A DNA stretch of 53,219 nt from a virus. Lineage: Duplodnaviria > Caudoviricetes. Below the pieces are notes generated by a model. That model made no database searches. It worked only from the letters and a program-made list of their open reading frames with translations, and was not told the origin of the DNA. Both the position numbers and the translations under genes were made by a program. The first letter of the stretch is position 1, and each line of letters opens with the position of its first letter. Below are positions 1 through 53,219 of the stretch, in pieces. Location: positions 1-53,219 of the IMG/VR virus record IMGVR_UViG_3300021591_000002; one strand, given 5' to 3'.

Positions 1-67
1 GTCTCGTTACCGTTTTTGTGCGATTCCTGATCGCCTCGCGTGTCCATGAGAACGAGATGATCTTCAT
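1..67 (-). CDS. ASCH/PUA-like domain protein, 5' part only (runs off the window)
   Basis: Hand translation from ATG at 67: MKIISFSWTREAIRNRTKTVTR, matching the ASCH N-terminal hxF...I..G.KT.TRR pattern. ATGA overlap with the stop of the upstream gene. Confidence 0.6.
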   Translation of the reverse strand, partial: MKIISFSWTREAIRNRTKTVTR

Positions 68-1194
68 TTTGTATCTCCGTCCAGGAACTTGGACACCGCG
101 TCCTTGATAGCGGCGGGCACGTAGTTAACGCAGTCGGTTGTGCGCTTACCGTTCGCCAGCGCCACCCTGCACGTCATGCCCCAGTGGTCAGGGGGCAAAC
201 CATACGCCCATGACCAGAAGCACGTGCCTATGGGGCAAGGAAGACGCCCGCCGGGGGTTGCTATGGAGTGCACGTTGCCCTCTATGGCGAAGAACGGGTA
301 CGGCGTCGGCCCCATTAGGGTGAGGCAGCGGCATGATGCAGAACGCGCTACATATGATGCAAATCCCTCAACGGACACCACACCAAGCGCGCCCCTCATC
401 AGCTTAACTACTGCGTCCATGCGAAGCCCGCGTGCGTCAATCGTTCCATCAAGTTTCGGTACATCGCGCGCACCTATGTGCACAACCTCGACGCCGCGCT
501 CCTTAGCGCAATCCAGCACGACCTTAATGCAATTCTGCGGAAGGCTCTTGACGGCGGATAGCATGCCACTGGCGAACGACACCACTATGTATTTCTTGCC
601 CTTGGGTATTTTGGGAGGTGTGGCCTTACCCCAGTTTTCGGGGCGTATGCTGGTTAGCGGCGGCGGGAGATTGTCCTTGCGCGGTCGCACAGGGGGCTTA
701 TCGAGTACGGGCATTAAGTCTGGCGTTACCGGCACACCCAAGGACGCAGATGCCGCCTCGAACTGCGTTTCCCCAAGCGCGCGGAGCATGTAGCGAGAAT
801 ACGGGTCTCCAAGCGAAAGCCCAAGATATGGCATCGAGGATGCCACCGGTCGCCCGCGCCTATCCCAGAGTATCGGCACCATTGATGTGGCGTCAAGCAC
901 GTAGCCCCATTGCTTAAGTAACCTGGCAAGCATACCGCGCGTCGGCATGGGTTGGTGGGCGACGAAGCCCGCAAGCCAAGGGCACGCGGCGGCTATGGAC
1001 CATTCTATTGATGTGCCAGTCACCGTGGTGGTGAATATTACCTTACCGTAGCCCGCCAAGTGAAGCGCCCTGGCGCAGGCGGCAGCCCGCATCTTATCTC
1101 CGTAGCCCACGCCGGATAACACAAGCACGTAGTCATGGGGGTGGGTCTTGACGAGGCTGTGTAGTTTCGCCACGAGCCACTCAAAGCGTGTCAT
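64..1194 (-). CDS. GT9 (heptosyltransferase-like) GT-B glycosyltransferase
   Basis: N-terminal GVGYGD; C-terminal VVHIG...IDARG...GVVSVEGFASYVA...TLMGPT, the typical GT9 pattern. Confidence 0.75.
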   Translation of the reverse strand: MTRFEWLVAKLHSLVKTHPHDYVLVLSGVGYGDKMRAAACARALHLAGYGKVIFTTTVTGTSIEWSIAAACPWLAGFVAHQPMPTRGMLARLLKQWGYVLDATSMVPILWDRRGRPVASSMPYLGLSLGDPYSRYMLRALGETQFEAASASLGVPVTPDLMPVLDKPPVRPRKDNLPPPLTSIRPENWGKATPPKIPKGKKYIVVSFASGMLSAVKSLPQNCIKVVLDCAKERGVEVVHIGARDVPKLDGTIDARGLRMDAVVKLMRGALGVVSVEGFASYVARSASCRCLTLMGPTPYPFFAIEGNVHSIATPGGRLPCPIGTCFWSWAYGLPPDHWGMTCRVALANGKRTTDCVNYVPAAIKDAVSKFLDGDTK

Positions 1195-1595
1195 CAGAAT
1201 GGCACCTCCGATGCATCGTCAACGAACGCTTCGGGCTTGGCATCCTCGGCTTGCTGCTGGTCGCGGAGCGCCGCCCCGGTTATGACCTCTCGCGCTATAA
1301 TTTCGTATTTCCACCCTGTCTTTCCGCGGTAGGCATCGAGCTTGCCTATTATGCCGATGCGTTCGCCCCGCTTGACGTTAGCCAGGATACGCGCGGCTGA
1401 ACCCCAGGCGCTGATCGGGAAGAACCGATTGCTCCACTTCTCCACGCCATTCTCGAGGCGCGTTGATGCCGATACGCGAAGCAATAGCTTGACACGCGGC
1501 ACGCCGTTGTATTCGGTAATCTCGGGCTGCTCGGCCTGCTGGTAGGGAACGGCGCGCCCCGACAACACAACGAAGTTGGTGTCTGCCCAAGGCAT
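1194..1595 (-). CDS. ssb: single-stranded DNA-binding protein
   Basis: NFVVLSGR...FFPISAWG..A..LANVKRGERIGIIGKL OB-fold pattern; acidic tail ending EVPF. Confidence 0.9.
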   Translation of the reverse strand: MPWADTNFVVLSGRAVPYQQAEQPEITEYNGVPRVKLLLRVSASTRLENGVEKWSNRFFPISAWGSAARILANVKRGERIGIIGKLDAYRGKTGWKYEIIAREVITGAALRDQQQAEDAKPEAFVDDASEVPF

Positions 1596-2572
1596 TAGAA
1601 TGGCTCCTCCTTAACAGGGCGGACCTCGCGGATTTCACGCCACGTCTGGAAGCCGCCGCTCGGCACGCGTATCTGGCGCTCCCCAACGTCGCGGAACGCG
1701 ACCACATCACCCACGCCCCACGGATGGGACTTGTCTTTCGGATTACTCCTTGTAACGAGTTGTTCGTCTATTCCTTCGATTTCTACGAGCTTGAACCACG
1801 TGGCCCCCTTCAGCGCGGCCCGCAACCTTTCCTGCTCTTCGGGTGGGGCATTGCGGCAGGAGCCGAGCGTGTAGGGCTTCCCGTTGTGCCATGTCCACCA
1901 TTCGGTCTCGTCTTGTATCTTGAGGACCTTGCCCCGGCGTTGCTCTCCAAGTTCCTCTTTCCACGGTGCCTTCGCTTGCGGCGGGGGCGGTTCCGGCGTG
2001 CCGCCAAGGTCCTTGACGATTCGAACCCCGTCCATGTCGTCATCCGTTGTGCAAAGGCCCAGGGCGGCAACGAGGGCGTAGCGCTGGAGATACTTTAGCG
2101 TGGAGCCCACGGCCTGGATGTCATTCTTGGCCCCGCTGGTGTCGGCTGGCGCCCACACGGTCGCCTGCGTGCGGTGCCCGGCCTCGTGGGCGACGACGCA
2201 CGTCATACCAATCCGCCTATGCTGTGGGTCCTCTTGCGGCTCAAAGCGAACCGAGAAGCCGTATTCGGAAAGCTTGTCCTTGATTGTGCGCCAGATGTTG
2301 CCCAGGCTGGCGTAGCAATACTCCACCTTGCCGCGTCCGGTAGAATACTTGACCTTCACGTCCTTGGTGATTTCCGGCAGCTCGCTTTGCAGCCGAGTGA
2401 AGGCGGTGGCGTACGCGGCCTCCGCCTCGATGCGCTTCATGCGCTCCCAAAGCGTCATAAGTTGCGAAAGCGCCTCGGGAGAAGCGCCCTTTTCGATTGC
2501 CATGCAGATCATGTTTTCCGGTCGCACGAGTGCGCCGGTCTGCTCTGCTGGCTTTGCGACTTCGTTGGCCAT
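1595..2572 (-). CDS. erf: ERF-family ssDNA annealing protein
   Basis: YASL..I, Q..GS...Y.QRYAL.AALG...DDDMDG signature. Confidence 0.9.
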   Translation of the reverse strand: MANEVAKPAEQTGALVRPENMICMAIEKGASPEALSQLMTLWERMKRIEAEAAYATAFTRLQSELPEITKDVKVKYSTGRGKVEYCYASLGNIWRTIKDKLSEYGFSVRFEPQEDPQHRRIGMTCVVAHEAGHRTQATVWAPADTSGAKNDIQAVGSTLKYLQRYALVAALGLCTTDDDMDGVRIVKDLGGTPEPPPPQAKAPWKEELGEQRRGKVLKIQDETEWWTWHNGKPYTLGSCRNAPPEEQERLRAALKGATWFKLVEIEGIDEQLVTRSNPKDKSHPWGVGDVVAFRDVGERQIRVPSGGFQTWREIREVRPVKEEPF

Positions 2573-2573
2573 G

Positions 2574-3101
2574 TCACACCTCCTGTTCCATTTGCTGGCG
2601 TGCGTACAGCGCCAGCAGTACCGCGTCCGCTGTTTGCGTTGTCAAGTTTTTGACCTCGCCGGGGATGAGGGATTGGACAATGGACAGCGCGCGCTGCTTC
2701 CGCGCCGACCGGCTAAGCCCGCGGCCGTATATGCCAAAGTGCTTTTGCCACTTTTGGGGGCGCGCAAGTATGTGGGGAATGCACGCGCAGGTGAGCGCAG
2801 CAACCACAACGCCGCGTGTATAGCCGAGCGTGAAGCAGGCAGATGCGCCCCAGCCCGCGCTGCCGGTGGTGTGTTCGACACACGCACACACAACCGATCC
2901 ACCGTATTGATAATGTATGTTCTCGATGGTCCAACATATGTCGCGCACGTTTATTTCACGCCGGCCTTTTGGGCCGCTTCGGAGCGTTGGCATGGGGTGT
3001 ATCTTGCATTCCTCCACGCGCCCACCTTCGTTAATAGCGACGATGGCGATGGCGCCATTAAGGTCGGGGTCAATCCCAACGTAATGCCTCAGGCCAGTCA
3101 T
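2574..3101 (-). CDS. RuvC-like Holliday junction resolvase
   Basis: YVGIDPDLNGAIA, CVEH, P.KWQK and ADAVLLA motifs. Confidence 0.85.
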   Translation of the reverse strand: MTGLRHYVGIDPDLNGAIAIVAINEGGRVEECKIHPMPTLRSGPKGRREINVRDICWTIENIHYQYGGSVVCACVEHTTGSAGWGASACFTLGYTRGVVVAALTCACIPHILARPQKWQKHFGIYGRGLSRSARKQRALSIVQSLIPGEVKNLTTQTADAVLLALYARQQMEQEV

Positions 3102-4101
3102 CTTCGTCTTCTCCTTGCGGAAGCTCCATTAGCCAGTACGGCTGGTAGCCCGACACCCTGTGTTCCGCCGCAAAATCACAGAACGGGGCCACGTCGCACC
3201 AGTCCCTGCATCGTACCAAGGAGTCCCCCGGTACCGCTTTTACCCTCAGGTCCTCCCTTCTGCTAGCGTGTACCTTGGCCTCCTCTGGGTCCTTGTACAC
3301 CTTAGTGGCTCTACGCGCTCCCTTTTTCATAACCTTATATTCATCAGCCTTACTCCACCTCTCCTCCGGAGTACATACCCTTGGTACTTGGCCAGTACGT
3401 ACTGAGTCCCTAAAGGTACGTACTTTGTCTTCTATAAGAGAGTACACCTCCTCCTCGTCTAATGGAGAGTACTTAAATACCTCGGCAGGAGAAAGCTGGT
3501 ACCTTCTCTCTCTCATAGCTCTAGAGAGTACATGGTCTTTATAGAAGTACCACAGCTCGCACCTCTCTATCTGTACACCATAGGTCTCTTTAATGAGCCA
3601 TGAGTATATGTACGTTTGTAGCTTATGAGTAGGGTCCCCCTTACTATAGCCCTTGGCTAGATTAGTAAGCTTAACGTCGATCACCCTCTTGCCATCAAGG
3701 TCAACGATATCGGGTGTGCCGACAACGGCAGCGTCGCCGACCCTAGCGGATAGGTCGGGCTCTATTAGCCAGTCGGGGTGGAGTCTGCCGACCTGCGGCA
3801 GGAAGAACTTGTGCCACGCTGTCCCCAGCAGCATCGCCCACGCACGTATGGGGCAAGCGACCAACTCGTCCCAATGCTTCCAACGCAGGTAGAGGATTCG
3901 CGGCGGCTCGCAAAGTTCGGTGACGTGTATCCTGTCAGGGTCCGGCCGCCTTATTCCCAAGGCGACGATTTCGTACCACTCTTTCAGCGGTATTGCGTCA
4001 AGTTCTACGATCTTCACGGGGCTAGTCTCCCTAATTTGCCACAGAATCGCCGAGGATTGCGTGTACGGCGTTTCGCGGGCTTGAATGGCTTCTGATACCA
4101 T
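3070..4101 (-). CDS. PD-(D/E)XK Cas4-like exonuclease (start may be GTG 4017)
   Basis: HVTELC..PR, GTAWH, GTPD...IDVK, Q..IY; C-terminal C...RC.DWC.V..FC Fe-S-type cysteines. Confidence 0.85.
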   Translation of the reverse strand: MVSEAIQARETPYTQSSAILWQIRETSPVKIVELDAIPLKEWYEIVALGIRRPDPDRIHVTELCEPPRILYLRWKHWDELVACPIRAWAMLLGTAWHKFFLPQVGRLHPDWLIEPDLSARVGDAAVVGTPDIVDLDGKRVIDVKLTNLAKGYSKGDPTHKLQTYIYSWLIKETYGVQIERCELWYFYKDHVLSRAMRERRYQLSPAEVFKYSPLDEEEVYSLIEDKVRTFRDSVRTGQVPRVCTPEERWSKADEYKVMKKGARRATKVYKDPEEAKVHASRREDLRVKAVPGDSLVRCRDWCDVAPFCDFAAEHRVSGYQPYWLMELPQGEDEDDWPEALRWD

Positions 4102-4151
4102 CCCGCCCCCTCGTTCGCCCCACAGGCGATCCTCGTGGCTTCTGTGGCTTG

Positions 4152-5090
4152 TTATGCATTCTCGCCCTCGGGCAGGCAATGCGGCGAAAACCATATCCGC
4201 TCCTGGCGGCGGCGAGACGTCGGGGCCTGCTTCCGATTTTGCAAGCCCGAAGACGTCCACGCATAGGTGGTCCAGCCGAGGTCCTCAAGGGCGTTGTGTT
4301 CGCCTTCGAGGCCGCAGAGGGCTATCCGAAGCCTTGGGTCATTGCCGTGGTCAATGCACCAGTCTCGCACGGCATCGGCAATGTCGGGCTCGTCGGTATC
4401 GTAGATATTCCGTTTCCGCCCCGTGCTATGCGAGTACGGAGGGTCCAGGAATATGCCGACGTGCTTACCACGCATCAGGCATGCATGCCGCAGCGCCACG
4501 GTCCAGTCGGAACACAGAATCCACGTGTCCGCCAGGCGGCACGCAAGGCACGCGAGGTATTCTCGCAACGTCTTGCTACACGGAAAGATGCAGCCCGGCA
4601 CACGGCACGCGTCCTTGTTGATGCTGTTCAGGCTTTGGTGGTTCGACACATTAGCAAGTCCCTTGCGCCTGCTTCCGCGTTGCGCGAAGCCTTCACCAAC
4701 CCACAGGCTTTGCCCCCACGCCCACAGGCCGGCCACCTTGGCGTCATAGAAGTCCATATTCGAGCACACCTTGTTTCGGAAGTCCTCGAAGTCGAACACC
4801 TCCGCGAACCACCTATGCACGGCGCGCAGGTCTGCCTCGACCTTCGGCCTATCTGCGTGCTCGGCAACTTCATCCGGTGCCGCCTTCACGGCGCGGAAGA
4901 AATTGGCTATGTAGCAGTTCAGGTCATTGATGATCTCCTTTCGCCTTGGCCCATAGGGGCAGCCCAGTAATACGGCAGCGGTACCGCAGAACGGCTCCAC
5001 GTACGTGTGGACTTCGCCAAAGCGCTCCCACACGACACGCGCTACCCTGCGCTTGCCGCCGAAGTACGTGAATGGCGGAATGAGTTTCAC
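4152..5090 (-). CDS. DNA adenine methyltransferase, D12 class (copy 2)
   Basis: PFTYFGGK, YVEPFCG, IND, FLDPPY motifs in alpha-class order. Confidence 0.92.
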   Translation of the reverse strand: MKLIPPFTYFGGKRRVARVVWERFGEVHTYVEPFCGTAAVLLGCPYGPRRKEIINDLNCYIANFFRAVKAAPDEVAEHADRPKVEADLRAVHRWFAEVFDFEDFRNKVCSNMDFYDAKVAGLWAWGQSLWVGEGFAQRGSRRKGLANVSNHQSLNSINKDACRVPGCIFPCSKTLREYLACLACRLADTWILCSDWTVALRHACLMRGKHVGIFLDPPYSHSTGRKRNIYDTDEPDIADAVRDWCIDHGNDPRLRIALCGLEGEHNALEDLGWTTYAWTSSGLQNRKQAPTSRRRQERIWFSPHCLPEGENA

Positions 5091-6022
5091 CAGAGGCTCT
5101 CCTCCTTCAAGCAGGCGGGTGAGAACCAGATGCGCTCGGCGTGCCTGCGTTGCGTTGCGCCAGTTTCGCCTTGCCCGTGGAACCCGCCGCTATTTGACCA
5201 AGTGTACACTTCCCAGCCGCGCTTCTCCAGCTCGTTGTGCTCCCCCTCGAGCCCGCAAAGGGCGACGCGCAACGTTTCGTTTTTCTTACACCATTCTCGC
5301 ACGGCGTGGGATACACTATCGTCCAACTTATCCACCGCGTAGCACCCCTTATCGCGCCCCGTGCTGACCGCGTACGGGGGATCGAGAAATACGCCAACAA
5401 CGTGCTGCTTGCTGAGGCGTGATGGGGAAAGCCCAAGGCGAATCGTGCGCTCCCAGTCTGCGCAAAGGATAAAGACGTTGCTGAGCCGCCGCGCAAGACG
5501 GCGCAAATATTCCACCACACGTTCTCTGCCGTCTTCCCTTAGCCGAAGCAGTCCTTGTTTCTCATCTTTCAGCGTCCCGCCAGCTGGGCAGGCGGTCGCC
5601 TCACTGCCATACCAGGCGCACAATACAAATGCCCACCAGCCCGCAAGCTGCGCGTCATAGTACATCGGGTCCGCTTCCAACGACTGCACCAACTGCCCGC
5701 TCTGGCGGATTTTCCAAAGATACGCATTCCTTGCGCGAAGGTCCGCCTCGATGCTCGGCCAATCAACGTGTTCTGCCACCTCTTCCGGCGCATACTTTAC
5801 GGCGCGCCAGAAGTTCGCCACCAAGCCATCCTTATCGCCAATCACTTCGCGCCTGCGAGGTCCGTACGGACAACCAAACAGCATGGACGCCGAACCGGCA
5901 AAGGGCTCGATGTAGCAGTCCACCTCACCGAGCCTGCTCCACACCACGGAGCACACGCGCCTCTTGTTCCCGAAATACGGGAACGGCGTCTTAATCTTCG
6001 CTTTCGGCTTCGCCCGGCTCAT
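5087..6022 (-). CDS. DNA adenine methyltransferase, D12 class (copy 1)
   Basis: PFPYFGNK, YIEPFAGS, FLDPPY; clear paralog of the adjacent gene. Confidence 0.92.
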   Translation of the reverse strand: MSRAKPKAKIKTPFPYFGNKRRVCSVVWSRLGEVDCYIEPFAGSASMLFGCPYGPRRREVIGDKDGLVANFWRAVKYAPEEVAEHVDWPSIEADLRARNAYLWKIRQSGQLVQSLEADPMYYDAQLAGWWAFVLCAWYGSEATACPAGGTLKDEKQGLLRLREDGRERVVEYLRRLARRLSNVFILCADWERTIRLGLSPSRLSKQHVVGVFLDPPYAVSTGRDKGCYAVDKLDDSVSHAVREWCKKNETLRVALCGLEGEHNELEKRGWEVYTWSNSGGFHGQGETGATQRRHAERIWFSPACLKEESLW

Positions 6023-6269
6023 TTAGTACTCCTACCTTAATGTTCGGTGGCATGATTGGGCGCAACGCAAGCTCGAACCACTTGCATCGCTGCTTCTGCA
6101 TGACGAGGCACTTGCCGTAGAAGATGCAGCCGCCGCGCCGCCAGCAGGAGCACTCGCCCTTGATAAACGCCTTGAGCGTCCTGTATCGCCGTAAACGGAC
6201 TGACGCGGAGGGCGCACCTTGCGGGTGTCCTGCCCTTCGTAGCTTCCGCCTCCTTTTCCCCATTGCCAT
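5991..6269 (-). CDS. cysteine-rich VLP-like small protein
   Basis: EC.C...GGC.....C......CKWFE.AL.P pattern. Confidence 0.55.
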   Translation of the reverse strand: MAMGKRRRKLRRAGHPQGAPSASVRLRRYRTLKAFIKGECSCWRRGGCIFYGKCLVMQKQRCKWFELALRPIMPPNIKVGVLNEPGEAESED

Positions 6270-6286
6270 GTTGTATGCCCTCCGCG

Positions 6287-7588
6287 TCAGCCTCTACGAT
6301 ATCCTCTCGAAACAGGCCCGATGTGGTGCGTCGCAGGGTCGAGGTCAACGATCACCGTTCCCGTTGCCCCAGTCCTACGCTTCACGCACCCTATATGCAA
6401 TTCGCGCCCGAAGCCGTCGGGGTCAACTTCGGCGCGCCTAGGGTCCTCCACGCGAGGCCAGTAAACCGTCAGCGCCGTGTCGCTCTGCTCTATGATTTCG
6501 CGCGTTTCGCGGAAGTCCGCCGCGGTGGGTGGCTTCGGCCTGCCCTCTGCGTACTTCACCTGCGATAGCACTATCACCGCGCAATCACAATCAACTGCAA
6601 TCCGGCGCAATTGCACCATTATATCACCAAATGCCAAGTCGCTACGGCCGGCAATCCCAGCACCTGCCGCGTGCCCGACGCGCTGTATTGTGTCAACGAC
6701 AAGCAGCCACGGCCTGTGGCGCAACACGGCCAGCTCGATTACCGCGGGATCGGGGCTTGTGATGATATGTAGCCGGTTCCCCCAGGCAGCCGCAAGGCGC
6801 TCGGCGTACGCGTGGAAGCGCTCTTCGAGCTCTTGCGCTATCATCTGCCCCTCTAGCAACGGGCCATACGGCACGTTGCACTCCTGAGACACAAGGCGGG
6901 CGAAGATGACAGAATCCTGTTCTTCGGCGGCATATACCACAGCCCCACCCTTATTAAGCGTGGCACGCACAATCGCCAAAGCCAGCGCTGTCTTGCAATG
7001 ACGGCTGCGACCGCCAATCGTCAAGATTGTGCCGCGCATGAGCCTTGGCACAAAGTTGGACACGCCGGGCACCGCGTGCGCCCAGCCACGGCCGTTGCGG
7101 CTATCGGCGATAATGGCCATGAGTCGTTGCCGGCTTGTCTCTGCGTCGGCGGTGTGTGCCGTATCGGCGGCGCTCGAAAGTGCTTGCTGCATCCTTTCAA
7201 GCCCGGCGGCGCATGACGATATTGGGATGGTAGGGTCTATGGAATCACGAGCCAGCGCCCTCGCCAGCTTGTTTACCCGTCGCCTGGCTGCCCATTCCAC
7301 GACAACCGATGCGTAGTATTCTGCGTGGGCGGCGGAGGGCGTGCGCTCCAGGCAGTCGCAGACAACATCGCCGACGTTCTTGCTGTCGCACCTCTCCAGC
7401 ACGATAACGGGGTCCGGCGGCCGGCCCTCCTTGTGCACGTCGAGGCAAACACGGTAGATTTCCCGCAGCGTGGCGTCTGAGAAATGCTCTGGCGCTAACG
7501 CCGCCCGCACTTGGGCTATTTTGGACGGGTCCAGCAATATGGACCCTATAACAGCGCGCTCTGCTTCTTCTGGCGTGAACTTAATCAT
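6287..7588 (-). CDS. dnaB: DnaB-like replicative helicase
   Basis: N-domain EAERAVIGSILLDP; Walker A-like GGRSRHCKT; Walker B LLVVDTIQ; VLSQ, IEQ.D and K.R.G.TG motifs. Confidence 0.9.
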   Translation of the reverse strand: MIKFTPEEAERAVIGSILLDPSKIAQVRAALAPEHFSDATLREIYRVCLDVHKEGRPPDPVIVLERCDSKNVGDVVCDCLERTPSAAHAEYYASVVVEWAARRRVNKLARALARDSIDPTIPISSCAAGLERMQQALSSAADTAHTADAETSRQRLMAIIADSRNGRGWAHAVPGVSNFVPRLMRGTILTIGGRSRHCKTALALAIVRATLNKGGAVVYAAEEQDSVIFARLVSQECNVPYGPLLEGQMIAQELEERFHAYAERLAAAWGNRLHIITSPDPAVIELAVLRHRPWLLVVDTIQRVGHAAGAGIAGRSDLAFGDIMVQLRRIAVDCDCAVIVLSQVKYAEGRPKPPTAADFRETREIIEQSDTALTVYWPRVEDPRRAEVDPDGFGRELHIGCVKRRTGATGTVIVDLDPATHHIGPVSRGYRRG

Positions 7589-8006
7589 CGCTATCCTTTA
7601 GCGAGGCCGAGCGCCCGGCGTTACGAGGGGGTGCGAGTGTCGCCTTGACAGGAGGTGCAAGAGGTGGGACCGGGCGCTCGACCAGCCAGTATTTATAGTA
7701 TTCACCATCGTGGTTGCGGCAATAGTTCTCTGCGAGAAACACGAGCGTTGCCCAGGCGGCCTGCTCGATACGGTGCAGCGTCACGGTCCAGTGACGTGGC
7801 AGCACGGGATCAAGCAACCGTAGGCGCTCGCGACCGGGAAACAACAGCTCCGGGCACTGCTCCCAGTGCGCGTGTATCTGGTGCGCGAAGCGGAACCACG
7901 CCCAGTCAGGCATGCGCCACCCGCGCTTGTAGAGCAGCTGGGCGCCCGCCAACTGCAACGCCCGCATTGCTCGCTTCAGATCGTCTTGGGTCGGGGCTTC
8001 AATCAT
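7581..8006 (-). CDS. hypothetical protein
   Basis: 141-aa ORF overlapping the dnaB start, in the operon orientation. Confidence 0.6.
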   Translation of the reverse strand: MIEAPTQDDLKRAMRALQLAGAQLLYKRGWRMPDWAWFRFAHQIHAHWEQCPELLFPGRERLRLLDPVLPRHWTVTLHRIEQAAWATLVFLAENYCRNHDGEYYKYWLVERPVPPLAPPVKATLAPPRNAGRSASLKDSDD

Positions 8007-8057
8007 TCTCGCACCCCCGGTTTCCCAAGTAAAGAATACCCCAAGATGCCCCGCTTG

Positions 8058-8264
8058 TCAAGTCTCGCCGTCCCCCTTGCGTCTGGCACCCTCAAGCCAA
8101 AGGCGATTAGGGGCGCCCGGATTCCTGGCGTCCGGGAAGGCTTGCCATTGCCGCTTGCATTCGGGGCAACGGCGATTCCACGGCCCTTCGGACCAGAATA
8201 CCTTTCCGCATGTTAGGCACGTTCGCTGCTTGTAAGCATCGCCGCGAAAAGGGCTTCGACGCAT
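8058..8264 (-). CDS. small zinc-finger protein
   Basis: RTCLTCGKVFWSEGPWNRRCPEC (two CxxC); start uncertain. Confidence 0.6.
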   Translation of the reverse strand: MRRSPFRGDAYKQRTCLTCGKVFWSEGPWNRRCPECKRQWQAFPDARNPGAPNRLWLEGARRKGDGET

Positions 8265-8602
8265 TTCCTCGGGTCTCCTTTCATGATCCCACCGGAGGCA
8301 AAGGGCTCGCATTCAGGGATATTCTCAATCGAGAAATCGCCTTCGACGTCCACCGTGATGCATATATCGCCGTGCCACGCACGCCATTCATACGGCACGA
8401 ATTTGGCGTCGGGTATCGTCGCCCTGGCGTGGTAAAGCGCTTCTTCCGCTGTGTCGGACACGCCGTTCATGAACGGCTTATCTTCCCCTTGCGGATAGAA
8501 TGTCCACAACCAGCGGCGGTCATCCGATTCCCATATGTTACCACGGTTCTTGCCTTCGCTATTGGTTATCTCATACTCGCTCACGTACCACTCAAGCCTC
8601 AT
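8213..8602 (-). CDS. hypothetical early protein (WxW module family)
   Basis: RRWLW and PYEWRAWHGDIC shared with 10266..10652. Confidence 0.7.
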   Translation of the reverse strand: MRLEWYVSEYEITNSEGKNRGNIWESDDRRWLWTFYPQGEDKPFMNGVSDTAEEALYHARATIPDAKFVPYEWRAWHGDICITVDVEGDFSIENIPECEPFASGGIMKGDPRKCVEALFAAMLTSSERA

Positions 8603-8819
8603 CGTGGTTTCCCCCTAGTGGCGTAACAGACATCGCGGAATCATCCGGCTGGCGCGCCCCTCCCGGCGGCCAGCCCAAATCGGTTCGCCGCGCTAGCGCG
8701 TATGGGTCCATCACTTCCTCAACAGGCACGCCCATCGCTAGCAGCCGGCGGGCTCGGTATGTCAGCACAGGGTCTGGCTCATCGCGGCCCGGCCACCCGA
8801 TCCAGATTTCCTCGTTCAT
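8592..8819 (-). CDS. hypothetical protein
   Basis: AAGGAG RBS; tight packing with neighbours. Confidence 0.55.
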   Translation of the reverse strand: MNEEIWIGWPGRDEPDPVLTYRARRLLAMGVPVEEVMDPYALARRTDLGWPPGGARQPDDSAMSVTPLGGNHDEA

Positions 8820-9177
8820 CGCATCGCTCCTTAAATGATAAGGTGTAGCCGTCGCGCTCCAAGCGCGATGCGAGCTGCTCTATGCCGCAGTCCGCGTGCA
8901 CACGAAACGCAACGACGGGGGCATTACCGAACGCCACCCTCACCATGTCGGCCAAGTTGCTAACGGGCGCCGCGAACACCCATCCCCAGTGCCACACGCA
9001 CAGATCGCGCTTCTGAAACCGCGCGCGCACATCGCCATACCGCGCCAGCATGCCCTCTATAGCAGAGTAGAGGCATTCTGCCGCACCCGGCACGGCGCGC
9101 ATTGACTCACCCAACGCACGGCAAAGCGTGTGCGTGTCAAGAATCACCTCTACGAGCACGCAATCATTAGTAGGCAA
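8779..9177 (-). CDS. hypothetical protein
   Basis: 132-aa ORF filling the operon. Confidence 0.55.
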   Translation of the reverse strand: MPTNDCVLVEVILDTHTLCRALGESMRAVPGAAECLYSAIEGMLARYGDVRARFQKRDLCVWHWGWVFAAPVSNLADMVRVAFGNAPVVAFRVHADCGIEQLASRLERDGYTLSFKERCDERGNLDRVAGPR

Positions 9178-9304
9178 TCTTCTTCCCCTTGCATGCGCGC
9201 AAGTCTTGCAGCATCTTTAGGGCGGCCTTGTCGCCGCGCTCGCTTTCGTAAATCACGTCAGCTACAATCCGGGGGTCGGGTAGCCTGCGTTCAGTGTCGT
9301 TCAT
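9167..9304 (-). CDS. small hypothetical protein (45 aa, below the ORF track cut-off)
   Basis: GGAGG RBS, then MNDTERRLPDPRIVADVIYESERGDKAALKMLQDLRACKGKKIAY*. Confidence 0.6.
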   Translation of the reverse strand: MNDTERRLPDPRIVADVIYESERGDKAALKMLQDLRACKGKKIAY

Positions 9305-9316
9305 TATATCAGCCTC

Positions 9317-9592
9317 CTACCTGAGCAAATCGTGCAACACGTAGAAATGTGGCGCGAGCATTCGCGCGAAGTACACAAGGCACACCGCGCCGCCTATCGC
9401 CATTCCAATCGCGGCAGCGATGATGAGCGCCATACCCCGAAACGCGGTTACCTCGTCTTCATCATCGATCATCCGCACGCCAGTGCACATTAGCAGGGCA
9501 CACACTACAAGAAGGACGGCGCCCGCAAGCCCGTACAGTAAGCACACGCTCGCGTATTCACGCGTTAAAGTGTGTACGGCTTCTGTTATCAT
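9317..9592 (-). CDS. 2-TM membrane protein
   Basis: Two hydrophobic helices; GGAGG RBS. Confidence 0.65.
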   Translation of the reverse strand: MITEAVHTLTREYASVCLLYGLAGAVLLVVCALLMCTGVRMIDDEDEVTAFRGMALIIAAAIGMAIGGAVCLVYFARMLAPHFYVLHDLLR

Positions 9593-9792
9593 TGCATCAT
9601 CCTCCAGATCACGTAGGCAAGTCCCGTGCCCCAAAAGCACGCGAAGATGAAGAACGCTATCGCCGCGGCGATATCCCTCTCGCGATCCCACGCGTCTTGC
9701 ACGGCGCTTATGACGTTGACCACGCTGCCAAGCAGGTGGAAAAGCGTCATCGAGCCCAGAAAGATTGCAGCCAGGATGTACACGACTGTCAT
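9589..9792 (-). CDS. 2-TM membrane protein
   Basis: Two hydrophobic helices; AAGGAG RBS; ATGA coupling. Confidence 0.65.
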   Translation of the reverse strand: MTVVYILAAIFLGSMTLFHLLGSVVNVISAVQDAWDRERDIAAAIAFFIFACFWGTGLAYVIWRMMQ

Positions 9793-9805
9793 TGCGCATC
9801 TCCTT

Positions 9806-10264
9806 TCATGCCTTGCGCACAATCTCGACAACCTTGTCCAAGTCGGGGCGCGGCGGCGTGATTTTATTGATATACCACCGCATGATATCCGCGATCATTT
9901 CCGCCGCAACGCACGCCTCTTCGCGTGTCTCCGCTACGCCGGACACGCTACTGTGCGCGCTACACCAATTGCCCTCGCTTCTGTATTGCGCGAAGCCCAC
10001 CCACCAGGAAAAGTAGCGCCCTCCGCTATCCTCCTCACAACGTTTGACTGTGGCGCGCACAGCGCCTTCCACACTATCCCACGCCATCTCCTCCCATGCC
10101 AGCTTCCGCTTGGCGTGCCGAGCGCAGGCGCTTTTAGCCCCGCTGAGGGTCTCTGTAACGCCAAGGGAATAGAACTCGTGGCTCCAAGCGTACCGCTCGT
10201 TAGGGCCTATCTGCCTAACTATCTGGTACTCACCGGCCCGCCAGCGATACGGTTTCCAGTCCAT
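9806..10264 (-). CDS. hypothetical early protein (two WxW modules)
   Basis: AAGGAG RBS before MDWKPY; GVTETLSGAK and GVAETREEA motifs. Confidence 0.7.
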   Translation of the reverse strand: MDWKPYRWRAGEYQIVRQIGPNERYAWSHEFYSLGVTETLSGAKSACARHAKRKLAWEEMAWDSVEGAVRATVKRCEEDSGGRYFSWWVGFAQYRSEGNWCSAHSSVSGVAETREEACVAAEMIADIMRWYINKITPPRPDLDKVVEIVRKA

Positions 10265-10265
10265 G

Positions 10266-10652
10266 TCACATCTCCTTGTATAGCGCCAGGGCTTTTTTCG
10301 CGAAGGCTTCAGCACGTTCCTTCGCGCCTTGCTCCGTTTTTGCCGTGCCGCGGCCATCCACTAGGAGATATTTCCTGGTGCGGTTTATCTGCACCTCAAC
10401 GCGCCACACGTAGTAGTGGCTCATGTGGAGAACCTGCATGCAAACATCACCTCGCCTGGCCTCCCACTCGTATGGCTCCCATTCGTGCTCGTCGCCAACG
10501 GCGCGCTCAAGCGCGCGCATAGCCTTGCGCATTCCCCATTCAATATCGCCCGTGTCCAACACCGGAGTGTACCATAGCCATTTGCGACCACCCTCGTGTT
10601 GGACGTGCCCGGCGCGGCACTCCATGCCAATCACTCGCCACCTCGTGGGCAT
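10266..10652 (-). CDS. hypothetical early protein (two WxW modules)
   Basis: RKWLW, PYEWEARRGDVC, GTAKTEQGAK. Confidence 0.7.
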   Translation of the reverse strand: MPTRWRVIGMECRAGHVQHEGGRKWLWYTPVLDTGDIEWGMRKAMRALERAVGDEHEWEPYEWEARRGDVCMQVLHMSHYYVWRVEVQINRTRKYLLVDGRGTAKTEQGAKERAEAFAKKALALYKEM

Positions 10653-10682
10653 TGCTTTTGCTCCTTACGCATCGCTCACACC

Positions 10683-11084
10683 CTACCACTCTGTATGGAC
10701 TGTAACGTCCCAGCCCCATTTCTTCAGCCACGATTGCACATAGGCGCACAAGTTGTGGCAGCTTGGCGCCGCCTCCTCGATTATCACGTCAAAGCGTTGT
10801 GGCGGCGCCTTATCTTCACTCCCGACTGGTTCCAGGGCATAGGCGCCAAGCGTGCCCCAGTTTATCGGCTCGCTTCTAAACGCCTCTGCAATGCGCTTGT
10901 CACCTTTGATCCTCTTTTTGTCGAGCGCATATACAGTGTCTTCTTCCACCTTATCGTACAAGCTTAGCAACACCCAGTTAGCTAAGCTCTCGACGCATTT
11001 GTAATACGCCCACGGCACGTCGTGGTACAACGGGTGGGACTCAATCTCCGCACGCGTCATCAGAAAGGCAGTGTCAACGAGCAT
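10683..11084 (-). CDS. hypothetical protein
   Basis: AGGAG RBS; overlaps the end of the DUF5131 gene. Confidence 0.65.
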   Translation of the reverse strand: MLVDTAFLMTRAEIESHPLYHDVPWAYYKCVESLANWVLLSLYDKVEEDTVYALDKKRIKGDKRIAEAFRSEPINWGTLGAYALEPVGSEDKAPPQRFDVIIEEAAPSCHNLCAYVQSWLKKWGWDVTVHTEW

Positions 11085-11874
11085 TGTGCTCACTCCTATC
11101 CCAAGGGGTTTCCTGGATACGGAGGCCATCTGGGAAGTCCGCAGCGCATTCTGTTACCATGTATGGGTTTTTGCCTTGCCACTCACGGTCGGGGTCGTAC
11201 ATCGGCAACTGCTTGACCCATACAGGAATGCCCAAATCGCGGCAGTCCATCACAACACGGCGCGTCCACCATGTCACGTCCCACTCGTTATCCCCAATAG
11301 ACCTTCCCCACGATTCCTTCGCGCGTGGCCCACTCTGGCAGCCAACGACCACCCAGTCGGGCTTGCCCAAGCCATCGAATGCTGTATATAGCTCGACGAA
11401 AGAAACATCGCCAAGTATTGGCTCAAGCGATATCCACTTATGCTTTGCGTCTATATGCGGTAGGCACTTGAGCGCATACCACAAGTTCGCTTTATCGGTG
11501 GCCGATACGCCAAACCACAAGTTGGGCGGGAACTCAATGCCCTCAAGCGCCAGGGGGCGTTTAGTAAGTGTTAGGAACGTGTGCTGAGAGTGTGCCGCGA
11601 CCTTCCGAAGCATGCGCTTTATATCACCACGCCCAGCGAATGCCCAGTCACCCATGTAATTCAATGCTATAACTTTCGATTTGCGCGGTAACGGCCTAGC
11701 GAATACATCCTCGTGGAACGTCGGCGCAAACGGTTTGCCTTTTGGGTATCCGTAGCGCCCGCGCAAGCGGTAGGCCATGCGCCGCGCCCAGCAAAACTCC
11801 CAGCAGGGCAATCCTCTTACGCAGCCCGTAAACCAGTTCAGGCCCATGTCGCAGTACTCGGCCGGCTTACTCAT
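11074..11874 (-). CDS. DUF5131 (phage Gp37/Gp68, radical-SAM-like) protein
   Basis: N.FTGC.....C...CWA, LTLTKRP, NLWFGVS, WISLEP.LG, DWVVVG..SG, P.WVKQ. Confidence 0.88.
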   Translation of the reverse strand: MSKPAEYCDMGLNWFTGCVRGLPCWEFCWARRMAYRLRGRYGYPKGKPFAPTFHEDVFARPLPRKSKVIALNYMGDWAFAGRGDIKRMLRKVAAHSQHTFLTLTKRPLALEGIEFPPNLWFGVSATDKANLWYALKCLPHIDAKHKWISLEPILGDVSFVELYTAFDGLGKPDWVVVGCQSGPRAKESWGRSIGDNEWDVTWWTRRVVMDCRDLGIPVWVKQLPMYDPDREWQGKNPYMVTECAADFPDGLRIQETPWDRSEHNAR

Positions 11875-12155
11875 TGCCTACGCCCTCCGCCCACCATGGG
11901 AAACAGGATTTCTTTGGCCCTTTCGCAATGGGTCATTATCTGGCCCACAGCCACGATGCAGCGATGTGGCCAGCCTCTTTCACGCCTTTCTATCTCTTCT
12001 GTGGCCCACTTGGCGCACTCTGATATTACATTGAAAAGGTCCTGCAGGCCGCAATCCCCTCCGGTCCCCAAAGCACGATCTTCCTTCCAGGGATAGTTGC
12101 TCTTCTGCACTTTCGACATCTCCGCAATGTTCTCAAGGACGTGGTACTTTTTCAT
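11871..12155 (-). CDS. hypothetical protein
   Basis: GGAGG RBS; ATGA coupling. Confidence 0.6.
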   Translation of the reverse strand: MKKYHVLENIAEMSKVQKSNYPWKEDRALGTGGDCGLQDLFNVISECAKWATEEIERRERGWPHRCIVAVGQIMTHCERAKEILFPMVGGGRRQ

Positions 12156-12370
12156 GACTCCTCCCTTTCTGCTTGCTCTATTGCGCCATAGATGAACACC
12201 TTCCATGCAGCTTGCTCGCGCGTCCTTGCCGTGCCGGAGCGCAAGAAGCGCTTGCTGTCCTCGATGTGCCAATGCCACTCGCCTCGCGGCGGGTCCAAGC
12301 ACCAGATGCTGGCGCGAAGACCACCCGCGAGCCTCAACCTGTGCACCACGTAATCAGCCGGATCGCCCAT
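12152..12370 (-). CDS. hypothetical early protein (single WxW module)
   Basis: WHWHIE...GTARTREQAA. Confidence 0.65.
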   Translation of the reverse strand: MGDPADYVVHRLRLAGGLRASIWCLDPPRGEWHWHIEDSKRFLRSGTARTREQAAWKVFIYGAIEQAEREES

Positions 12371-12379
12371 CGCATTCTC

Positions 12380-12790
12380 CTACCACGCGATTGTGAAGCA
12401 CTTTTTCCCCTTATGCTTCATGAGAAAAGCCAGCACCTCCGTCGGGTCATTGACCTTGTAGCCCGTCTGGTTGGGTTTGGCCAGCGCATCTCGCACCTTT
12501 CCGATAAGCTCGTCGTCAATAACGGGGAAATCCTCTCCAATGGCCTCGCTGACCGCCATGACCGGCGCGGGAATATAGGTGTCATTGTCATCGAGGAGCG
12601 CTGCCTTCAGCCACGATACCTCGCCCACCCACACGGCCGGTGTTTTGGCAAGCTTGCGGTCGATCACATCCCACTCTTCATCCGTGCACGGCGTTCCGAA
12701 GTACTTGCTGCCAATAGTGTTCCCCTCGAAGCGCTTTATGTCATCCTCAGTCACGCCTTCGAGTATGTGAATGTACAGGTCTGCGGCCAT
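12380..12790 (-). CDS. hypothetical protein
   Basis: 136-aa ORF with GGAG RBS. Confidence 0.75.
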   Translation of the reverse strand: MAADLYIHILEGVTEDDIKRFEGNTIGSKYFGTPCTDEEWDVIDRKLAKTPAVWVGEVSWLKAALLDDNDTYIPAPVMAVSEAIGEDFPVIDDELIGKVRDALAKPNQTGYKVNDPTEVLAFLMKHKGKKCFTIAW

Positions 12791-12791
12791 G

Positions 12792-12905
12792 TTAACTCCC
12801 TTTCGATTCTAGTGCTCGTGCTGTCATCCGCCGCACGGCGACCCATAGCGGGGCACCGAAGACGGCGAGCAGGACGGCTAGGTAAAACATGGCCTCACTC
12901 ATCAT
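12792..12905 (-). CDS. small single-TM peptide (37 aa)
   Basis: AAGGAG RBS; MMSEAMFYLAVLLAVFGAPLWVAVRRMTARALESKGS*. Confidence 0.55.
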   Translation of the reverse strand: MMSEAMFYLAVLLAVFGAPLWVAVRRMTARALESKGS

Positions 12906-13101
12906 GCGTCTCCTTATCTGCGCCAATGGCTTCTCGTGCGGGCGCCATTGGCTGAACCTCGACGCGATCAAACAGGGTATTTAGATAGTCGAAAGCGAGG
13001 TGCCTCCGGTGGAGGGGCGCCGCGCATGCAAAATTCAATGTGCTCAGCACCTGCTCTTTGAATCTCTCCCATGTATCGTGGGAAACTACTACTGCTCGCA
13101 T
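12895..13101 (-). CDS. hypothetical protein
   Basis: AGGAGG RBS. Confidence 0.6.
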   Translation of the reverse strand: MRAVVVSHDTWERFKEQVLSTLNFACAAPLHRRHLAFDYLNTLFDRVEVQPMAPAREAIGADKETHDE

Positions 13102-13112
13102 GCTTGGCCTCC

Positions 13113-13442
13113 TTATCTATCTCCATTGTTTCCCGACCCAGGCGTTGTAGGGCTCGTGCCCGCAGTCGGTGGAGCGGGTATGTCCGTGCTCATATCGAGG
13201 GCAAGGTCAAACGCCATAGCCATCAGCGCGGCTGCACAGGCGGCGCCTCGTATAGAACGCGCGGCATATGGCCCTAGAAAAGTGCCTGCCCCCCAGACCT
13301 CCCACGTGGGTTCGCCGCCACAGCGGAGCTTGCCATGGCGGACCTCCGCTACCATGCATCCATACCTGCGCCAGTAGCCACACGGCTTGCCATCCTCGGA
13401 GAGAATCGGTGTCCAGGCCGGTAACTCACTCATCGGTTTCAC
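13113..13442 (-). CDS. hypothetical protein
   Basis: 109-aa ORF in the operon. Confidence 0.55.
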   Translation of the reverse strand: MKPMSELPAWTPILSEDGKPCGYWRRYGCMVAEVRHGKLRCGGEPTWEVWGAGTFLGPYAARSIRGAACAAALMAMAFDLALDMSTDIPAPPTAGTSPTTPGSGNNGDR

Positions 13443-13665
13443 CCTTCAATGCCTTGTCCAACCGAGTGCGTAGCGCCTCAACCGCAACATCGGTTAGCAG
13501 GAGCTGCACCATGTCCTGATGGTCCTTTCGGAAGGCCGTCACGATGACGCTGTAGGCTCCGTCGCTCATCCGATGTGCACACACCGAAGGGGCTCGGACG
13601 TCAAGGTAGTTGAAGACGAAGGTCTCGCCGGCGATTGGGTAGTTGACCCAATGCTGATACCGCAT
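13426..13665 (-). CDS. hypothetical protein
   Basis: AAGGAG RBS; TAATG coupling. Confidence 0.6.
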   Translation of the reverse strand: MRYQHWVNYPIAGETFVFNYLDVRAPSVCAHRMSDGAYSVIVTAFRKDHQDMVQLLLTDVAVEALRTRLDKALKGETDE

Positions 13666-13916
13666 TATTTTGCTCCTTCTCCTTGCGTTAGCATGACGCA
13701 GCGCCTCTCGAATGCGTTTCGCAGGGCAAACTCGAAGATCGGGATGATGGCCTCCCATGCCCTGGCCTCCCCATAGCAACGAGTCTGTTGGCCTTTCTCG
13801 ACCAACCACACTCGCCAACAACTGGCTCCGTGACTACGAGGCTTATCTAGGACATGGTGATCAATCTGGAGCTCGACGCCCTGCCCAATGTATGCTCGCG
13901 CAATTGTCTCTGCCAT
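13665..13916 (-). CDS. hypothetical protein
   Basis: AGGAGG RBS. Confidence 0.6.
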   Translation of the reverse strand: MAETIARAYIGQGVELQIDHHVLDKPRSHGASCWRVWLVEKGQQTRCYGEARAWEAIIPIFEFALRNAFERRCVMLTQGEGAK

Positions 13917-13931
13917 CAGCGTGCTCCTCCT

Positions 13932-14156
13932 TCACTCGTCGTGTGTCTTCTCCTGCTGGGGCAACGGGGTGAATGCCCGTAGTGCGAACTCCAGGATGGC
14001 GCGCGCGAACACCACGCTATCGGCATCTCCGAAGAGGTGGACCGGCACCCCGCGCTCTATCAGACGCACCTTCCATCGATCTCGGTTGCTGACATAGACG
14101 ACCTGCACCTCTTTTGCCTCCCCTACAGGAACCCGTGCACAACAATGGCCAGTCAT
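13932..14156 (-). CDS. hypothetical protein
   Basis: AAGGAG RBS before MTGHCC. Confidence 0.55.
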   Translation of the reverse strand: MTGHCCARVPVGEAKEVQVVYVSNRDRWKVRLIERGVPVHLFGDADSVVFARAILEFALRAFTPLPQQEKTHDE

Positions 14157-14160
14157 CGGC

Positions 14161-14331
14161 TCACTCCTTCCCGTAAAGCTCCCGCCGCAGCCGCCAACAA
14201 GCATCCCGGAACAGGGCCGCGTAGCGGGCAGCCAGCGCCCGGCGGAATGGTGGCAGTCGCCGCAGCCGCAGCGGGTCGCGCTTGCGGGCCAGGTCGGCCA
14301 GCGCGCGAATCTCAAGGTCGCGGCGAGTCAT
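14161..14331 (-). CDS. small basic protein
   Basis: AGGAGG RBS before MTRRDLE. Confidence 0.55.
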   Translation of the reverse strand: MTRRDLEIRALADLARKRDPLRLRRLPPFRRALAARYAALFRDACWRLRRELYGKE

Positions 14332-14597
14332 GATTTCGCCTCCTTGCCAGTTGCGTGGGCAAGGGCCGCCGCCATGTCTGCGGCGCCATCTAGATAGGCT
14401 GCGCAATCGGCATAGCCGGCCGCACGTAGGCGCCTAGCCGCCACACGCAGCTTTCTGATCCTGTCGCAGCGCAGGCTGGCGATTTGCGAGTGGCGAAGCG
14501 CCTCTGCGGTTTGCGCCGCGTCGCGCAACTCCGCGGCCAAACGTTCGCCGCGCGCGGCGATCTCCTCTGCCCACACGTCCAGAATGCCAAAGCTCAT
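14328..14597 (-). CDS. hypothetical helical protein
   Basis: GGAGGT RBS; ATGA coupling. Confidence 0.6.
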   Translation of the reverse strand: MSFGILDVWAEEIAARGERLAAELRDAAQTAEALRHSQIASLRCDRIRKLRVAARRLRAAGYADCAAYLDGAADMAAALAHATGKEAKS

Positions 14598-14839
14598 CGC
14601 TTCACCTCCTTTTCCCGCTCCCGCATCCTTTGTCGCCTCCGAATGGCCGTCCACTGCGCATGCGATATCCGCGAGACGCCGGCCGAGGAGCCGCACAGGC
14701 AGTCGCTCACGAACCACCCGCACTTTGCGCACCGGTATTCCCACCAGGTGCAGTAAGGCGTGCTGCACCTCCCTCCAGCATAGTAGTGGCCATCATCTAC
14801 GTGCTTACCCCATGGGCAAGGCTCGGGGGCGGTCTTCAT
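14594..14839 (-). CDS. Cys-rich small protein
   Basis: Seven Cys including CAKC and CLC. Confidence 0.6.
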   Translation of the reverse strand: MKTAPEPCPWGKHVDDGHYYAGGRCSTPYCTWWEYRCAKCGWFVSDCLCGSSAGVSRISHAQWTAIRRRQRMREREKEVKR

Positions 14840-15090
14840 CTCCAGTTCCTTTCAACCCACGCGTCATATAGCTCATGCCCGCAGCCGGTTGAGTCGGGGT
14901 CGCCGACCGCCCAGCGGTCGTAGGACACGGTGAAGCACCAACCGCAGCTGGCACACTCATACTGGGCATCGTCCAGGTCGTAGTCCTGGAACTCGGCCTC
15001 CCCGTTACACTGTGGGCATGGCCACGTGTCGGGCGCCTCCGGGCCGTCCGGGGGCTCGATGTTGCGTTCAGGGAAAACGTCGGGGCGCAT
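14836..15090 (-). CDS. zinc-ribbon protein
   Basis: CPQC...CASC; AGGAG RBS. Confidence 0.65.
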   Translation of the reverse strand: MRPDVFPERNIEPPDGPEAPDTWPCPQCNGEAEFQDYDLDDAQYECASCGWCFTVSYDRWAVGDPDSTGCGHELYDAWVERNWR

Positions 15091-15314
15091 CACTGATCTC
15101 CTACAGGCACCGACAGGCCCGGTGCCACGTAGTGCACAGATGGTTGCTCGGCGATCCACTGCTCAACCTCCACCAGGCCGTGCTCGCCGACGGCGTTCGA
15201 TGCGATAGCGAGCGTCGCATAGTCATGCTCTCCCTCATCGGGGAGGGGCGGTTCGGGGACGATTTCCGTCCCGCGAACGCGGTACTCATCGGTCAGCTCC
15301 ACCTCGTACAACAT
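15090..15314 (-). CDS. acidic hypothetical protein
   Basis: AGGAG RBS before MLYEVEL. Confidence 0.6.
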   Translation of the reverse strand: MLYEVELTDEYRVRGTEIVPEPPLPDEGEHDYATLAIASNAVGEHGLVEVEQWIAEQPSVHYVAPGLSVPVGDQ

Positions 15315-15324
15315 CGTCAATCTC

Positions 15325-15579
15325 CTACCTGGCGCGTCCGTTGCGGATGACCAGCCCTTCGTACCCGCCTGCGCGGTAGGCAGCGCGGGCGCGCCGCAAC
15401 TCGGTAAGAATCCGGTCATGCCATTTGGCATGCGGGTTGTCTGGTGAAAATGCGACGAACTTGGTGTCGGGTGGGATGCCATCCCATTCGCAGGCGTGCC
15501 GCCAGGCTAGCCGTGCGGCATGGGCTAGCGAGGCGAGATAGCGCCTCCCCTGCTGGTTGATCTTTTCTTGCGTTGTCAT
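15325..15579 (-). CDS. hypothetical protein
   Basis: AGGAGGT RBS. Confidence 0.7.
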   Translation of the reverse strand: MTTQEKINQQGRRYLASLAHAARLAWRHACEWDGIPPDTKFVAFSPDNPHAKWHDRILTELRRARAAYRAGGYEGLVIRNGRAR

Positions 15580-15612
15580 CGCGGGACCTCCTTGCGCTGA
15601 TCGGCTAGTAGT

Positions 15613-15819
15613 TTAGCGCGTCGGTTCTGCCGCGACAAGGGCACGCAACGGGCGCACGCTGTGCGCGAACTCTCGCTCGTCGTCCAGCATGTTTGCTGGA
15701 ATGGCACTCGCCCGGTGGCGCTCCCTGACCCAGCCGAACACGCGCGACCAGTACGCGACCGTCTTGCCGTCGCGCACCGCCTTCAGGTGGTAAAATGGCG
15801 CGGCCACGATGTGACTCAT
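15613..15819 (-). CDS. hypothetical protein
   Basis: AGGAGG RBS; ATGA coupling. Confidence 0.6.
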   Translation of the reverse strand: MSHIVAAPFYHLKAVRDGKTVAYWSRVFGWVRERHRASAIPANMLDDEREFAHSVRPLRALVAAEPTR

Positions 15820-16061
15820 CTGTCCGCCTCCTTAACATACGCGTTGACGGAATTGAGAACGACCTGGAGTTTTCGCTCAAGCCAGTGGGCGAGCCGGATC
15901 ACACAGCGGCGGGTCTCAGCGTCACCGCTCGCGTCCATGTTGAGCGCCAACAGCTCCCTGTTCGCGCCCTGCACAATGCTAGCCAGTGTGCTAAGGCTGT
16001 CGGCCAGCTTGTTTGCCAGCTCCCCGGCCTTGAGTCGAGTAGTTGCTTCATTTTTCATCAC
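15816..16061 (-). CDS. hypothetical coiled-coil protein
   Basis: AGGAGGT RBS. Confidence 0.6.
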   Translation of the reverse strand: MMKNEATTRLKAGELANKLADSLSTLASIVQGANRELLALNMDASGDAETRRCVIRLAHWLERKLQVVLNSVNAYVKEADR

Positions 16062-16368
16062 GCACCTCCTGCTGTGTCATTTCATCATGAACGGCGCGCT
16101 CAAGCTCGCCCTTTCTCGCGCGGCGCCATCCGCCTCTTGGCCCGCCAACGTAGGCGCGCAGGCGTGGCAGTTTGCGTCGCAGGGTGAGCACGATGGCGGC
16201 GGCGCGGCCCGGGCTGCAATCCAGCACAACCGCGCCTCCGTCCAGCTTGCCTTTTTCCGCGTTCACCACGCTACGTATGCGCAGCGGCGAGAGAATCCAT
16301 GTGGCCGTCTGCCGCACCTTTGGGTGCGAAAGGTCCGAAACATTGATTGCGATCTGCGTTGCGCTCAT
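16048..16368 (-). CDS. hypothetical protein
   Basis: GGAGGT RBS; ATGA coupling. Confidence 0.65.
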   Translation of the reverse strand: MSATQIAINVSDLSHPKVRQTATWILSPLRIRSVVNAEKGKLDGGAVVLDCSPGRAAAIVLTLRRKLPRLRAYVGGPRGGWRRARKGELERAVHDEMTQQEVRDEK

Positions 16369-16787
16369 GTCGACACCTCCTCAATAAAGCGCAGCCCGTC
16401 GCACAGCACGGTTCCGTGCGGCGCACAACACTGCGCGAGTCCGGCCTTCTTCGCGTATTCCCGTGCCGAAGATAACTTGCCAGCGCGGATTAATCCAAGC
16501 CATTTATCATGCGCACCTGTGACCGCCCAGCGGAGACTGTATGTTGCCAGAACATGGGTAACGTCATGCACACTTTCAGTCTCGCACTTCCATATTTCAC
16601 ATGACGGTTTAAGACCATCAGCAAATTCTTGCGCTTGCGCCGCATCCGCAAAGGCAAACACGCCGTCCCATTTTTCACGCAACCATTCCCCGTCCACCAT
16701 ATATAGCAGTCCCAGCGGTGGCCGGACTACGGCGGATGACAATACACCTTCCCGCCCCGCGCGTAGGACCTTCCATACGTTTGTCAC
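16365..16787 (-). CDS. hypothetical protein
   Basis: GTG start after GGAGG; somewhat lower GC than its neighbours. Confidence 0.6.
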   Translation of the reverse strand: MTNVWKVLRAGREGVLSSAVVRPPLGLLYMVDGEWLREKWDGVFAFADAAQAQEFADGLKPSCEIWKCETESVHDVTHVLATYSLRWAVTGAHDKWLGLIRAGKLSSAREYAKKAGLAQCCAPHGTVLCDGLRFIEEVST

Positions 16788-17080
16788 GTTTCTTCCTCCT
16801 CTTCTTCGCCATAGAGAAGGCTTTCGCATAGCTCTTCCGCCTCCCCAGTGGACATTTCCAGCAGCCTAGTAAGCCAGTCTGTCAGTATTTCCACCTCGCG
16901 CCAGCCCATTCCGGGGTTCAGGCCATGCGGCCTTATTCCGGCGATCTTGGCATCCTCGTCGTGCCCTGTGAGGTCGGCCAGAATAGCCGTGAAAACCCTG
17001 TCCAGCGACCATTGGTCCCTATTGTAGTTGAGCGCCTCCATGCGCACGTCTTCTGCCAGCTCTTTTACCTTATCGCTCAT
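16784..17080 (-). CDS. acidic hypothetical protein
   Basis: AAGGGG RBS; Glu-run C-terminus. Confidence 0.65.
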   Translation of the reverse strand: MSDKVKELAEDVRMEALNYNRDQWSLDRVFTAILADLTGHDEDAKIAGIRPHGLNPGMGWREVEILTDWLTRLLEMSTGEAEELCESLLYGEEEEEET

Positions 17081-17093
17081 CTTCGTTCCCCTT

Positions 17094-17351
17094 TCACGGC
17101 TTCTCCCCAAGAGTGCCAAGCGCCTTTTGTAGGATGTTCAACACGCACTCGCTGAGATTGTCGGACACGCTCGCTATCTCCCCAGCGGCGTGGCTAACCA
17201 CGGCGTCATGAAGAACGCGCGCAGCACGCGTGAGTCGCAGGGACGTTTCGTTTAGTGTGTCGCACGCAGATGATGTGATGTCAATGACATGGTGGAGCGC
17301 GTCCATGATGGACTCCCACTCGGATTGCTCTAGGATTACTGCGCGTTGCAC
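17094..17351 (-). CDS. hypothetical helical protein
   Basis: GGAGG RBS; GTG start. Confidence 0.6.
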   Translation of the reverse strand: MQRAVILEQSEWESIMDALHHVIDITSSACDTLNETSLRLTRAARVLHDAVVSHAAGEIASVSDNLSECVLNILQKALGTLGEKP

Positions 17352-17353
17352 CT

Positions 17354-17590
17354 TCAGTCCTCCCGTTTAGCAAGCGCTTCTTGAAGCGCACGCAAAAGGT
17401 CGCCTGCCTGTTTGCGCGTCATGGTAATTGACCGCGTGCGCATGTCGGGCATGTCCCACATCACGGTGTATAAGTCTTCCTTCGGTGGTGTGTTGCCATG
17501 TATATACACCGTGATGCGTGGCTTTTCATGTTGGAAGTGCCACGCCATGCGCATGACGTGCTTGCTGTCTAGCTCGATAATCGTCATCAT
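17354..17590 (-). CDS. hypothetical protein
   Basis: AGGAG RBS before MMTIIEL. Confidence 0.6.
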   Translation of the reverse strand: MMTIIELDSKHVMRMAWHFQHEKPRITVYIHGNTPPKEDLYTVMWDMPDMRTRSITMTRKQAGDLLRALQEALAKRED

Positions 17591-17673
17591 GGTCTCCTCA
17601 TCCTGCGCAGCACGAATGCTGCGGCCGCCATGAACGCCAGAAACATGCACGCATTGAATGCGAATTCGCTCAT
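17587..17673 (-). CDS. small single-TM peptide (28 aa)
   Basis: AGGAGG RBS; MSEFAFNACMFLAFMAAAAFVLRRMRRP*; ATGA-coupled at both ends. Confidence 0.55.
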   Translation of the reverse strand: MSEFAFNACMFLAFMAAAAFVLRRMRRP

Positions 17674-18014
17674 TGCGCCTCCTTTCCGAAGGAGATGAAC
17701 CCCGGCACGCCGATGACGCGCCCCTGTTCGTCGCGCACGGCGCGCGCCGTGTCCGGCGCCAAGACATCGGCGCGCGCCGCTTGCTGCGCGACAACGAGCG
17801 AAACTATATAGAACGTTCCCTCTTTAGGTTCTGGCAGTCCTTCCACCTTACCTGGCGCCAATCTGCGTACGGGCACGTCCCCAGGTAACATAGCATGGCC
17901 TGCCGGCTCGAACTCGATCCGCGCTATGTCTCCTGTCGGCGGTATGTTCACCACGCGTTCTCCACCATCCAGCACCAATGTAACCCTATGTGGCGTCAGG
18001 TTGATATACGTCAC
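17670..18014 (-). CDS. conserved phage protein of unknown function (INLTPH...YIVS...VRD..G.VIG family)
   Basis: Motifs INLTPH, PP.G..AR, LPEP.EG..YIVS, D...P, VRD..GRVIG, familiar from phage genomes. Confidence 0.8.
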   Translation of the reverse strand: MTYINLTPHRVTLVLDGGERVVNIPPTGDIARIEFEPAGHAMLPGDVPVRRLAPGKVEGLPEPKEGTFYIVSLVVAQQAARADVLAPDTARAVRDEQGRVIGVPGFISFGKEAQ

Positions 18015-18018
18015 GGCC

Positions 18019-18522
18019 TTACTCCTCCTCTTCGGGCTCCACTTCCGGCACTGTGACAACTGGTCCCATGCTATAGGCAGACGCCGGCAGGCCGTCCGGC
18101 ACATCGTCAATATATCCCAGCGCCTGTCCCCATCTTGCAGCCGCCGCCATGTCCGTGCCGAACTCGGCGCGGGCCACGCGGTCTGCGACCTTATCCAGCT
18201 CCTTGATGTATGGGTCTCCGTCCGCGTCCAGCATCGCCATGACGGGCATGCACACATCGGCGCCCCCGTGGAATCTAGCCATGCGCCAGATGTACCACGC
18301 GCGCCGATGCGCCACCTTTACCTCCCACGGCGCATCTTCTGGCGCATACCGTGGACGCGACCTGCGCAGCCGGCCGGTCCGGCTATTGGTGATCAGCTTT
18401 GCGATCAGCTCCGCATGCGCGCGTGGCGTCGGGAAGTACCCGTGGCCATCGCACCACGGGCACTCGCGCCATCGCCCGCGCCCATTCCCGCCACACTTGC
18501 GACATGGTCTTTTCTCATCCAT
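18019..18522 (-). CDS. protein with DnaJ-type CxxCxGxG zinc finger
   Basis: CRKCGGNG...CPWCDGHG at the N-terminus. Confidence 0.75.
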   Translation of the reverse strand: MDEKRPCRKCGGNGRGRWRECPWCDGHGYFPTPRAHAELIAKLITNSRTGRLRRSRPRYAPEDAPWEVKVAHRRAWYIWRMARFHGGADVCMPVMAMLDADGDPYIKELDKVADRVARAEFGTDMAAAARWGQALGYIDDVPDGLPASAYSMGPVVTVPEVEPEEEE

Positions 18523-18721
18523 CGCTTTCTCCTTGAAGTGCTGCCACTACCCTGTCGGCTTCTTCGAGATATCCTTGCGCGTAGTCCAGAAAGCTCCGCG
18601 CATTGAGAAGGAATTCCGGATGGGGTTCCCCCTCCCATGCGCGCAGCTCATCGACTGCGTTAATGATGCTTCTCATGGCATCGAGCGTGTGGGTCCAGAA
18701 GCATTCACGTGGGTTGCTCAT
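18515..18721 (-). CDS. hypothetical protein
   Basis: AGGAGG RBS before MSNPRE; an upstream in-frame start is possible. Confidence 0.55.
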   Translation of the reverse strand: MSNPRECFWTHTLDAMRSIINAVDELRAWEGEPHPEFLLNARSFLDYAQGYLEEADRVVAALQGESDG

Positions 18722-18821
18722 TTCTGCGTCCTCCTGTCGTGCTGGTCTCCGCGTCCCGCGCCGCGCCGGGCGTGCCACAATCATCCACACCTGCGCCATG
18801 CCCATGCCTTTCTCCTTTGTG

Positions 18822-19085
18822 TTACTGCTTGTGGCCAGCTGTGAAGTCCGAAGGCGCAACACGCCACACCACCACTTTGGCAAACTCGCGGCCAGTTATC
18901 TCGCGCACTGCGTTCAGCGCGCGGGCTTGGTCCCGTTTGATGCGCTCGCGAAGCCCCGCAATGGTCGTTTCGCGCTCGCCAAGATAAGCGAGCGTTTCGC
19001 AGTGAAGCTGGTCAACGGTGTCCGCTACCTCCACAATGGCCCGGCCGCGGCCGCCGTCAACGATGCCAATATGGTACGTACGCAT
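18822..19085 (-). CDS. hypothetical protein
   Basis: AGGAG RBS before MRTYH. Confidence 0.6.
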   Translation of the reverse strand: MRTYHIGIVDGGRGRAIVEVADTVDQLHCETLAYLGERETTIAGLRERIKRDQARALNAVREITGREFAKVVVWRVAPSDFTAGHKQ

Positions 19086-19287
19086 GCGTTCTCTCCTGCT
19101 GGTCCGGCCCGCGCCACATTGATGCGCAGCAGTACGGGCACACGTAGGGATCATCCTGTGGGATTTCTTCAACCCACGGCAGCCTCCCCTCGGTGAGCAA
19201 GCGCTGACGCTCGATGCGGTCATTGTCTTTTGTCCATTGGCCGCCGCACTCGGCGCAAGTGCGCGGCCAACCGTGTGGTTGCGTCAT
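19057..19287 (-). CDS. small zinc-binding protein
   Basis: CAEC...CPYC; GAGGGG RBS. Confidence 0.6.
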   Translation of the reverse strand: MTQPHGWPRTCAECGGQWTKDNDRIERQRLLTEGRLPWVEEIPQDDPYVCPYCCASMWRGPDQQERTHAYVPYWHR

Positions 19288-19288
19288 A

Positions 19289-19717
19289 CTAGTTCCCCTC
19301 ACCTTTAAGCTTCCGCACGCCGCGCGCGCAGACGGTGTGCGTCCAACCAGCCGCACGCGCATGCGCGTACCGCCCCGCCGGGAGCGGTTGCATGTCAAGC
19401 ATGCACAACTTCTCTCGCGGGACAAGCAGCAGGTCCTGCGCGTTTTCGACCAGCTCAAGGCCGCATTCCAACGCGAGCAGAACTTGCTCCCCGTCCTGCT
19501 CGACGACGGCGGCGAAGTACCGAGGTGGCCATCCCCCGCGCCCGCGGAGGGAGGCAACTTCGGCGCGCCTGTCCTCGTATCGTGCGCGTCCAATACCCTC
19601 GTGGAGGGCGTCGAGCGTGGTGTCGTCCGCGCTATCAAGCGCGCGCTCATACGCCTCTCGGGCCTCGCGCTCGCGCGGTCCGCAGGCGGCGCGTACTTTC
19701 TCCAACCTCTCGCGCAT
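19289..19717 (-). CDS. hypothetical protein
   Basis: AAGGAG RBS; 142 aa. Confidence 0.65.
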   Translation of the reverse strand: MRERLEKVRAACGPREREAREAYERALDSADDTTLDALHEGIGRARYEDRRAEVASLRGRGGWPPRYFAAVVEQDGEQVLLALECGLELVENAQDLLLVPREKLCMLDMQPLPAGRYAHARAAGWTHTVCARGVRKLKGEGN

Positions 19718-19727
19718 CTCGTTCTCC

Positions 19728-20105
19728 TTACTTCTGCGCCATGAGTCGCAACACCTCGCCGCGCTCTACAGGTACGACCTGCTGGTCCGGCCGGCGCATG
19801 GCCAGCAGTAAGTCCAATTGCTCTTCGATTCCATGCGCCACTTGGTCGAGGTGGTGGACTATCTCCTTGGTGGACTCTAGCGCCACCTGCAGCGCCTGGA
19901 CGGCTTCCAAGCGCCTTTCCCAGGCGCGCTCGGCGCCTAGGCGCTCGCACGCCCCGGCCAGGGCTTCCAGCGCCTTCCGCGCCTCGGCGCACCGGCGCTC
20001 CAGCGCGCCTTCGCAGCGCAGCGCCCGCTGCGCTTGCGCGGCCATATACTCGGCCACAGCGCTCCAGCGCGCCGCCGGAATGTACCGCATTCTCACCGTT
20101 GCCAT
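19728..20105 (-). CDS. coiled-coil protein
   Basis: GAGGAG RBS; Ala/Glu/Arg heptads. Confidence 0.65.
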   Translation of the reverse strand: MATVRMRYIPAARWSAVAEYMAAQAQRALRCEGALERRCAEARKALEALAGACERLGAERAWERRLEAVQALQVALESTKEIVHHLDQVAHGIEEQLDLLLAMRRPDQQVVPVERGEVLRLMAQK

Positions 20106-20115
20106 GTCTTTCTCC

Positions 20116-20388
20116 TCACCTGACGCGACACACCACAGCGCGGGTGCACAGGCCGTCAAGTGCGCCAAAGTCCAGATAGGCGCGCAACTCAACGACGTGC
20201 GTTGCGCCGCGCTCGCGGGCGAACTCATGCCGCCCGCCACGGTCCCAGCCGGCCGCCGCGTGCTCCGGCACGCGGTTCCACGGCCCGCTGGGGGATTGCG
20301 CCACCCGCCACGGCCAGCGCGTGCGGTCAACGAAGACCGCCTTAGCGCCAGCCGGCAGCCGAGCGGCCGCGTGCTGCAGGACGTCCAT
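20116..20388 (-). CDS. hypothetical protein
   Basis: AGGAGG RBS before MDVLQH. Confidence 0.6.
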   Translation of the reverse strand: MDVLQHAAARLPAGAKAVFVDRTRWPWRVAQSPSGPWNRVPEHAAAGWDRGGRHEFARERGATHVVELRAYLDFGALDGLCTRAVVCRVR

Positions 20389-20398
20389 GTTCGGCCTC

Positions 20399-20674
20399 CT
20401 AAACGGCAAACGCCTCGGCGCGCTGGGCCGCGTCAATCGATACGGCCTCGACAGCGCACTGGAGCGCAATCCAGCGCTCCGCCGCGTACAGTGCGGCGCC
20501 GCGCGTCCTGAACCCACCCGATTGGTGCGCCGGCTTGCCGGCGAGCGGGCCTCGCCACACCGCGAAGGCCCACCTGTGACGCGGGCGCTTATGCACGCAC
20601 AGCGTCCACGTCCGCGCGTACGGCGCGTCCGAAACGACGCCGTACAGATACCCAATAGCGTGCTTGTGCAACAT
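20399..20674 (-). CDS. hypothetical early protein (WxF module)
   Basis: AGGAG RBS; RWAFAVW...SGGFRTRGAAL. Confidence 0.6.
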   Translation of the reverse strand: MLHKHAIGYLYGVVSDAPYARTWTLCVHKRPRHRWAFAVWRGPLAGKPAHQSGGFRTRGAALYAAERWIALQCAVEAVSIDAAQRAEAFAV

Positions 20675-20714
20675 CACGTTTCTCCTACCAAAGACCAACG
20701 AAGCGCACGCTATA

Positions 20715-20975
20715 TGTTATCCGGCGTACGCCGGCTATCGTCATGCAAGCGGGCACGCGGCTACGCACGTACGTACACACATTGTATGTACGAGCGTGCA
20801 ACGTACTACACCATACACGCTATGCGCATGCATTACTATAGCGCGGGGTACTAGTACGTACGCTCATGCATCTCATGCATAAAGAGCGCGTACATACCAT
20901 GTAAGCGTTAGGTATGCACGTGTATATGGGTAATCCCATGTACGTGCATGAGCGTACATGGGGTGTACGTATGGG
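20715..20975. repeat. non-coding purine/pyrimidine-alternating, palindrome-rich island
   Basis: Hand count: 12 GTAC and 8 CATG. Perfect palindromes CCGGCGTACGCCGG (20721-20734) and GTACTAGTAC (20848-20857); stem-loop 20914-20949. Confidence 0.75.
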
Positions 20976-21013
20976 TAGGGCAGGGCCGGCGGGCGGCGGT
21001 TAGGGTGTTTCTC

Positions 21014-21313
21014 CTAGTAGCCCAGGGCGTACAATGCTCTGAGCGCGGTGGTCGCGGCCTTGAAGTGGCGCGTGTTGGGTTCGCCATCGATTAGTCGGGA
21101 GATGATGGCGCTGGTGTGGGCGGAATTGCACACGCCGGTTTTGAGGTCGCGTGCGGCCTTCAGGATATGGTCTCCGATATGGGGAGGGAGATCGAGGGCC
21201 ACTTTGCGAAGGTGGTATGCGCCCTCGAGTTGGAGCATTCTGATGATGTGCATCGCGCCTGTTTCGACGTAGTCGTGCGCTGTTACTGCGTCCATGGTGT
21301 TGAATGCTGACAT
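21014..21313 (-). CDS. hypothetical protein
   Basis: AGGAGGT RBS; 99 aa. Confidence 0.75.
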   Translation of the reverse strand: MSAFNTMDAVTAHDYVETGAMHIIRMLQLEGAYHLRKVALDLPPHIGDHILKAARDLKTGVCNSAHTSAIISRLIDGEPNTRHFKAATTALRALYALGY

Positions 21314-21439
21314 GGCGGACCTCCTTTCGTCATGCCGCCCGCCGGATTGTCAATGAGCGTGCCCTGCCAAGGCGCCTTAGCACGGCGCACGTGCCAAGAC
21401 GTGTTGGCAGGTGGCAGACCCGGGCCTAGGTTGCGGGAA

Positions 21440-21871
21440 TTAGACGTCCAGTTCGTCGATCACCACGTCTTCGACCTCGGTTGTCTCCTTTTTCTCCTTC
21501 GGGGTGTACGGCACGCTGTGCCGCGCCACGGGATTGAAGTCAATGCCGAGCGCCTTTGCCGTGTCCAAGCGCTTCTCAAGCGCTTCGGTGGTGTAGCCGG
21601 TAGCCGGCCGCAATTCTCCACGGCGGCGCGGATTGTAGCACAGATTTTCCGCGGCCTGGAGTTCGGCGGCGGCCACCGCCAGAATCGACCACACCTGCTC
21701 AGCGTTGCGGGCAGGTGTAGCGACCTTGACCGCGGCGGAAGCCAGTTTCCGGGCGCGTTCAAGACGCTCGATGGCGTCTTCAACCGCCGATTCAATGACG
21801 GCGGCCACGGCGCCGATGCGTCGAACGCCACCATTACCCAGCGCAGTGCCGGTGTTTTTCTTGCTGGCCAT
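21440..21871 (-). CDS. hypothetical protein, first gene of the leftward operon
   Basis: AAGGAG RBS; directly downstream of a consensus promoter; acidic tail. Confidence 0.75.
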   Translation of the reverse strand: MASKKNTGTALGNGGVRRIGAVAAVIESAVEDAIERLERARKLASAAVKVATPARNAEQVWSILAVAAAELQAAENLCYNPRRRGELRPATGYTTEALEKRLDTAKALGIDFNPVARHSVPYTPKEKKETTEVEDVVIDELDV

Positions 21872-21938
21872 GACGATTCTCCTTTGTCATGGCCCGGGCC
21901 TGCTCGCTTGCCAAAGAACGACCTGTCAAGGCATCCTT

Positions 21939-21967
21939 AGCATACCATAGACGGCGGGCGTTGTCAA
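21939..21967 (-). promoter_or_regulatory. sigma70-type leftward (early) promoter
   Basis: Minus strand TTGACA-17 bp-TATGCT with TG extended -10, ~70 bp upstream of ATG 21871. Confidence 0.8.
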
Positions 21968-22317
21968 GCCGACTTGCCACGGCGGGCAGCCTGGCGAAAT
22001 GCGGCGGCAGGCGGCGGCGGAAAAATCCCCCCGCGATTCGCGGCGGGGGAATAATCCCCCCCGTTTGCGCGGAGAAAATTCCGTGGCTCGTTGCGGTGTC
22101 GTGCTTTGCAATAGCCCCTAGAAGCCGCGAGGATTGCGTGTGGCGGCATCCGGGGTGGTGCAAAGTATAAGAAGTCGCGTTACGTGCGCGATAATCGTTA
22201 TCAATAAGCGTAAGCGTGGCGTGTTATTGGGCTTACGTTCTTACTGGGAAGCGTTATCATTTGCGTGTTTGAGCAAATAGGGCGTGTGGGGCACGAGAAT
22301 CGCGTGTGGTGCAAAGT

Positions 22318-22353
22318 TGGTTCATATGAACCAGTTAGTGCCATTTTGGCACT
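22318..22353. promoter_or_regulatory. two adjacent palindromic operator-like sites
   Basis: TGGTTCATATGAACCA (perfect 16-mer, 22318-22333) and AGTGCCA-TTT-TGGCACT (22337-22353), between the divergent promoters. Confidence 0.5.
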
Positions 22354-22429
22354 CGGTGTTTGGGTGAGGGTTGGCGCGGCTGGGGAGGGGCGAAATCGGC
22401 TGGTTACGGCGGGAAGGAGGGGAAAGGGC

Positions 22430-22740
22430 GTGTACGTATATAAGGGGTACGTCTATGTACGTACATGGAAGTATATAATTAGGTACGTACATGTACGGGG
22501 TACTAAGTTATATAATAATATATAGCTAGGTACTCTGTGTACATGGGTATATGAGTGGGGTACCGGCTTATAAGGGTAGGGTATAAGCTTATAGGAGGGG
22601 TAGGTACACGTACGTCCAGACTACCTATATAAAAGGTAGTCTGGACGTGTACGTACGTACTGGTACCCTTAAAGTAACGTACAGTGGGTACCGTACGTAC
22701 AGTAAGGGTACATAGATAGGGGTACAGGTAGAGTACCGTG
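22430..22740. repeat. GTAC-dense, TA-rich non-coding island with a 15-bp inverted repeat
   Basis: 24 GTAC in ~305 bp by hand count; ACGTCCAGACTACCT-atataaa-AGGTAGTCTGGACGT at 22612-22648. Confidence 0.85.
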
Positions 22741-22778
22741 GAGCTCATGAGGGGTAACCCTACATGACACAGATGGGG

Positions 22779-22807
22779 TTGACTTGCGGGGTGAGTGGTG
22801 GTAGTAT
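22779..22807 (+). promoter_or_regulatory. sigma70-type rightward promoter
   Basis: TTGACT-17 bp-TAGTAT with TG extended -10; AGGAGG RBS at ~22817 and ATG at 22829. Confidence 0.65.
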
Positions 22808-22828
22808 CTTATAGGAAGGAGGCTTGGT

Positions 22829-23326
22829 ATGACAGGGCCTGAGCGTGAGTTTGCTCTGTTTTGCGCTAGGGTGCGCGATAAGGAAGGGCGTCTGGCTAAG
22901 TGGAGGGAACTCGGGCTGGATAATGGGGAGAGCGATGGGAAGGAGGCGCAGCGCATAGCTGCCTTTCTTCGGAGGGATGACGTGGTGAATTTGCTGGAAG
23001 CAGAGGAAGACCGTGCGGACATAGAGGCGCGCGCCACGATAATGGAGGAGCGCGAAGAGCGGGCGCGGCTCTATAAGAAGCGGCTCCAGCTGTGGCAAGA
23101 GGTGCTGGACTCCGCGCTCGAAGCGCTGGGTAAGGTGCGGCAGCAAATACGCGAGGGTGATAACATTGGCACCATACAGGCGTACTCCAAGCTGGTGGAT
23201 GTGCTTCGCAAGCTTGTGCCGATGGATATCGAAGAGGAGGACGTGCTGGTTACGCAGCGTGAGCGTGAAGCAATTGCCCGCTCTATCGGCTTCAAGATAC
23301 CCGACGAGTTGATACCGCGAGCATGA
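22829..23326 (+). CDS. putative terminase small subunit
   Basis: Helical 165-aa protein immediately upstream of terL; call is positional. Confidence 0.6.
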   Translation: MTGPEREFALFCARVRDKEGRLAKWRELGLDNGESDGKEAQRIAAFLRRDDVVNLLEAEEDRADIEARATIMEEREERARLYKKRLQLWQEVLDSALEALGKVRQQIREGDNIGTIQAYSKLVDVLRKLVPMDIEEEDVLVTQREREAIARSIGFKIPDELIPRA

Positions 23327-23327
23327 C

Positions 23328-24851
23328 ATGCGCAAGCTAGACCCGGCGATAGTCCGGCGAGATGTACGGGAGTGCCCGATAGCGTGGTTCTCCGTGAAGC
23401 GCCGCCCAGGCCAGCGGGCGTTTTTTTATGATAAGAGCGTCGTCTCGGTTGTTATCGGGGGGCGGCGTGCCGGCAAAACCACATGCGTGGTAGGAAGAAC
23501 GGTGGCGGCAGCTACGGGTATAGAGCCGCTTGAACTTCCCGGCTGCACGGAAGGCTTCCCAAAGCCACCGCTGGCCATCAGGCACTTCTGCGTGGATATC
23601 AACCGCACGTGGGAGCAGGTGATCCTGCCGAAGTATCTGGCACTTATCCCGCCCTCGATGCTGGACAAACGCAAGGGTGCAAAGCGCGACGGGTACGAGC
23701 GCCACAAGAACACGCTGTGGCTGCGCAACGGGACGTACATACAGCCGATGACGTACGGCATGACGCTTGATAAGAGCGAGTCCGCTGTGCTGGATATCGT
23801 GAATTTTGACGAGTTTCCGCGCCAGGAGCTTTTCCACAGCCAGCTTGCACGCGTGCTGACAACTGGCGGGCGCATATTTATCGCCGGGTGTCTGGACCAG
23901 CGCAGCATGCCGTGGCCCATAGACTGGGTGCACGAAGAACTCCTTGACACCGATAATCCGCACGTGAGTGTGCACTACTTCAGCACCGAGGAAAACATCA
24001 AGGCACTCGCAGAAGAGGCGGGCGAAGAGGTCGGCGCCCGCATCAAGAAAAACCTTGAGGCCATACGCGCCTTCCTGCCCGAAGAAGAACAAAGCGTGGT
24101 GCTTGGCGGCACGCCGTCGTGGCAATTCGGGCGCGTGTACAAGGAATTCACGCCAGAAAAACATGTGCTCAAGGGCTTCCAGCCGCACCACTTCCTAGCC
24201 ATGATGCGTAAGGGCTATGGTGAGATATACGCGGGGTGGGATCACGGAATCAACCACCCAACGTGCGTGGCGTATGGTTTTCTCACAACGCATGACGTTC
24301 CAAACTTGCCTTTTAAGCGCGGCGATGTTATAGTGTTTGACGAGTACTGGCGCCAAGGGCTGAAGGCGCCGCAAATGGTGGGTGAAATCCTGCGGCTCCA
24401 CAAGATGTACATCCCGAAGCGCTACTTCTGCTGCCGCAGGATGTTCATCAGCGGTGAACTCGGGCCGTCCGTGGCGCGTTACTACATGGATAACGGGATC
24501 GCACCGCTGATTTCCGCAAGCCACGGGCGAATGGACGCCATAGACCCTGGAGTCCAGCTTGTGTCGGCGCTCATACACGAAGGCGAAGAGTGGCCGAGGT
24601 TGCGTGTGTGCGAGAATTGCACGCACGTGATCCGCGCGCTCAAGTCGTGGTCTTTCAAGCCGTCGTCGTCCGATACCAATACCGGGGCAAAATATAGCGA
24701 CAAGTACAAGGATGCAGCCGATGCCGTGCGGTATCTGGTTACCGGCTGCGCCAGGCGAAATGAAATCGCAAGGCCGGTCATGTGGCCGCAAGTCGATCAT
24801 CCCGGCCTGCCCATATCGGCACTAAGCATACTTAGCGGGGTTGGCTACTGA
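23328..24851 (+). CDS. terL: terminase large subunit
   Basis: Walker A GGRRAGKT, Walker B VNFDE, nuclease motifs GWDHG and DAADAVRY. Confidence 0.92.
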   Translation: MRKLDPAIVRRDVRECPIAWFSVKRRPGQRAFFYDKSVVSVVIGGRRAGKTTCVVGRTVAAATGIEPLELPGCTEGFPKPPLAIRHFCVDINRTWEQVILPKYLALIPPSMLDKRKGAKRDGYERHKNTLWLRNGTYIQPMTYGMTLDKSESAVLDIVNFDEFPRQELFHSQLARVLTTGGRIFIAGCLDQRSMPWPIDWVHEELLDTDNPHVSVHYFSTEENIKALAEEAGEEVGARIKKNLEAIRAFLPEEEQSVVLGGTPSWQFGRVYKEFTPEKHVLKGFQPHHFLAMMRKGYGEIYAGWDHGINHPTCVAYGFLTTHDVPNLPFKRGDVIVFDEYWRQGLKAPQMVGEILRLHKMYIPKRYFCCRRMFISGELGPSVARYYMDNGIAPLISASHGRMDAIDPGVQLVSALIHEGEEWPRLRVCENCTHVIRALKSWSFKPSSSDTNTGAKYSDKYKDAADAVRYLVTGCARRNEIARPVMWPQVDHPGLPISALSILSGVGY

Positions 24852-26944
24852 TGGCACACTTCACACTAGATGACGTTGCAAAACTCAGCGCGGAATTGAC
24901 CACCGCGTACAACGATGCGAAGTCGCGCTACGCCGAGAAACACGATGTGGTGTGGCCCAGGTGCTACCGCTTCTACAAGATGCTGCACGACCCCAGTGTG
25001 CTTCAAGGATGGCGCGAGGCGGTGATGGCGATGGGGCCACAACATCCCGCCAAGAAGGCGGCGGCCATATTCTATCCGCTTGCCTTTACCGCCGTCGAGA
25101 CGTTGATCCCGCGATTCGTGGGCGCCGTCCTTAGCCGCGAGCCACGCGTCGAGTTGGCCGACCCCGACGCCGTTGATGAAGAGAGGCTCGACCTCCTCAA
25201 GGCTTACGAAAAACGCGTCCAGGCTCATCTTGCGTACCGTATTGCGAATGATTTTCGTTTGCGTGAACTTAGCCCGCTCATCTGCCGCGACGCCTGCATC
25301 TATGGTACAGCGATTCTACACGTAGCATGGGACTACGAGGTCGATTTTCAGCGAACTTACGTCCCGCGCAAGAAGGAGACGCCTGTCGGCGAAAAGTGGG
25401 AACTCGTAAAGGAGAAAGAGCCCAAGTTTCGCGCGGGAATGTCGCTGAAGCTTATCTCGCCATATGATTTCTTCCCTGACCCTCTCGCCGACGGCATCAA
25501 CCGCACGTCGTATTTCCCCGCCCGCTACGTCATGTGGCGACGCCTTGTGCCCGTCAAGACGCTGTGGGAACATATAAGGGCAACGAAGAAGAAGCGGAAG
25601 TGGAGAGTCCAGAACCTGAAAGAGCTGCAAGAGCTGGCGGAGGCGGGGAATCAACCACCACGCCACTTCGAAGTTGCGGCGGAAGCAACGGGTGAAAGTT
25701 CGCCTGTGCCCAAGGATGACGTGATTACCGTCTTCGAATGCTGGACCTCTCCGCCCGACCCCGCGTACATTATCGCCATCGGGCGGCATTCCCCGAAGGT
25801 TATCCTCGTCGAGACAGAAGAGCAGCATCCGTCCATTCGCGCCCCGATTCCGTTTGCCCTTGTCAAGCCGATTTCCATACCGCGCGAATTCTACGGGCAG
25901 AGTATCGTTGACGTACTTGGCCCGCTCAATGACATGGTCAACGCCCTTGTCAACCTGCGCGTGATCGGTTTGTCCAAGTCGGTGGCCGGCTTCACCGGCA
26001 TCAACAAGGACATGATTTCCGCGGGCGCCGACGCGGTGCTCCGCAACCCGTTACGCGTGTACGAATTCATACCGGGCGGCACAGGGAAGCCGATTGAGTA
26101 CACGGATATCCCCGATCACACCACCGGCGTCCAGGCCCAGATCAACGATATCGTCTCGCACGCCCAGATGGCGGCGGGCACGCCGGAGCCGGTGCTTGGC
26201 GCGGGCGGACCCGAAACGGCACGCGGCTACGGGTGGGCAATCGAGCAGTCGGCCCAGCGATTCTCCCTCGCTGCCGAATCTATAGCCGCGGGCTTGCGCG
26301 ATATCCTTGAGATAGCCGTGGCCATAGATGCCCAATACATGGAACGCGGTCGCTTCGTTACCATTGAAGACAAGGGCAAGAAATATCGGCTTCCACTTGA
26401 GCCCGATATGCTCGCTGAGCCGTGGCGGATTATCGTTGACGTTGACCCGATCAAGACGAATCCGGCGCTCCAACTCCAGCAATGGCTCAACATGCTCACC
26501 GTTCTCCTGCCGTTGCCGGATATTCATCGCCACAGCTTGGTGCGCCGCACACTTGAACTTATGGGCATCAAGGACCCGCAGGAATTCCTCAAAGAAGAGG
26601 CAAGCGATCCTGAGCACGAAAACGCCCTGTTCCTTGCACGTGGTGAGTACCCGCCGCGACATCCTGGCGACAACGACGCGCATCATATCGAGGTCCACCA
26701 GCGCATTTCCGATAAGGCGGTGCAAATGGGGCCAGCGGCGGTCGCCGCGCACGCCCAGCATATCATAGAACATAAGCTTGCAATGCAGCCGCAGGCCCCG
26801 CCGCCTATGCCACAGGCCCCGGGCGCGCCTGTCGGCGCCACGCCGGAGCACGGCGCGCCCGGCATGCCCGTTGGCGAAGAAGTAGGTATCCCGACGCCAG
26901 AAGCTGCGCCCGAAGGAGCTTCATATGGTCTGCCACCCGAGTGA
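24851..26944 (+). CDS. portal protein
   Basis: 697 aa after terL; SPYDFFPDP, P.EFYG.S, ETA motifs; HxxHIxxH and Pro-rich tail. Confidence 0.88.
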   Translation: MAHFTLDDVAKLSAELTTAYNDAKSRYAEKHDVVWPRCYRFYKMLHDPSVLQGWREAVMAMGPQHPAKKAAAIFYPLAFTAVETLIPRFVGAVLSREPRVELADPDAVDEERLDLLKAYEKRVQAHLAYRIANDFRLRELSPLICRDACIYGTAILHVAWDYEVDFQRTYVPRKKETPVGEKWELVKEKEPKFRAGMSLKLISPYDFFPDPLADGINRTSYFPARYVMWRRLVPVKTLWEHIRATKKKRKWRVQNLKELQELAEAGNQPPRHFEVAAEATGESSPVPKDDVITVFECWTSPPDPAYIIAIGRHSPKVILVETEEQHPSIRAPIPFALVKPISIPREFYGQSIVDVLGPLNDMVNALVNLRVIGLSKSVAGFTGINKDMISAGADAVLRNPLRVYEFIPGGTGKPIEYTDIPDHTTGVQAQINDIVSHAQMAAGTPEPVLGAGGPETARGYGWAIEQSAQRFSLAAESIAAGLRDILEIAVAIDAQYMERGRFVTIEDKGKKYRLPLEPDMLAEPWRIIVDVDPIKTNPALQLQQWLNMLTVLLPLPDIHRHSLVRRTLELMGIKDPQEFLKEEASDPEHENALFLARGEYPPRHPGDNDAHHIEVHQRISDKAVQMGPAAVAAHAQHIIEHKLAMQPQAPPPMPQAPGAPVGATPEHGAPGMPVGEEVGIPTPEAAPEGASYGLPPE

Positions 26945-27491
26945 TCTCTGGCGTGGCCCGTGCCCGTTGGCAGAAGCCGACGATGATCTGATCGAGGCGG
27001 CCAAGAAGATTGCCGCCGCAGCGCAGTCGCTGAAGCGCCACAACGGGTGGAAAGTCATCGATGACATGCTTGGTGAAGCGGAGCGTGCCGCCACGCGCGT
27101 GCTTTCTACGTCCACAGACCCGGAAGAGCGCGAGGTAGCGCGACGACGCCTGGTTGCCTACACATTTCTTGGGCATGTACTTGACGCGCTGGCTGACCTT
27201 CCAAAAGAACTTGAAACACGCCGTGAGCCGCGTATAATGAACCGCCGGGGAGTTGTGGACGATCCGGCATTGCTGGAGCGTGCTGCCATGCTGGCCGAGG
27301 CGCTCCAGACGGACGGATGGAACGAGCTTATGGCCGTTATTCGCGGCATGATTATCGGGTGGCGCGTGCTGCTGCCAGACATGCCCGCGGATAGCGCACA
27401 ATGGGTAATAGAGGTCATAACAGCATTAAGGAGCATCCTCGCGCGTGTGCGTGAGGCCATCAATAGGGCACGTGAAGAAGGAGTCGCGTAA
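26925..27491 (+). CDS. hypothetical head-module protein with internal duplication
   Basis: Two units: A..L...GW..I/L (HNGWKVI, TDGWNEL). Confidence 0.65.
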   Translation: MVCHPSDLWRGPCPLAEADDDLIEAAKKIAAAAQSLKRHNGWKVIDDMLGEAERAATRVLSTSTDPEEREVARRRLVAYTFLGHVLDALADLPKELETRREPRIMNRRGVVDDPALLERAAMLAEALQTDGWNELMAVIRGMIIGWRVLLPDMPADSAQWVIEVITALRSILARVREAINRAREEGVA

Positions 27492-28402
27492 TGGGTACCG
27501 AAGACCCCGACGTCCTTGCTGAAGGTACGGACCCCGAAATGGAGGGGACAGCCGATACCGAACAGCAGGAACCGGCCCCGCAAGAAGGGACAACCGGCGA
27601 AGGGGAAGACAGCGCCAAGTTCTTTCAGACCAAGTACCAGCAAGAGCGCGCTCGTACGAAAGAACTTGAAGAGAAGGTCACCGAGCTCTCCGCCAAGCTG
27701 GATACGCTCCAGAGCCTCCTTGGTGATTTCGAGGAGGCGGAGCGCGAGCTGGAGGGCGAAACAGCGGCTCCAGAAGGGCAGGCCACGCAACAGCCCACCA
27801 CAACGGCGGTGGACTGGAAGCAGTGGGCCTATGATAATGCCCTGCAAGCGTGGAAGGACGGCAACTTCGAGCTGTTCAACGCGATTCGCGAGCGCTTCGC
27901 CGACGAATTGCGTGATACGCCTCTTAGTACCGTCATCGCGCAGCAAAGTGCCCAGCAGCAGCAACCGGCTAACCAGGAGCAGGCTGTCGATCCCGTGAAG
28001 ATGGTTCTCCGCCTTCGCCGGGTCGAGCAGCAGGTTTCGCAACTCGCCGGCGCCTATGGCAAGGAATTCCTTGACCAGCAGGTCGTCTATAATGGCGAGA
28101 CGGTTAGCCGCGCTGAGGCCATCACGATGGAGTCACTCGCGCGCGGGGAAGACCCGAACGCCGTGGCGCTCAAGCTGTTTCCGCAGGATGCCCAGAAGGC
28201 GCTTGTGGAGCAGGCACGGCGGTCGGTCTCCACTGGGATGGCTGGTGCGCTCCAGGGTGCGCCTTCGCCCGGAGGCCAGCCCGGTGCTCAGCAAGGGCCA
28301 GATCAGGCCGATATGCTGCTGAGCGATTCGCTTCTGTCAACCAAGCCGCCGGAAGGCACCAAGGAGCCGCCAGAGGTTTTCCTTGGGGGCGGCGCAGTGT
28401 AA
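27491..28402 (+). CDS. putative scaffolding protein
   Basis: Acidic disordered N-terminus plus coiled coil; located just before the capsid gene. Confidence 0.7.
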   Translation: MGTEDPDVLAEGTDPEMEGTADTEQQEPAPQEGTTGEGEDSAKFFQTKYQQERARTKELEEKVTELSAKLDTLQSLLGDFEEAERELEGETAAPEGQATQQPTTTAVDWKQWAYDNALQAWKDGNFELFNAIRERFADELRDTPLSTVIAQQSAQQQQPANQEQAVDPVKMVLRLRRVEQQVSQLAGAYGKEFLDQQVVYNGETVSRAEAITMESLARGEDPNAVALKLFPQDAQKALVEQARRSVSTGMAGALQGAPSPGGQPGAQQGPDQADMLLSDSLLSTKPPEGTKEPPEVFLGGGAV

Positions 28403-28424
28403 GCCCGGAAGGAGGTGAACGGTC

Positions 28425-29657
28425 GTGGCTTCCTGGGAAAGCGCAAGCGGCGTGACCCTGCTCACGGGGTCCACCAACGAAAGCGTGCCGTCGGGGGAAA
28501 CGTTCACCAACGTGGACATCTACACCGCCGGCGGTGATGGACCGCAGATCGTCCCCCAGGTGCAGAAGAAGGTGTATGTGATGAACGGCGATCCGGCCGC
28601 CTTCACGGCCTTTCTCTCGCGCCTTGGGAACTTCACTGCGGTCGGCACGTCCTACTCGTGGAAAGAGCACCGGCTAGTGCCTGAGATCACCACGATCTCT
28701 GGCTCTGTGGCTGGCACCGAGACTCAGCTCACGGTGGCCCACGGGTCCATTGTGCCGACCAACGCGGTCCTCTTCTTCCCGGCTGCGAACGCACACTTTG
28801 CCGTCACCTCCCGCAGCGGCAACACCCTTACCGGGTTCTGGCTGCAAGAGCCGTCCGGTGGCATCGCTAACGGTGCCACGGCTGTTGTCATACATGTCGG
28901 CATTCCCGATGGCGCGCGTGGTTCCACCATGCCGGTGGCCGCGATGACCACGCGTACCAACTACTACGTGGATGTTGACATCAGGCAACAGTTCTCGGAC
29001 AAGCTCCTTGCGACCCAGTTCCTGGCTCCGTCCGGCAGCTACGTTGAGCATCTCAACAGGCTGCTTTCCGCCGAGTTCCTGAAGATGCAGGAAAAGGCTC
29101 TCCTTTTCGGTGTCTCGGGGACCGCGAGCGGTGATAACGGCGTGTTCTACTGGAGCGATGGCTTGCTCCAGTACGCCGTTGAGGACGGCGAAGTTGCCGT
29201 TGGCGGGGCGCTCACCCAGACTGTCTTCGAGAACAATCTCGAAGAGAAGCTGTTCAACCGCAACAGCGGTCCAGCCAACTGGGTGGCGTTCATGGCCGGC
29301 AGCGTTCGCAGGGTCATCTCGAACTGGTACAAGGACGATGTCCGGTACCAGCCTGGCAAGGGACGCGAGGCTGGGCTGAGCGTTGATACGCTCACTCACC
29401 CGTGCGGCGAGACCATCAAGCTCGTTACGCACAAGCTGCTCAGCCTGCTGGGCCTCACAGACATCATCTTCGTGGTCAACATGACCCCGGACAACTTGAA
29501 GTTGATCCGGAACAAGTGCTGTGCTGGCCCGGTCAAGCGGCTCTTCAAGAACCTTAACGGGTCTAACTCGCTTGAGGTTTCGATCCGTAACGTGTTCACC
29601 TTGATGTGCCAGGGTGCGTCCATCAACACGATGGTGTTCCGGCAGATCGAGGTGTGA
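28425..29657 (+). CDS. major capsid protein (SU10/DUF5309-like)
   Basis: Strong GGAGGT RBS; Y.W.E, RTNY, EKALLFG, DGLL motifs; position after scaffold. Confidence 0.82.
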   Translation: MASWESASGVTLLTGSTNESVPSGETFTNVDIYTAGGDGPQIVPQVQKKVYVMNGDPAAFTAFLSRLGNFTAVGTSYSWKEHRLVPEITTISGSVAGTETQLTVAHGSIVPTNAVLFFPAANAHFAVTSRSGNTLTGFWLQEPSGGIANGATAVVIHVGIPDGARGSTMPVAAMTTRTNYYVDVDIRQQFSDKLLATQFLAPSGSYVEHLNRLLSAEFLKMQEKALLFGVSGTASGDNGVFYWSDGLLQYAVEDGEVAVGGALTQTVFENNLEEKLFNRNSGPANWVAFMAGSVRRVISNWYKDDVRYQPGKGREAGLSVDTLTHPCGETIKLVTHKLLSLLGLTDIIFVVNMTPDNLKLIRNKCCAGPVKRLFKNLNGSNSLEVSIRNVFTLMCQGASINTMVFRQIEV

Positions 29658-29686
29658 TGTGTGCCGCGTCCGCGCGTCCAGTGAGT

Positions 29687-29720
29687 GATGGTGGGGGTGG
29701 GGCTTCCCGCCCCCATCATC
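29687..29720 (+). terminator. stem-loop after the capsid gene (no U-tract; terminator or mRNA stabiliser)
   Basis: GATGGTGGGGGTGGG-gctt-CCCGCCCCCATCATC, 15-bp stem with G.U pairs. Confidence 0.6.
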
Positions 29721-29747
29721 CGAACTAACATTATTGGAGACTGCGTG

Positions 29748-30197
29748 ATGCCAGAGACGTATGTTTGTAACAGGCCGAAGCTAAAGGTTGTCGCTGTTCC
29801 CCCCGTGCCGATGGTCGGCACCGGCAATTCGGCGCGTCCGCTCACCAACATTCCCGAGGTGAGTGTGCAATTCGTTGGGGCGAAGTGCACCCCGCCGACG
29901 GTTGAGGAGCTTGTGCCGCGCTTCGAGGCCGCGTACCTTGAGGCAGGCGAAGATGTGCATGAAGCCAAGAAGAAGGCCAAGCTTGCCGCGAAGGCAGCTC
30001 ATGATAGGCTTATGCGGCTCCTCAACAGCGATAAGCTTCGGCAGCTTGCTGGCGTTCGCCCGGAAGGCGAATTGCTTGAATCGCGGGCTAAAGCCGCAGC
30101 CGAGATGCTGCAAAAGGTCGCGCAGGACCAGGGCAAAAGCGTTGACGAGCTTCTGAAGCAACTTCCGCCCGCTTCCGATGAGGGCACGAATGAATGA
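29748..30197 (+). CDS. hypothetical protein
   Basis: GGAG RBS; ATGA coupling to the next gene. Confidence 0.7.
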   Translation: MPETYVCNRPKLKVVAVPPVPMVGTGNSARPLTNIPEVSVQFVGAKCTPPTVEELVPRFEAAYLEAGEDVHEAKKKAKLAAKAAHDRLMRLLNSDKLRQLAGVRPEGELLESRAKAAAEMLQKVAQDQGKSVDELLKQLPPASDEGTNE

Positions 30198-30841
30198 GTT
30201 ACCAGACATTCGGCGATCTCAAGCGCCTTGCAAGATATTTGGTGGGGGAGACCGGAAGTGAGCCGCGTACGATGGAGTGGATTTCCACTGCCATCAACGC
30301 AGCCTACGCCGAATTTTGTTCCGAGTATCCCTGGAGCTTCAGGCAGCGCATAACCACGGTTACGTACCCCGCCAGGGCATCCTCTTTGTCTATTTCCTCT
30401 TACGGGGTGATACAGGGCGTGTTTCGCGTTGGCGGTGGCTTCCTTGACTGGATGCCGCCGCTTGTGCTTACTGCGCGCAAAGAACGCACCACAGGCTATG
30501 GAACACCGCGGGCGTGGTCCGTCTATTCCACCGACCTCTACTTGTTTCCAACCCCCGGAAGCGACACGAACTTGAAGCTCTACCATCTAATAGACGTTGA
30601 TCCGTTGGTCAACGATTCCGACGAACCGATCATCCCACTCGCCTTTCGCCCATATCTCGCGTACGGCGCGCTTGCCATAATGACGGCAACGGAGAATTTC
30701 GAGAATCCTTCCGCCGCGCGCATGTACCGCGACATCTACGAGAAGGGCGTCCGCTTGGCGAAGATGCAAGAGCCTGGCGGAGCGCTCTACAAGGCGCACC
30801 AGGATATGCCGGGGTGGCCCACAAGTGGAGCAGTATATTGA
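30194..30841 (+). CDS. head-tail adaptor (tail tubular protein A-like)
   Basis: IN.A..E.C...PW, GTPR.W, YLFPTP, D.D.P.IP...LAYGAL. Confidence 0.8.
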   Translation: MSYQTFGDLKRLARYLVGETGSEPRTMEWISTAINAAYAEFCSEYPWSFRQRITTVTYPARASSLSISSYGVIQGVFRVGGGFLDWMPPLVLTARKERTTGYGTPRAWSVYSTDLYLFPTPGSDTNLKLYHLIDVDPLVNDSDEPIIPLAFRPYLAYGALAIMTATENFENPSAARMYRDIYEKGVRLAKMQEPGGALYKAHQDMPGWPTSGAVY

Positions 30842-33023
30842 TATTCCCGCCGTTCGCATAGGTCCGATGGCCGACACGGCCGATCACGCCCAACTTGCGC
30901 CATCAATATCGCGCGAGCTTAGAAACTGCTGGTTCAAGGAGGGGTACGCGGATATAAGGCCGACGTGGGGTAATAGCGGGCTTACCGATCCCGCGCCGGG
31001 CGATGGGTGCCTTGGGAGCGGATACTTCACATCGGACTCCGGCGAGATAACCTATATCACAATCACGTGGGATCAGGCGACGGGGGTGCCAGATGGCTGG
31101 GGGGACGAGACGCCACGGGATGATGTGGCTCCCGACTCTGTGGTACTTGTGATACCCTGGAAGAATGGCGCCTTCATAGTTCCCTCACGCCCGCCGGGGT
31201 ACTACACCAACGGCGAAAGCGGACCCATACTTTATGCAAACACGGATGGCATCTCCCGCATAAATGCGGACCAGCCGGATGCTCCTAACGTCGAAGAACA
31301 CACGGAAGCCGGCAATGTCATGCCGGGGGTGTATTCCTACGTAGTGCAATGGGAAAACGTTGCAACCGGCATTTTGTCGCCGGCGTCGGAGCCAACGCAG
31401 ATAACAGTGGGGCTGAATGAGGAAGATGCGCAAGGACCATCCGCAGGTCCCGTGGTGTCCGTGGAAAGCGGCGGAAACATTGATAAAGGGTCCCGGCTAT
31501 ATAGTGTGGCGTTCTACAATCCTTCGACAGGGCGCGAAACGGCGCTCGGTACCGCGACTACGGCGATAATAACGGAAGACAACAGCAAGGTTGTGCTTAC
31601 CGGGGTACCGGTGCCCAAGAACACCACGGAATGGCCGCAGAAGAGGCTTTATGTTTCGGACGCGGCGGGCGCTTTTCGCCGCCTAGCGACACTCTCCGCA
31701 ACTACAACTTCTTACGTAGATGATGGGAGTGTATCCCCCGGTGATGAACATGTAACAACGGGCACTTCCGTAAAGATCACTTGGGCTGAAAACACCGCTC
31801 CACTTGCCGGCAGTTCATGGAAAATGCGCGTGTACAGGTCGTCGGGTGGCGGTGGTTATCAATTTCTAGGTTACATGGAAGGTGGTCAATTCATTGACAC
31901 ATATGAAACAGCCGAAGAAGCTCCTGGCGGCGGGACCTTGCTGGAGACCATCACACAAGTGCCGTGGTGCAATCATGCTTGCGCATCCGTGGACGGCATT
32001 GTCGCGTGGGCATGTGATAAAGAGACGCCCGCACCATTCAAGGTGTACGTATCATCTTCGCCCGATCAGCCCCTATCCGTGGGGGAAGAATACGACATCG
32101 ACCCACGCTATGGCCCGATTACCGCGCTGGCGCGCTGCGGCGAGAACTTCCTGGTCTTTACGGCGCGCTCTATCCAGGCGATTACGCCAACATCTGGCAG
32201 GGCGACGGTCATCACGGCGGGTATGGGGTGCATAGGTCCACGCGCGTGGTGCGAAACGCCACACGGCATAGCATTCGCGTCAATCTACGGGCCTGCCTTT
32301 CTGCCAAGATGTACGGGCGATCCCCGCTATGTCGGCCCCGATCCGGAGCAGTTCGCCCTTCGCGATCTCTGGGCGGAAATGTTCTCCACGGACAATGGCC
32401 GCACGACACAAACGATAGACATAGCCCAGTACAAGGTGCGGTGCTTACATGTTCCGGAAATACCTGCCGTGCTATGGTTCTTCCAGCGCGCCAAGTGGCC
32501 GGCGGACACGAGCATCCTGCCGTACACATTCGATACCGCAATAATGTGGGAATACGGAAGGCGCGATGAACGATTGACGGTGCACGATCTTCTGTGTGTG
32601 CAGGATGTACTGCTTACGCCGGAGGGCACGCCGCGCCCGCTGTGCTGGCTGTGGCCCGGCGGCTGGAAACGGATATTTGGCAAGGACGTAACCGAAGAGA
32701 TAGTGCAATACACCGGTCTGTCTAGCGATGGCCATGCCGTGAGCGGATTCCCCGCAGAACAGATACCTAGCCAAGGGGACGTTCTGTATGTTTCAAGCGG
32801 CACGGGACAGATGACCGGGGACGTCCAACGGATGGTTGATCACGTCGTGGTGAGCGTTGGTTGCGGGGGCATAGTCATAACCGCCGGGGAGCCAGTGCTT
32901 GGAGAGGATTCCACCGTGTGGCTGAATGGCTTCCCGTGGGTGGTAGATATAGGCCCAATCGTTCCTGCGGAGCCGGAGTTGGTGAAGCGCTGGACTCGCA
33001 TTTCCGTGGAGACTGCACAATGA
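30825..33023 (+). CDS. tail nozzle / packaged-DNA stabilisation protein (tubular protein B-like), apparently lacking its C-terminal strands
   Basis: Follows the adaptor; Ig/FN3-like inserts; GPITAL, LVFT..SI and GMGCIGPR propeller motifs; ends P..VKRW.RISVE. Confidence 0.75.
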   Translation: MEQYIDIPAVRIGPMADTADHAQLAPSISRELRNCWFKEGYADIRPTWGNSGLTDPAPGDGCLGSGYFTSDSGEITYITITWDQATGVPDGWGDETPRDDVAPDSVVLVIPWKNGAFIVPSRPPGYYTNGESGPILYANTDGISRINADQPDAPNVEEHTEAGNVMPGVYSYVVQWENVATGILSPASEPTQITVGLNEEDAQGPSAGPVVSVESGGNIDKGSRLYSVAFYNPSTGRETALGTATTAIITEDNSKVVLTGVPVPKNTTEWPQKRLYVSDAAGAFRRLATLSATTTSYVDDGSVSPGDEHVTTGTSVKITWAENTAPLAGSSWKMRVYRSSGGGGYQFLGYMEGGQFIDTYETAEEAPGGGTLLETITQVPWCNHACASVDGIVAWACDKETPAPFKVYVSSSPDQPLSVGEEYDIDPRYGPITALARCGENFLVFTARSIQAITPTSGRATVITAGMGCIGPRAWCETPHGIAFASIYGPAFLPRCTGDPRYVGPDPEQFALRDLWAEMFSTDNGRTTQTIDIAQYKVRCLHVPEIPAVLWFFQRAKWPADTSILPYTFDTAIMWEYGRRDERLTVHDLLCVQDVLLTPEGTPRPLCWLWPGGWKRIFGKDVTEEIVQYTGLSSDGHAVSGFPAEQIPSQGDVLYVSSGTGQMTGDVQRMVDHVVVSVGCGGIVITAGEPVLGEDSTVWLNGFPWVVDIGPIVPAEPELVKRWTRISVETAQ

Positions 33024-33244
33024 TCATCTTGAAATCTCGCCACCATTCCATTGATAAGGCCGCGCCGTCGGATTCCCTTCCGAAAGCGCCGCCGCGTAAG
33101 CGCTGCATCAGATGCGGCGCCTCTTTCCGCGGCAACACGCTCATTTGCCCTGTGTGCCACAGGGCGGCGCGTGAAATATGGGAGAAGAACCGGCGTAAGA
33201 GCGACGGCAACTTGCCACCGGGCGTGGTCAGGGTGAGGAAATGA
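33020..33244 (+). CDS. small zinc-finger protein
   Basis: ATGA-coupled start MIILK; CIRC...CPVC. Confidence 0.55.
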   Translation: MIILKSRHHSIDKAAPSDSLPKAPPRKRCIRCGASFRGNTLICPVCHRAAREIWEKNRRKSDGNLPPGVVRVRK

Positions 33245-33245
33245 G

Positions 33246-33479
33246 ATGCCACGCAGGCCAAAGCACATAGTAATACGCCGCGTCGCGGGCGGCGGAATTT
33301 CTGTCCATACCGTTGACGGAGCCGTTAACGCGCGGCACACGCTAGACGTTACGATTGCATCACCGCCAGGGAAGAGTACCGAGGAGGCTGCGTATGAGGC
33401 AGCACTTACGATCCTGAAAATCGAGAAGGAACTTACGCAAGAAAAAATGCTTCTCGGTGAAAGGCCACTGGGATGGTAA
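33246..33479 (+). CDS. hypothetical protein
   Basis: GAGG RBS; 77 aa. Confidence 0.55.
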   Translation: MPRRPKHIVIRRVAGGGISVHTVDGAVNARHTLDVTIASPPGKSTEEAAYEAALTILKIEKELTQEKMLLGERPLGW

Positions 33480-34051
33480 GCATGCCAACACGCCAACGCA
33501 CGATCAAGAAGTGGCTTGATTACCTTGCCGAAACTAACGGGGAGGTGGCGGCACTTGAGATCGGGCGGGTTCGCAGCCCGAATGAGACAGTTGGGCACTC
33601 AACGGTAGTGATCGCAAGGCACCCCGCAGTCAAGCGGCTCGTTTCGATTGATATAAATGCCGCGACGGAGTACGTAGCGCGTGAGCTGCTTGGAGAGGAA
33701 ATTCAGAAGGTTGAGTTCATAAATGCCGATTCGTTCTCCGCGCTGGAGAAACTTCTCCTGAGGGGCGACACCTTCGATTTTCTGTACCTCGACGGCGCCA
33801 GTGATGCCGAGATATGCTTTACGGATTTTATGGGCGCCCTCAATGTGTCGCGTGAGGGCTCCATAATAGTGCTGGACGATACGGACCCGAAGTGCGACGT
33901 GAAGGGCAACCTTACCGTCCCTTGGGCGGAAGAACACGGCGACATAGTGGAAATCGTGGATCGCGTGCCTTCCGGGCCGGATAGCAACGGGCAAACTGTC
34001 TTGCGCGTCATAATCCCCGGAGTGTTTGAATGCGAGCCTATGCGTACTTAA
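33473..34051 (+). CDS. class I SAM-dependent methyltransferase (Methyltransf_24-like)
   Basis: LEIG, VSIDIN, FINADS, FDFLYLDG, IIVLDD. Confidence 0.85.
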   Translation: MVSMPTRQRTIKKWLDYLAETNGEVAALEIGRVRSPNETVGHSTVVIARHPAVKRLVSIDINAATEYVARELLGEEIQKVEFINADSFSALEKLLLRGDTFDFLYLDGASDAEICFTDFMGALNVSREGSIIVLDDTDPKCDVKGNLTVPWAEEHGDIVEIVDRVPSGPDSNGQTVLRVIIPGVFECEPMRT

Positions 34052-34890
34052 CGAAGAGCACGCTCGCGTGGCGCGGCGCCGGGCAGATTGCACGCAATAC
34101 GAAGCGCCTATTCGTCGGCCCATGGATTGGTGAGTTCGGATTCGAGGTTATGAACCTCGGTGTGGTACGGAGACTTAAGCAATACTTTGAGGAGGTGATT
34201 GTGTGTTCGCGTCCTGGCTCTCGCGCGTTGTACGACGGTGTGGCCGATGAATTCATCGCGCACGACATTGACTGCATAGGAGCGTGTGTGGGGCTTTCGA
34301 CAATATCGCGGCCCGTATCGCAGCAAGAAATAGAGCGCTGGCTTCCTTCGCCGCACGAGGCAACCATGCAAAAATTAATTGACTATGGCAACCACTGGCC
34401 GGGCGTCTATCAACGGCTCGGAAAGCGCGTGAAAGATTGGGATGGTATTGTCGTTGTCCACGCGCGACACAGAGAGCACGCCCCGGAAAGAAACTGGTCG
34501 CGTGAGCGCTGGAACATGCTTGCGAGACTCCTTCTTCGATCTGGTGCCGTAAAACGCCTCGTGGCCATCGGCACGGAGGAAAGCGCGTGGTCTGTCGAGG
34601 GGGCGATTGATGCGCGAAGGCTTGACCTTCGCGAGCAGATGAGTATCCTTGCGAGCGCCAGGCTGGCGATCGGTCCATCCAGCGGTCCCATGCACTTGGC
34701 ACAGCATTGCGGCTGTCCGGTGATGGTGTGGTGTGGAGGGCCAGAACGCTTCGTCATCGCTGATCGCTACAGGTGGTGGTGGAACCCGCTTGGCACACCC
34801 GCCTACCCGCACGTGGAAGAAGGATGGTGGCCTTCGGTGGAGCAGGCTTACCATTGGACAATAGAGGCCCTTGAGAAGGAAGCTGGATAA
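34030..34890 (+). CDS. GT9-like glycosyltransferase
   Basis: GPWIGEFG.E, RNW...W, IDAR..DL, AIGPSSGPMHLA..CGCP. Confidence 0.82.
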   Translation: MRAYAYLTKSTLAWRGAGQIARNTKRLFVGPWIGEFGFEVMNLGVVRRLKQYFEEVIVCSRPGSRALYDGVADEFIAHDIDCIGACVGLSTISRPVSQQEIERWLPSPHEATMQKLIDYGNHWPGVYQRLGKRVKDWDGIVVVHARHREHAPERNWSRERWNMLARLLLRSGAVKRLVAIGTEESAWSVEGAIDARRLDLREQMSILASARLAIGPSSGPMHLAQHCGCPVMVWCGGPERFVIADRYRWWWNPLGTPAYPHVEEGWWPSVEQAYHWTIEALEKEAG

Positions 34891-35873
34891 TGAGTGTTGT
34901 GCTTTTGCGAGAGGACCCGCCGGGCGCCGTTGGTGGTGTGCCTAGATACTACGACAATCTTGTGAAGGCGTGCGGTATCGTTGATGTTGGCATAAACGAT
35001 AGCACGCTCATTGACTGGAAGGCCGGGCGCTTGTCTATTTCGGCGGACAATGATCTCGTTATTGTTACCAACCAGTATGCGTGCGATATTCCCCCGCAGT
35101 ACGCGGTCATTGCCATTCAGCACGGCTGCGCAATGGAGCATGGCCTTGCTAATAACTACCAGCCGCACATAGAAATGGGCGCGCGCCAGTTGGCCGCCGC
35201 GCAACGAGAACGAACGTATTGGGTGGCTGTGAGCGAGTACGCCGCGCTGCATTGCAAGTGGCATATGGGCGTTGACGCGAGGCGGATAATATGGGGTGCG
35301 GTTGACACGGAAGCATTTCATCCCGGCGAGCGGCAGATGCATCGGAATCCGCAGGGCAAGATAGTCGTCTTGGCGTCGGCTACCGATGATTGCAAGGGGC
35401 GGCATCTGCTTGACGACGTAGCCAATGCCCTTGGCGATTGCTTTAGTGTGAAGAATCTTGTCGGCGTGAAGCCAAGCGAAATGCCCGACGCCTTGCGTAG
35501 TGGCGATATATTTCTTAGTCTGTCGCTTGAGGAAGGCTTGCCGACGGTTGTGCAAGAAGCATTGTCCGTCGGGCTTGTGGTTGTGGGTACGCGGACCGGC
35601 TTCCTTTGGAGCCACGCCCACGGCGACCCCGTGTATTGTGGCAACAGGGACGCCGTGGCATGGGCCAATTACGATGTCGGCGCGGTCATCTTCGATCCGC
35701 GTCTCCGCGACATGGCCGAGTGGGTGGCCGACTTCATTCGGGGCGCCTGGGAGAGGCGGCATCGCTTCAACGGGCGCGTCTTCGCCTTGCGGTGGTTCGG
35801 GCTTGAGCTTTTCGGGCGGCAGTGGGCGCTTGCGTTCGCCGAAGCCCGCGAAGAACTAGGGGTGAAACCATGA
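34890..35873 (+). CDS. GT4 family glycosyltransferase
   Basis: GGV, VAVS, AVDT..F.P, DIFL..S..EGLP.VVQEALSVG..VV.T. Confidence 0.87.
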   Translation: MSVVLLREDPPGAVGGVPRYYDNLVKACGIVDVGINDSTLIDWKAGRLSISADNDLVIVTNQYACDIPPQYAVIAIQHGCAMEHGLANNYQPHIEMGARQLAAAQRERTYWVAVSEYAALHCKWHMGVDARRIIWGAVDTEAFHPGERQMHRNPQGKIVVLASATDDCKGRHLLDDVANALGDCFSVKNLVGVKPSEMPDALRSGDIFLSLSLEEGLPTVVQEALSVGLVVVGTRTGFLWSHAHGDPVYCGNRDAVAWANYDVGAVIFDPRLRDMAEWVADFIRGAWERRHRFNGRVFALRWFGLELFGRQWALAFAEAREELGVKP

Positions 35874-36580
35874 AGCCGGTTGGCGTGGCGATAATAGCGT
35901 ATCGGCGCCTCGAAGACGCACGCCGTGCCGTAAGGTCCGTGCTGGCGAACACGCGGTACCCCTTCAGGCTACTTGTATTCGATAACAGTGATGACTTTCG
36001 CATTGGCTCGTGGATGCTCGCGCATGCTAACTCCGCGATGTATAGGCGAAGCCCGTACAATTGCGGCACGTGCCTTGCCCGTAACGAAATCATGCGGGTA
36101 TTCTGCCGCATGGGTATGGATTATTGGGTAGTCATGGACCAGGACGTGGAGGTTGTGGCGCCCGGCTGGGTAAAAGACATGCTTGACGTGTTCAAGCATT
36201 ATCCGGATACTGGTATCGTCGGCTGGCGCAATGCCGTGCGTTCGGCAGGGTGCCCGCATGCGCCAGATAATACAGGCCGTATGCCGGAGATACCAGGCGT
36301 GTGCACAATGGTAAGTCGCAAGTGCGCAGAGGCGGTAAATGGTTGGTGCGCCAGATACTTCCTGCACCGTGGGGAGGATACAGACTTCTGCCTGGCGGCT
36401 GCGACAAAAGGCTTCGCAACACGGGTTGTGATGGGGCCGGATAAGATAGCCCACCACCACCCACATCGTGGTGTCCAAGCCTTCGCCGGCCACGGCAAAA
36501 TGTGGAGCCTGAGCGACGCAATACTCAAGGAGCGCACGGAAAAACTTGGGTTCGAACGTATCCCCGGGATAAATGCCTAG
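35870..36580 (+). CDS. GT2 family glycosyltransferase
   Basis: IIAY, VFDNS, N.G...ARN, DQD (DxD), EDTDFC. Confidence 0.87.
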   Translation: MKPVGVAIIAYRRLEDARRAVRSVLANTRYPFRLLVFDNSDDFRIGSWMLAHANSAMYRRSPYNCGTCLARNEIMRVFCRMGMDYWVVMDQDVEVVAPGWVKDMLDVFKHYPDTGIVGWRNAVRSAGCPHAPDNTGRMPEIPGVCTMVSRKCAEAVNGWCARYFLHRGEDTDFCLAAATKGFATRVVMGPDKIAHHHPHRGVQAFAGHGKMWSLSDAILKERTEKLGFERIPGINA

Positions 36581-36589
36581 GGGTAGGTC

Positions 36590-37198
36590 ATGAGGAAGCG
36601 AGTAACTAGCGAGAACACGGGGGGCAAGCTCCTGGTTGGGTGTGCGCGGGGGCGCTGGATATGGCGTCCGTGGCGTTGGCCCGGCCTGCTGCTGGGCGTG
36701 CTAATCCGACTGTTTGGCGCGCTTAGTTGCGGACGGTTTGCGCCATATAGCCACATGTTTTTGTGGTATGGCTCAACGATATGGGAGGCTAGTAAGACAT
36801 GGCGGCGTGGGCACATAAGCGAGTACGACGATAAGTCGCTTGTGGTGGATGTGTACGAGATACTTCAGCCGAATGGAAAGCCGCTTGCGCAATGGCAGGT
36901 GCGCCGCGCGCTGGAAATGGCGGACGCGATGGTGGGGCAGCCGTATGACTGGTACCACCTTATACGCATGGCTGCATCAATGCTTGGTATTTTGCACGAT
37001 GATATCGACACATACATTCCAACGAAGCCCTTGTGCTCCGAAGGTGTGGCGCTTTGTTACTACGCCGCCGCCGTTGATATTCCGGGCGCTGCGGGCACCA
37101 AGCTCTGGACATTCGCGCCATGGCATATCTTGCGTCTGCTCAAGCGCAAACCGCCGATGGCAACGTTGCAGGGGAGGCTTTCGTTGGGCTTGAATTAA
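36590..37198 (+). CDS. permuted papain-like NlpC/P60 amidase (YiiX/YebB-like)
   Basis: YSH before G.PYD and CSE.VA..Y, i.e. His before Cys (permuted order). Confidence 0.8.
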   Translation: MRKRVTSENTGGKLLVGCARGRWIWRPWRWPGLLLGVLIRLFGALSCGRFAPYSHMFLWYGSTIWEASKTWRRGHISEYDDKSLVVDVYEILQPNGKPLAQWQVRRALEMADAMVGQPYDWYHLIRMAASMLGILHDDIDTYIPTKPLCSEGVALCYYAAAVDIPGAAGTKLWTFAPWHILRLLKRKPPMATLQGRLSLGLN

Positions 37199-37237
37199 CG
37201 CAACCACGTGGTATATTGGTTGTGATTGGAGGCGATA

Positions 37238-37588
37238 GTGAAGCGCTGCAAAGCATATTGGATGATTGGTCTAATTGCGGTAGCTGCCGCTTCATGCGCG
37301 CCGCGCCCGCCACGCGAATCGACAAAGGCCGTGCTAGCGATCCTGTCGCGGATGGTTGGCGGCGAGGTGCCGAGCATGGTAGCAGCGCAGGTGGCGGCCA
37401 TTGCGGAGGGACGAGAAGTCAAACCCGTCAAGATCACGCCCCAGAACCAGATAGTTTCGCCCGTTACAGGCAAGCTGTGCAGCTTTATCACTAAAGATGG
37501 CCTGACGCCGGCCGGTATTGCGGTGGTAAAGCTTCTGCTCGGAAGTGCCGCAGAGCCAGCGCCGGAGAGTACGCAGCATGGGAAATGA
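37238..37588 (+). CDS. predicted lipoprotein
   Basis: GGAGG RBS; basic N-terminus, hydrophobic stretch and lipobox-like AAAS-C. Confidence 0.6.
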   Translation: MKRCKAYWMIGLIAVAAASCAPRPPRESTKAVLAILSRMVGGEVPSMVAAQVAAIAEGREVKPVKITPQNQIVSPVTGKLCSFITKDGLTPAGIAVVKLLLGSAAEPAPESTQHGK

Positions 37589-37847
37589 ATGGCTTCAGCT
37601 TGGCGTTGCCATTGGTTCGGCGTTTTGCGGCGCGGTGATGGGCGCCGTTGGGGCGACACGACTACTCAACGGCAAGGTCGCCAAAACGAATGGCCACCCA
37701 TTGCCGGAATGCGCAGCAACCTTTGCAAGGCACGACGAGGCGATATCGAGCCTTCGCGGGTGGCTAGAACGAATGGAAGAGCGTTTAGGCAACATACACG
37801 ACGTGATCCTGGAAGTGCGTAACCACTTGAGGGAAAGGAGCAGGTGA
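37578..37847 (+). CDS. TM plus coiled-coil protein (holin/XhlA-like)
   Basis: N-terminal TM helix, C-terminal LER.E.RL coiled coil. Confidence 0.6.
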   Translation: MGNEWLQLGVAIGSAFCGAVMGAVGATRLLNGKVAKTNGHPLPECAATFARHDEAISSLRGWLERMEERLGNIHDVILEVRNHLRERSR

Positions 37848-37981
37848 TGGGACGCAACCGACCTGGCGTGCGGGACGGTACAGGCCCCTACAAGGGCAGC
37901 TGGCAGCGCCGACAGACGGGCAGCCGAGGCAAGCGCCAGCTGCGTGGCGAGAAGTGTCCGAAGCGCGGGAGGCGCGGCTGA
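37847..37981 (+). CDS. small basic protein with RDGTGP motif (DUF5320-like)
   Basis: MGRNRPGVRDGTGPYKGSW...CPKRGRRG*; TGATG coupling. Confidence 0.6.
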   Translation: MGRNRPGVRDGTGPYKGSWQRRQTGSRGKRQLRGEKCPKRGRRG

Positions 37982-38061
37982 CATGTGCGTCTTGGTGAAG
38001 CTGACGCGGCACGCGCGGGAGCATCTCGCGGCAACCGCACAGGACCAAAAGGAGAAGCGCG

Positions 38062-38247
38062 ATGAAATGGCTCGCAGGCAAAAAGACCTACATCACGATG
38101 GCTGCGGCGGTCCTGACCGCAATCGCCTCGCTCGCTAGCGGGGAGATCACCGTCGGCGAGTGCGTGGTGGCCATACTCGGCGCGCTCGGTGTGGCAAGCC
38201 TCCGTGCCGGCGTGGCCAAGGCGGAGAAGGCCGCGAAGAAGGAGTAG
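38062..38247 (+). CDS. small 2-TM holin-like protein
   Basis: GKKTYI..., LG...LRAGV pattern; AAGGAG RBS. Confidence 0.65.
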   Translation: MKWLAGKKTYITMAAAVLTAIASLASGEITVGECVVAILGALGVASLRAGVAKAEKAAKKE

Positions 38248-38250
38248 CGC

Positions 38251-38613
38251 ATGACGCTGAGCGCCGGCGACTTCAAGGTCAAGTGGGAAGCCGGCCGCCG
38301 GGGTGTTCAGTGGGCGGTCGTTACGCACGTGCCATCGGGTCGCACATTTCGCCTGAAGGCCGCGGCGTGTGTGACTCGCACCTGGCGATCTGAGGCAGAC
38401 AGGGATGCGTGGCTTCGCAAACACGCGCTCGCCTACTACAGCCGTATGACGCATGAAGAATTGCCTGACGGCATACGCGAAAGGCTCCTAGAGGAAGCCC
38501 GGCAGCGCCTGGAAGAGCTGAGGGCCGCCCGTGAGTTCTTCGAGGAGCTACGAGAGCGCTACCCGGAGTATTCGGACCGGATCCCTACTGTGACAATCAG
38601 CGGAGGTGAGTAG
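38251..38613 (+). CDS. hypothetical protein
   Basis: AAGGAG RBS; 120 aa. Confidence 0.7.
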   Translation: MTLSAGDFKVKWEAGRRGVQWAVVTHVPSGRTFRLKAAACVTRTWRSEADRDAWLRKHALAYYSRMTHEELPDGIRERLLEEARQRLEELRAAREFFEELRERYPEYSDRIPTVTISGGE

Positions 38614-40028
38614 TGGCAGACAAGGTTTTCGACAATCTCGGCAACGGCTCTGGCACGTGGGAAGACCCCACCGACTGGGACCCTGAAGGCGTCCCTGCCG
38701 ACGGCGACACCATCCGGATCAGCGCCGACTGTACCGTGAGTACAGATTACTCCGCGTTGACATTCTCGGACCTGGAGATTGACGCGGGCAAGACGTTGAC
38801 CGTCGCAAATGGCGGCGACATCCGCTTCGGTACCAATCCCGGTCACATTGCCGCCACAGGCAAGCTGCATATTGATACTGGCGGGAACATACGCTACACC
38901 GACACATACCTGGAAGTCGATGGCATCATCGAATTCGATGGCGGGGTATTCGAACTATACAGCACAGCTACGACAAGTACCTACATCTATATGCAGTATG
39001 ATAGTGCCATTACCGCGACGGCGAATGGCGGCACAGTACGGATGAACTGTGCGGCGGACGCAAAGTGTTATATCCGCGCCCGCACTGGTGGCGTAACCAT
39101 CGCTGGAAATCCGGCAGCGAGGCTCATCCTGGACTGCGGCAACGGGGTGGCCAAGGCGAATGGCATACAAGGATATGAGTCGTATTCAGCACCCGCGCAA
39201 CTCTCGCATCTTGAGATTCGGGATGCTTATATCGGCGTGAAGCTCGGCAGAACTAATTGTGCGACGATCACTGATTGCCTAATCCACGGATGTCAGTATT
39301 GTGGCCTGTTCTGTGACGGAGGCCCGGCATGTCTGGTGCGTGATTGCGTTATCTATGATTGCTATGTGGGCATGTATGGCCACTTCGCTTCTTGTCTGTC
39401 GGCCGTTAATATTGTGTTGGGCGAGACAGAAGACGAAACACCCGCGCCTAATGACTATGATGTCTCTGTAAAGTATATGGGCAACACCATGGTCTTTTAT
39501 AATTGCAAGTTTTCTAGCCCCGTGCCAGTTAGAATAGAGACGACGTACAATCAATGGAGCGGGCGACACTGCGGCATGATTTCAAATGCTCATGATCAGG
39601 ACAAGGAGGCCTTTAAGCGCTGGATAGGCCCGGGGCATACTCTTGAGAGCGAGTTTAGCATCACGCACGGAGGTAGCCGCCAGTCTTTAAAGATGACCAC
39701 AAGCAGTAAGGCGGGCGCTGATGAGCGGCGTCGCGCCGACTTCACCCTGGCCACATGGCCAGCCACCCACGGCGACACGCTGGATGTCAGCCTGTATGTT
39801 CGCGGCCAGGCGGGCGACAAGATCAAACTCATAGTTGATCCCGAAGGCCACTACGGCACCACGCAGAGTACAGAGCACACCCAGAGCGTTAGCGATGCGT
39901 GGGAGAAGGTCAGCGTGCCAACCTACACCGTGAACACCAACCCAGGCGAGAAGATGGGCATCCCAATCGTGGTGCGGTGCGAGGAGCCGTTAAAAACCTG
40001 GTATCTCGATACCCTGGAGGTCAACTGA
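38613..40028 (+). CDS. beta-helix (pectin-lyase-like) tail spike with C-terminal carbohydrate-binding-like domain
   Basis: G.W.D...W...GVP..GD N-terminus; I.DC.I..C..G repeats; G..SLK, VSLYVR and WYLD jelly-roll motifs. Confidence 0.7.
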   Translation: MADKVFDNLGNGSGTWEDPTDWDPEGVPADGDTIRISADCTVSTDYSALTFSDLEIDAGKTLTVANGGDIRFGTNPGHIAATGKLHIDTGGNIRYTDTYLEVDGIIEFDGGVFELYSTATTSTYIYMQYDSAITATANGGTVRMNCAADAKCYIRARTGGVTIAGNPAARLILDCGNGVAKANGIQGYESYSAPAQLSHLEIRDAYIGVKLGRTNCATITDCLIHGCQYCGLFCDGGPACLVRDCVIYDCYVGMYGHFASCLSAVNIVLGETEDETPAPNDYDVSVKYMGNTMVFYNCKFSSPVPVRIETTYNQWSGRHCGMISNAHDQDKEAFKRWIGPGHTLESEFSITHGGSRQSLKMTTSSKAGADERRRADFTLATWPATHGDTLDVSLYVRGQAGDKIKLIVDPEGHYGTTQSTEHTQSVSDAWEKVSVPTYTVNTNPGEKMGIPIVVRCEEPLKTWYLDTLEVN

Positions 40029-40219
40029 TGCCCACGCAGGTGACGTTTGACTATGGTGCCTATGACGGGCGGCCAGTGATCGACGAAACGCCGCAAGACA
40101 CGGAGAGTCTTGACTATGGCGCCTATGATGGCGTGCCGGTAGTCTATCCCCAAGAGACAGCCCCGCCGACGGGCGTCGCCCCGCAGTTCATGCACTACGC
40201 GCGCTTGAGGAGAGCGTGA
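40028..40219 (+). CDS. small protein with duplicated DYGAYDG.PV motif
   Basis: FDYGAYDGRPVI and LDYGAYDGVPVV; TGATG coupling. Confidence 0.7.
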   Translation: MPTQVTFDYGAYDGRPVIDETPQDTESLDYGAYDGVPVVYPQETAPPTGVAPQFMHYARLRRA

Positions 40220-40220
40220 G

Positions 40221-41855
40221 ATGCTCTTTCTGAAACAGAACACCGCAGCAACCATCATCATCGGCCCGATGGTTAGTGATAGCGATGGATACACGCCAGA
40301 GACCGGCCTTACCATCTCGCAGGCCGACGTGCGCCTGAGCAAGAATGGCGGAGCGTTCGCCCAGAAGAATGACAGCAACGCTTGCACACACATGGAGAAC
40401 GGCTACTACTCCTGTCAGCTCGACGCCACCGACACGAATACCCTGGGGCGGCTTGTGGTGGCGGTGAGCGAGAGCGGCGCGCTGCCGGTGTGGAAGGAGT
40501 TCATGGTCATCCCCGCCAACGTGTATGACAGCCTGGTGGGCGGCAGCGACAAGCTCCAGACCGACGCCGTGGAGATCAGCGGCAGCAGCGCGGCGGCCGA
40601 TGCCGTTGAAAGCAACATTGGCAATCTCGACGCCGCGGTCTCCGGTGTGAAGAACCAGACAGACAAGTTGACCTTCGACGCGAGCAACCGCGTGGCGGCC
40701 GACGCGCGGGCCATCAGCGCTTCGACAGCGGCGGCAGATGCGCTTGAGGCCAACATTAGCAATCTTGATGAGGCCAGTTCCACACTGCTCTCTGCGATCT
40801 TCAACATCGGCGTGGCGGCGGCCAGCGCGGCTAAGGTGGCCGAGGGCCGCGCCATCACCAGCGGCACCGAGACCGGCACCTACGAGAACACTTACGCGCT
40901 CGATGAAACCTACCACGTCATCACGGCGGACGGCGGTGAGATCGACCTCTACTATGACTTCACGCTCAGCGACGACTCGGTGCCCGTGGCGGCGCATGTC
41001 AAGGGCCGCCTCCACGAGGGCAGCACCCCTGGCGGCGGGGACAGCGTGGACATCTACGTCTATGACTGGACTACCAGCAGCTGGGAGCAAGTGGTCCCAC
41101 CGCTCGGCGGCTTCGTGGGCGTGGCCAACAGCGACAGCGATGACGATGAAGTCCGCGTGATTCCGCTCTTCCCGCGCCACAAGGACAGCTCCACGAACAA
41201 GGTCCGCGTGCGGTTCGCCGGTAGCTCCCTTGAGGCGAACACGGCGCTCTACGTTGATCAGATTTACCTGACCCACACGGCGGTCCTCTCCTACAGCGGC
41301 ATTGCAAGCTCCATCCTGGCGACGCCAGCCAACAAGCTGAAGACCGACAGCGACGGCTACGCGCAGGCCGACGCGGTGAAGATCAGCGGGAGCGAGGCTG
41401 CTGCGAACAGCGTAGAGGCGAATATTGGGAATCTTGACGTAGCTGTGTCTAGCCGCAGTACGTTCGATCCCAGCTCTGATAAAGTGGACGTTGGTAAGTG
41501 GGCGGGCGCGTCCGTAGCCACGGGTACAACTAGCGGGATGCCGAAGGTGGACATCCATGCCATCAACGACAATATAAGCGCCGCCGACACCCTTGAAAGC
41601 AACGTCAGCAATATGGACGCCAAGGTGTCCGAGATCAAGGCGCAGACCGATAAGCTTCGATTTGAAGACAACGACGTGAAGGCCACGCTTGATGGCGAGA
41701 AGGTGAATCTGAACGATAACCAGGCCACGGTAACCATCGGCACGGTCAACGCCCTGGGGAATCAAGCGAAGACGGACGTGAAGGGGCAATGCGGTCAAGC
41801 GCTGGGGGATTACGGCGCGGCAAAGGCATCTGATGTGCAGGTTATTGTGCCATGA
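40221..41855 (+). CDS. tail-fibre-like virion protein with four ~30-aa repeats
   Basis: Repeats D...IS.S..AAD..E.NI.NLD..VS; central beta-sandwich insert. Confidence 0.7.
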   Translation: MLFLKQNTAATIIIGPMVSDSDGYTPETGLTISQADVRLSKNGGAFAQKNDSNACTHMENGYYSCQLDATDTNTLGRLVVAVSESGALPVWKEFMVIPANVYDSLVGGSDKLQTDAVEISGSSAAADAVESNIGNLDAAVSGVKNQTDKLTFDASNRVAADARAISASTAAADALEANISNLDEASSTLLSAIFNIGVAAASAAKVAEGRAITSGTETGTYENTYALDETYHVITADGGEIDLYYDFTLSDDSVPVAAHVKGRLHEGSTPGGGDSVDIYVYDWTTSSWEQVVPPLGGFVGVANSDSDDDEVRVIPLFPRHKDSSTNKVRVRFAGSSLEANTALYVDQIYLTHTAVLSYSGIASSILATPANKLKTDSDGYAQADAVKISGSEAAANSVEANIGNLDVAVSSRSTFDPSSDKVDVGKWAGASVATGTTSGMPKVDIHAINDNISAADTLESNVSNMDAKVSEIKAQTDKLRFEDNDVKATLDGEKVNLNDNQATVTIGTVNALGNQAKTDVKGQCGQALGDYGAAKASDVQVIVP

Positions 41856-42688
41856 TTGTGTATCATCGGGCCTGCCAGCAATACAGCAACGGCGCCTGGT
41901 CTGCGCTGACGCCACTGTCTATCTCTGCCGAGACATTCACGCTTTCCGGCACGAGCATTGAATCCCTCTCCGCATCATATGATTCGTCTGCCGGGCGCTA
42001 TTATGTGCAAACCACGGATGTGCAGTATGTTAGCGGGCAAACATACGAGATTAGGTGGAGTGTAACGCTCGCGTCGGGGACATACGCAGTCTCTGATTAT
42101 TTTGTCCATCGGCAACCGTCTGGGGCAGGGAGCCCGCCAGAGGCGCCCACCGTCCGCGTACTGGAGACGCATGTCGGCTACGCTACTTTATATGTCGCGG
42201 AGCCAGCAGACCCCGACGATGATTATAGCCATTCGATTATATACGTCACAGGACGCGATGGCACCTTTGGTTCGTACACCGCCCTTCCCGGCGCGCATGT
42301 GCAAGTATTTGGCGCGGCGGGCGTGGAGCATTTTGCGACGGCCGTGGCAGTCGATTCTGAGGGTAACAAGAGTGCCCCATCGCCGGTGGTAACGTTTGTG
42401 CCGCTTCAGGAGGAGGACGATTCCGCCGGCGAGATGCCAATCACTGTCCGGTGGTATGTAGATGAAGAGGGAGAACATGCCTTTTCGCCGGGCTACATAA
42501 ATACGGGGAGGCACGGGATACAAACGATAGGTTCTACCCTCGCGCCTATAGCGCGTGGACGCGGACTGCGCGTCAGGCTTGAGTGTAGATATCCGGTGCA
42601 CCCCAAGGTCCGTAGGATAATGCTCATGTTTACCGCGCCGGTACGGCGTCCCCCGGAAGGCGTGCACACGAAGGCGAAAGAGCGATGA
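41852..42688 (+). CDS. virion protein with FN3-like domain and nozzle-like C-terminal segment
   Basis: PEAP...AVAVD..GN.S.PS FN3 motif; C-terminus ITVRWYVD...RGRGLRVRL...VRRI. Confidence 0.7.
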   Translation: MIVYHRACQQYSNGAWSALTPLSISAETFTLSGTSIESLSASYDSSAGRYYVQTTDVQYVSGQTYEIRWSVTLASGTYAVSDYFVHRQPSGAGSPPEAPTVRVLETHVGYATLYVAEPADPDDDYSHSIIYVTGRDGTFGSYTALPGAHVQVFGAAGVEHFATAVAVDSEGNKSAPSPVVTFVPLQEEDDSAGEMPITVRWYVDEEGEHAFSPGYINTGRHGIQTIGSTLAPIARGRGLRVRLECRYPVHPKVRRIMLMFTAPVRRPPEGVHTKAKER

Positions 42689-43905
42689 CCGTACAGGAAG
42701 CGCTCAAGGCCCTTGGTGGCTGGAGTCCTGATAGTTGGTGTTTAGAAGGAATGCCGCCCGAGACACGGGAGGCGCTGCGGGCGCTTTCGGGATTCCTTCA
42801 TAACATCTTGCCGCGGGCCATTCAGCAGGTCATAGACTCTACATTAGCTTCCAGCAGCGGGGACAGTCTCGATCAACTGGTCGGCGATGGTGCCTTTATA
42901 AAGGTGATAAGAAACCGGCAGGCTAATGACTTCGTGCCCGCCAAGGGGCTTCCTTCGTATCCCGGAAGCGGCATCATTGTGGCGCACGGTAACCCTGCGC
43001 CGTCGTGGGTCGGTGGCAACACGTCAACGCACATGCTTGGCAACGTGGCGGGTAAGTGCGTCGTCGGCGTGCGCGTAGATGATGCGGATCACGTGAAGGG
43101 CGTAGAGCTTGGCCCGCTGTCCAGCGCCAATGTGATCCCTGCCGTTGCGGTATCGGATTATGACAAGAATGCCGATCCGCCCACAGTATATGTGCAGCTG
43201 CTTCAAAGTTGGACGGGCACGCCTTACGGCGACACCAAGACGTGCGTGCTACCGTATGGCGGAAGCTTTTACCCCAATGTTCGGACGGGCGATATCATTG
43301 CGGTAACGGAAGATGGTGTTATAGAAGAATATGATCTCATAGCGCTTGCTGGGCATCTGGATCTTCATATTGGCGCTGTCATACACACGACGTTAACGGG
43401 CGATTTACGGGCGGGGTGGCAGCAATTTGCAGAAAGCCGATATCTTATCGGCTACCCCAAGTCTGGCCGTGATATGCTCAGCGAGGGCGGCTCCGAAACA
43501 CACACACATGAGCCGCATGACAAGTATATTTGGCAGCATTACCACACGGTCAGCGCCCACACGCACGCCATTAGTGGGTCCGACTTGTATTCTGCCCTTG
43601 CCCATGTGCATGACATGACGCACGCGCATGGGTATAATGGGTGGTCGCAAATCGATCCTATGGCATTTACGGGCACTGGCTTTGACTGGGTGATACATTG
43701 GAATTCCAACTATGACCCGCCCACCACGGATACGTACAATGGTGATACGGGCGACGCGAAGTGGAGTAGCGCAGGGGATATTTCCACAGGCAGCGGCGGA
43801 GGCGGAAACACATCAACATGGGAGCCGAGCGCGGACGTAGAACACAGCGAGGAGTCACACGAGTATCTGGACGTCGTGGTGCGCCACATAATGCGCGTTG
43901 ATTGA
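42685..43905 (+). CDS. tail fibre with HxH metal-binding motifs
   Basis: GW......RYLIG collar-like motif, GGSETHTH, then HYH, HTH, HVH, HAH; ends V..IMR. Confidence 0.75.
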   Translation: MTVQEALKALGGWSPDSWCLEGMPPETREALRALSGFLHNILPRAIQQVIDSTLASSSGDSLDQLVGDGAFIKVIRNRQANDFVPAKGLPSYPGSGIIVAHGNPAPSWVGGNTSTHMLGNVAGKCVVGVRVDDADHVKGVELGPLSSANVIPAVAVSDYDKNADPPTVYVQLLQSWTGTPYGDTKTCVLPYGGSFYPNVRTGDIIAVTEDGVIEEYDLIALAGHLDLHIGAVIHTTLTGDLRAGWQQFAESRYLIGYPKSGRDMLSEGGSETHTHEPHDKYIWQHYHTVSAHTHAISGSDLYSALAHVHDMTHAHGYNGWSQIDPMAFTGTGFDWVIHWNSNYDPPTTDTYNGDTGDAKWSSAGDISTGSGGGGNTSTWEPSADVEHSEESHEYLDVVVRHIMRVD

Positions 43906-44459
43906 TGCTGTACAGATGGGAGAAATACGAGCTTGTGGTGCTGTCCGCGCAGGCGCAACCATCATCGCATTATATAGTTGTGCCGGGCAACCGCTATATC
44001 TACGCGCGTATGCTATGCGAGGTCGCGCAAACAAGGAAAGATGGGCGCGTCATGGCTGTGATGCCAAGCGAGCGATCCGCGAAAAGGCTAGATAAGTGGC
44101 TTAAGCATGAAGACATACACTTGCGGAAGCTGGCCAACGTGCGGACGCTACCGCCAGATGCGTCCCTACGTGGGCACATTCAATACATTTATGGCAATAT
44201 TGAGGACGAGGTTGACAAGCTAGTACTGGGCGGTTATCCTAATTGTGGTTACTTGCTGTATGCCGGTAGCTATACGAGCTTTGTGGGTATGTACTGCGCG
44301 CTGGAACCGCTACTTGCGGCTGGCGCGGTCATAGTGCTGCCCGATATGCGAACGGATCGTGCTCGGGGCGCGATTGTGCGCGCGGCCGGCGTGCTCGGGC
44401 TTCCGTTGATATTCCTTGGGCAAGTGGCGCTTATGAATAGGGCGCGAAGATGGCGATAG
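43902..44459 (+). CDS. degenerate class I methyltransferase-fold protein
   Basis: C-terminal half aligns by eye with 33473..34051 (IQYIYGN...KLVLGG...LLYAGS...GAVIVLPD). Confidence 0.5.
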   Translation: MMLYRWEKYELVVLSAQAQPSSHYIVVPGNRYIYARMLCEVAQTRKDGRVMAVMPSERSAKRLDKWLKHEDIHLRKLANVRTLPPDASLRGHIQYIYGNIEDEVDKLVLGGYPNCGYLLYAGSYTSFVGMYCALEPLLAAGAVIVLPDMRTDRARGAIVRAAGVLGLPLIFLGQVALMNRARRWR

Positions 44460-45508
44460 AAGATTACCTTTCCGATTATTGGCAAAAGTGGCGCTCGTAC
44501 AGGCGTAAGTACGAGCCGCGCGCCGCCTCGTCCGGTGGCGTCCTTCCGCCGTTGCCGAGTGTTTCCACACAACAGCCGGCGACGCCAGGGCCACAGCCAC
44601 TTGTACCGGAGGCTGTGCCGAAGCCGCATTGGAGCGCACCAATATACCCTCCCCCGATTGATCCGCTTCTTGGGCAGCAATTATATCAGCCTAAATCGAT
44701 AACCCTTCTTCGCAAGCAACAGGCGGCCAGGGCCGGGGCACAGGCCGGCTCCCCGATTAATGTCAAGGATATCTATGATGTCCTTCCGCTGAATTTGTAC
44801 TGGTCCGACGTGGCGGCACAGCGCTACATGGAGGCCAAGCGAGAAGATACGCGTAACCAATTGATGCAGGCGCTGTTACAATCGCTATCTCCCGGTGCTT
44901 GGCGTCTTTCTGACGTTGGGTCGGCGTACTGGAAAGCGCAGGCCGATGAACGCCTGGCCCGGTTGAACACAATCGCGCAGACGCAAAAGCAACGAATCGA
45001 AGAGATGTATCGGTCCGGGCGTCTTAGCGCACCGGCTTACCGTCGGATGCTTGAGGAAATTGAGCTACGTAGAGCGCTAGAGGCGGGGCGCATCCAGGAG
45101 CAGCTCGCCGCAGAGCGTGAGCGTGCTGCAATGCAATGGGCGGCGCGTAGGACGCAAGGCTTGCTTGGTGCATACGGCGCTGTGCCGCGCGACAGATTGC
45201 GCTTGCCGTATCCGCCCGTCGCCGAGAAAGAACGCAAGATAAGGGACGTTGTACCGACCTTCTTGTCGCGCGGAAAGAAAAAGAAGAGTAAGGCGGAGTT
45301 GGCGGAAGAAATACAGGAAATGTTCCCTGGCGCTGAGAGCATCCGGGACCTGTCGATTGACGACTGGCAAAAGCTAGTCAATCGCTACCAGGGCGACCCC
45401 GAGGCCCAAATATATCTGCGCCAGCTATTCGAAAGATTGTATAAGGGCAAGCGCATGCAGCGCAACCCGCAGACAGGGCAATGGGAGCCAGAGGAATTAC
45501 CGGAGTAA
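44450..45508 (+). CDS. putative internal virion (ejection) protein
   Basis: Pro-rich N-terminus, Ala/Gln/Arg helices; position after tail genes. Confidence 0.6.
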   Translation: MAIEDYLSDYWQKWRSYRRKYEPRAASSGGVLPPLPSVSTQQPATPGPQPLVPEAVPKPHWSAPIYPPPIDPLLGQQLYQPKSITLLRKQQAARAGAQAGSPINVKDIYDVLPLNLYWSDVAAQRYMEAKREDTRNQLMQALLQSLSPGAWRLSDVGSAYWKAQADERLARLNTIAQTQKQRIEEMYRSGRLSAPAYRRMLEEIELRRALEAGRIQEQLAAERERAAMQWAARRTQGLLGAYGAVPRDRLRLPYPPVAEKERKIRDVVPTFLSRGKKKKSKAELAEEIQEMFPGAESIRDLSIDDWQKLVNRYQGDPEAQIYLRQLFERLYKGKRMQRNPQTGQWEPEELPE

Positions 45509-45512
45509 CGGC

Positions 45513-45878
45513 ATGCCGTTCAAAAGTAAGGCACAGCTACGCAAGTTCGCCGCGATGGAGCGGCGCGGAGAAATACCCAAGGGCACGTTCAAGCGGTGGC
45601 TTGAGGAGACGCCAAACGTCAAGAAATTGCCAGAGAGGGCGAACAAAATGGCCAAGAAGAAAAGCGATAACAAGTTCCTGGCGGGCGCCATCAAGCGGCA
45701 CGGGTGGCTTCGACGCACGGCGAAACGGCTTGGCATGACCGTCTTGCAGGCTGCCAAGCATATCGTTGCGTCGTATCGCCAGCGCAAGGGCAAATGGACG
45801 CTTGATGATTTCAAGGCGGCCAACCTTTACCTCAAGGTGCTGCGCAAGGTTCACCAAAAGAAAAAGGCCGGCAAATGA
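45513..45878 (+). CDS. small basic phage protein (MPFKSKAQ family)
   Basis: MPFKSKAQ.R...W..ETP..KKLPE motif; very Lys/Arg-rich. Confidence 0.75.
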   Translation: MPFKSKAQLRKFAAMERRGEIPKGTFKRWLEETPNVKKLPERANKMAKKKSDNKFLAGAIKRHGWLRRTAKRLGMTVLQAAKHIVASYRQRKGKWTLDDFKAANLYLKVLRKVHQKKKAGK

Positions 45879-47506
45879 GCTTCGACTGGAAATCGCGGCT
45901 TGAGGCAGTAATCTCGGAAGACCCTGAATTCGCGCAAAGCCCGTTCGGCGCGCAGACCCTCTCGCGTCTGAACCTGTACCAAAAGTACGGCGGGTCGCTA
46001 TCACCGGAGCAAGTAAGTTACTTGGAGCAACTCATTCGCGGAATACGCCAGCAGGGTAAGTGGCGCGAGTGGAGGCCGGACATACAGGGCGAAGGCGGAA
46101 CATACATCACATCCGCCGACGTTGCATGGGCCAATATCAGAAACCCCAATGCGCCTGTTTCTGGCCTTGTGCCAATGGCGTCGGGCGGTTTTATTACGGC
46201 TTCCAGGCCCGAACCGCGTTCGCCGGAGCCCGTGCCGGCGCCCGAAACATTGGGGCAATTCGAGGGACTTCCCGAAGCTACGCCCGTGACTGCCGTGCAG
46301 CCGCCGCAACCGCAACCGCAAGCGCCTGCACCGCCCGCTCCGCCACAACAGCCGATGCCCGCGGCTATAGCATCCGAACAGAAACCGCTGACCGAGCGCG
46401 AGAAGATTCTGCGACGCGTTATGGACTACGCTAACGACTTGGTAGAGCGTGCCAGGGAGTACGAAACATTCGCGGAGCAGGCGCGCAATAACCCCTACGC
46501 CCACTCGCTGACAAATCGCGCCGCATACGCCTATTGGATGACGCGCGCGCAGAACCTTGAGAGAGAGGCTGTGGGCAGAATGCTTGATGTGTACCGGCAC
46601 ATGTCAGACGAGGAGAAAGCCAACTTGCGGCGCCAAGAACTGGGTGCCGATATGGAGGTGGCTCACGGGCTTATGGGGCGCATATATAGCATGGGGGATG
46701 ACGAGCTGGCGCGGGCAGAACAGGAGGCCATGAAGATACGAGATTATGCGCTTCGCGCGCACGTGCTTAGCGCTATTGGCAACAGGCGGACGTTGCTTCG
46801 GAAGGAAGGTGAACTCAAGGAAATCGCAAAAGCCACCAGGGGCGCGAACAATAAGATAAAGGCGGCAGTGTCGAAGACTATCGCCGAAATACGCGGGATA
46901 GTTGATGCGCTCAACCTAGAGGGCACCAAGGACCCGCGGGTGATAGCGGAGCGTCTTCGCAAGGCTGCTGATGAGATAAACCTTCGTCAAGCGGCCTTTG
47001 TCGGCGCAATGATGGACTTGATTGCAACGCTGCCGCCAAAGGCTCGCCCCGATGCCAGGGCGCTCCTCAACCTTGGCCTTGAACAAATACGACAATCGGT
47101 GGCGCCAATTTATCGGCGGCTCGACGTGATACAGAAGCAATACCTTGGGCGCGAGGCACCCACGTTAGCCATATCGCCTGATTCGCAGCGCAAGATTATC
47201 GAGACGGCTAAGCGCGTATTCGCCGCTTATGGCTTCAAGGAGTTCCCTGGCTATGAGCAAATGTTCGCGAAACTAACGCCGGCTATGGCGAGGGCGCTTG
47301 CGGCGCTTCTGGCGCCACAGATACCAGAGTCCGAGTTCAAGACTTTTGTGCGCTTGCTTGGCATGCGCGTCGGGGCATCGCTCATGGACATGATGGGCGG
47401 CGAGCCACCGAAGGGTGGCGAGAAAGCGGGCGTCTCGGAAGCGGCGCAACAGGGTCTTGCCGATGCATCCTATGGGCCAGCAATTGGGCTGAACGTGGGG
47501 GAGTGA
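45875..47506 (+). CDS. putative internal virion (ejection) protein
   Basis: 543 aa; Pro/Gln linker plus long helical region. Confidence 0.6.
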   Translation: MSFDWKSRLEAVISEDPEFAQSPFGAQTLSRLNLYQKYGGSLSPEQVSYLEQLIRGIRQQGKWREWRPDIQGEGGTYITSADVAWANIRNPNAPVSGLVPMASGGFITASRPEPRSPEPVPAPETLGQFEGLPEATPVTAVQPPQPQPQAPAPPAPPQQPMPAAIASEQKPLTEREKILRRVMDYANDLVERAREYETFAEQARNNPYAHSLTNRAAYAYWMTRAQNLEREAVGRMLDVYRHMSDEEKANLRRQELGADMEVAHGLMGRIYSMGDDELARAEQEAMKIRDYALRAHVLSAIGNRRTLLRKEGELKEIAKATRGANNKIKAAVSKTIAEIRGIVDALNLEGTKDPRVIAERLRKAADEINLRQAAFVGAMMDLIATLPPKARPDARALLNLGLEQIRQSVAPIYRRLDVIQKQYLGREAPTLAISPDSQRKIIETAKRVFAAYGFKEFPGYEQMFAKLTPAMARALAALLAPQIPESEFKTFVRLLGMRVGASLMDMMGGEPPKGGEKAGVSEAAQQGLADASYGPAIGLNVGE

Positions 47507-47507
47507 T

Positions 47508-50500
47508 ATGCCGAACCTCCTCGATCTCTCTCGCTACTTCAAGCGGAAGCAAGAGGCCGCGCCAATGACGGGCGAGGGGCTTCTGCCCATGCCGCCCCCC
47601 GTGCGTATTCCCACGCCCTCGACAACTTCTCCGGAGCCTGCTCCACCCCCGCAGCAAGCGACGCCCGCGCCGCCGCCACAGCCGTCCCCAGAACCATATC
47701 CGTGGACTGCAGCATACAATCCTGCGGCATTCGGCGGCTGGGGTTACGCCCCGCAAGGTACGGGGATGGAAGAAGAGTACGTGCCGCCGACAGGCCTTTC
47801 GCGCGATAAGTACGTCGGATCGAAGTTCCTCGAGGAAGAAAGGGACGCCATTGAAAAGCTTGGCGGCAAGTTCACGGGGTGGAAGAAGCTTACTGTCGGC
47901 TATCCGAACGGGCGGTGGGGCTATGTATATGTGCCGGAGTTTGACCCCGATTCGCTAAAGGCTATCGCGGGCACCGCGCTTGGTGCCCTGCCGTTGGCGG
48001 GCGGCGCCCTCACGGAAACGATGCGAGAGGCGTACGAGCGCGAAATGAAGGGGCTTCCGCCGAGGGTCCCCGTCCATACAGGCCTACCGCCATCTGCGGA
48101 AAGATATCCCTACGCAGGATGGACAAGCCTGCCGTCCGAGGTTTCGCCCGAACTTGCAGCCAAGCGGCAGAAGCTTTTGGCACAGCTGTATCTTCACGCC
48201 AAGAAGTTGCCCGGTGGCGTTCCCCTTGAGGTTGCTAAGGGCCTGATAAAATCCCTCGGCTTTGCCACCGAGCTTGGTCTATCCGAGGCGGTGGTGGCGG
48301 GTCTGTTCGCCAAGCTGGCGAAACATGGCCCGCGGCTTGCGAAGGCCGCCAAGCTGTTTTCCACGCCCGTGAAAAAGCTTAGTACACTTGCGCGCGTAAA
48401 GCGGGCGCTCGCCGTTACCGCCTTGGGCTCACCTGTGCGTGCTGGCAGGATTCTTGAGACATATTCCGACTTGGTGGAATCTGGGGAAAAGCCTGGCCTT
48501 GGCACAGTGGGTAAGGCGTTTCTTACCGACTGGATTAGCGCGTTGGCAGAGATGGGTAGCGGCGAGCTGGTGATCGGCGCGGCTAAGCGGATCGCACGCC
48601 CGATAGCCAGACTTGCGCCAGCCAAGCTTCTGTCCACCAAGATTGGGCAGCTTGGGAAATATCTTGGCAAGACGCGCGCCGCCAAGCTCATCGCGCGGAT
48701 GAAAGAGTTTGCCCGCCTGAAGGGGCGCTTCGATATAGCCGATAAGCTTGAGAAGCTGAACATTGGCAGCTTCGCTGAGGAAGTCCTTGAAGAGCGCGTC
48801 GAGGACATCCTGCGCTTCGTTGCAGGCCTGGACAAGACGCTTCAGCTGCCGCAAGGCAAGCAGGCGGCCATTGAGCTGCTTACCATTGGCCTTATGACGC
48901 ATGGCCCGCGAGTGGCGCTACATACGGTGGAGGGGGCGAACAAGCTCTATCAGCACTACAAAAAGATAGCGACTAAGGAACTAGAGGATATTCTTGAATC
49001 GTATGGTGCTGGCCTTCGTGGCGAGCCCGCGCCCGCCGTGGCTGGAGCGCGATATGCAGGCCTACACCCTAACGCCATTGCACAATCGCTTGGGGCCATC
49101 GTGCGCGTAGTGCGTGATGTATTTAAGAAGCGCGGCTTGAATGATTTTGTGGCAAAGCAAGTGGCGATTGGCGGGGGATTCGAGACATTCGCCCGCAAGA
49201 AAAAGGACGACATCAATGAAGCGCTGAAGGATACTATTATTGGTGATGTAGCCCAACAACTTAGTATAGATAACGCCGCCGATCTTTATGACTACATCTT
49301 AAAGGGCGCCATGAAAGACAAGACGCCCGACATTAAGCAAATCAAGCGCGATCTTGGCGAGATGACGGGGCTTGAGGTTGGCGAGGCGTTTATTCCCGAC
49401 GACGCGGCGCGCGCCGTGCGTGCGGCGATAGGCGAAATGCGCGCCATACGTGAACACAACGAGCGCGCCCTTAAAGAGGAGGAACCCACGCGCGCGAAGG
49501 CGGAGGTGCGCGGCGCAAAGACGTACGAAGACGCGCTTGAATTCGCAAAGGCGTTGGATAAGGCCGTGCAAGAAGCGTACGGGGTAGAGCTTAAGGGGCA
49601 TCTTGGGGATTATGGTCTCCGGATAGGGCCATTTACCGTATATGCGCGCCAAGGTAGTCCCAAGGCCGACGTTTATCTCGGGCTCGGGCACTACAAGATT
49701 GGTAGCGTGGAACTTAATCCGGCCAAGGTGATCAACCTTATCGAAAACTACGATAAGAAGCTCGGCATGCGTAAGTCTCCGGAAGAAACGGCGGAGACAA
49801 TCATCGCTGCTATACAGCGTGCGCCACGCAGTGCGGTGTTGCCCGGTACCGATTGGGTAGAGGTTTCTGATGTTGTTAGCGCAATACGCGAGATTACCGG
49901 GAGGAAAAGGTATGGCACGAAGGACCTTGCTGCTGATTTATACAAAGCCGATGATGCTCTTGCCGGAAGGGTAGGTACGCGCACGGCAACGCGAAGGCAG
50001 ACGGCTAAACCCCAAACATTCGTTTTGGTGTTTGGAAAAGGCCCAGGCGGCATGAGCGCTATTGGTAATCTGTGCCTAATTGAGCCGTCAAAACGCGCTA
50101 CGGCCAGAGAAGCCCCACGCACAGCACGGGCTCCTAAGCCTACGCGCGCCGAAGACAAGCTCACGCGCGAGCAGGTTGCTGAGGCGCTCAAAGAAACCGA
50201 GCGCAAGGCACCACAAGAAACGCCGCCTGCCGAGATGCCGACAGAGCCCGCCCCCGAGGGCACAGTGGTACGCCATGAGGGCAACGAGTATATCAAGGTT
50301 GGCGATGAGTGGCACATCGTGCGGGGCTACGAGCCTCTCGAAGGTGGTCGCGTACGTCGCCAGTGGGCAAAGCGAGCGGTACCCGACGACCTAGCGCAGA
50401 CGCTAGAGCAGAAATGGGCGGAGAAGCAAGGTGCGCGGAAGAAGGAGGGCGCGGAACTTATAACACCTGCCGATGTTGCCGCCGCAATGGGTGAGGGTGT

Positions 50501-53219
50501 GGCGCAAGCGCAAGCGCCACTACAGCCCCCCGCTGCACAGCCAACACGACGGCGCGCAGCGCAGAAAAAAGAGGTGGGCAAGCCGGTAGAACTCCCTGCC
50601 CCGGAAACCCGCCGACAGCGTACGATTTATGCCAAGCCACTCAAAGTGCGCGAGCTTGAAACTGCCGCGGGCGAGATCGCCGATGCGCTTGGCATGAAGA
50701 AGAGCCGTGCACGCGAATTAGTGGAGCGCCACCACCGTGAGGCGTTGAGCGATACGCAACTGAAGGGCGCAATCGCTGGCGCCTTAGGTCAGCCGGTGGA
50801 GCAAGTACCCGATTCCGCCGTCGCTACTGTGCGCAGCGCCGTGACTAAAGCCGAAGAGGCGCTACGTGCAGTGGCAAAGCCGACCGAAGAAAAAGCACCA
50901 CGCGGCAAGCGCATAACAAATGCGCAAGCCAAGCGCTTGTCCGAGATGGGCTACTCGGTAAAGCAGATTGGCCATCTGCGCCCATATCCTGATGTCGCCC
51001 AGTGGCTTATAGACAATGATATCCGTGGGGCATATACATCGGTAACGCCGCGCGGCAGCGTCTTCATTACAGAAAAGGGCAAGCGCACCCAGATCGCCAA
51101 GTCTGGCAAGATCGTTGCTGGCGAGACCCCTCCGCCCAGGGCGGAAAAAGCTAGAAAGCCAAAGCCCACGTCCAGACAAGCGCGCGACATTGCGTATGGT
51201 GTGGCTACCGATCTTGCAAGCGTGCATCGTATTGACGAGGAGGCTGCGAGCAGGCTTGGCGCCGGTCTTGCCGCGATAATCAATGAAGGCAAGGAGCCAA
51301 CGGCTGAGGAAGTTGTGCAGCGTTCGGGCATAACAAGCCGTGAAGCAGCGCAGGCAGTCGTTGACACATACAAGAGCTTGCACGATAGCGTATCAAAGCT
51401 TGTGCGTCGCAGGCTAAAGAAGCTTGGCGCCGAAGCCGCGCCCAGTGAGGCGATTGAAGATGCAGTGCGGCGTATTTTGGCGGCACGCGGTAAAAAACTC
51501 ACAGCTAAATCAAGGCAGGCAATCGCTGATAAGCTTGGCCTGCAACCGCGTCAGGTAGAAAGCCTTATAAAAGACGCCCAAAAGGCAGAGGAAGCCGCGC
51601 GCAAGGCGATTGTGGCTGACGTGGCCAGAACCGCCGAAGAGGGGTCGCCTGGGCGTGCTGAAGCGTTGTTGCAGACGCAGCCCAAGGACTACACGGATGC
51701 GCTAAAGAGCGTTGAACCGCCCGCATCGCTAATGGCGTGGCTTCGCAGGAAGACCGGGGCCGCGCGTGAGGAAATAGAACGCTATGTGCGCGCCCTCATG
51801 TCAACGCCGCCCGGGAAAGATACAACGCCGGATAAAGCGCACAGAGAACTACTTGAAGCCCTTGGGGGCAAGGAAGGGTTGCCGGATTGGGTATCCGGCG
51901 ACACATTCCTTGATTTCGTTGGCCGCGTGCGTGCATGGATTGCCGAAGTCGGTGAAGCGGCATGGAATGCCGTCGCTCAGCGGGCGGGCGAAATCCGCGA
52001 TGCGCTCGGCCTTGAAATAGACCTTACGCGTCATCAACTCGAAGCCATTACGTCTGCGCTACTTGCTGGTAAGTATAATGAACGCGCGCTTGATACCGTG
52101 CTTCGCCAGGCGGGAATACCCGTCAAGAAACTCACCGGGGCGGCGCGCGATAAGGTGGAGAGCATACTCACGGCGGCGCGCAGTGAACTTAATATCGAGA
52201 TGGAGCGCCTTGGCGAGGTCATCGCCCAACGTGAAGAGCAATATGCTCGACCGAAACGAGCAGAGGTGAAGCGTGCTGCAGCTAGGCCGACGGGCGCCGC
52301 TGAGGTACTGACACAAGAAAGGGTGACGGAGGCCTTGCGTGAAGCGGATGAGGAAAGGGGCGAGCTTACCGAGGCCGACGTAGAAAAGCTTACAGGCAAG
52401 AAAGTCGAGAAAGCGCTAGAGGGTGAGCGCAAGAAAGGCGTAAAAAAGAAGGCGCGTGCCACCGAAGATGACATCAAGGAAATGGAAGAGACGGAGCATG
52501 CGCTACCAGCAGAAGCGGAGGAGCAGCTTGAAGAGCAATCAGAAGAACCGGAAACGCTTACCGAGCAAGCCAAAGCACCCGCGCCACCGACCACGCAGCC
52601 GGAAGTGGTTGCCGAGGAGCGCCCCGCCGAACAGGAAAAGGCAGCCGAGACGCCAAAAGCGACGGTGAAGGGCTTGCTTCCACCGCCGCCTACGCAAAAG
52701 GCCCGGGGCGTCGGTAAGGGCAAGCAGCCGCCACCGCCCGGGCAAGCGAGGGGCGAAAAGCCTTCGCCGCCGCCGCGTCCCGCATATGGTAGCCGCGTGG
52801 CTAACGCAGTGAAGGCTGTATTTGGCAAACCGTTCTGGGTCGAGACAGGCGAAAAGGGACTTGCAAAAGCCGTGCGCAACCTTTTCAGCGGCATTAGTAC
52901 GGTACTTGGCAAGCTACTCGCCGGCAAGATGGATGAGAAGCAGGCGCGCACGGCATTCGATCCGAAGGCACAACCACGGCACGCCAAGGTATTGAATGCC
53001 ATACTCGATGGCGAGCCGGTGTTCATCCCAATTGATTACGTTGGCAAGACATTCTACAATTCGCAGAAACCTGTGAAGCAGCGCAATGCGCCGAAAGGAT
53101 TGCCAGCTGTGCTTGACTGGGTGGACGTGGCGCCATACTTCACCATCCGTGGCAAAAAGAATCGATATGCCAGGGTCCTGCTTTCCGGTTCTTGGTACGT
53201 AACGCATTCACACTTGCGT
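47508..53219 (+). CDS. giant putative internal virion / DNA-injection protein (>1900 aa, truncated by the window end)
   Basis: ATG 47508 after GGGGAG, MPNLLDLSRYF...; spot-checked frame open to the end (...NRYARVLLSGSWYVTHSHLR); missing from the ORF track, consistent with no stop in the window. Confidence 0.75.
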   Translation, partial: MPNLLDLSRYFKRKQEAAPMTGEGLLPMPPPVRIPTPSTTSPEPAPPPQQATPAPPPQPSPEPYPWTAAYNPAAFGGWGYAPQGTGMEEEYVPPTGLSRDKYVGSKFLEEERDAIEKLGGKFTGWKKLTVGYPNGRWGYVYVPEFDPDSLKAIAGTALGALPLAGGALTETMREAYEREMKGLPPRVPVHTGLPPSAERYPYAGWTSLPSEVSPELAAKRQKLLAQLYLHAKKLPGGVPLEVAKGLIKSLGFATELGLSEAVVAGLFAKLAKHGPRLAKAAKLFSTPVKKLSTLARVKRALAVTALGSPVRAGRILETYSDLVESGEKPGLGTVGKAFLTDWISALAEMGSGELVIGAAKRIARPIARLAPAKLLSTKIGQLGKYLGKTRAAKLIARMKEFARLKGRFDIADKLEKLNIGSFAEEVLEERVEDILRFVAGLDKTLQLPQGKQAAIELLTIGLMTHGPRVALHTVEGANKLYQHYKKIATKELEDILESYGAGLRGEPAPAVAGARYAGLHPNAIAQSLGAIVRVVRDVFKKRGLNDFVAKQVAIGGGFETFARKKKDDINEALKDTIIGDVAQQLSIDNAADLYDYILKGAMKDKTPDIKQIKRDLGEMTGLEVGEAFIPDDAARAVRAAIGEMRAIREHNERALKEEEPTRAKAEVRGAKTYEDALEFAKALDKAVQEAYGVELKGHLGDYGLRIGPFTVYARQGSPKADVYLGLGHYKIGSVELNPAKVINLIENYDKKLGMRKSPEETAETIIAAIQRAPRSAVLPGTDWVEVSDVVSAIREITGRKRYGTKDLAADLYKADDALAGRVGTRTATRRQTAKPQTFVLVFGKGPGGMSAIGNLCLIEPSKRATAREAPRTARAPKPTRAEDKLTREQVAEALKETERKAPQETPPAEMPTEPAPEGTVVRHEGNEYIKVGDEWHIVRGYEPLEGGRVRRQWAKRAVPDDLAQTLEQKWAEKQGARKKEGAELITPADVAAAMGEGVAQAQAPLQPPAAQPTRRRAAQKKEVGKPVELPAPETRRQRTIYAKPLKVRELETAAGEIADALGMKKSRARELVERHHREALSDTQLKGAIAGALGQPVEQVPDSAVATVRSAVTKAEEALRAVAKPTEEKAPRGKRITNAQAKRLSEMGYSVKQIGHLRPYPDVAQWLIDNDIRGAYTSVTPRGSVFITEKGKRTQIAKSGKIVAGETPPPRAEKARKPKPTSRQARDIAYGVATDLASVHRIDEEAASRLGAGLAAIINEGKEPTAEEVVQRSGITSREAAQAVVDTYKSLHDSVSKLVRRRLKKLGAEAAPSEAIEDAVRRILAARGKKLTAKSRQAIADKLGLQPRQVESLIKDAQKAEEAARKAIVADVARTAEEGSPGRAEALLQTQPKDYTDALKSVEPPASLMAWLRRKTGAAREEIERYVRALMSTPPGKDTTPDKAHRELLEALGGKEGLPDWVSGDTFLDFVGRVRAWIAEVGEAAWNAVAQRAGEIRDALGLEIDLTRHQLEAITSALLAGKYNERALDTVLRQAGIPVKKLTGAARDKVESILTAARSELNIEMERLGEVIAQREEQYARPKRAEVKRAAARPTGAAEVLTQERVTEALREADEERGELTEADVEKLTGKKVEKALEGERKKGVKKKARATEDDIKEMEETEHALPAEAEEQLEEQSEEPETLTEQAKAPAPPTTQPEVVAEERPAEQEKAAETPKATVKGLLPPPPTQKARGVGKGKQPPPPGQARGEKPSPPPRPAYGSRVANAVKAVFGKPFWVETGEKGLAKAVRNLFSGISTVLGKLLAGKMDEKQARTAFDPKAQPRHAKVLNAILDGEPVFIPIDYVGKTFYNSQKPVKQRNAPKGLPAVLDWVDVAPYFTIRGKKNRYARVLLSGSWYVTHSHLR

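Follow-up and report, generated by a model that had tools for sequence, protein, structure and literature searches.

GTAC-rich islands in a 53-kb phage contig as candidate cis-acting signals, one of them tentatively of origin type

Introduction

Arrays of short DNA words address replication origins, packaging sites and DNA motors, and the known cases consist of longer or phased repeats or of GATC words read by way of Dam methylation. Dam methylation is read at GATC clusters in E. coli oriC, where SeqA takes part, in the pac site of phage P1 and in the region upstream of the Mu mom gene. Terminase recognition arrays include the R sites of lambda cosB and the pacL and pacR boxes of SPP1. The origins of SaPIs, in the sections of the source that deal with them, are described as 6-12 penta- or hexanucleotide iterons placed directly downstream of rep around an A/T-rich centre (PMC9371898). 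The clt loci of Streptomyces plasmids, in the part of the source that presents them, are 8-bp repeats read by the FtsK-like translocase TraB (PMC4447253). The word GTAC itself appears as a natural target of adenine methylation and restriction in the account given of the PabI/HpyAXII restriction-modification systems (PMC4615327).

In this study one virus contig was analysed for clusters of GTAC. The window, i.e. the whole stretch of DNA that was analysed, is the entire contig of 53,219 bases, taken as a single sequence (IMGVR_UViG_3300021591_000002:1-53219). A sequence-only reading of this DNA had singled out a GTAC-saturated island in front of the terminase genes as a candidate methylation-gated packaging or origin signal. 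No description of GTAC clusters in phage control regions was found in the full-text literature searched, a coverage that has subscription journals outside it, and a paper on the halovirus HF1 names GTAC merely within a list of motifs.

Organisation of the virus contig

The genes of the contig form two arms. The leftward genes, from 64 to about 21870, encode an SSB, an ERF recombinase, a PD-(D/E)XK/Cas4-like exonuclease, two D12 adenine methyltransferases and a DnaB-type helicase. The rightward genes, from 22829 onward, encode in this order a 165-aa ORF, the large terminase TerL, and then an SU10-type portal and virion proteins. The DnaB-type replicative helicase (6287-7588, minus strand) is the sole recognised replication protein. 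TerL (23328-24851, plus strand) was identified by its match to phrog_2 (E 5.9e-8); it matches 12 phage records at identities of at most 29%, and 11 of the 12 are annotated as terminase at the match. The 165-aa ORF (22829-23326, plus strand) has no family match and is a putative terS by position only. No tRNA genes were found in the contig, the search against Rfam gave a single chance hairpin match (26.6 bits against a cut-off of 100), and the ORF at 7581-8006 had no usable Atlas match.

The ORF that begins at 47508 on the plus strand is open at its 3' end. Joined head to tail, the contig would close this ORF 39 bases past the first base of the record, giving a K/E/A-rich product of 1916-1917 aa that ends just ahead of the stop of the first minus-strand gene (64). 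Since the ORF closes across the two ends, the assembly is probably circular or permuted. Hairpin promoters of the N4 type were considered for this phage and rejected, as no phage RNA polymerase was found and the 1916-1917-aa product matches nothing in PHROG, Pfam or PDB and lacks a DxDxD motif.

Several other features of the contig were recorded. For the last gene of the DNA-metabolism arm (64-1194, minus strand) the ESM Atlas gave a resemblance to viral glycosyltransferase clusters of family 9 (score 0.97), which is no more than a lead, and a DUF5131 protein is encoded farther up the same arm (11074-11874, minus strand); taken with the two methyltransferases, these genes may point to modification of the DNA in addition to methylation. 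On the minus strand, 21939-21967 holds a sigma-70-like promoter that points leftward (TTGACA-17-TATGCT with a TG extension). The words TGCCAAG/CTTGGCA are repeated at 21363-21411, include a 22-nt imperfect inverted repeat and have an operator-like look. Two 29-nt direct repeats (GCGGCGGCGGAAAAATCCCCCC...) lie within 22011-22068 and 22128-22317, a region that also carries repeated CGTGTGG words with small hairpins (GTGCCATTTTGGCAC), and both features are kept in the related loci L001 and L002. Alternating purine-pyrimidine runs of at least 10 nt number 106 in the contig, where a rough estimate for random sequence gives about 52.

Distribution of GTAC in the genome

Analysis of the contig revealed 212 GTAC words, compared with 130 +/- 9.7 in 100 shuffled sequences. 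This excess is local: outside three islands, here named A, B and C, 155 words were observed and 161 expected (O/E 0.96), and the 300-bp windows with at least five GTAC are confined to 3001-3750, 20501-21150 and 22201-22950. Island A (3136-3613) contains 18 GTAC (1.94 expected), island B (20618-21032) contains 15 (1.67 expected) and island C (22432-22736) contains 24, where 1.23 are expected in 311 bp from the genome-wide frequency (Poisson P ~7e-23). In a Markov-1 control of 200 genomes the densest 305-bp window held 4.5 GTAC on average and seven at most. The octamer GTACGTAC occurs ten times in the genome and nine of these copies are inside the three islands. Outside the islands the most depleted 4-bp palindrome is GATC (O/E 0.66).

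The GC content of all three islands is below that of the genome (~0.59). Islands B and C consist mostly of alternating purine-pyrimidine runs (GTAC, ACGT, CATG, TGCA, TATA), and the islands are rich in flexible pyrimidine-purine steps. Comparison of single-strand folding with shuffled sequences gave z=-7.2 for island C and z=-5.3 for island B. The spacing of GTAC showed no period above a random-position null in any of the three islands.

The sequence-only reading had counted 24 GTAC in about 305 bp, with about one expected by chance, and had described the island as TA-rich, G-skewed and nearly free of GCG and CGC. The counts given above for island C reproduce the first statement, and its composition (GC 0.428; 90 G against 43 C; no GCG and no CGC) agrees with the second. 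Its picture of one island holds for the cluster at 22432-22736 and had to be widened by the two further GTAC islands, A and B.

Structure of island C

Island C has a GC content of 0.43 and a G-rich plus strand. About 12 copies each of GCG and CGC are expected and none is present, while TATA occurs 14 times against 0.7 expected. A hand tally of the bases adjoining its 24 GTAC gave G 10, C 8, T 5 and A 1 before the word, and G 9, A 8, C 4 and T 3 after it; no conservation was found in these flanks.

The perfect 15-bp inverted repeat that had been claimed at 22612-22648 is present, its two arms (22612-22626 and 22634-22648) matching exactly around a 7-nt A/T loop. The repeat is bounded by GTAC at 22610 and 22649, and its arms can be extended to 27 nt at 81%. 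An A/T-rich core at 22504-22529 (four G/C in 26 nt) has GTAC sub-clusters on either side and folds as a 9-bp A/T hairpin when single-stranded; it is a candidate unwinding element. A 21-bp unit (TATAAG..GGGTA) occurs in 2.4 copies at 22548-22597 on the plus strand and is part of a set of one-directional RGGGTAY words, which lie at 22444, 22497, 22557, 22578, 22705 and 22719. Six of the 12 plus-strand copies of RGGGTAY in the whole contig are found in the region of island C.

Ahead of the packaging operon lies a sigma-70-like promoter (TTGACT-17-TAGTAT) at 22779-22807 on the plus strand. The promoter starts 42 bp past the last GTAC, in agreement with the earlier estimate that the island ends about 40 bp ahead of a rightward promoter, and the ATG of the putative terS is located 93 bp past the island.

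Islands A and B and selection for GTAC

Island A is located within the exonuclease gene (3070-4260, minus strand). The PHROG match of the exonuclease covers residues 170-370, and the island falls in the exonuclease domain. Its GC content is 0.505 against 0.59 for the genome, and the words CTCT, CCTC and GAGAGTAC are also abundant in it. By reading frame (0/1/2) its GTAC are distributed as 8, 3 and 7 sites. Analysis of codon choice revealed that valine is encoded by GTA in 11 of 16 codons of the island, compared with 102 of 787 in 26 other genes (P=6e-7). These GTA codons are followed by C in 8 of 11 cases (23 of 102 in the 26 other genes), and G stands before TAC in 7 of 9 cases (60 of 194 elsewhere). 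The GTAC of island A are thus built by unusual synonymous codons, so that selection acts on the bare tetramer as DNA. The bare GTAC tetramer at high density is the feature that is kept, even within a coding region. This synonymous recoding, together with the sites kept in the 94%-identical relative L003, supports the earlier suggestion of a selected cis-acting signal.

Island B is intergenic and belongs to the leftward arm; CATG, TGCA and ACGT are also enriched in it. A 14-bp perfect palindrome, CCGGCGTACGCCGG, is centred on GTAC at 20721-20734, about 25 bp upstream of an ORF start at 20698. The island also contains a 13-nt perfect inverted repeat bounded by GTAC, with arms at 20858-20870 and 20945-20957 that are 74 nt apart.

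Relatives and natural variants

A nucleotide search of 50,697 phage records gave no close relatives of the contig. The search of viral contigs with TerL found no relative and an alignment-based search one locus only, at 32% identity; the exonuclease had no relatives in viral contigs. In a set of 5.8 billion proteins only three relatives of TerL were found at E<=1e-10, and a metagenome scan yielded 10 loci. For the stretch 3000-22999, contigs that are 88-99% alike were found in three further runs (X2, X3 and X4) from three other studies, so the phage lineage is not limited to one data set.

Locus L003 has a TerL 99.5% identical over 209 residues and a TerS 100% identical to those of the contig, and its DNA is 94% identical across islands B and C, both of which are kept. 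The number of GTAC in L003 compared with the contig is 21 vs 24 for island C and 14 vs 12 for island B. Substitutions affect 3 of 136 GTAC-core positions and 32 of 512 others, a difference that is not significant (P=0.085), and several of them swap GTAC and TGCA by single transitions. L003 has a 39-nt gap that takes in the hairpin at 22612-22648. The same junction, at 22643, is where a contig of run X2 stops, and there too the hairpin is missing. The hairpin is therefore not required by every natural variant, if these two are viable.

A contig of run X2 skips 21004-21331 (326 bp), which removes a 99-aa gene (21014-21313), while L003 swaps 21433-21905 for a version 51% identical at the protein level and has an extra paralogue of the 99-aa gene. 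Where the minus-strand ORF 21440-21871 and the plus-strand ORF 21332-21940 overlap, conservation speaks for the former. The stretch between islands B and C (21004-21940) is mosaic among strains.

Loci L001 and L002 encode a TerL 75% identical and a TerS 70% identical to those of the contig, and neither has a 300-bp window with at least five GTAC. Upstream of terS they have an island with a GC content of 0.51, TATA at nine times expectation, two GCG and no CGC. This island includes a long hairpin of a sequence unlike that of the contig, and the words GGAGG (13 copies) and CTCTC replace GTAC. A TTGACA-17-TATTCT promoter is found in L002 at the place matching 22779-22807. All plus-strand copies of RGGGTAY fall in the island in both loci (4/4 in L002 and 4/4 in L001). 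Comparison of TerS with its counterparts in L001 and L002 showed evenly spread differences, with residues 1-30 nearly identical.

GTAC arrays in other viral contigs

Viral contigs were scanned for the pattern GTACGTAC, a gap of 10-40, GTACGTAC, a gap of 0-10 and GTAC. The scan identified 102 loci in about 70 sequence clusters, and 24 of the loci contain at least 12 GTAC per 300 bp. A control scan, with the pattern rebuilt on CATG, identified 69 loci, 24 of which contain at least 12 CATG per 300 bp. The control matches GTAC in the number of dense loci, so dense arrays of a 4-bp palindrome are not peculiar to GTAC; they are a general, though uncommon, feature of viral contigs.

In L011, L050, L059 and L108 a Toprim+AAA_25 primase-helicase gene is followed, only a few bases from its stop codon, by the start of an array of 10-13 GTAC. 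These arrays, 3' of the primase-helicase (L011, 3953-4050; L050, 1166-1317; L059, 1971-2100; L108, 3785-3890), each hold a GTAC-bounded hairpin with an A/T loop and are probably short-iteron origins. The primase-helicases of L011, L050 and L059 share 57-61% identity, and that of L108 is only 26-28% identical to them (ATPase part). L034, L097 and L105 are of the same lineage as L050, and the array of L034 is in addition upstream of small genes and the TerL gene. The inner stem of the L059 hairpin (ACTACC...GGTAGT) resembles the inner stem of the hairpin at 22612-22648.

The flanks of the arrays were surveyed with one locus per lineage (33 lineages with an island, or 33 of the 102 loci), same-cluster duplicates and loci without a run of at least eight sites being left out, and 110 of the 111 flanking ORFs were scanned against Pfam. 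The commonest families were replication-related, namely AAA_25 (5), Toprim_3 (4) and AAA_24 (2), counts that lack a baseline, come from contigs picked by their GTAC arrays and leave most of the 110 ORFs without a family. DnaG zinc ribbon, DnaB_C, Viral_Rep, Mob_Pre and RNase H were represented by one ORF each; among terminase families, two TerL domains appeared once each and Terminase_4 once. No protein is common to the contig analysed here and the flanks of the 102 GTAC loci, bar one weak DnaB match.

Two further records with many GTAC were observed. In L062, a high-GC viral record of 50,448 bases, 34 and 16 GTAC occur at 448-897 and 1657-1854, mostly as CGTACGTACG. These islands are situated at and beyond the 3' end of a 760-aa ORF that is FtsK/TraB-like by eye only. 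L038 has genes related to those of L062 and 24 GTAC.

Origin-type reading of island C

Island C is one of three cis-acting islands in which dense, bare GTAC is the selected feature, and our analysis suggests, with a probability of roughly 0.35, that it is a loading region of the replication-origin type, built from very short words. Its many GTAC words flank the A/T-rich candidate unwinding core and the GTAC-bounded hairpin; a putative protein would load there, and unwinding would start at the same island. A single putative reader would be common to the three islands, with islands A and B acting as secondary origins or control loci of that reader. A phage methyltransferase acting on GTAC may modulate the reader, a possibility to which none of the tests described below lends support, and the separate, conserved one-directional RGGGTAY array in the same intergenic region may serve the conserved TerS.

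This reading is favoured because the words lie on both sides of an A/T core and hairpins, because island C sits where the leftward replication/recombination arm and the rightward packaging/structural arm diverge, because no other iteron-like array was found beside the DnaB helicase gene, and because the same design recurs beside primase-helicases in other contigs. The confinement of GTAC density to three places, with 9/10 of the GTACGTAC octamers inside them, points in the same direction. So does the comparison with L001 and L002, where the corresponding position is still occupied by an island low in GC and GCG, rich in TATA and carrying a hairpin, and made of other words. The codon choice in island A, the strong single-strand folding of islands B and C and the replication-related families that are commonest beside GTAC arrays elsewhere were counted on the same side.

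Other findings argue against an origin. No initiator or primase was recognised among the ORFs scanned in the contig, hmmsearch found in it no homologue of the primase-helicase C-terminal domain (best E 0.61), and some 15 kb separate the DnaB gene from island C; since many ORFs have no family, an unrecognised initiator may nevertheless be encoded. Unlike classical iterons, the GTAC words are aperiodic and their flanks are not conserved. There are three islands rather than one, the hairpin is dispensable in the variants, and the excess conservation of GTAC cores reaches only P=0.085. When compared with iteron origins in general, the contig has the repeated short word and the A/T-rich element flanked by repeats, and it has neither regular spacing with conserved flanks nor an adjacent or identifiable initiator. 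The search for DnaA boxes, with up to two mismatches, gave 99 matches against 86 expected and no cluster near the islands. The GC skew turns at 21-22 kb, just where the genes change strand, and this turn thus provides no independent evidence for an origin.

Alternative explanations

A packaging signal (pac or cos), in which the small terminase binds island C and the large terminase cuts in or near it, is an unlikely explanation. The promoter and the putative terS-TerL operon do follow directly on island C, but two more GTAC islands are found 2 and 19 kb off, one of them inside a gene, and the hairpin is dispensable in natural variants. The GTAC array of L034 upstream of small genes and the TerL gene is in keeping with packaging, yet only one TerL and one small-terminase ORF were found among the 110 ORFs that flank GTAC arrays elsewhere. 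The N-terminus of TerS is conserved, and the one-directional RGGGTAY array is common to the relatives (6/12 copies in the contig, 4/4 in L002 and 4/4 in L001), whereas L001 and L002, with TerL at 75% identity and TerS conserved, are without GTAC in the matching region. A conserved TerS should read a conserved sequence, so the absence of GTAC in L001 and L002 makes this word a poor candidate for the TerS site. Judged from these sequence comparisons, recognition of GTAC by TerS is disfavoured, and RGGGTAY is a fair candidate for the TerS recognition word.

The combined pac or origin signal of the sequence-only reading can accordingly be divided. Its origin half gains from the arrays 3' of primase-helicases in other contigs. 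Its pac half loses ground: the reading had named a lack of GTAC enrichment upstream of terS in related phages among its refuting conditions, and L001 and L002 show this lack. Islands A and B are, moreover, distant from terS, and the nearest variant, L003, has no hairpin.

The second alternative is an epigenetic gate, in which a phage D12 enzyme would make GTm6AC and methylation of the islands would time origin firing, late transcription or packaging; this is improbable on the comparisons made below. The two D12-class adenine methyltransferase genes that had been pointed out in this phage were both located on the minus strand, enzyme 1 at 4152-5090 and enzyme 2, a paralogue 43% identical to it, at 5087-6022. 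Both genes are immediately upstream of the gene that holds island A. A bare tetramer that is dense, unphased, free of conserved flanks and present even in coding sequence is what a methylation-read cluster would be expected to look like. The rest of the genome shows no avoidance of GTAC (O/E 0.96), and GTAC-specific adenine methyltransferases exist, as the account of PabI/HpyAXII indicates (PMC4615327).

Other findings count against such a gate. Both D12 enzymes score below the cut-off of the Dam family, among solved structures they match only DpnM, weakly and at its N-terminus, and for the 120 homologues listed no source naming a specificity was found. A 59,697-base contig is reported in the methyltransferase cluster. 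Analysis of 80 viral loci (1.3 Mb) that encode homologues of enzyme 1 (35-42% identical) revealed none with at least 10 GTAC per 300 bp, compared with 1 of 69 control loci; two of the 80 reach eight. Conversely, among 10 of the 102 records with GTAC arrays, picked for their long contigs, a D12 gene was found in one, and in none of the three rated 100% complete. The D12 family and GTAC clusters thus do not travel together in the other viral genomes tested, and neither of these two tests gave support to methylation gating. As the homologues are only 35-42% identical and may differ in specificity, the gating idea is unsupported by these data and not refuted.

In its full form this alternative would make the three islands and one D12 enzyme a Dam/SeqA-like timer that uses another word, with the density of GTm6AC marking origin or control regions, a proposal that we regard as doubtful. 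The hemimethylated state left by a passing fork would act as the gate on re-initiation, on the consensus-like late promoter or on packaging, and the phage would have altered the codons in part of its exonuclease gene so that the gene bears one such mark.

A third alternative, also with little likelihood, is that the islands are regulatory arrays, GTAC/TATA-rich stretches coated by a phage or host DNA-binding or nucleoid-type protein that silences or times the flanking operons, including the late promoter. Islands B and C each have a gene start closely downstream, but island A is inside a gene and not at the start of an operon. The promoter after island C is near consensus and so would probably need early repression. 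The 14-bp GTAC-centred palindrome ahead of the ORF that starts at 20698, and the flexible pyrimidine-purine steps and alternating purine-pyrimidine runs of the islands, also speak for this reading. However, no HTH or RHH regulator was recognised among the 45 ORFs scanned, and 24 sites in 305 bp are far beyond the needs of an operator.

Least probable is the absence of a dedicated function, with the islands as by-products, for example recombination junctions rich in palindromes or low-GC segments acquired from elsewhere: the islands are all lower in GC than the genome, the region between B and C is mosaic (the 326-bp skip at 21004 in X2; 21433-21905 replaced in L003) and GTAC and TGCA are swapped by single transitions between variants, but the codon-level bias to GTAC within the conserved exonuclease domain is strong, L003 keeps its net GTAC (21 vs 24 in C and 14 vs 12 in B), and the design of array plus hairpin recurs in unrelated contigs.

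Comparison with known systems

In this phage, which has two adenine methyltransferases, a bare 4-bp palindrome has been selected for density at the cost of codon choice. If a reader of GTAC were found, it would define either a new minimal-iteron origin or a second, independent case of methylation-timed phage control. A GTAC array with a GTAC-bounded hairpin beside primase-helicase genes could serve as a practical origin marker for uncultured phages.

With the Dam/GATC clusters the islands share a dense, adenine-containing 4-bp palindrome in a control region and D12 genes in the genome; the likeness in density of the target word (24 vs 1.23) holds only if GTAC is the methyltransferase target. 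Here the word is GTAC and not GATC, the density is higher (24 in 305 bp), and there are three islands, one of them coding. Relative to PabI/HpyAXII, as far as the source describes these systems, the present phage differs in showing no avoidance of GTAC. The likeness to lambda cosB and the SPP1 pac boxes consists of repeats and bendable DNA upstream of terS, with RGGGTAY conserved along with TerS; the GTAC words are not conserved with TerS, and the islands are not confined to the terS region.

The likeness to the short-iteron origins of self-loading primase-helicases of the SaPI type, in the form in which the source presents them, is the presence of many short words on both sides of an A/T-rich centre, and the GTAC arrays 3' of the primase-helicases in L011, L050, L059 and L108 match that layout (PMC9371898). 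Measured against the same description, the contig has no such helicase-initiator and island C is not beside a replication gene; island C also has more sites, which are aperiodic and without fixed orientation. The clt loci, in the portion of the source that describes them, are likewise arrays of short words that load a DNA motor, and the GTACGTAC arrays of L062 resemble their layout (PMC4447253). As described there, clt consists of direct repeats in a single orientation; GTAC by contrast is palindromic, and the contig has no FtsK-like gene. The GTAC islands resemble GATC clusters, SaPI iterons and clt repeats in kind, and they differ from these known short-word arrays in the word itself, in its density, in the absence of phasing and in their intrusion into a coding region.

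Follow-up and report, generated by a model that had tools for sequence, protein, structure and literature searches.

A whole tail-nozzle gene and a candidate arm protein predicted to dock on its conserved C-terminal tail in an uncultured phage

The 53,219-nucleotide stretch of phage DNA analysed here (hereafter the window) encodes an intact tail-nozzle protein, P0001, and, 8.8 kb downstream between two fibre genes, a 278-amino-acid (aa) protein, P0002, whose last domain is predicted to dock on the nozzle by inter-chain beta-strand pairing. The reading that we favour, with somewhat more confidence than doubt, is that these are two separate, intact genes: a nozzle with a conserved docking tail, and an arm protein of three beta-sandwich domains that binds it. 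A preliminary description of the window had proposed that a 9.4-kb cassette split the nozzle gene and that the nozzle C-terminus was transplanted onto P0002; comparison with related sequences supports neither proposal. The genes that concern us most are as follows.

30194..30841, + strand: adaptor gene (215 aa), directly upstream of the nozzle gene and overlapping the nozzle open reading frame (ORF)
30825..33023, + strand: nozzle gene P0001 (732 aa, intact, GTG start; from the translation)
41852..42688, + strand: P0002 (278 aa), candidate nozzle-bound arm (from the translation)

P0001 is a nozzle by fold and gene position, and it belongs to a separate, very divergent family. A portal–capsid–adaptor–nozzle module is present, with Pfam matches to SU10_portal (24851-26944), SU10_MCP (28425-29657) and SU10_adaptor (30194-30841; PF24175, E 1.5e-11, 45.5 bits against a cut-off of 27), and the nozzle ORF overlaps the 3' end of the adaptor gene. 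The adaptor has a counterpart of 63% identity in L002, a ~60% relative of the window. According to the available part of its structural report, the tail of phage SU10 (Kuravirus) contains the adaptor gp11, the nozzle gp17 and the short fibre gp16 (PMC9509320). The window resembles SU10 in that its portal, capsid and adaptor match SU10 Pfam families and the SU10 chain 7z4f_G is the best Foldseek match of the nozzle model (E 7e-8); unlike SU10, the nozzle gene here directly follows the adaptor gene, and gene order differs.

The nozzle model reads as a platform, a beta-propeller with inserted Ig-like domains and a C-terminal region. Five of its seven best Foldseek matches in the PDB are phage nozzle or tail chains (E 7e-8 to 1e-5, probability 1.00), and the best matches include GP4 8jov_A, HRP29, cyanophage A4 and P22 gp10 8eap_D besides the SU10 chain. 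In VIA alignments, model residues 34..705 lie on residues 32..463 of the 471 of P22 gp10 8u10_1 (Z 15.7, rmsd 4.5, 326 aligned), and residues 32..700 lie on 37..1353 of the 1354 of phicrAss001 7qol_P (Z 16.1, rmsd 4.8, 429 aligned). Overall, P22 gp10 gives Z 15.7-15.9 with 319-326 residues aligned at rmsd 4.1-4.5, and generic WD40 propellers score equally. Since the aligned ranges reach the ends of both reference proteins, the known nozzle fold appears to be covered to its end. An end of the known fold near residue 705 is a soft claim because the AF2 monomer model is mediocre (mean pLDDT 63.9; ~45-60 at residues 690-711; <50 at both termini, including residues 714-732).

Sequence comparisons place the family at a great distance from known nozzles. 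A weak profile similarity links it to LUZ24 gp56 (hhalign probability 68.9, E 4.5e-5) and to the LUZ24/Pa223 protein 9nwi_Y (hmmsearch E 0.028); comparison with the SU10 nozzle gives an hhalign probability of 0.3% and no blastp match at E of 1 or less. Searched against Pfam at E up to 10, P0001, P0008, P0012 and P0017 match no family except for one unrelated weak hit, and thus none of these four is placed in PF25675 (Phage_nozzle) or PF11134 (Phage_stabilise); the positive controls, T7 gp12 and P22 gp10, match their own families at E 0. Like P22 gp10 (PF11134) and LUZ24/Pa223 gp56, P0001 has a beta-propeller nozzle fold, but unlike them it is without Pfam membership, carries two inserted Ig-like domains and has an extra conserved C-terminal tail of ~25 residues (structural alignment). 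The Ig-like inserts, here apparent from the model, recall those described for the SU10 propeller in the available part of that report (PMC9509320).

The nozzle gene is whole: its stop codon lies where the family naturally ends. The translation of P0001 ends in DIGPIVPAEPELVKRWTRISVETAQ followed by the stop. An exhaustive phmmer search with P0001 gives 14 hits; in seven of the 11 full-length ones (i.e. P0008, P0010, P0011, P0012, P0013, P0014 and P0015) the local alignment runs to 3-8 residues from the C-termini of both proteins. In the MAFFT alignment, the other 13 rows finish 0-4 columns beyond the last residue of P0001, so that none of these 13 aligned homologues passes the stop by >4 columns as a longer, uninterrupted nozzle gene would. 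The same end is shared by distant relatives of 22-30% identity, and the terminal ETAQ is also the C-terminus of the fragments P0006 (96% identical) and P0007 (63%) and of the L002 orthologue P0020 (62%). Within the tail, P717 is conserved in 7/12 sequences, K721 in 8/12 and the D at position 727 in 8/11. Other searches for relatives returned little: (i) a word-based homologue search and tblastn against 50,697 phage records found none for P0001; (ii) IMG/VR scans with P0001, the P0002 end segment (A1), P0008 and P0011 found none; (iii) profile A3 found none among genome contigs; and (iv) the same profile found in IMG/VR one distant locus, L007, whose contig stops ~1 kb past the nozzle and whose record (36% complete) holds no P0002-like match.

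These shared gene ends bear directly on the idea that a recent insertion of 9.4 kb cut the nozzle at ~33002/42421 and joined its C-terminus in frame to an FN3 protein. The interval from the nozzle to P0002, together with the fibre gene that follows P0002, contains the following features.

33020..33244, + strand: 74-aa zinc-ribbon-like ORF, with an ATG that overlaps the nozzle stop (ATGA; from the sequence)
33246..36580, + strand: accessory block of 3.3 kb (77-aa ORF, methyltransferase and three glycosyltransferase-like genes)
36590..38247, + strand: probable lysis genes, a function suggested by translations read by eye
38613..40028, + strand: beta-helix tailspike (471 aa), an exchangeable module (Pfam Beta_helix, E 8.9e-7; G8, E 5.8e-5)
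40221..41855, + strand: repeat-rich fibre protein (544 aa; repeated segments in the translation)
42685..43905, + strand: putative fibre/receptor-binding protein (406 aa) with a His-rich (HxH-type) C-terminal part

The methyltransferase, glycosyltransferase, lysis, spike and fibre genes that the preliminary description placed in this interval are thus present, the lysis call being by eye. In the accessory block, Pfam finds Methyltransf_24 (E 8.1e-10), Glyco_trans_1_4 (E 2.7e-7), Glycos_transf_2 (E 1.2e-8) and, just under its cut-off, Glyco_transf_9 (E 1.6e-4). Of the lysis-like genes, one encodes a 202-aa protein with a membrane segment at its N-terminus and the others small membrane proteins (37545-37847 and 38062-38247), with no family match bar one weak PHROG. 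The 544-aa fibre gene contains a 75-nt direct repeat, D1.

Comparison with L002 shows that this DNA is mosaic in nature. In L002 the nozzle gene and the P0002 homologue are 4.5 kb apart, versus 8.8 kb here; the nozzle is followed by a homologous zinc-ribbon ORF whose start overlaps the nozzle stop in an ATGA, as it does here, and the ORFs at 36590, 37545, 40221, 41852 and 42685 have homologues in the same order. Identities are 43% and 31% for the ORFs at 36590 and 37545, 55% and 46% for the N- and C-terminal parts of the 544-aa fibre, whose middle is rearranged, and 50% for the N-terminal 211 aa of the 406-aa protein, whose C-terminal part is more diverged. The methyltransferase/glycosyltransferase block 33246-36580 is absent from L002, and the tailspike position is occupied by an unrelated 337-aa ORF. 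With 4.5 kb in L002 instead of 8.8 kb, and an unchanged first gene behind the nozzle, this DNA is no single cassette. Instead, the DNA from the nozzle to 41852 is the ordinary late-gene block of the lineage, in which a zinc-ribbon ORF and lysis-like genes precede an exchangeable spike and a fibre. At 40160 the contigs of three runs diverge, and the spike is visibly exchanged between co-occurring strains.

A recent insertion is therefore extremely improbable. The accessory block is a real insertion relative to L002, and TTCCG does occur in the same codon phase at both proposed junctions (33002 and 42421), as the preliminary description had noticed. However, both gene ends recur in L002 around different content, P0002 keeps its length of exactly 278 aa, as one conserved unit, in all three of its homologues, and relatives at 22-30% identity end where P0001 ends. 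The microhomology is a chance match and carries no weight: the window contains 136 copies of TTCCG where 119.35 +/- 10.4 are expected, and 136 copies were attained in 4 of 100 shuffles. None of the 20 direct families and 25 inverted pairs of repeats listed pairs the two junctions, and 33020-41852 holds no match to an integrase, transposase or homing endonuclease. Nor do the junctions stem from misassembly. Contigs of run X2, which comes from another study, span 32800-33084 and 41269-42750 and so bridge both junctions independently, run X1 (the likely source) tiles the whole window at a depth of 87-106, and no joints were reported. Runs X3 and X5 contain just small and scattered pieces of the window, and their gaps were given no weight. 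A motif likeness and a five-base microhomology had pointed to a disrupted gene, a possibility that the related sequences rule out, which is a caution for similar cases. The motif patterns themselves (I.V.W..D, RGR..R.R and P...KR...I.V) find no match in 17 T7, P22 and SU10 tail proteins, T7 gp12, P22 gp10 and SU10 gp17 among them.

P0002 probably consists of three beta-sandwich domains. From 42434 it reads ...EMPITVRWYVD...RGRGLRVRLEC...KVRRIMLMF; this ending and that of the nozzle are both present as first described, except that the 278-aa ORF continues for 18 residues beyond ...KVRRIMLMF, namely TAPVRRPPEGVHTKAKER, before its stop. The three homologues are 98, 60 and 59% identical, one of them lies at the matching position in L002, and the four-sequence family shows no variation in either the ARGRGLR stretch or the RRI motif. 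The gene is tightly packed between its neighbours, with the stop of the fibre gene at 40221 overlapping its start and its own stop overlapping the start of the fibre gene at 42685. Sequence searches find no match for P0002 in Pfam, PHROG or the PDB: at E up to 10, Pfam returns nothing for the whole protein or its last 93 aa, and PDB searches with P0001, P0002 and the end segment give nothing meaningful. The single-sequence AF2 model of P0002 is unusable (mean pLDDT 40.2). The FN3-like domain first proposed for this protein finds an echo in ESM Atlas, where a lead suggests that P0002 is of tandem Ig/FN3-like build, its middle part included.

Neither the nozzle family nor four reference nozzles share detectable sequence similarity with the last 89 aa of P0002, which does not support the idea that these are a transplanted nozzle C-terminus. 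The end-segment alignment A1 gives an hhalign probability of 0.19% against A2 and no more than 0.2% against five tail proteins from T7, P22 and SU10; when the segment is aligned by Smith-Waterman to the final 90 aa of three nozzles, 88, 208 and 61 of 500 shuffles score at least as high; and an HMM of the segment finds no match at the C-termini of four nozzles. Two likenesses seen by eye compete for the last hairpin of P22 gp10 and LUZ24 gp56, i.e. RGRGLRVRLEC...RRIMLMF of P0002 and W.GGF..VVD of the nozzle itself. Both failed the shuffle and HMM tests, and for this reason neither counts as evidence.

Structure prediction gives a different kind of signal. The complex of the nozzle and P0002 is predicted with an ipSAE of 0.78, 0.77 and 0.80 in three runs, against 0.00 in each of three controls, one of which kept P0002 and replaced the nozzle. 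The mark set for such scores is reached by 58/80 solved complexes and 2/110 mismatched pairs, figures that hold only roughly here because the analysis's own alignments were used. These alignments are shallow (13 and 4 rows). Contacts agree by at least 95% among the three runs, P0002 has a pLDDT of 76-77, and the predicted interface is extensive, comprising 216-220 low-error contacts and built of strands that pair regularly with the conserved nozzle tail. The predicted docking elements are as follows.

32934..33020, + strand: predicted docking surface for P0002, nozzle residues 704-732 (last hairpin strand and conserved tail; from the interface list)
42440..42640, + strand: predicted docking domain, P0002 residues 197-263 (from the complex prediction)

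On the P0002 side, the predicted interface comprises residues 197, 199, 201-205, 216, 218, 220-229 and 232-263, and P0002 197-263 is modelled against nozzle residues 1-9, 30-31 and 40-44 together with the nozzle C-terminal residues. The lowest-error pairs join nozzle 705-708 with P0002 240-245, and nozzle 723-729 with P0002 253-260. The strand complementation sought in the preliminary description, which had the nozzle fold completed in trans, thus reappears as a predicted docking, though on a nozzle whose gene is intact.

It is rather unlikely, in our judgement, that P0002 is unrelated to the nozzle, i.e. that it is a fibre accessory or connector or sits elsewhere on the virion and that the complex prediction is a false positive. 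Its gene is embedded among overlapping fibre genes far from the nozzle gene, tandem Ig/FN3-like domains (here an ESM Atlas lead) are common in fibre and decoration proteins, and some mismatched pairs also reached the mark. Moreover, conservation at the predicted interface hardly exceeds that of the remainder in both proteins, with identities of 39/57 at the interface versus 422/675 elsewhere in the nozzle and 34/51 versus 132/227 in P0002. Against this stand the clear separation from the three controls, including the one that retained P0002, and the extent and regularity of the strand pairing with the conserved tail.

In the reading that we favour, P0002 residues ~197-263 would clamp onto the nozzle platform, formed by the first ~45 residues and the C-terminal region, and the last two nozzle strands (705-710 and 723-729) would pair with P0002 strands 240-245 and 253-260. 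Clamped on the platform, P0002 would therefore be present as one copy on each of the six nozzle subunits, a stoichiometry that we infer. The two N-terminal domains may point outward and would probably form a docking site for the fibres of the two neighbouring genes.

A related arrangement has been published. As far as the available text of the report goes, the nozzle of phage A1002 consists of two proteins, the nozzle-base gp42 and the nozzle-rope gp39; the C-terminal part of gp39 joins the nozzle platform region via added beta-strands, gp39 also bears an Ig-like domain and a dock for fibres, and fibre genes separate its gene from the nozzle gene (PLoS Biol 2026, PMC13730344). The contact is of the same kind in the window, where it is predicted, and here too fibre genes flank the arm gene. 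Unlike A1002, where gp42 is described as truncated (398 aa, lacking parts of blades 1 and 2 and of the platform), P0001 appears full-size, and P0002 has 278 aa as opposed to the 620 aa of gp39; the two were compared by description.

This precedent raises the alternative that the nozzle was split anciently and family-wide, with the C-terminal domain of P0002 descending from, or replacing, a platform part of a single-chain nozzle and the P0001 family acting as a 'nozzle-base'. Exactly this mechanism is described for gp39 and gp42 in the available text on A1002 (PMC13730344), and P0002 197-263 contacts N- and C-terminal nozzle residues, the two parts that form the platform in SU10 as far as its report could be consulted (PMC9509320). 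In addition, the greedy hhalign extension to LUZ24 gp56 halts at residue 489 of 513 and leaves 24 residues unmatched; at face value, the nozzle here would be without about one terminal strand. The low pLDDT at both nozzle termini fits this view as well. A lead from ESM Atlas points toward real kinship of the P0002 end segment with part of a nozzle: P0002 190-278 resembles short viral proteins, including a 140-aa cluster (TM 0.57 over 71 residues) whose members carry part of PF11134, the family of P22 gp10, in 67% of cases. However, P0001 retains ~520 of its 732 aa without the inserted Ig-like domains (an estimate from the model strand map), compared with 472 aa in P22 gp10, 513 aa in LUZ24 gp56 and the 398 aa given for gp42 in the available A1002 text (PMC13730344). 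By nozzle 700-705 the VIA alignments have already run to the end of P22 gp10 and the phicrAss001 protein, the profile, shuffle and HMM comparisons give no sequence signal, and a word-based search, which is weak evidence, found no longer protein carrying the last domain of P0002. On balance we regard an ancient split as unlikely. Similarly doubtful is a variant in which the P0001 family is a second, independent two-protein nozzle lineage, whose tail and P0002-type last domain co-fold as a shared platform domain that completes the nozzle in trans, and whose fibre-bearing arm could be swapped as a gene of its own.

If the docking of P0002 on an intact nozzle is real, (i) this would be, after A1002, the second podovirus nozzle that recruits a separate arm protein by beta-strand sharing, in an unrelated, uncultured lineage; (ii) the short conserved C-terminal tail would be the docking element of a new nozzle family; and (iii) the arrangement would bear on fibre attachment and swapping in short-tailed phages. 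In SU10, lysis genes are likewise reported among the tail genes and a fibre is docked on the nozzle (PMC9509320, available part). No counterpart of P0002 was found in SU10. Unlike the arm predicted here, the SU10 fibre is described in the same part of that report as binding a nozzle loop directly (PMC9509320).

The window spans 53,219 bases and is a linear IMG/VR virus record whose completeness is estimated at 66%. On the plus strand, its right half carries a late operon in which Pfam recognizes three genes of SU10 type:

24851–26944, plus strand: SU10-type portal (Pfam, E 4e-14)
28425–29657, plus strand: SU10-type major capsid protein (Pfam, E 1.5e-10)
30194–30841, plus strand: SU10-type adaptor (Pfam, E 1.5e-11)

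The next gene in line (30825–33023) overlaps the adaptor end and encodes P0001. Pfam gives no match to this protein, even at E up to 10, phmmer finds none among PDB sequences, and no homologue was found among 50,697 phage records or by a word-based search. An exhaustive phmmer search with P0001 yields 14 proteins, 13 of which were aligned with it (alignment A2); P0018 (1073 aa) was left out, as it matches residues 204–297 only. The AlphaFold2 model built on A2 is mediocre (mean pLDDT 63.9, pTM 0.58), yet podovirus nozzles head its Foldseek matches in the PDB, namely those of SU10 (7z4f_G, E 7e-8), GP4 (8jov_A), HRP29 (8es4_E), cyanophage A4 (9k09_U) and P22 gp10 (8eap_D). The A2 profile also matches the Pa223 nozzle (9nwi_Y) weakly (E 0.028) and, by hhalign, its counterpart LUZ24 gp56 (probability 68.9, E 4.5e-5). 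These fold and profile matches, together with gene position, indicate that P0001 is a nozzle by fold and position, with a sequence family of its own.

The preliminary description proposed that this nozzle gene is split by a 9.4-kb cassette and that its C-terminus is fused to an FN3-like protein (P0002, 41852–42688). Our results show that the first part, a gene split by a cassette, is wrong. The quoted end is indeed that of P0001 (732 aa, closing with ...DIGPIVPAEPELVKRWTRISVETAQ before the stop codon), and phmmer, MAFFT and the related metagenome contig L002 place the ends of its homologues at the same point, so that the protein does not appear to be cut short. Seven of the 11 full-length phmmer matches align locally with P0001 to 3–8 residues from both C-termini (e.g. 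to 729 of 732 versus 733 of 739 in P0008, and to 729 versus 629 of 632 in P0012); the remaining four align less far, and their lengths leave no space for ∼85 extra residues. In the MAFFT alignment, all 13 other rows end 0–4 columns past the last P0001 residue, and the A2 rows have a terminal motif, DP...K.W.R.D.Q.K, in common. The same ETAQ end before the stop occurs in P0006 (96%, fragment), P0007 (63%, fragment) and the L002 orthologue P0020 (62%). VIA places model residues 34–705 on residues 32–463 of 471 of P22 gp10 (8u10_1: Z 15.7, rmsd 4.5, 326 aligned), and 32–700 on 37–1353 of 1354 of the phicrAss001 protein (7qol_P: Z 16.1, rmsd 4.8, 429 aligned). As these ranges reach the ends of both proteins, the known nozzle fold seems to be complete by about residue 705 of the model, leaving ∼25 extra residues in P0001, a soft reading since the model pLDDT there is only ∼45–60.

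The mechanism imagined in the preliminary description nevertheless exists in nature. A 'split nozzle' was reported in November 2026 in Pseudomonas phage A1002: the nozzle-base protein gp42 (398 aa) is truncated and misses strands in its platform as well as in blades 1 and 2; these strands come from the C-terminal domains of the 620-aa 'nozzle-rope' gp39, a protein that also bears an Ig-like domain and a fibre dock (PMC13730344). An ancient, family-wide split of this kind has that precedent in its favour. Unlike gp42, however, P0001 is full-size and apparently extends as far as the known fold does; we estimate from the strand map of the model that it amounts to ∼520 aa once the inserted Ig-like domains are discounted, whereas P22 gp10 has 472 aa and LUZ24 gp56 has 513 aa. 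We therefore regard an A1002-type split as improbable.

P0002 does contain the cited segment EMPITVRWYVD...RGRGLRVRLEC...KVRRIMLMF from 42434, although 18 further residues follow what had been taken as its end. It is conserved over its full length, with 278 aa in each of the three homologues (98, 60 and 59% identity). The nozzle motif given in the preliminary description is absent from all 17 T7, P22 and SU10 tail proteins scanned (including T7 gp12, P22 gp10 and SU10 gp17), and hhalign, Smith-Waterman and HMM comparisons found no likeness between the P0002 tail and nozzle C-termini. The P0002 family alignment (A1, four sequences) reaches an hhalign probability of 0.19% against A2 and ≤0.2% against T7 gp12, P22 gp10 and SU10 gp12, gp13 and gp17. 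When residues 190–278 are compared by Smith-Waterman with the C-terminal 90 aa of T7 gp12, P22 gp10 and SU10 gp17, 88, 208 and 61 of 500 shuffles, respectively, score as high, and an HMM of the tail segment matches none of the C-termini of four nozzles. A word-based search found the tail in no longer protein, which is weak evidence. A lead in favour of kinship comes from the ESM Atlas, where residues 190–278 retrieve short viral proteins, and in one cluster of 140-aa proteins 67% carry part of PF11134, the P22 gp10 family (TM 0.57 over 71 residues); given how short the stretch is, we do not count this match as a test. One source lists the 98% identical homologue, P0003, under 'candidate division Kazan bacterium' (hypothetical protein, contig of 3,495 bases); the entry may come from a phage contig placed in the bin of that genome, or else hint at the host.

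Docking in trans by strand pairing, also put forward earlier, is favoured by multimer prediction. Whole P0001 (with A2) was modelled with P0002 residues 186–278 (with A1) in three runs and three controls. The runs gave ipSAE values of 0.78, 0.77 and 0.80 (best control 0.00), a mark attained by 58 of 80 solved complexes and two of 110 mismatched pairs, a calibration that is only rough here because our own alignments were used. Contacts agree by at least 95% among runs, with a partner pLDDT of 76–77 and a large predicted interface (216–220 low-error contacts) between nozzle residues 1–9, 30–31, 40–44, 622–628, 655–664 and 699–732 and P0002 residues 197–263. The lowest-error pairs form regular strand pairing of nozzle 705–708 with P0002 240–245, and a second pairing joins nozzle 723–729 to P0002 253–260 and 224–226. 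In SU10, the N- and C-terminal regions of the nozzle protein together make up the platform seated on the adaptor (PMC9509320), so the predicted docking site is the nozzle platform. Identical residues are hardly more frequent in the interface than elsewhere, both in the nozzle (39/57 versus 422/675) and in P0002 (34/51 versus 132/227). Concordant runs and blank controls speak against a false-positive complex prediction, which we consider rather unlikely; the models support P0002–nozzle binding at the level of prediction.

We therefore favour, with reasonable but not high confidence, the reading that the nozzle is intact and belongs to a new sequence family, and that its conserved C-terminal tail would act as a docking element. 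P0002 would be a three-domain arm that clips onto this tail and, judging by gene position alone, probably carries the neighbouring fibres. This would be a predicted variant, in an uncultured phage, of a recently described mechanism.

The genes between P0001 and P0002 are those listed earlier: a methyltransferase, three glycosyltransferase-like genes and a beta-helix spike (by Pfam), and a repeat-rich fibre (by translation). Small membrane proteins are also present, their lysis role being read by eye; SU10 likewise has lysis genes among its own tail genes. A single 9.4-kb insertion is contradicted by synteny with L002, a 22-kb contig with proteins ∼27–70% identical to those of the window. Its gene order is the same: adaptor, nozzle, zinc-ribbon ORF, then homologues of the 36590, 37545, 40221, 41852 and 42685 ORFs. 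The zinc-ribbon-like 74-aa ORF (33020–33244, two CxxC pairs) overlaps the nozzle stop as ATGA, and both ORF and exact overlap are kept in L002. From nozzle stop to P0002 start, L002 measures 4.5 kb and the window 8.8 kb; the difference corresponds to a different spike gene and one block, flanked by the zinc-ribbon ORF and the genes of lysis type, that may be an accessory sugar-modification module:

33246–36580, plus strand: accessory block, missing in L002, with a 77-aa ORF and, by Pfam, one methyltransferase gene and three glycosyltransferase-like genes

No repeat pairs both proposed junctions among the 20 direct families and 25 inverted pairs listed, and no mobility gene was found. TTCCG is present at 33002 and 42421 as reported, but this pair carries no meaning for a split because the window holds 136 copies (119.35 ± 10.4 expected). 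Assembly artefacts do not explain the junctions either: contigs of the independent run X2 span 32800–33084 and 41269–42750, those of X1, probably the source run, tile all of it at even depth, and no joints were reported in the run-contig comparison, so the junctions are real. The L002 comparison and run coverage indicate that the DNA between the two genes is built from modules as a mosaic and is not one cassette; a recent insertion is practically excluded.

In the natural population, the spike (38613–40028; region 38245–40160) appears to be exchangeable as a cassette. Downstream of 40160, contigs from runs X1, X2 and X5 agree with the window, but they carry other sequence before that point, and X2 contigs also diverge after 38245. 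The consensus of the loose ends shared by the runs translates (our translation) to ...NLDLQEG, which occurs in an unrelated 337-aa L002 ORF (7562–8575) just ahead of its conserved tail. A 63-aa ORF (40028–40219) begins at the spike stop and ends in ...PPTGVAPQFMHYARLRRA before its stop codon; this end is 89% identical to the final 18 residues encoded by the 337-aa ORF, so that one short tail is encoded by an ORF of its own in the window and is fused to a putative receptor-binding protein in L002.

The 544-aa fibre (40221–41855) contains several copies of a ∼34-aa helical repeat (75-nt direct repeat, 72% identical), in a region rearranged relative to L002. Downstream of P0002, the 406-aa protein (42685–43905) is rich in His towards its C-terminus, where HxH-type motifs recur (by eye); its N-terminal half is conserved in L002 while its C-terminal half has diverged, which suggests a receptor-binding fibre. 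Within the tail and ejection gene block, ORF 43902–44459 is a second, weak methyltransferase-like gene (Methyltransf_24, E 0.019, below the cut-off) with a counterpart in L002. An ORF of at least 1904 aa (47508–53219), with no Pfam family above threshold, runs off the window end in the position of the large ejection-type proteins of SU10.
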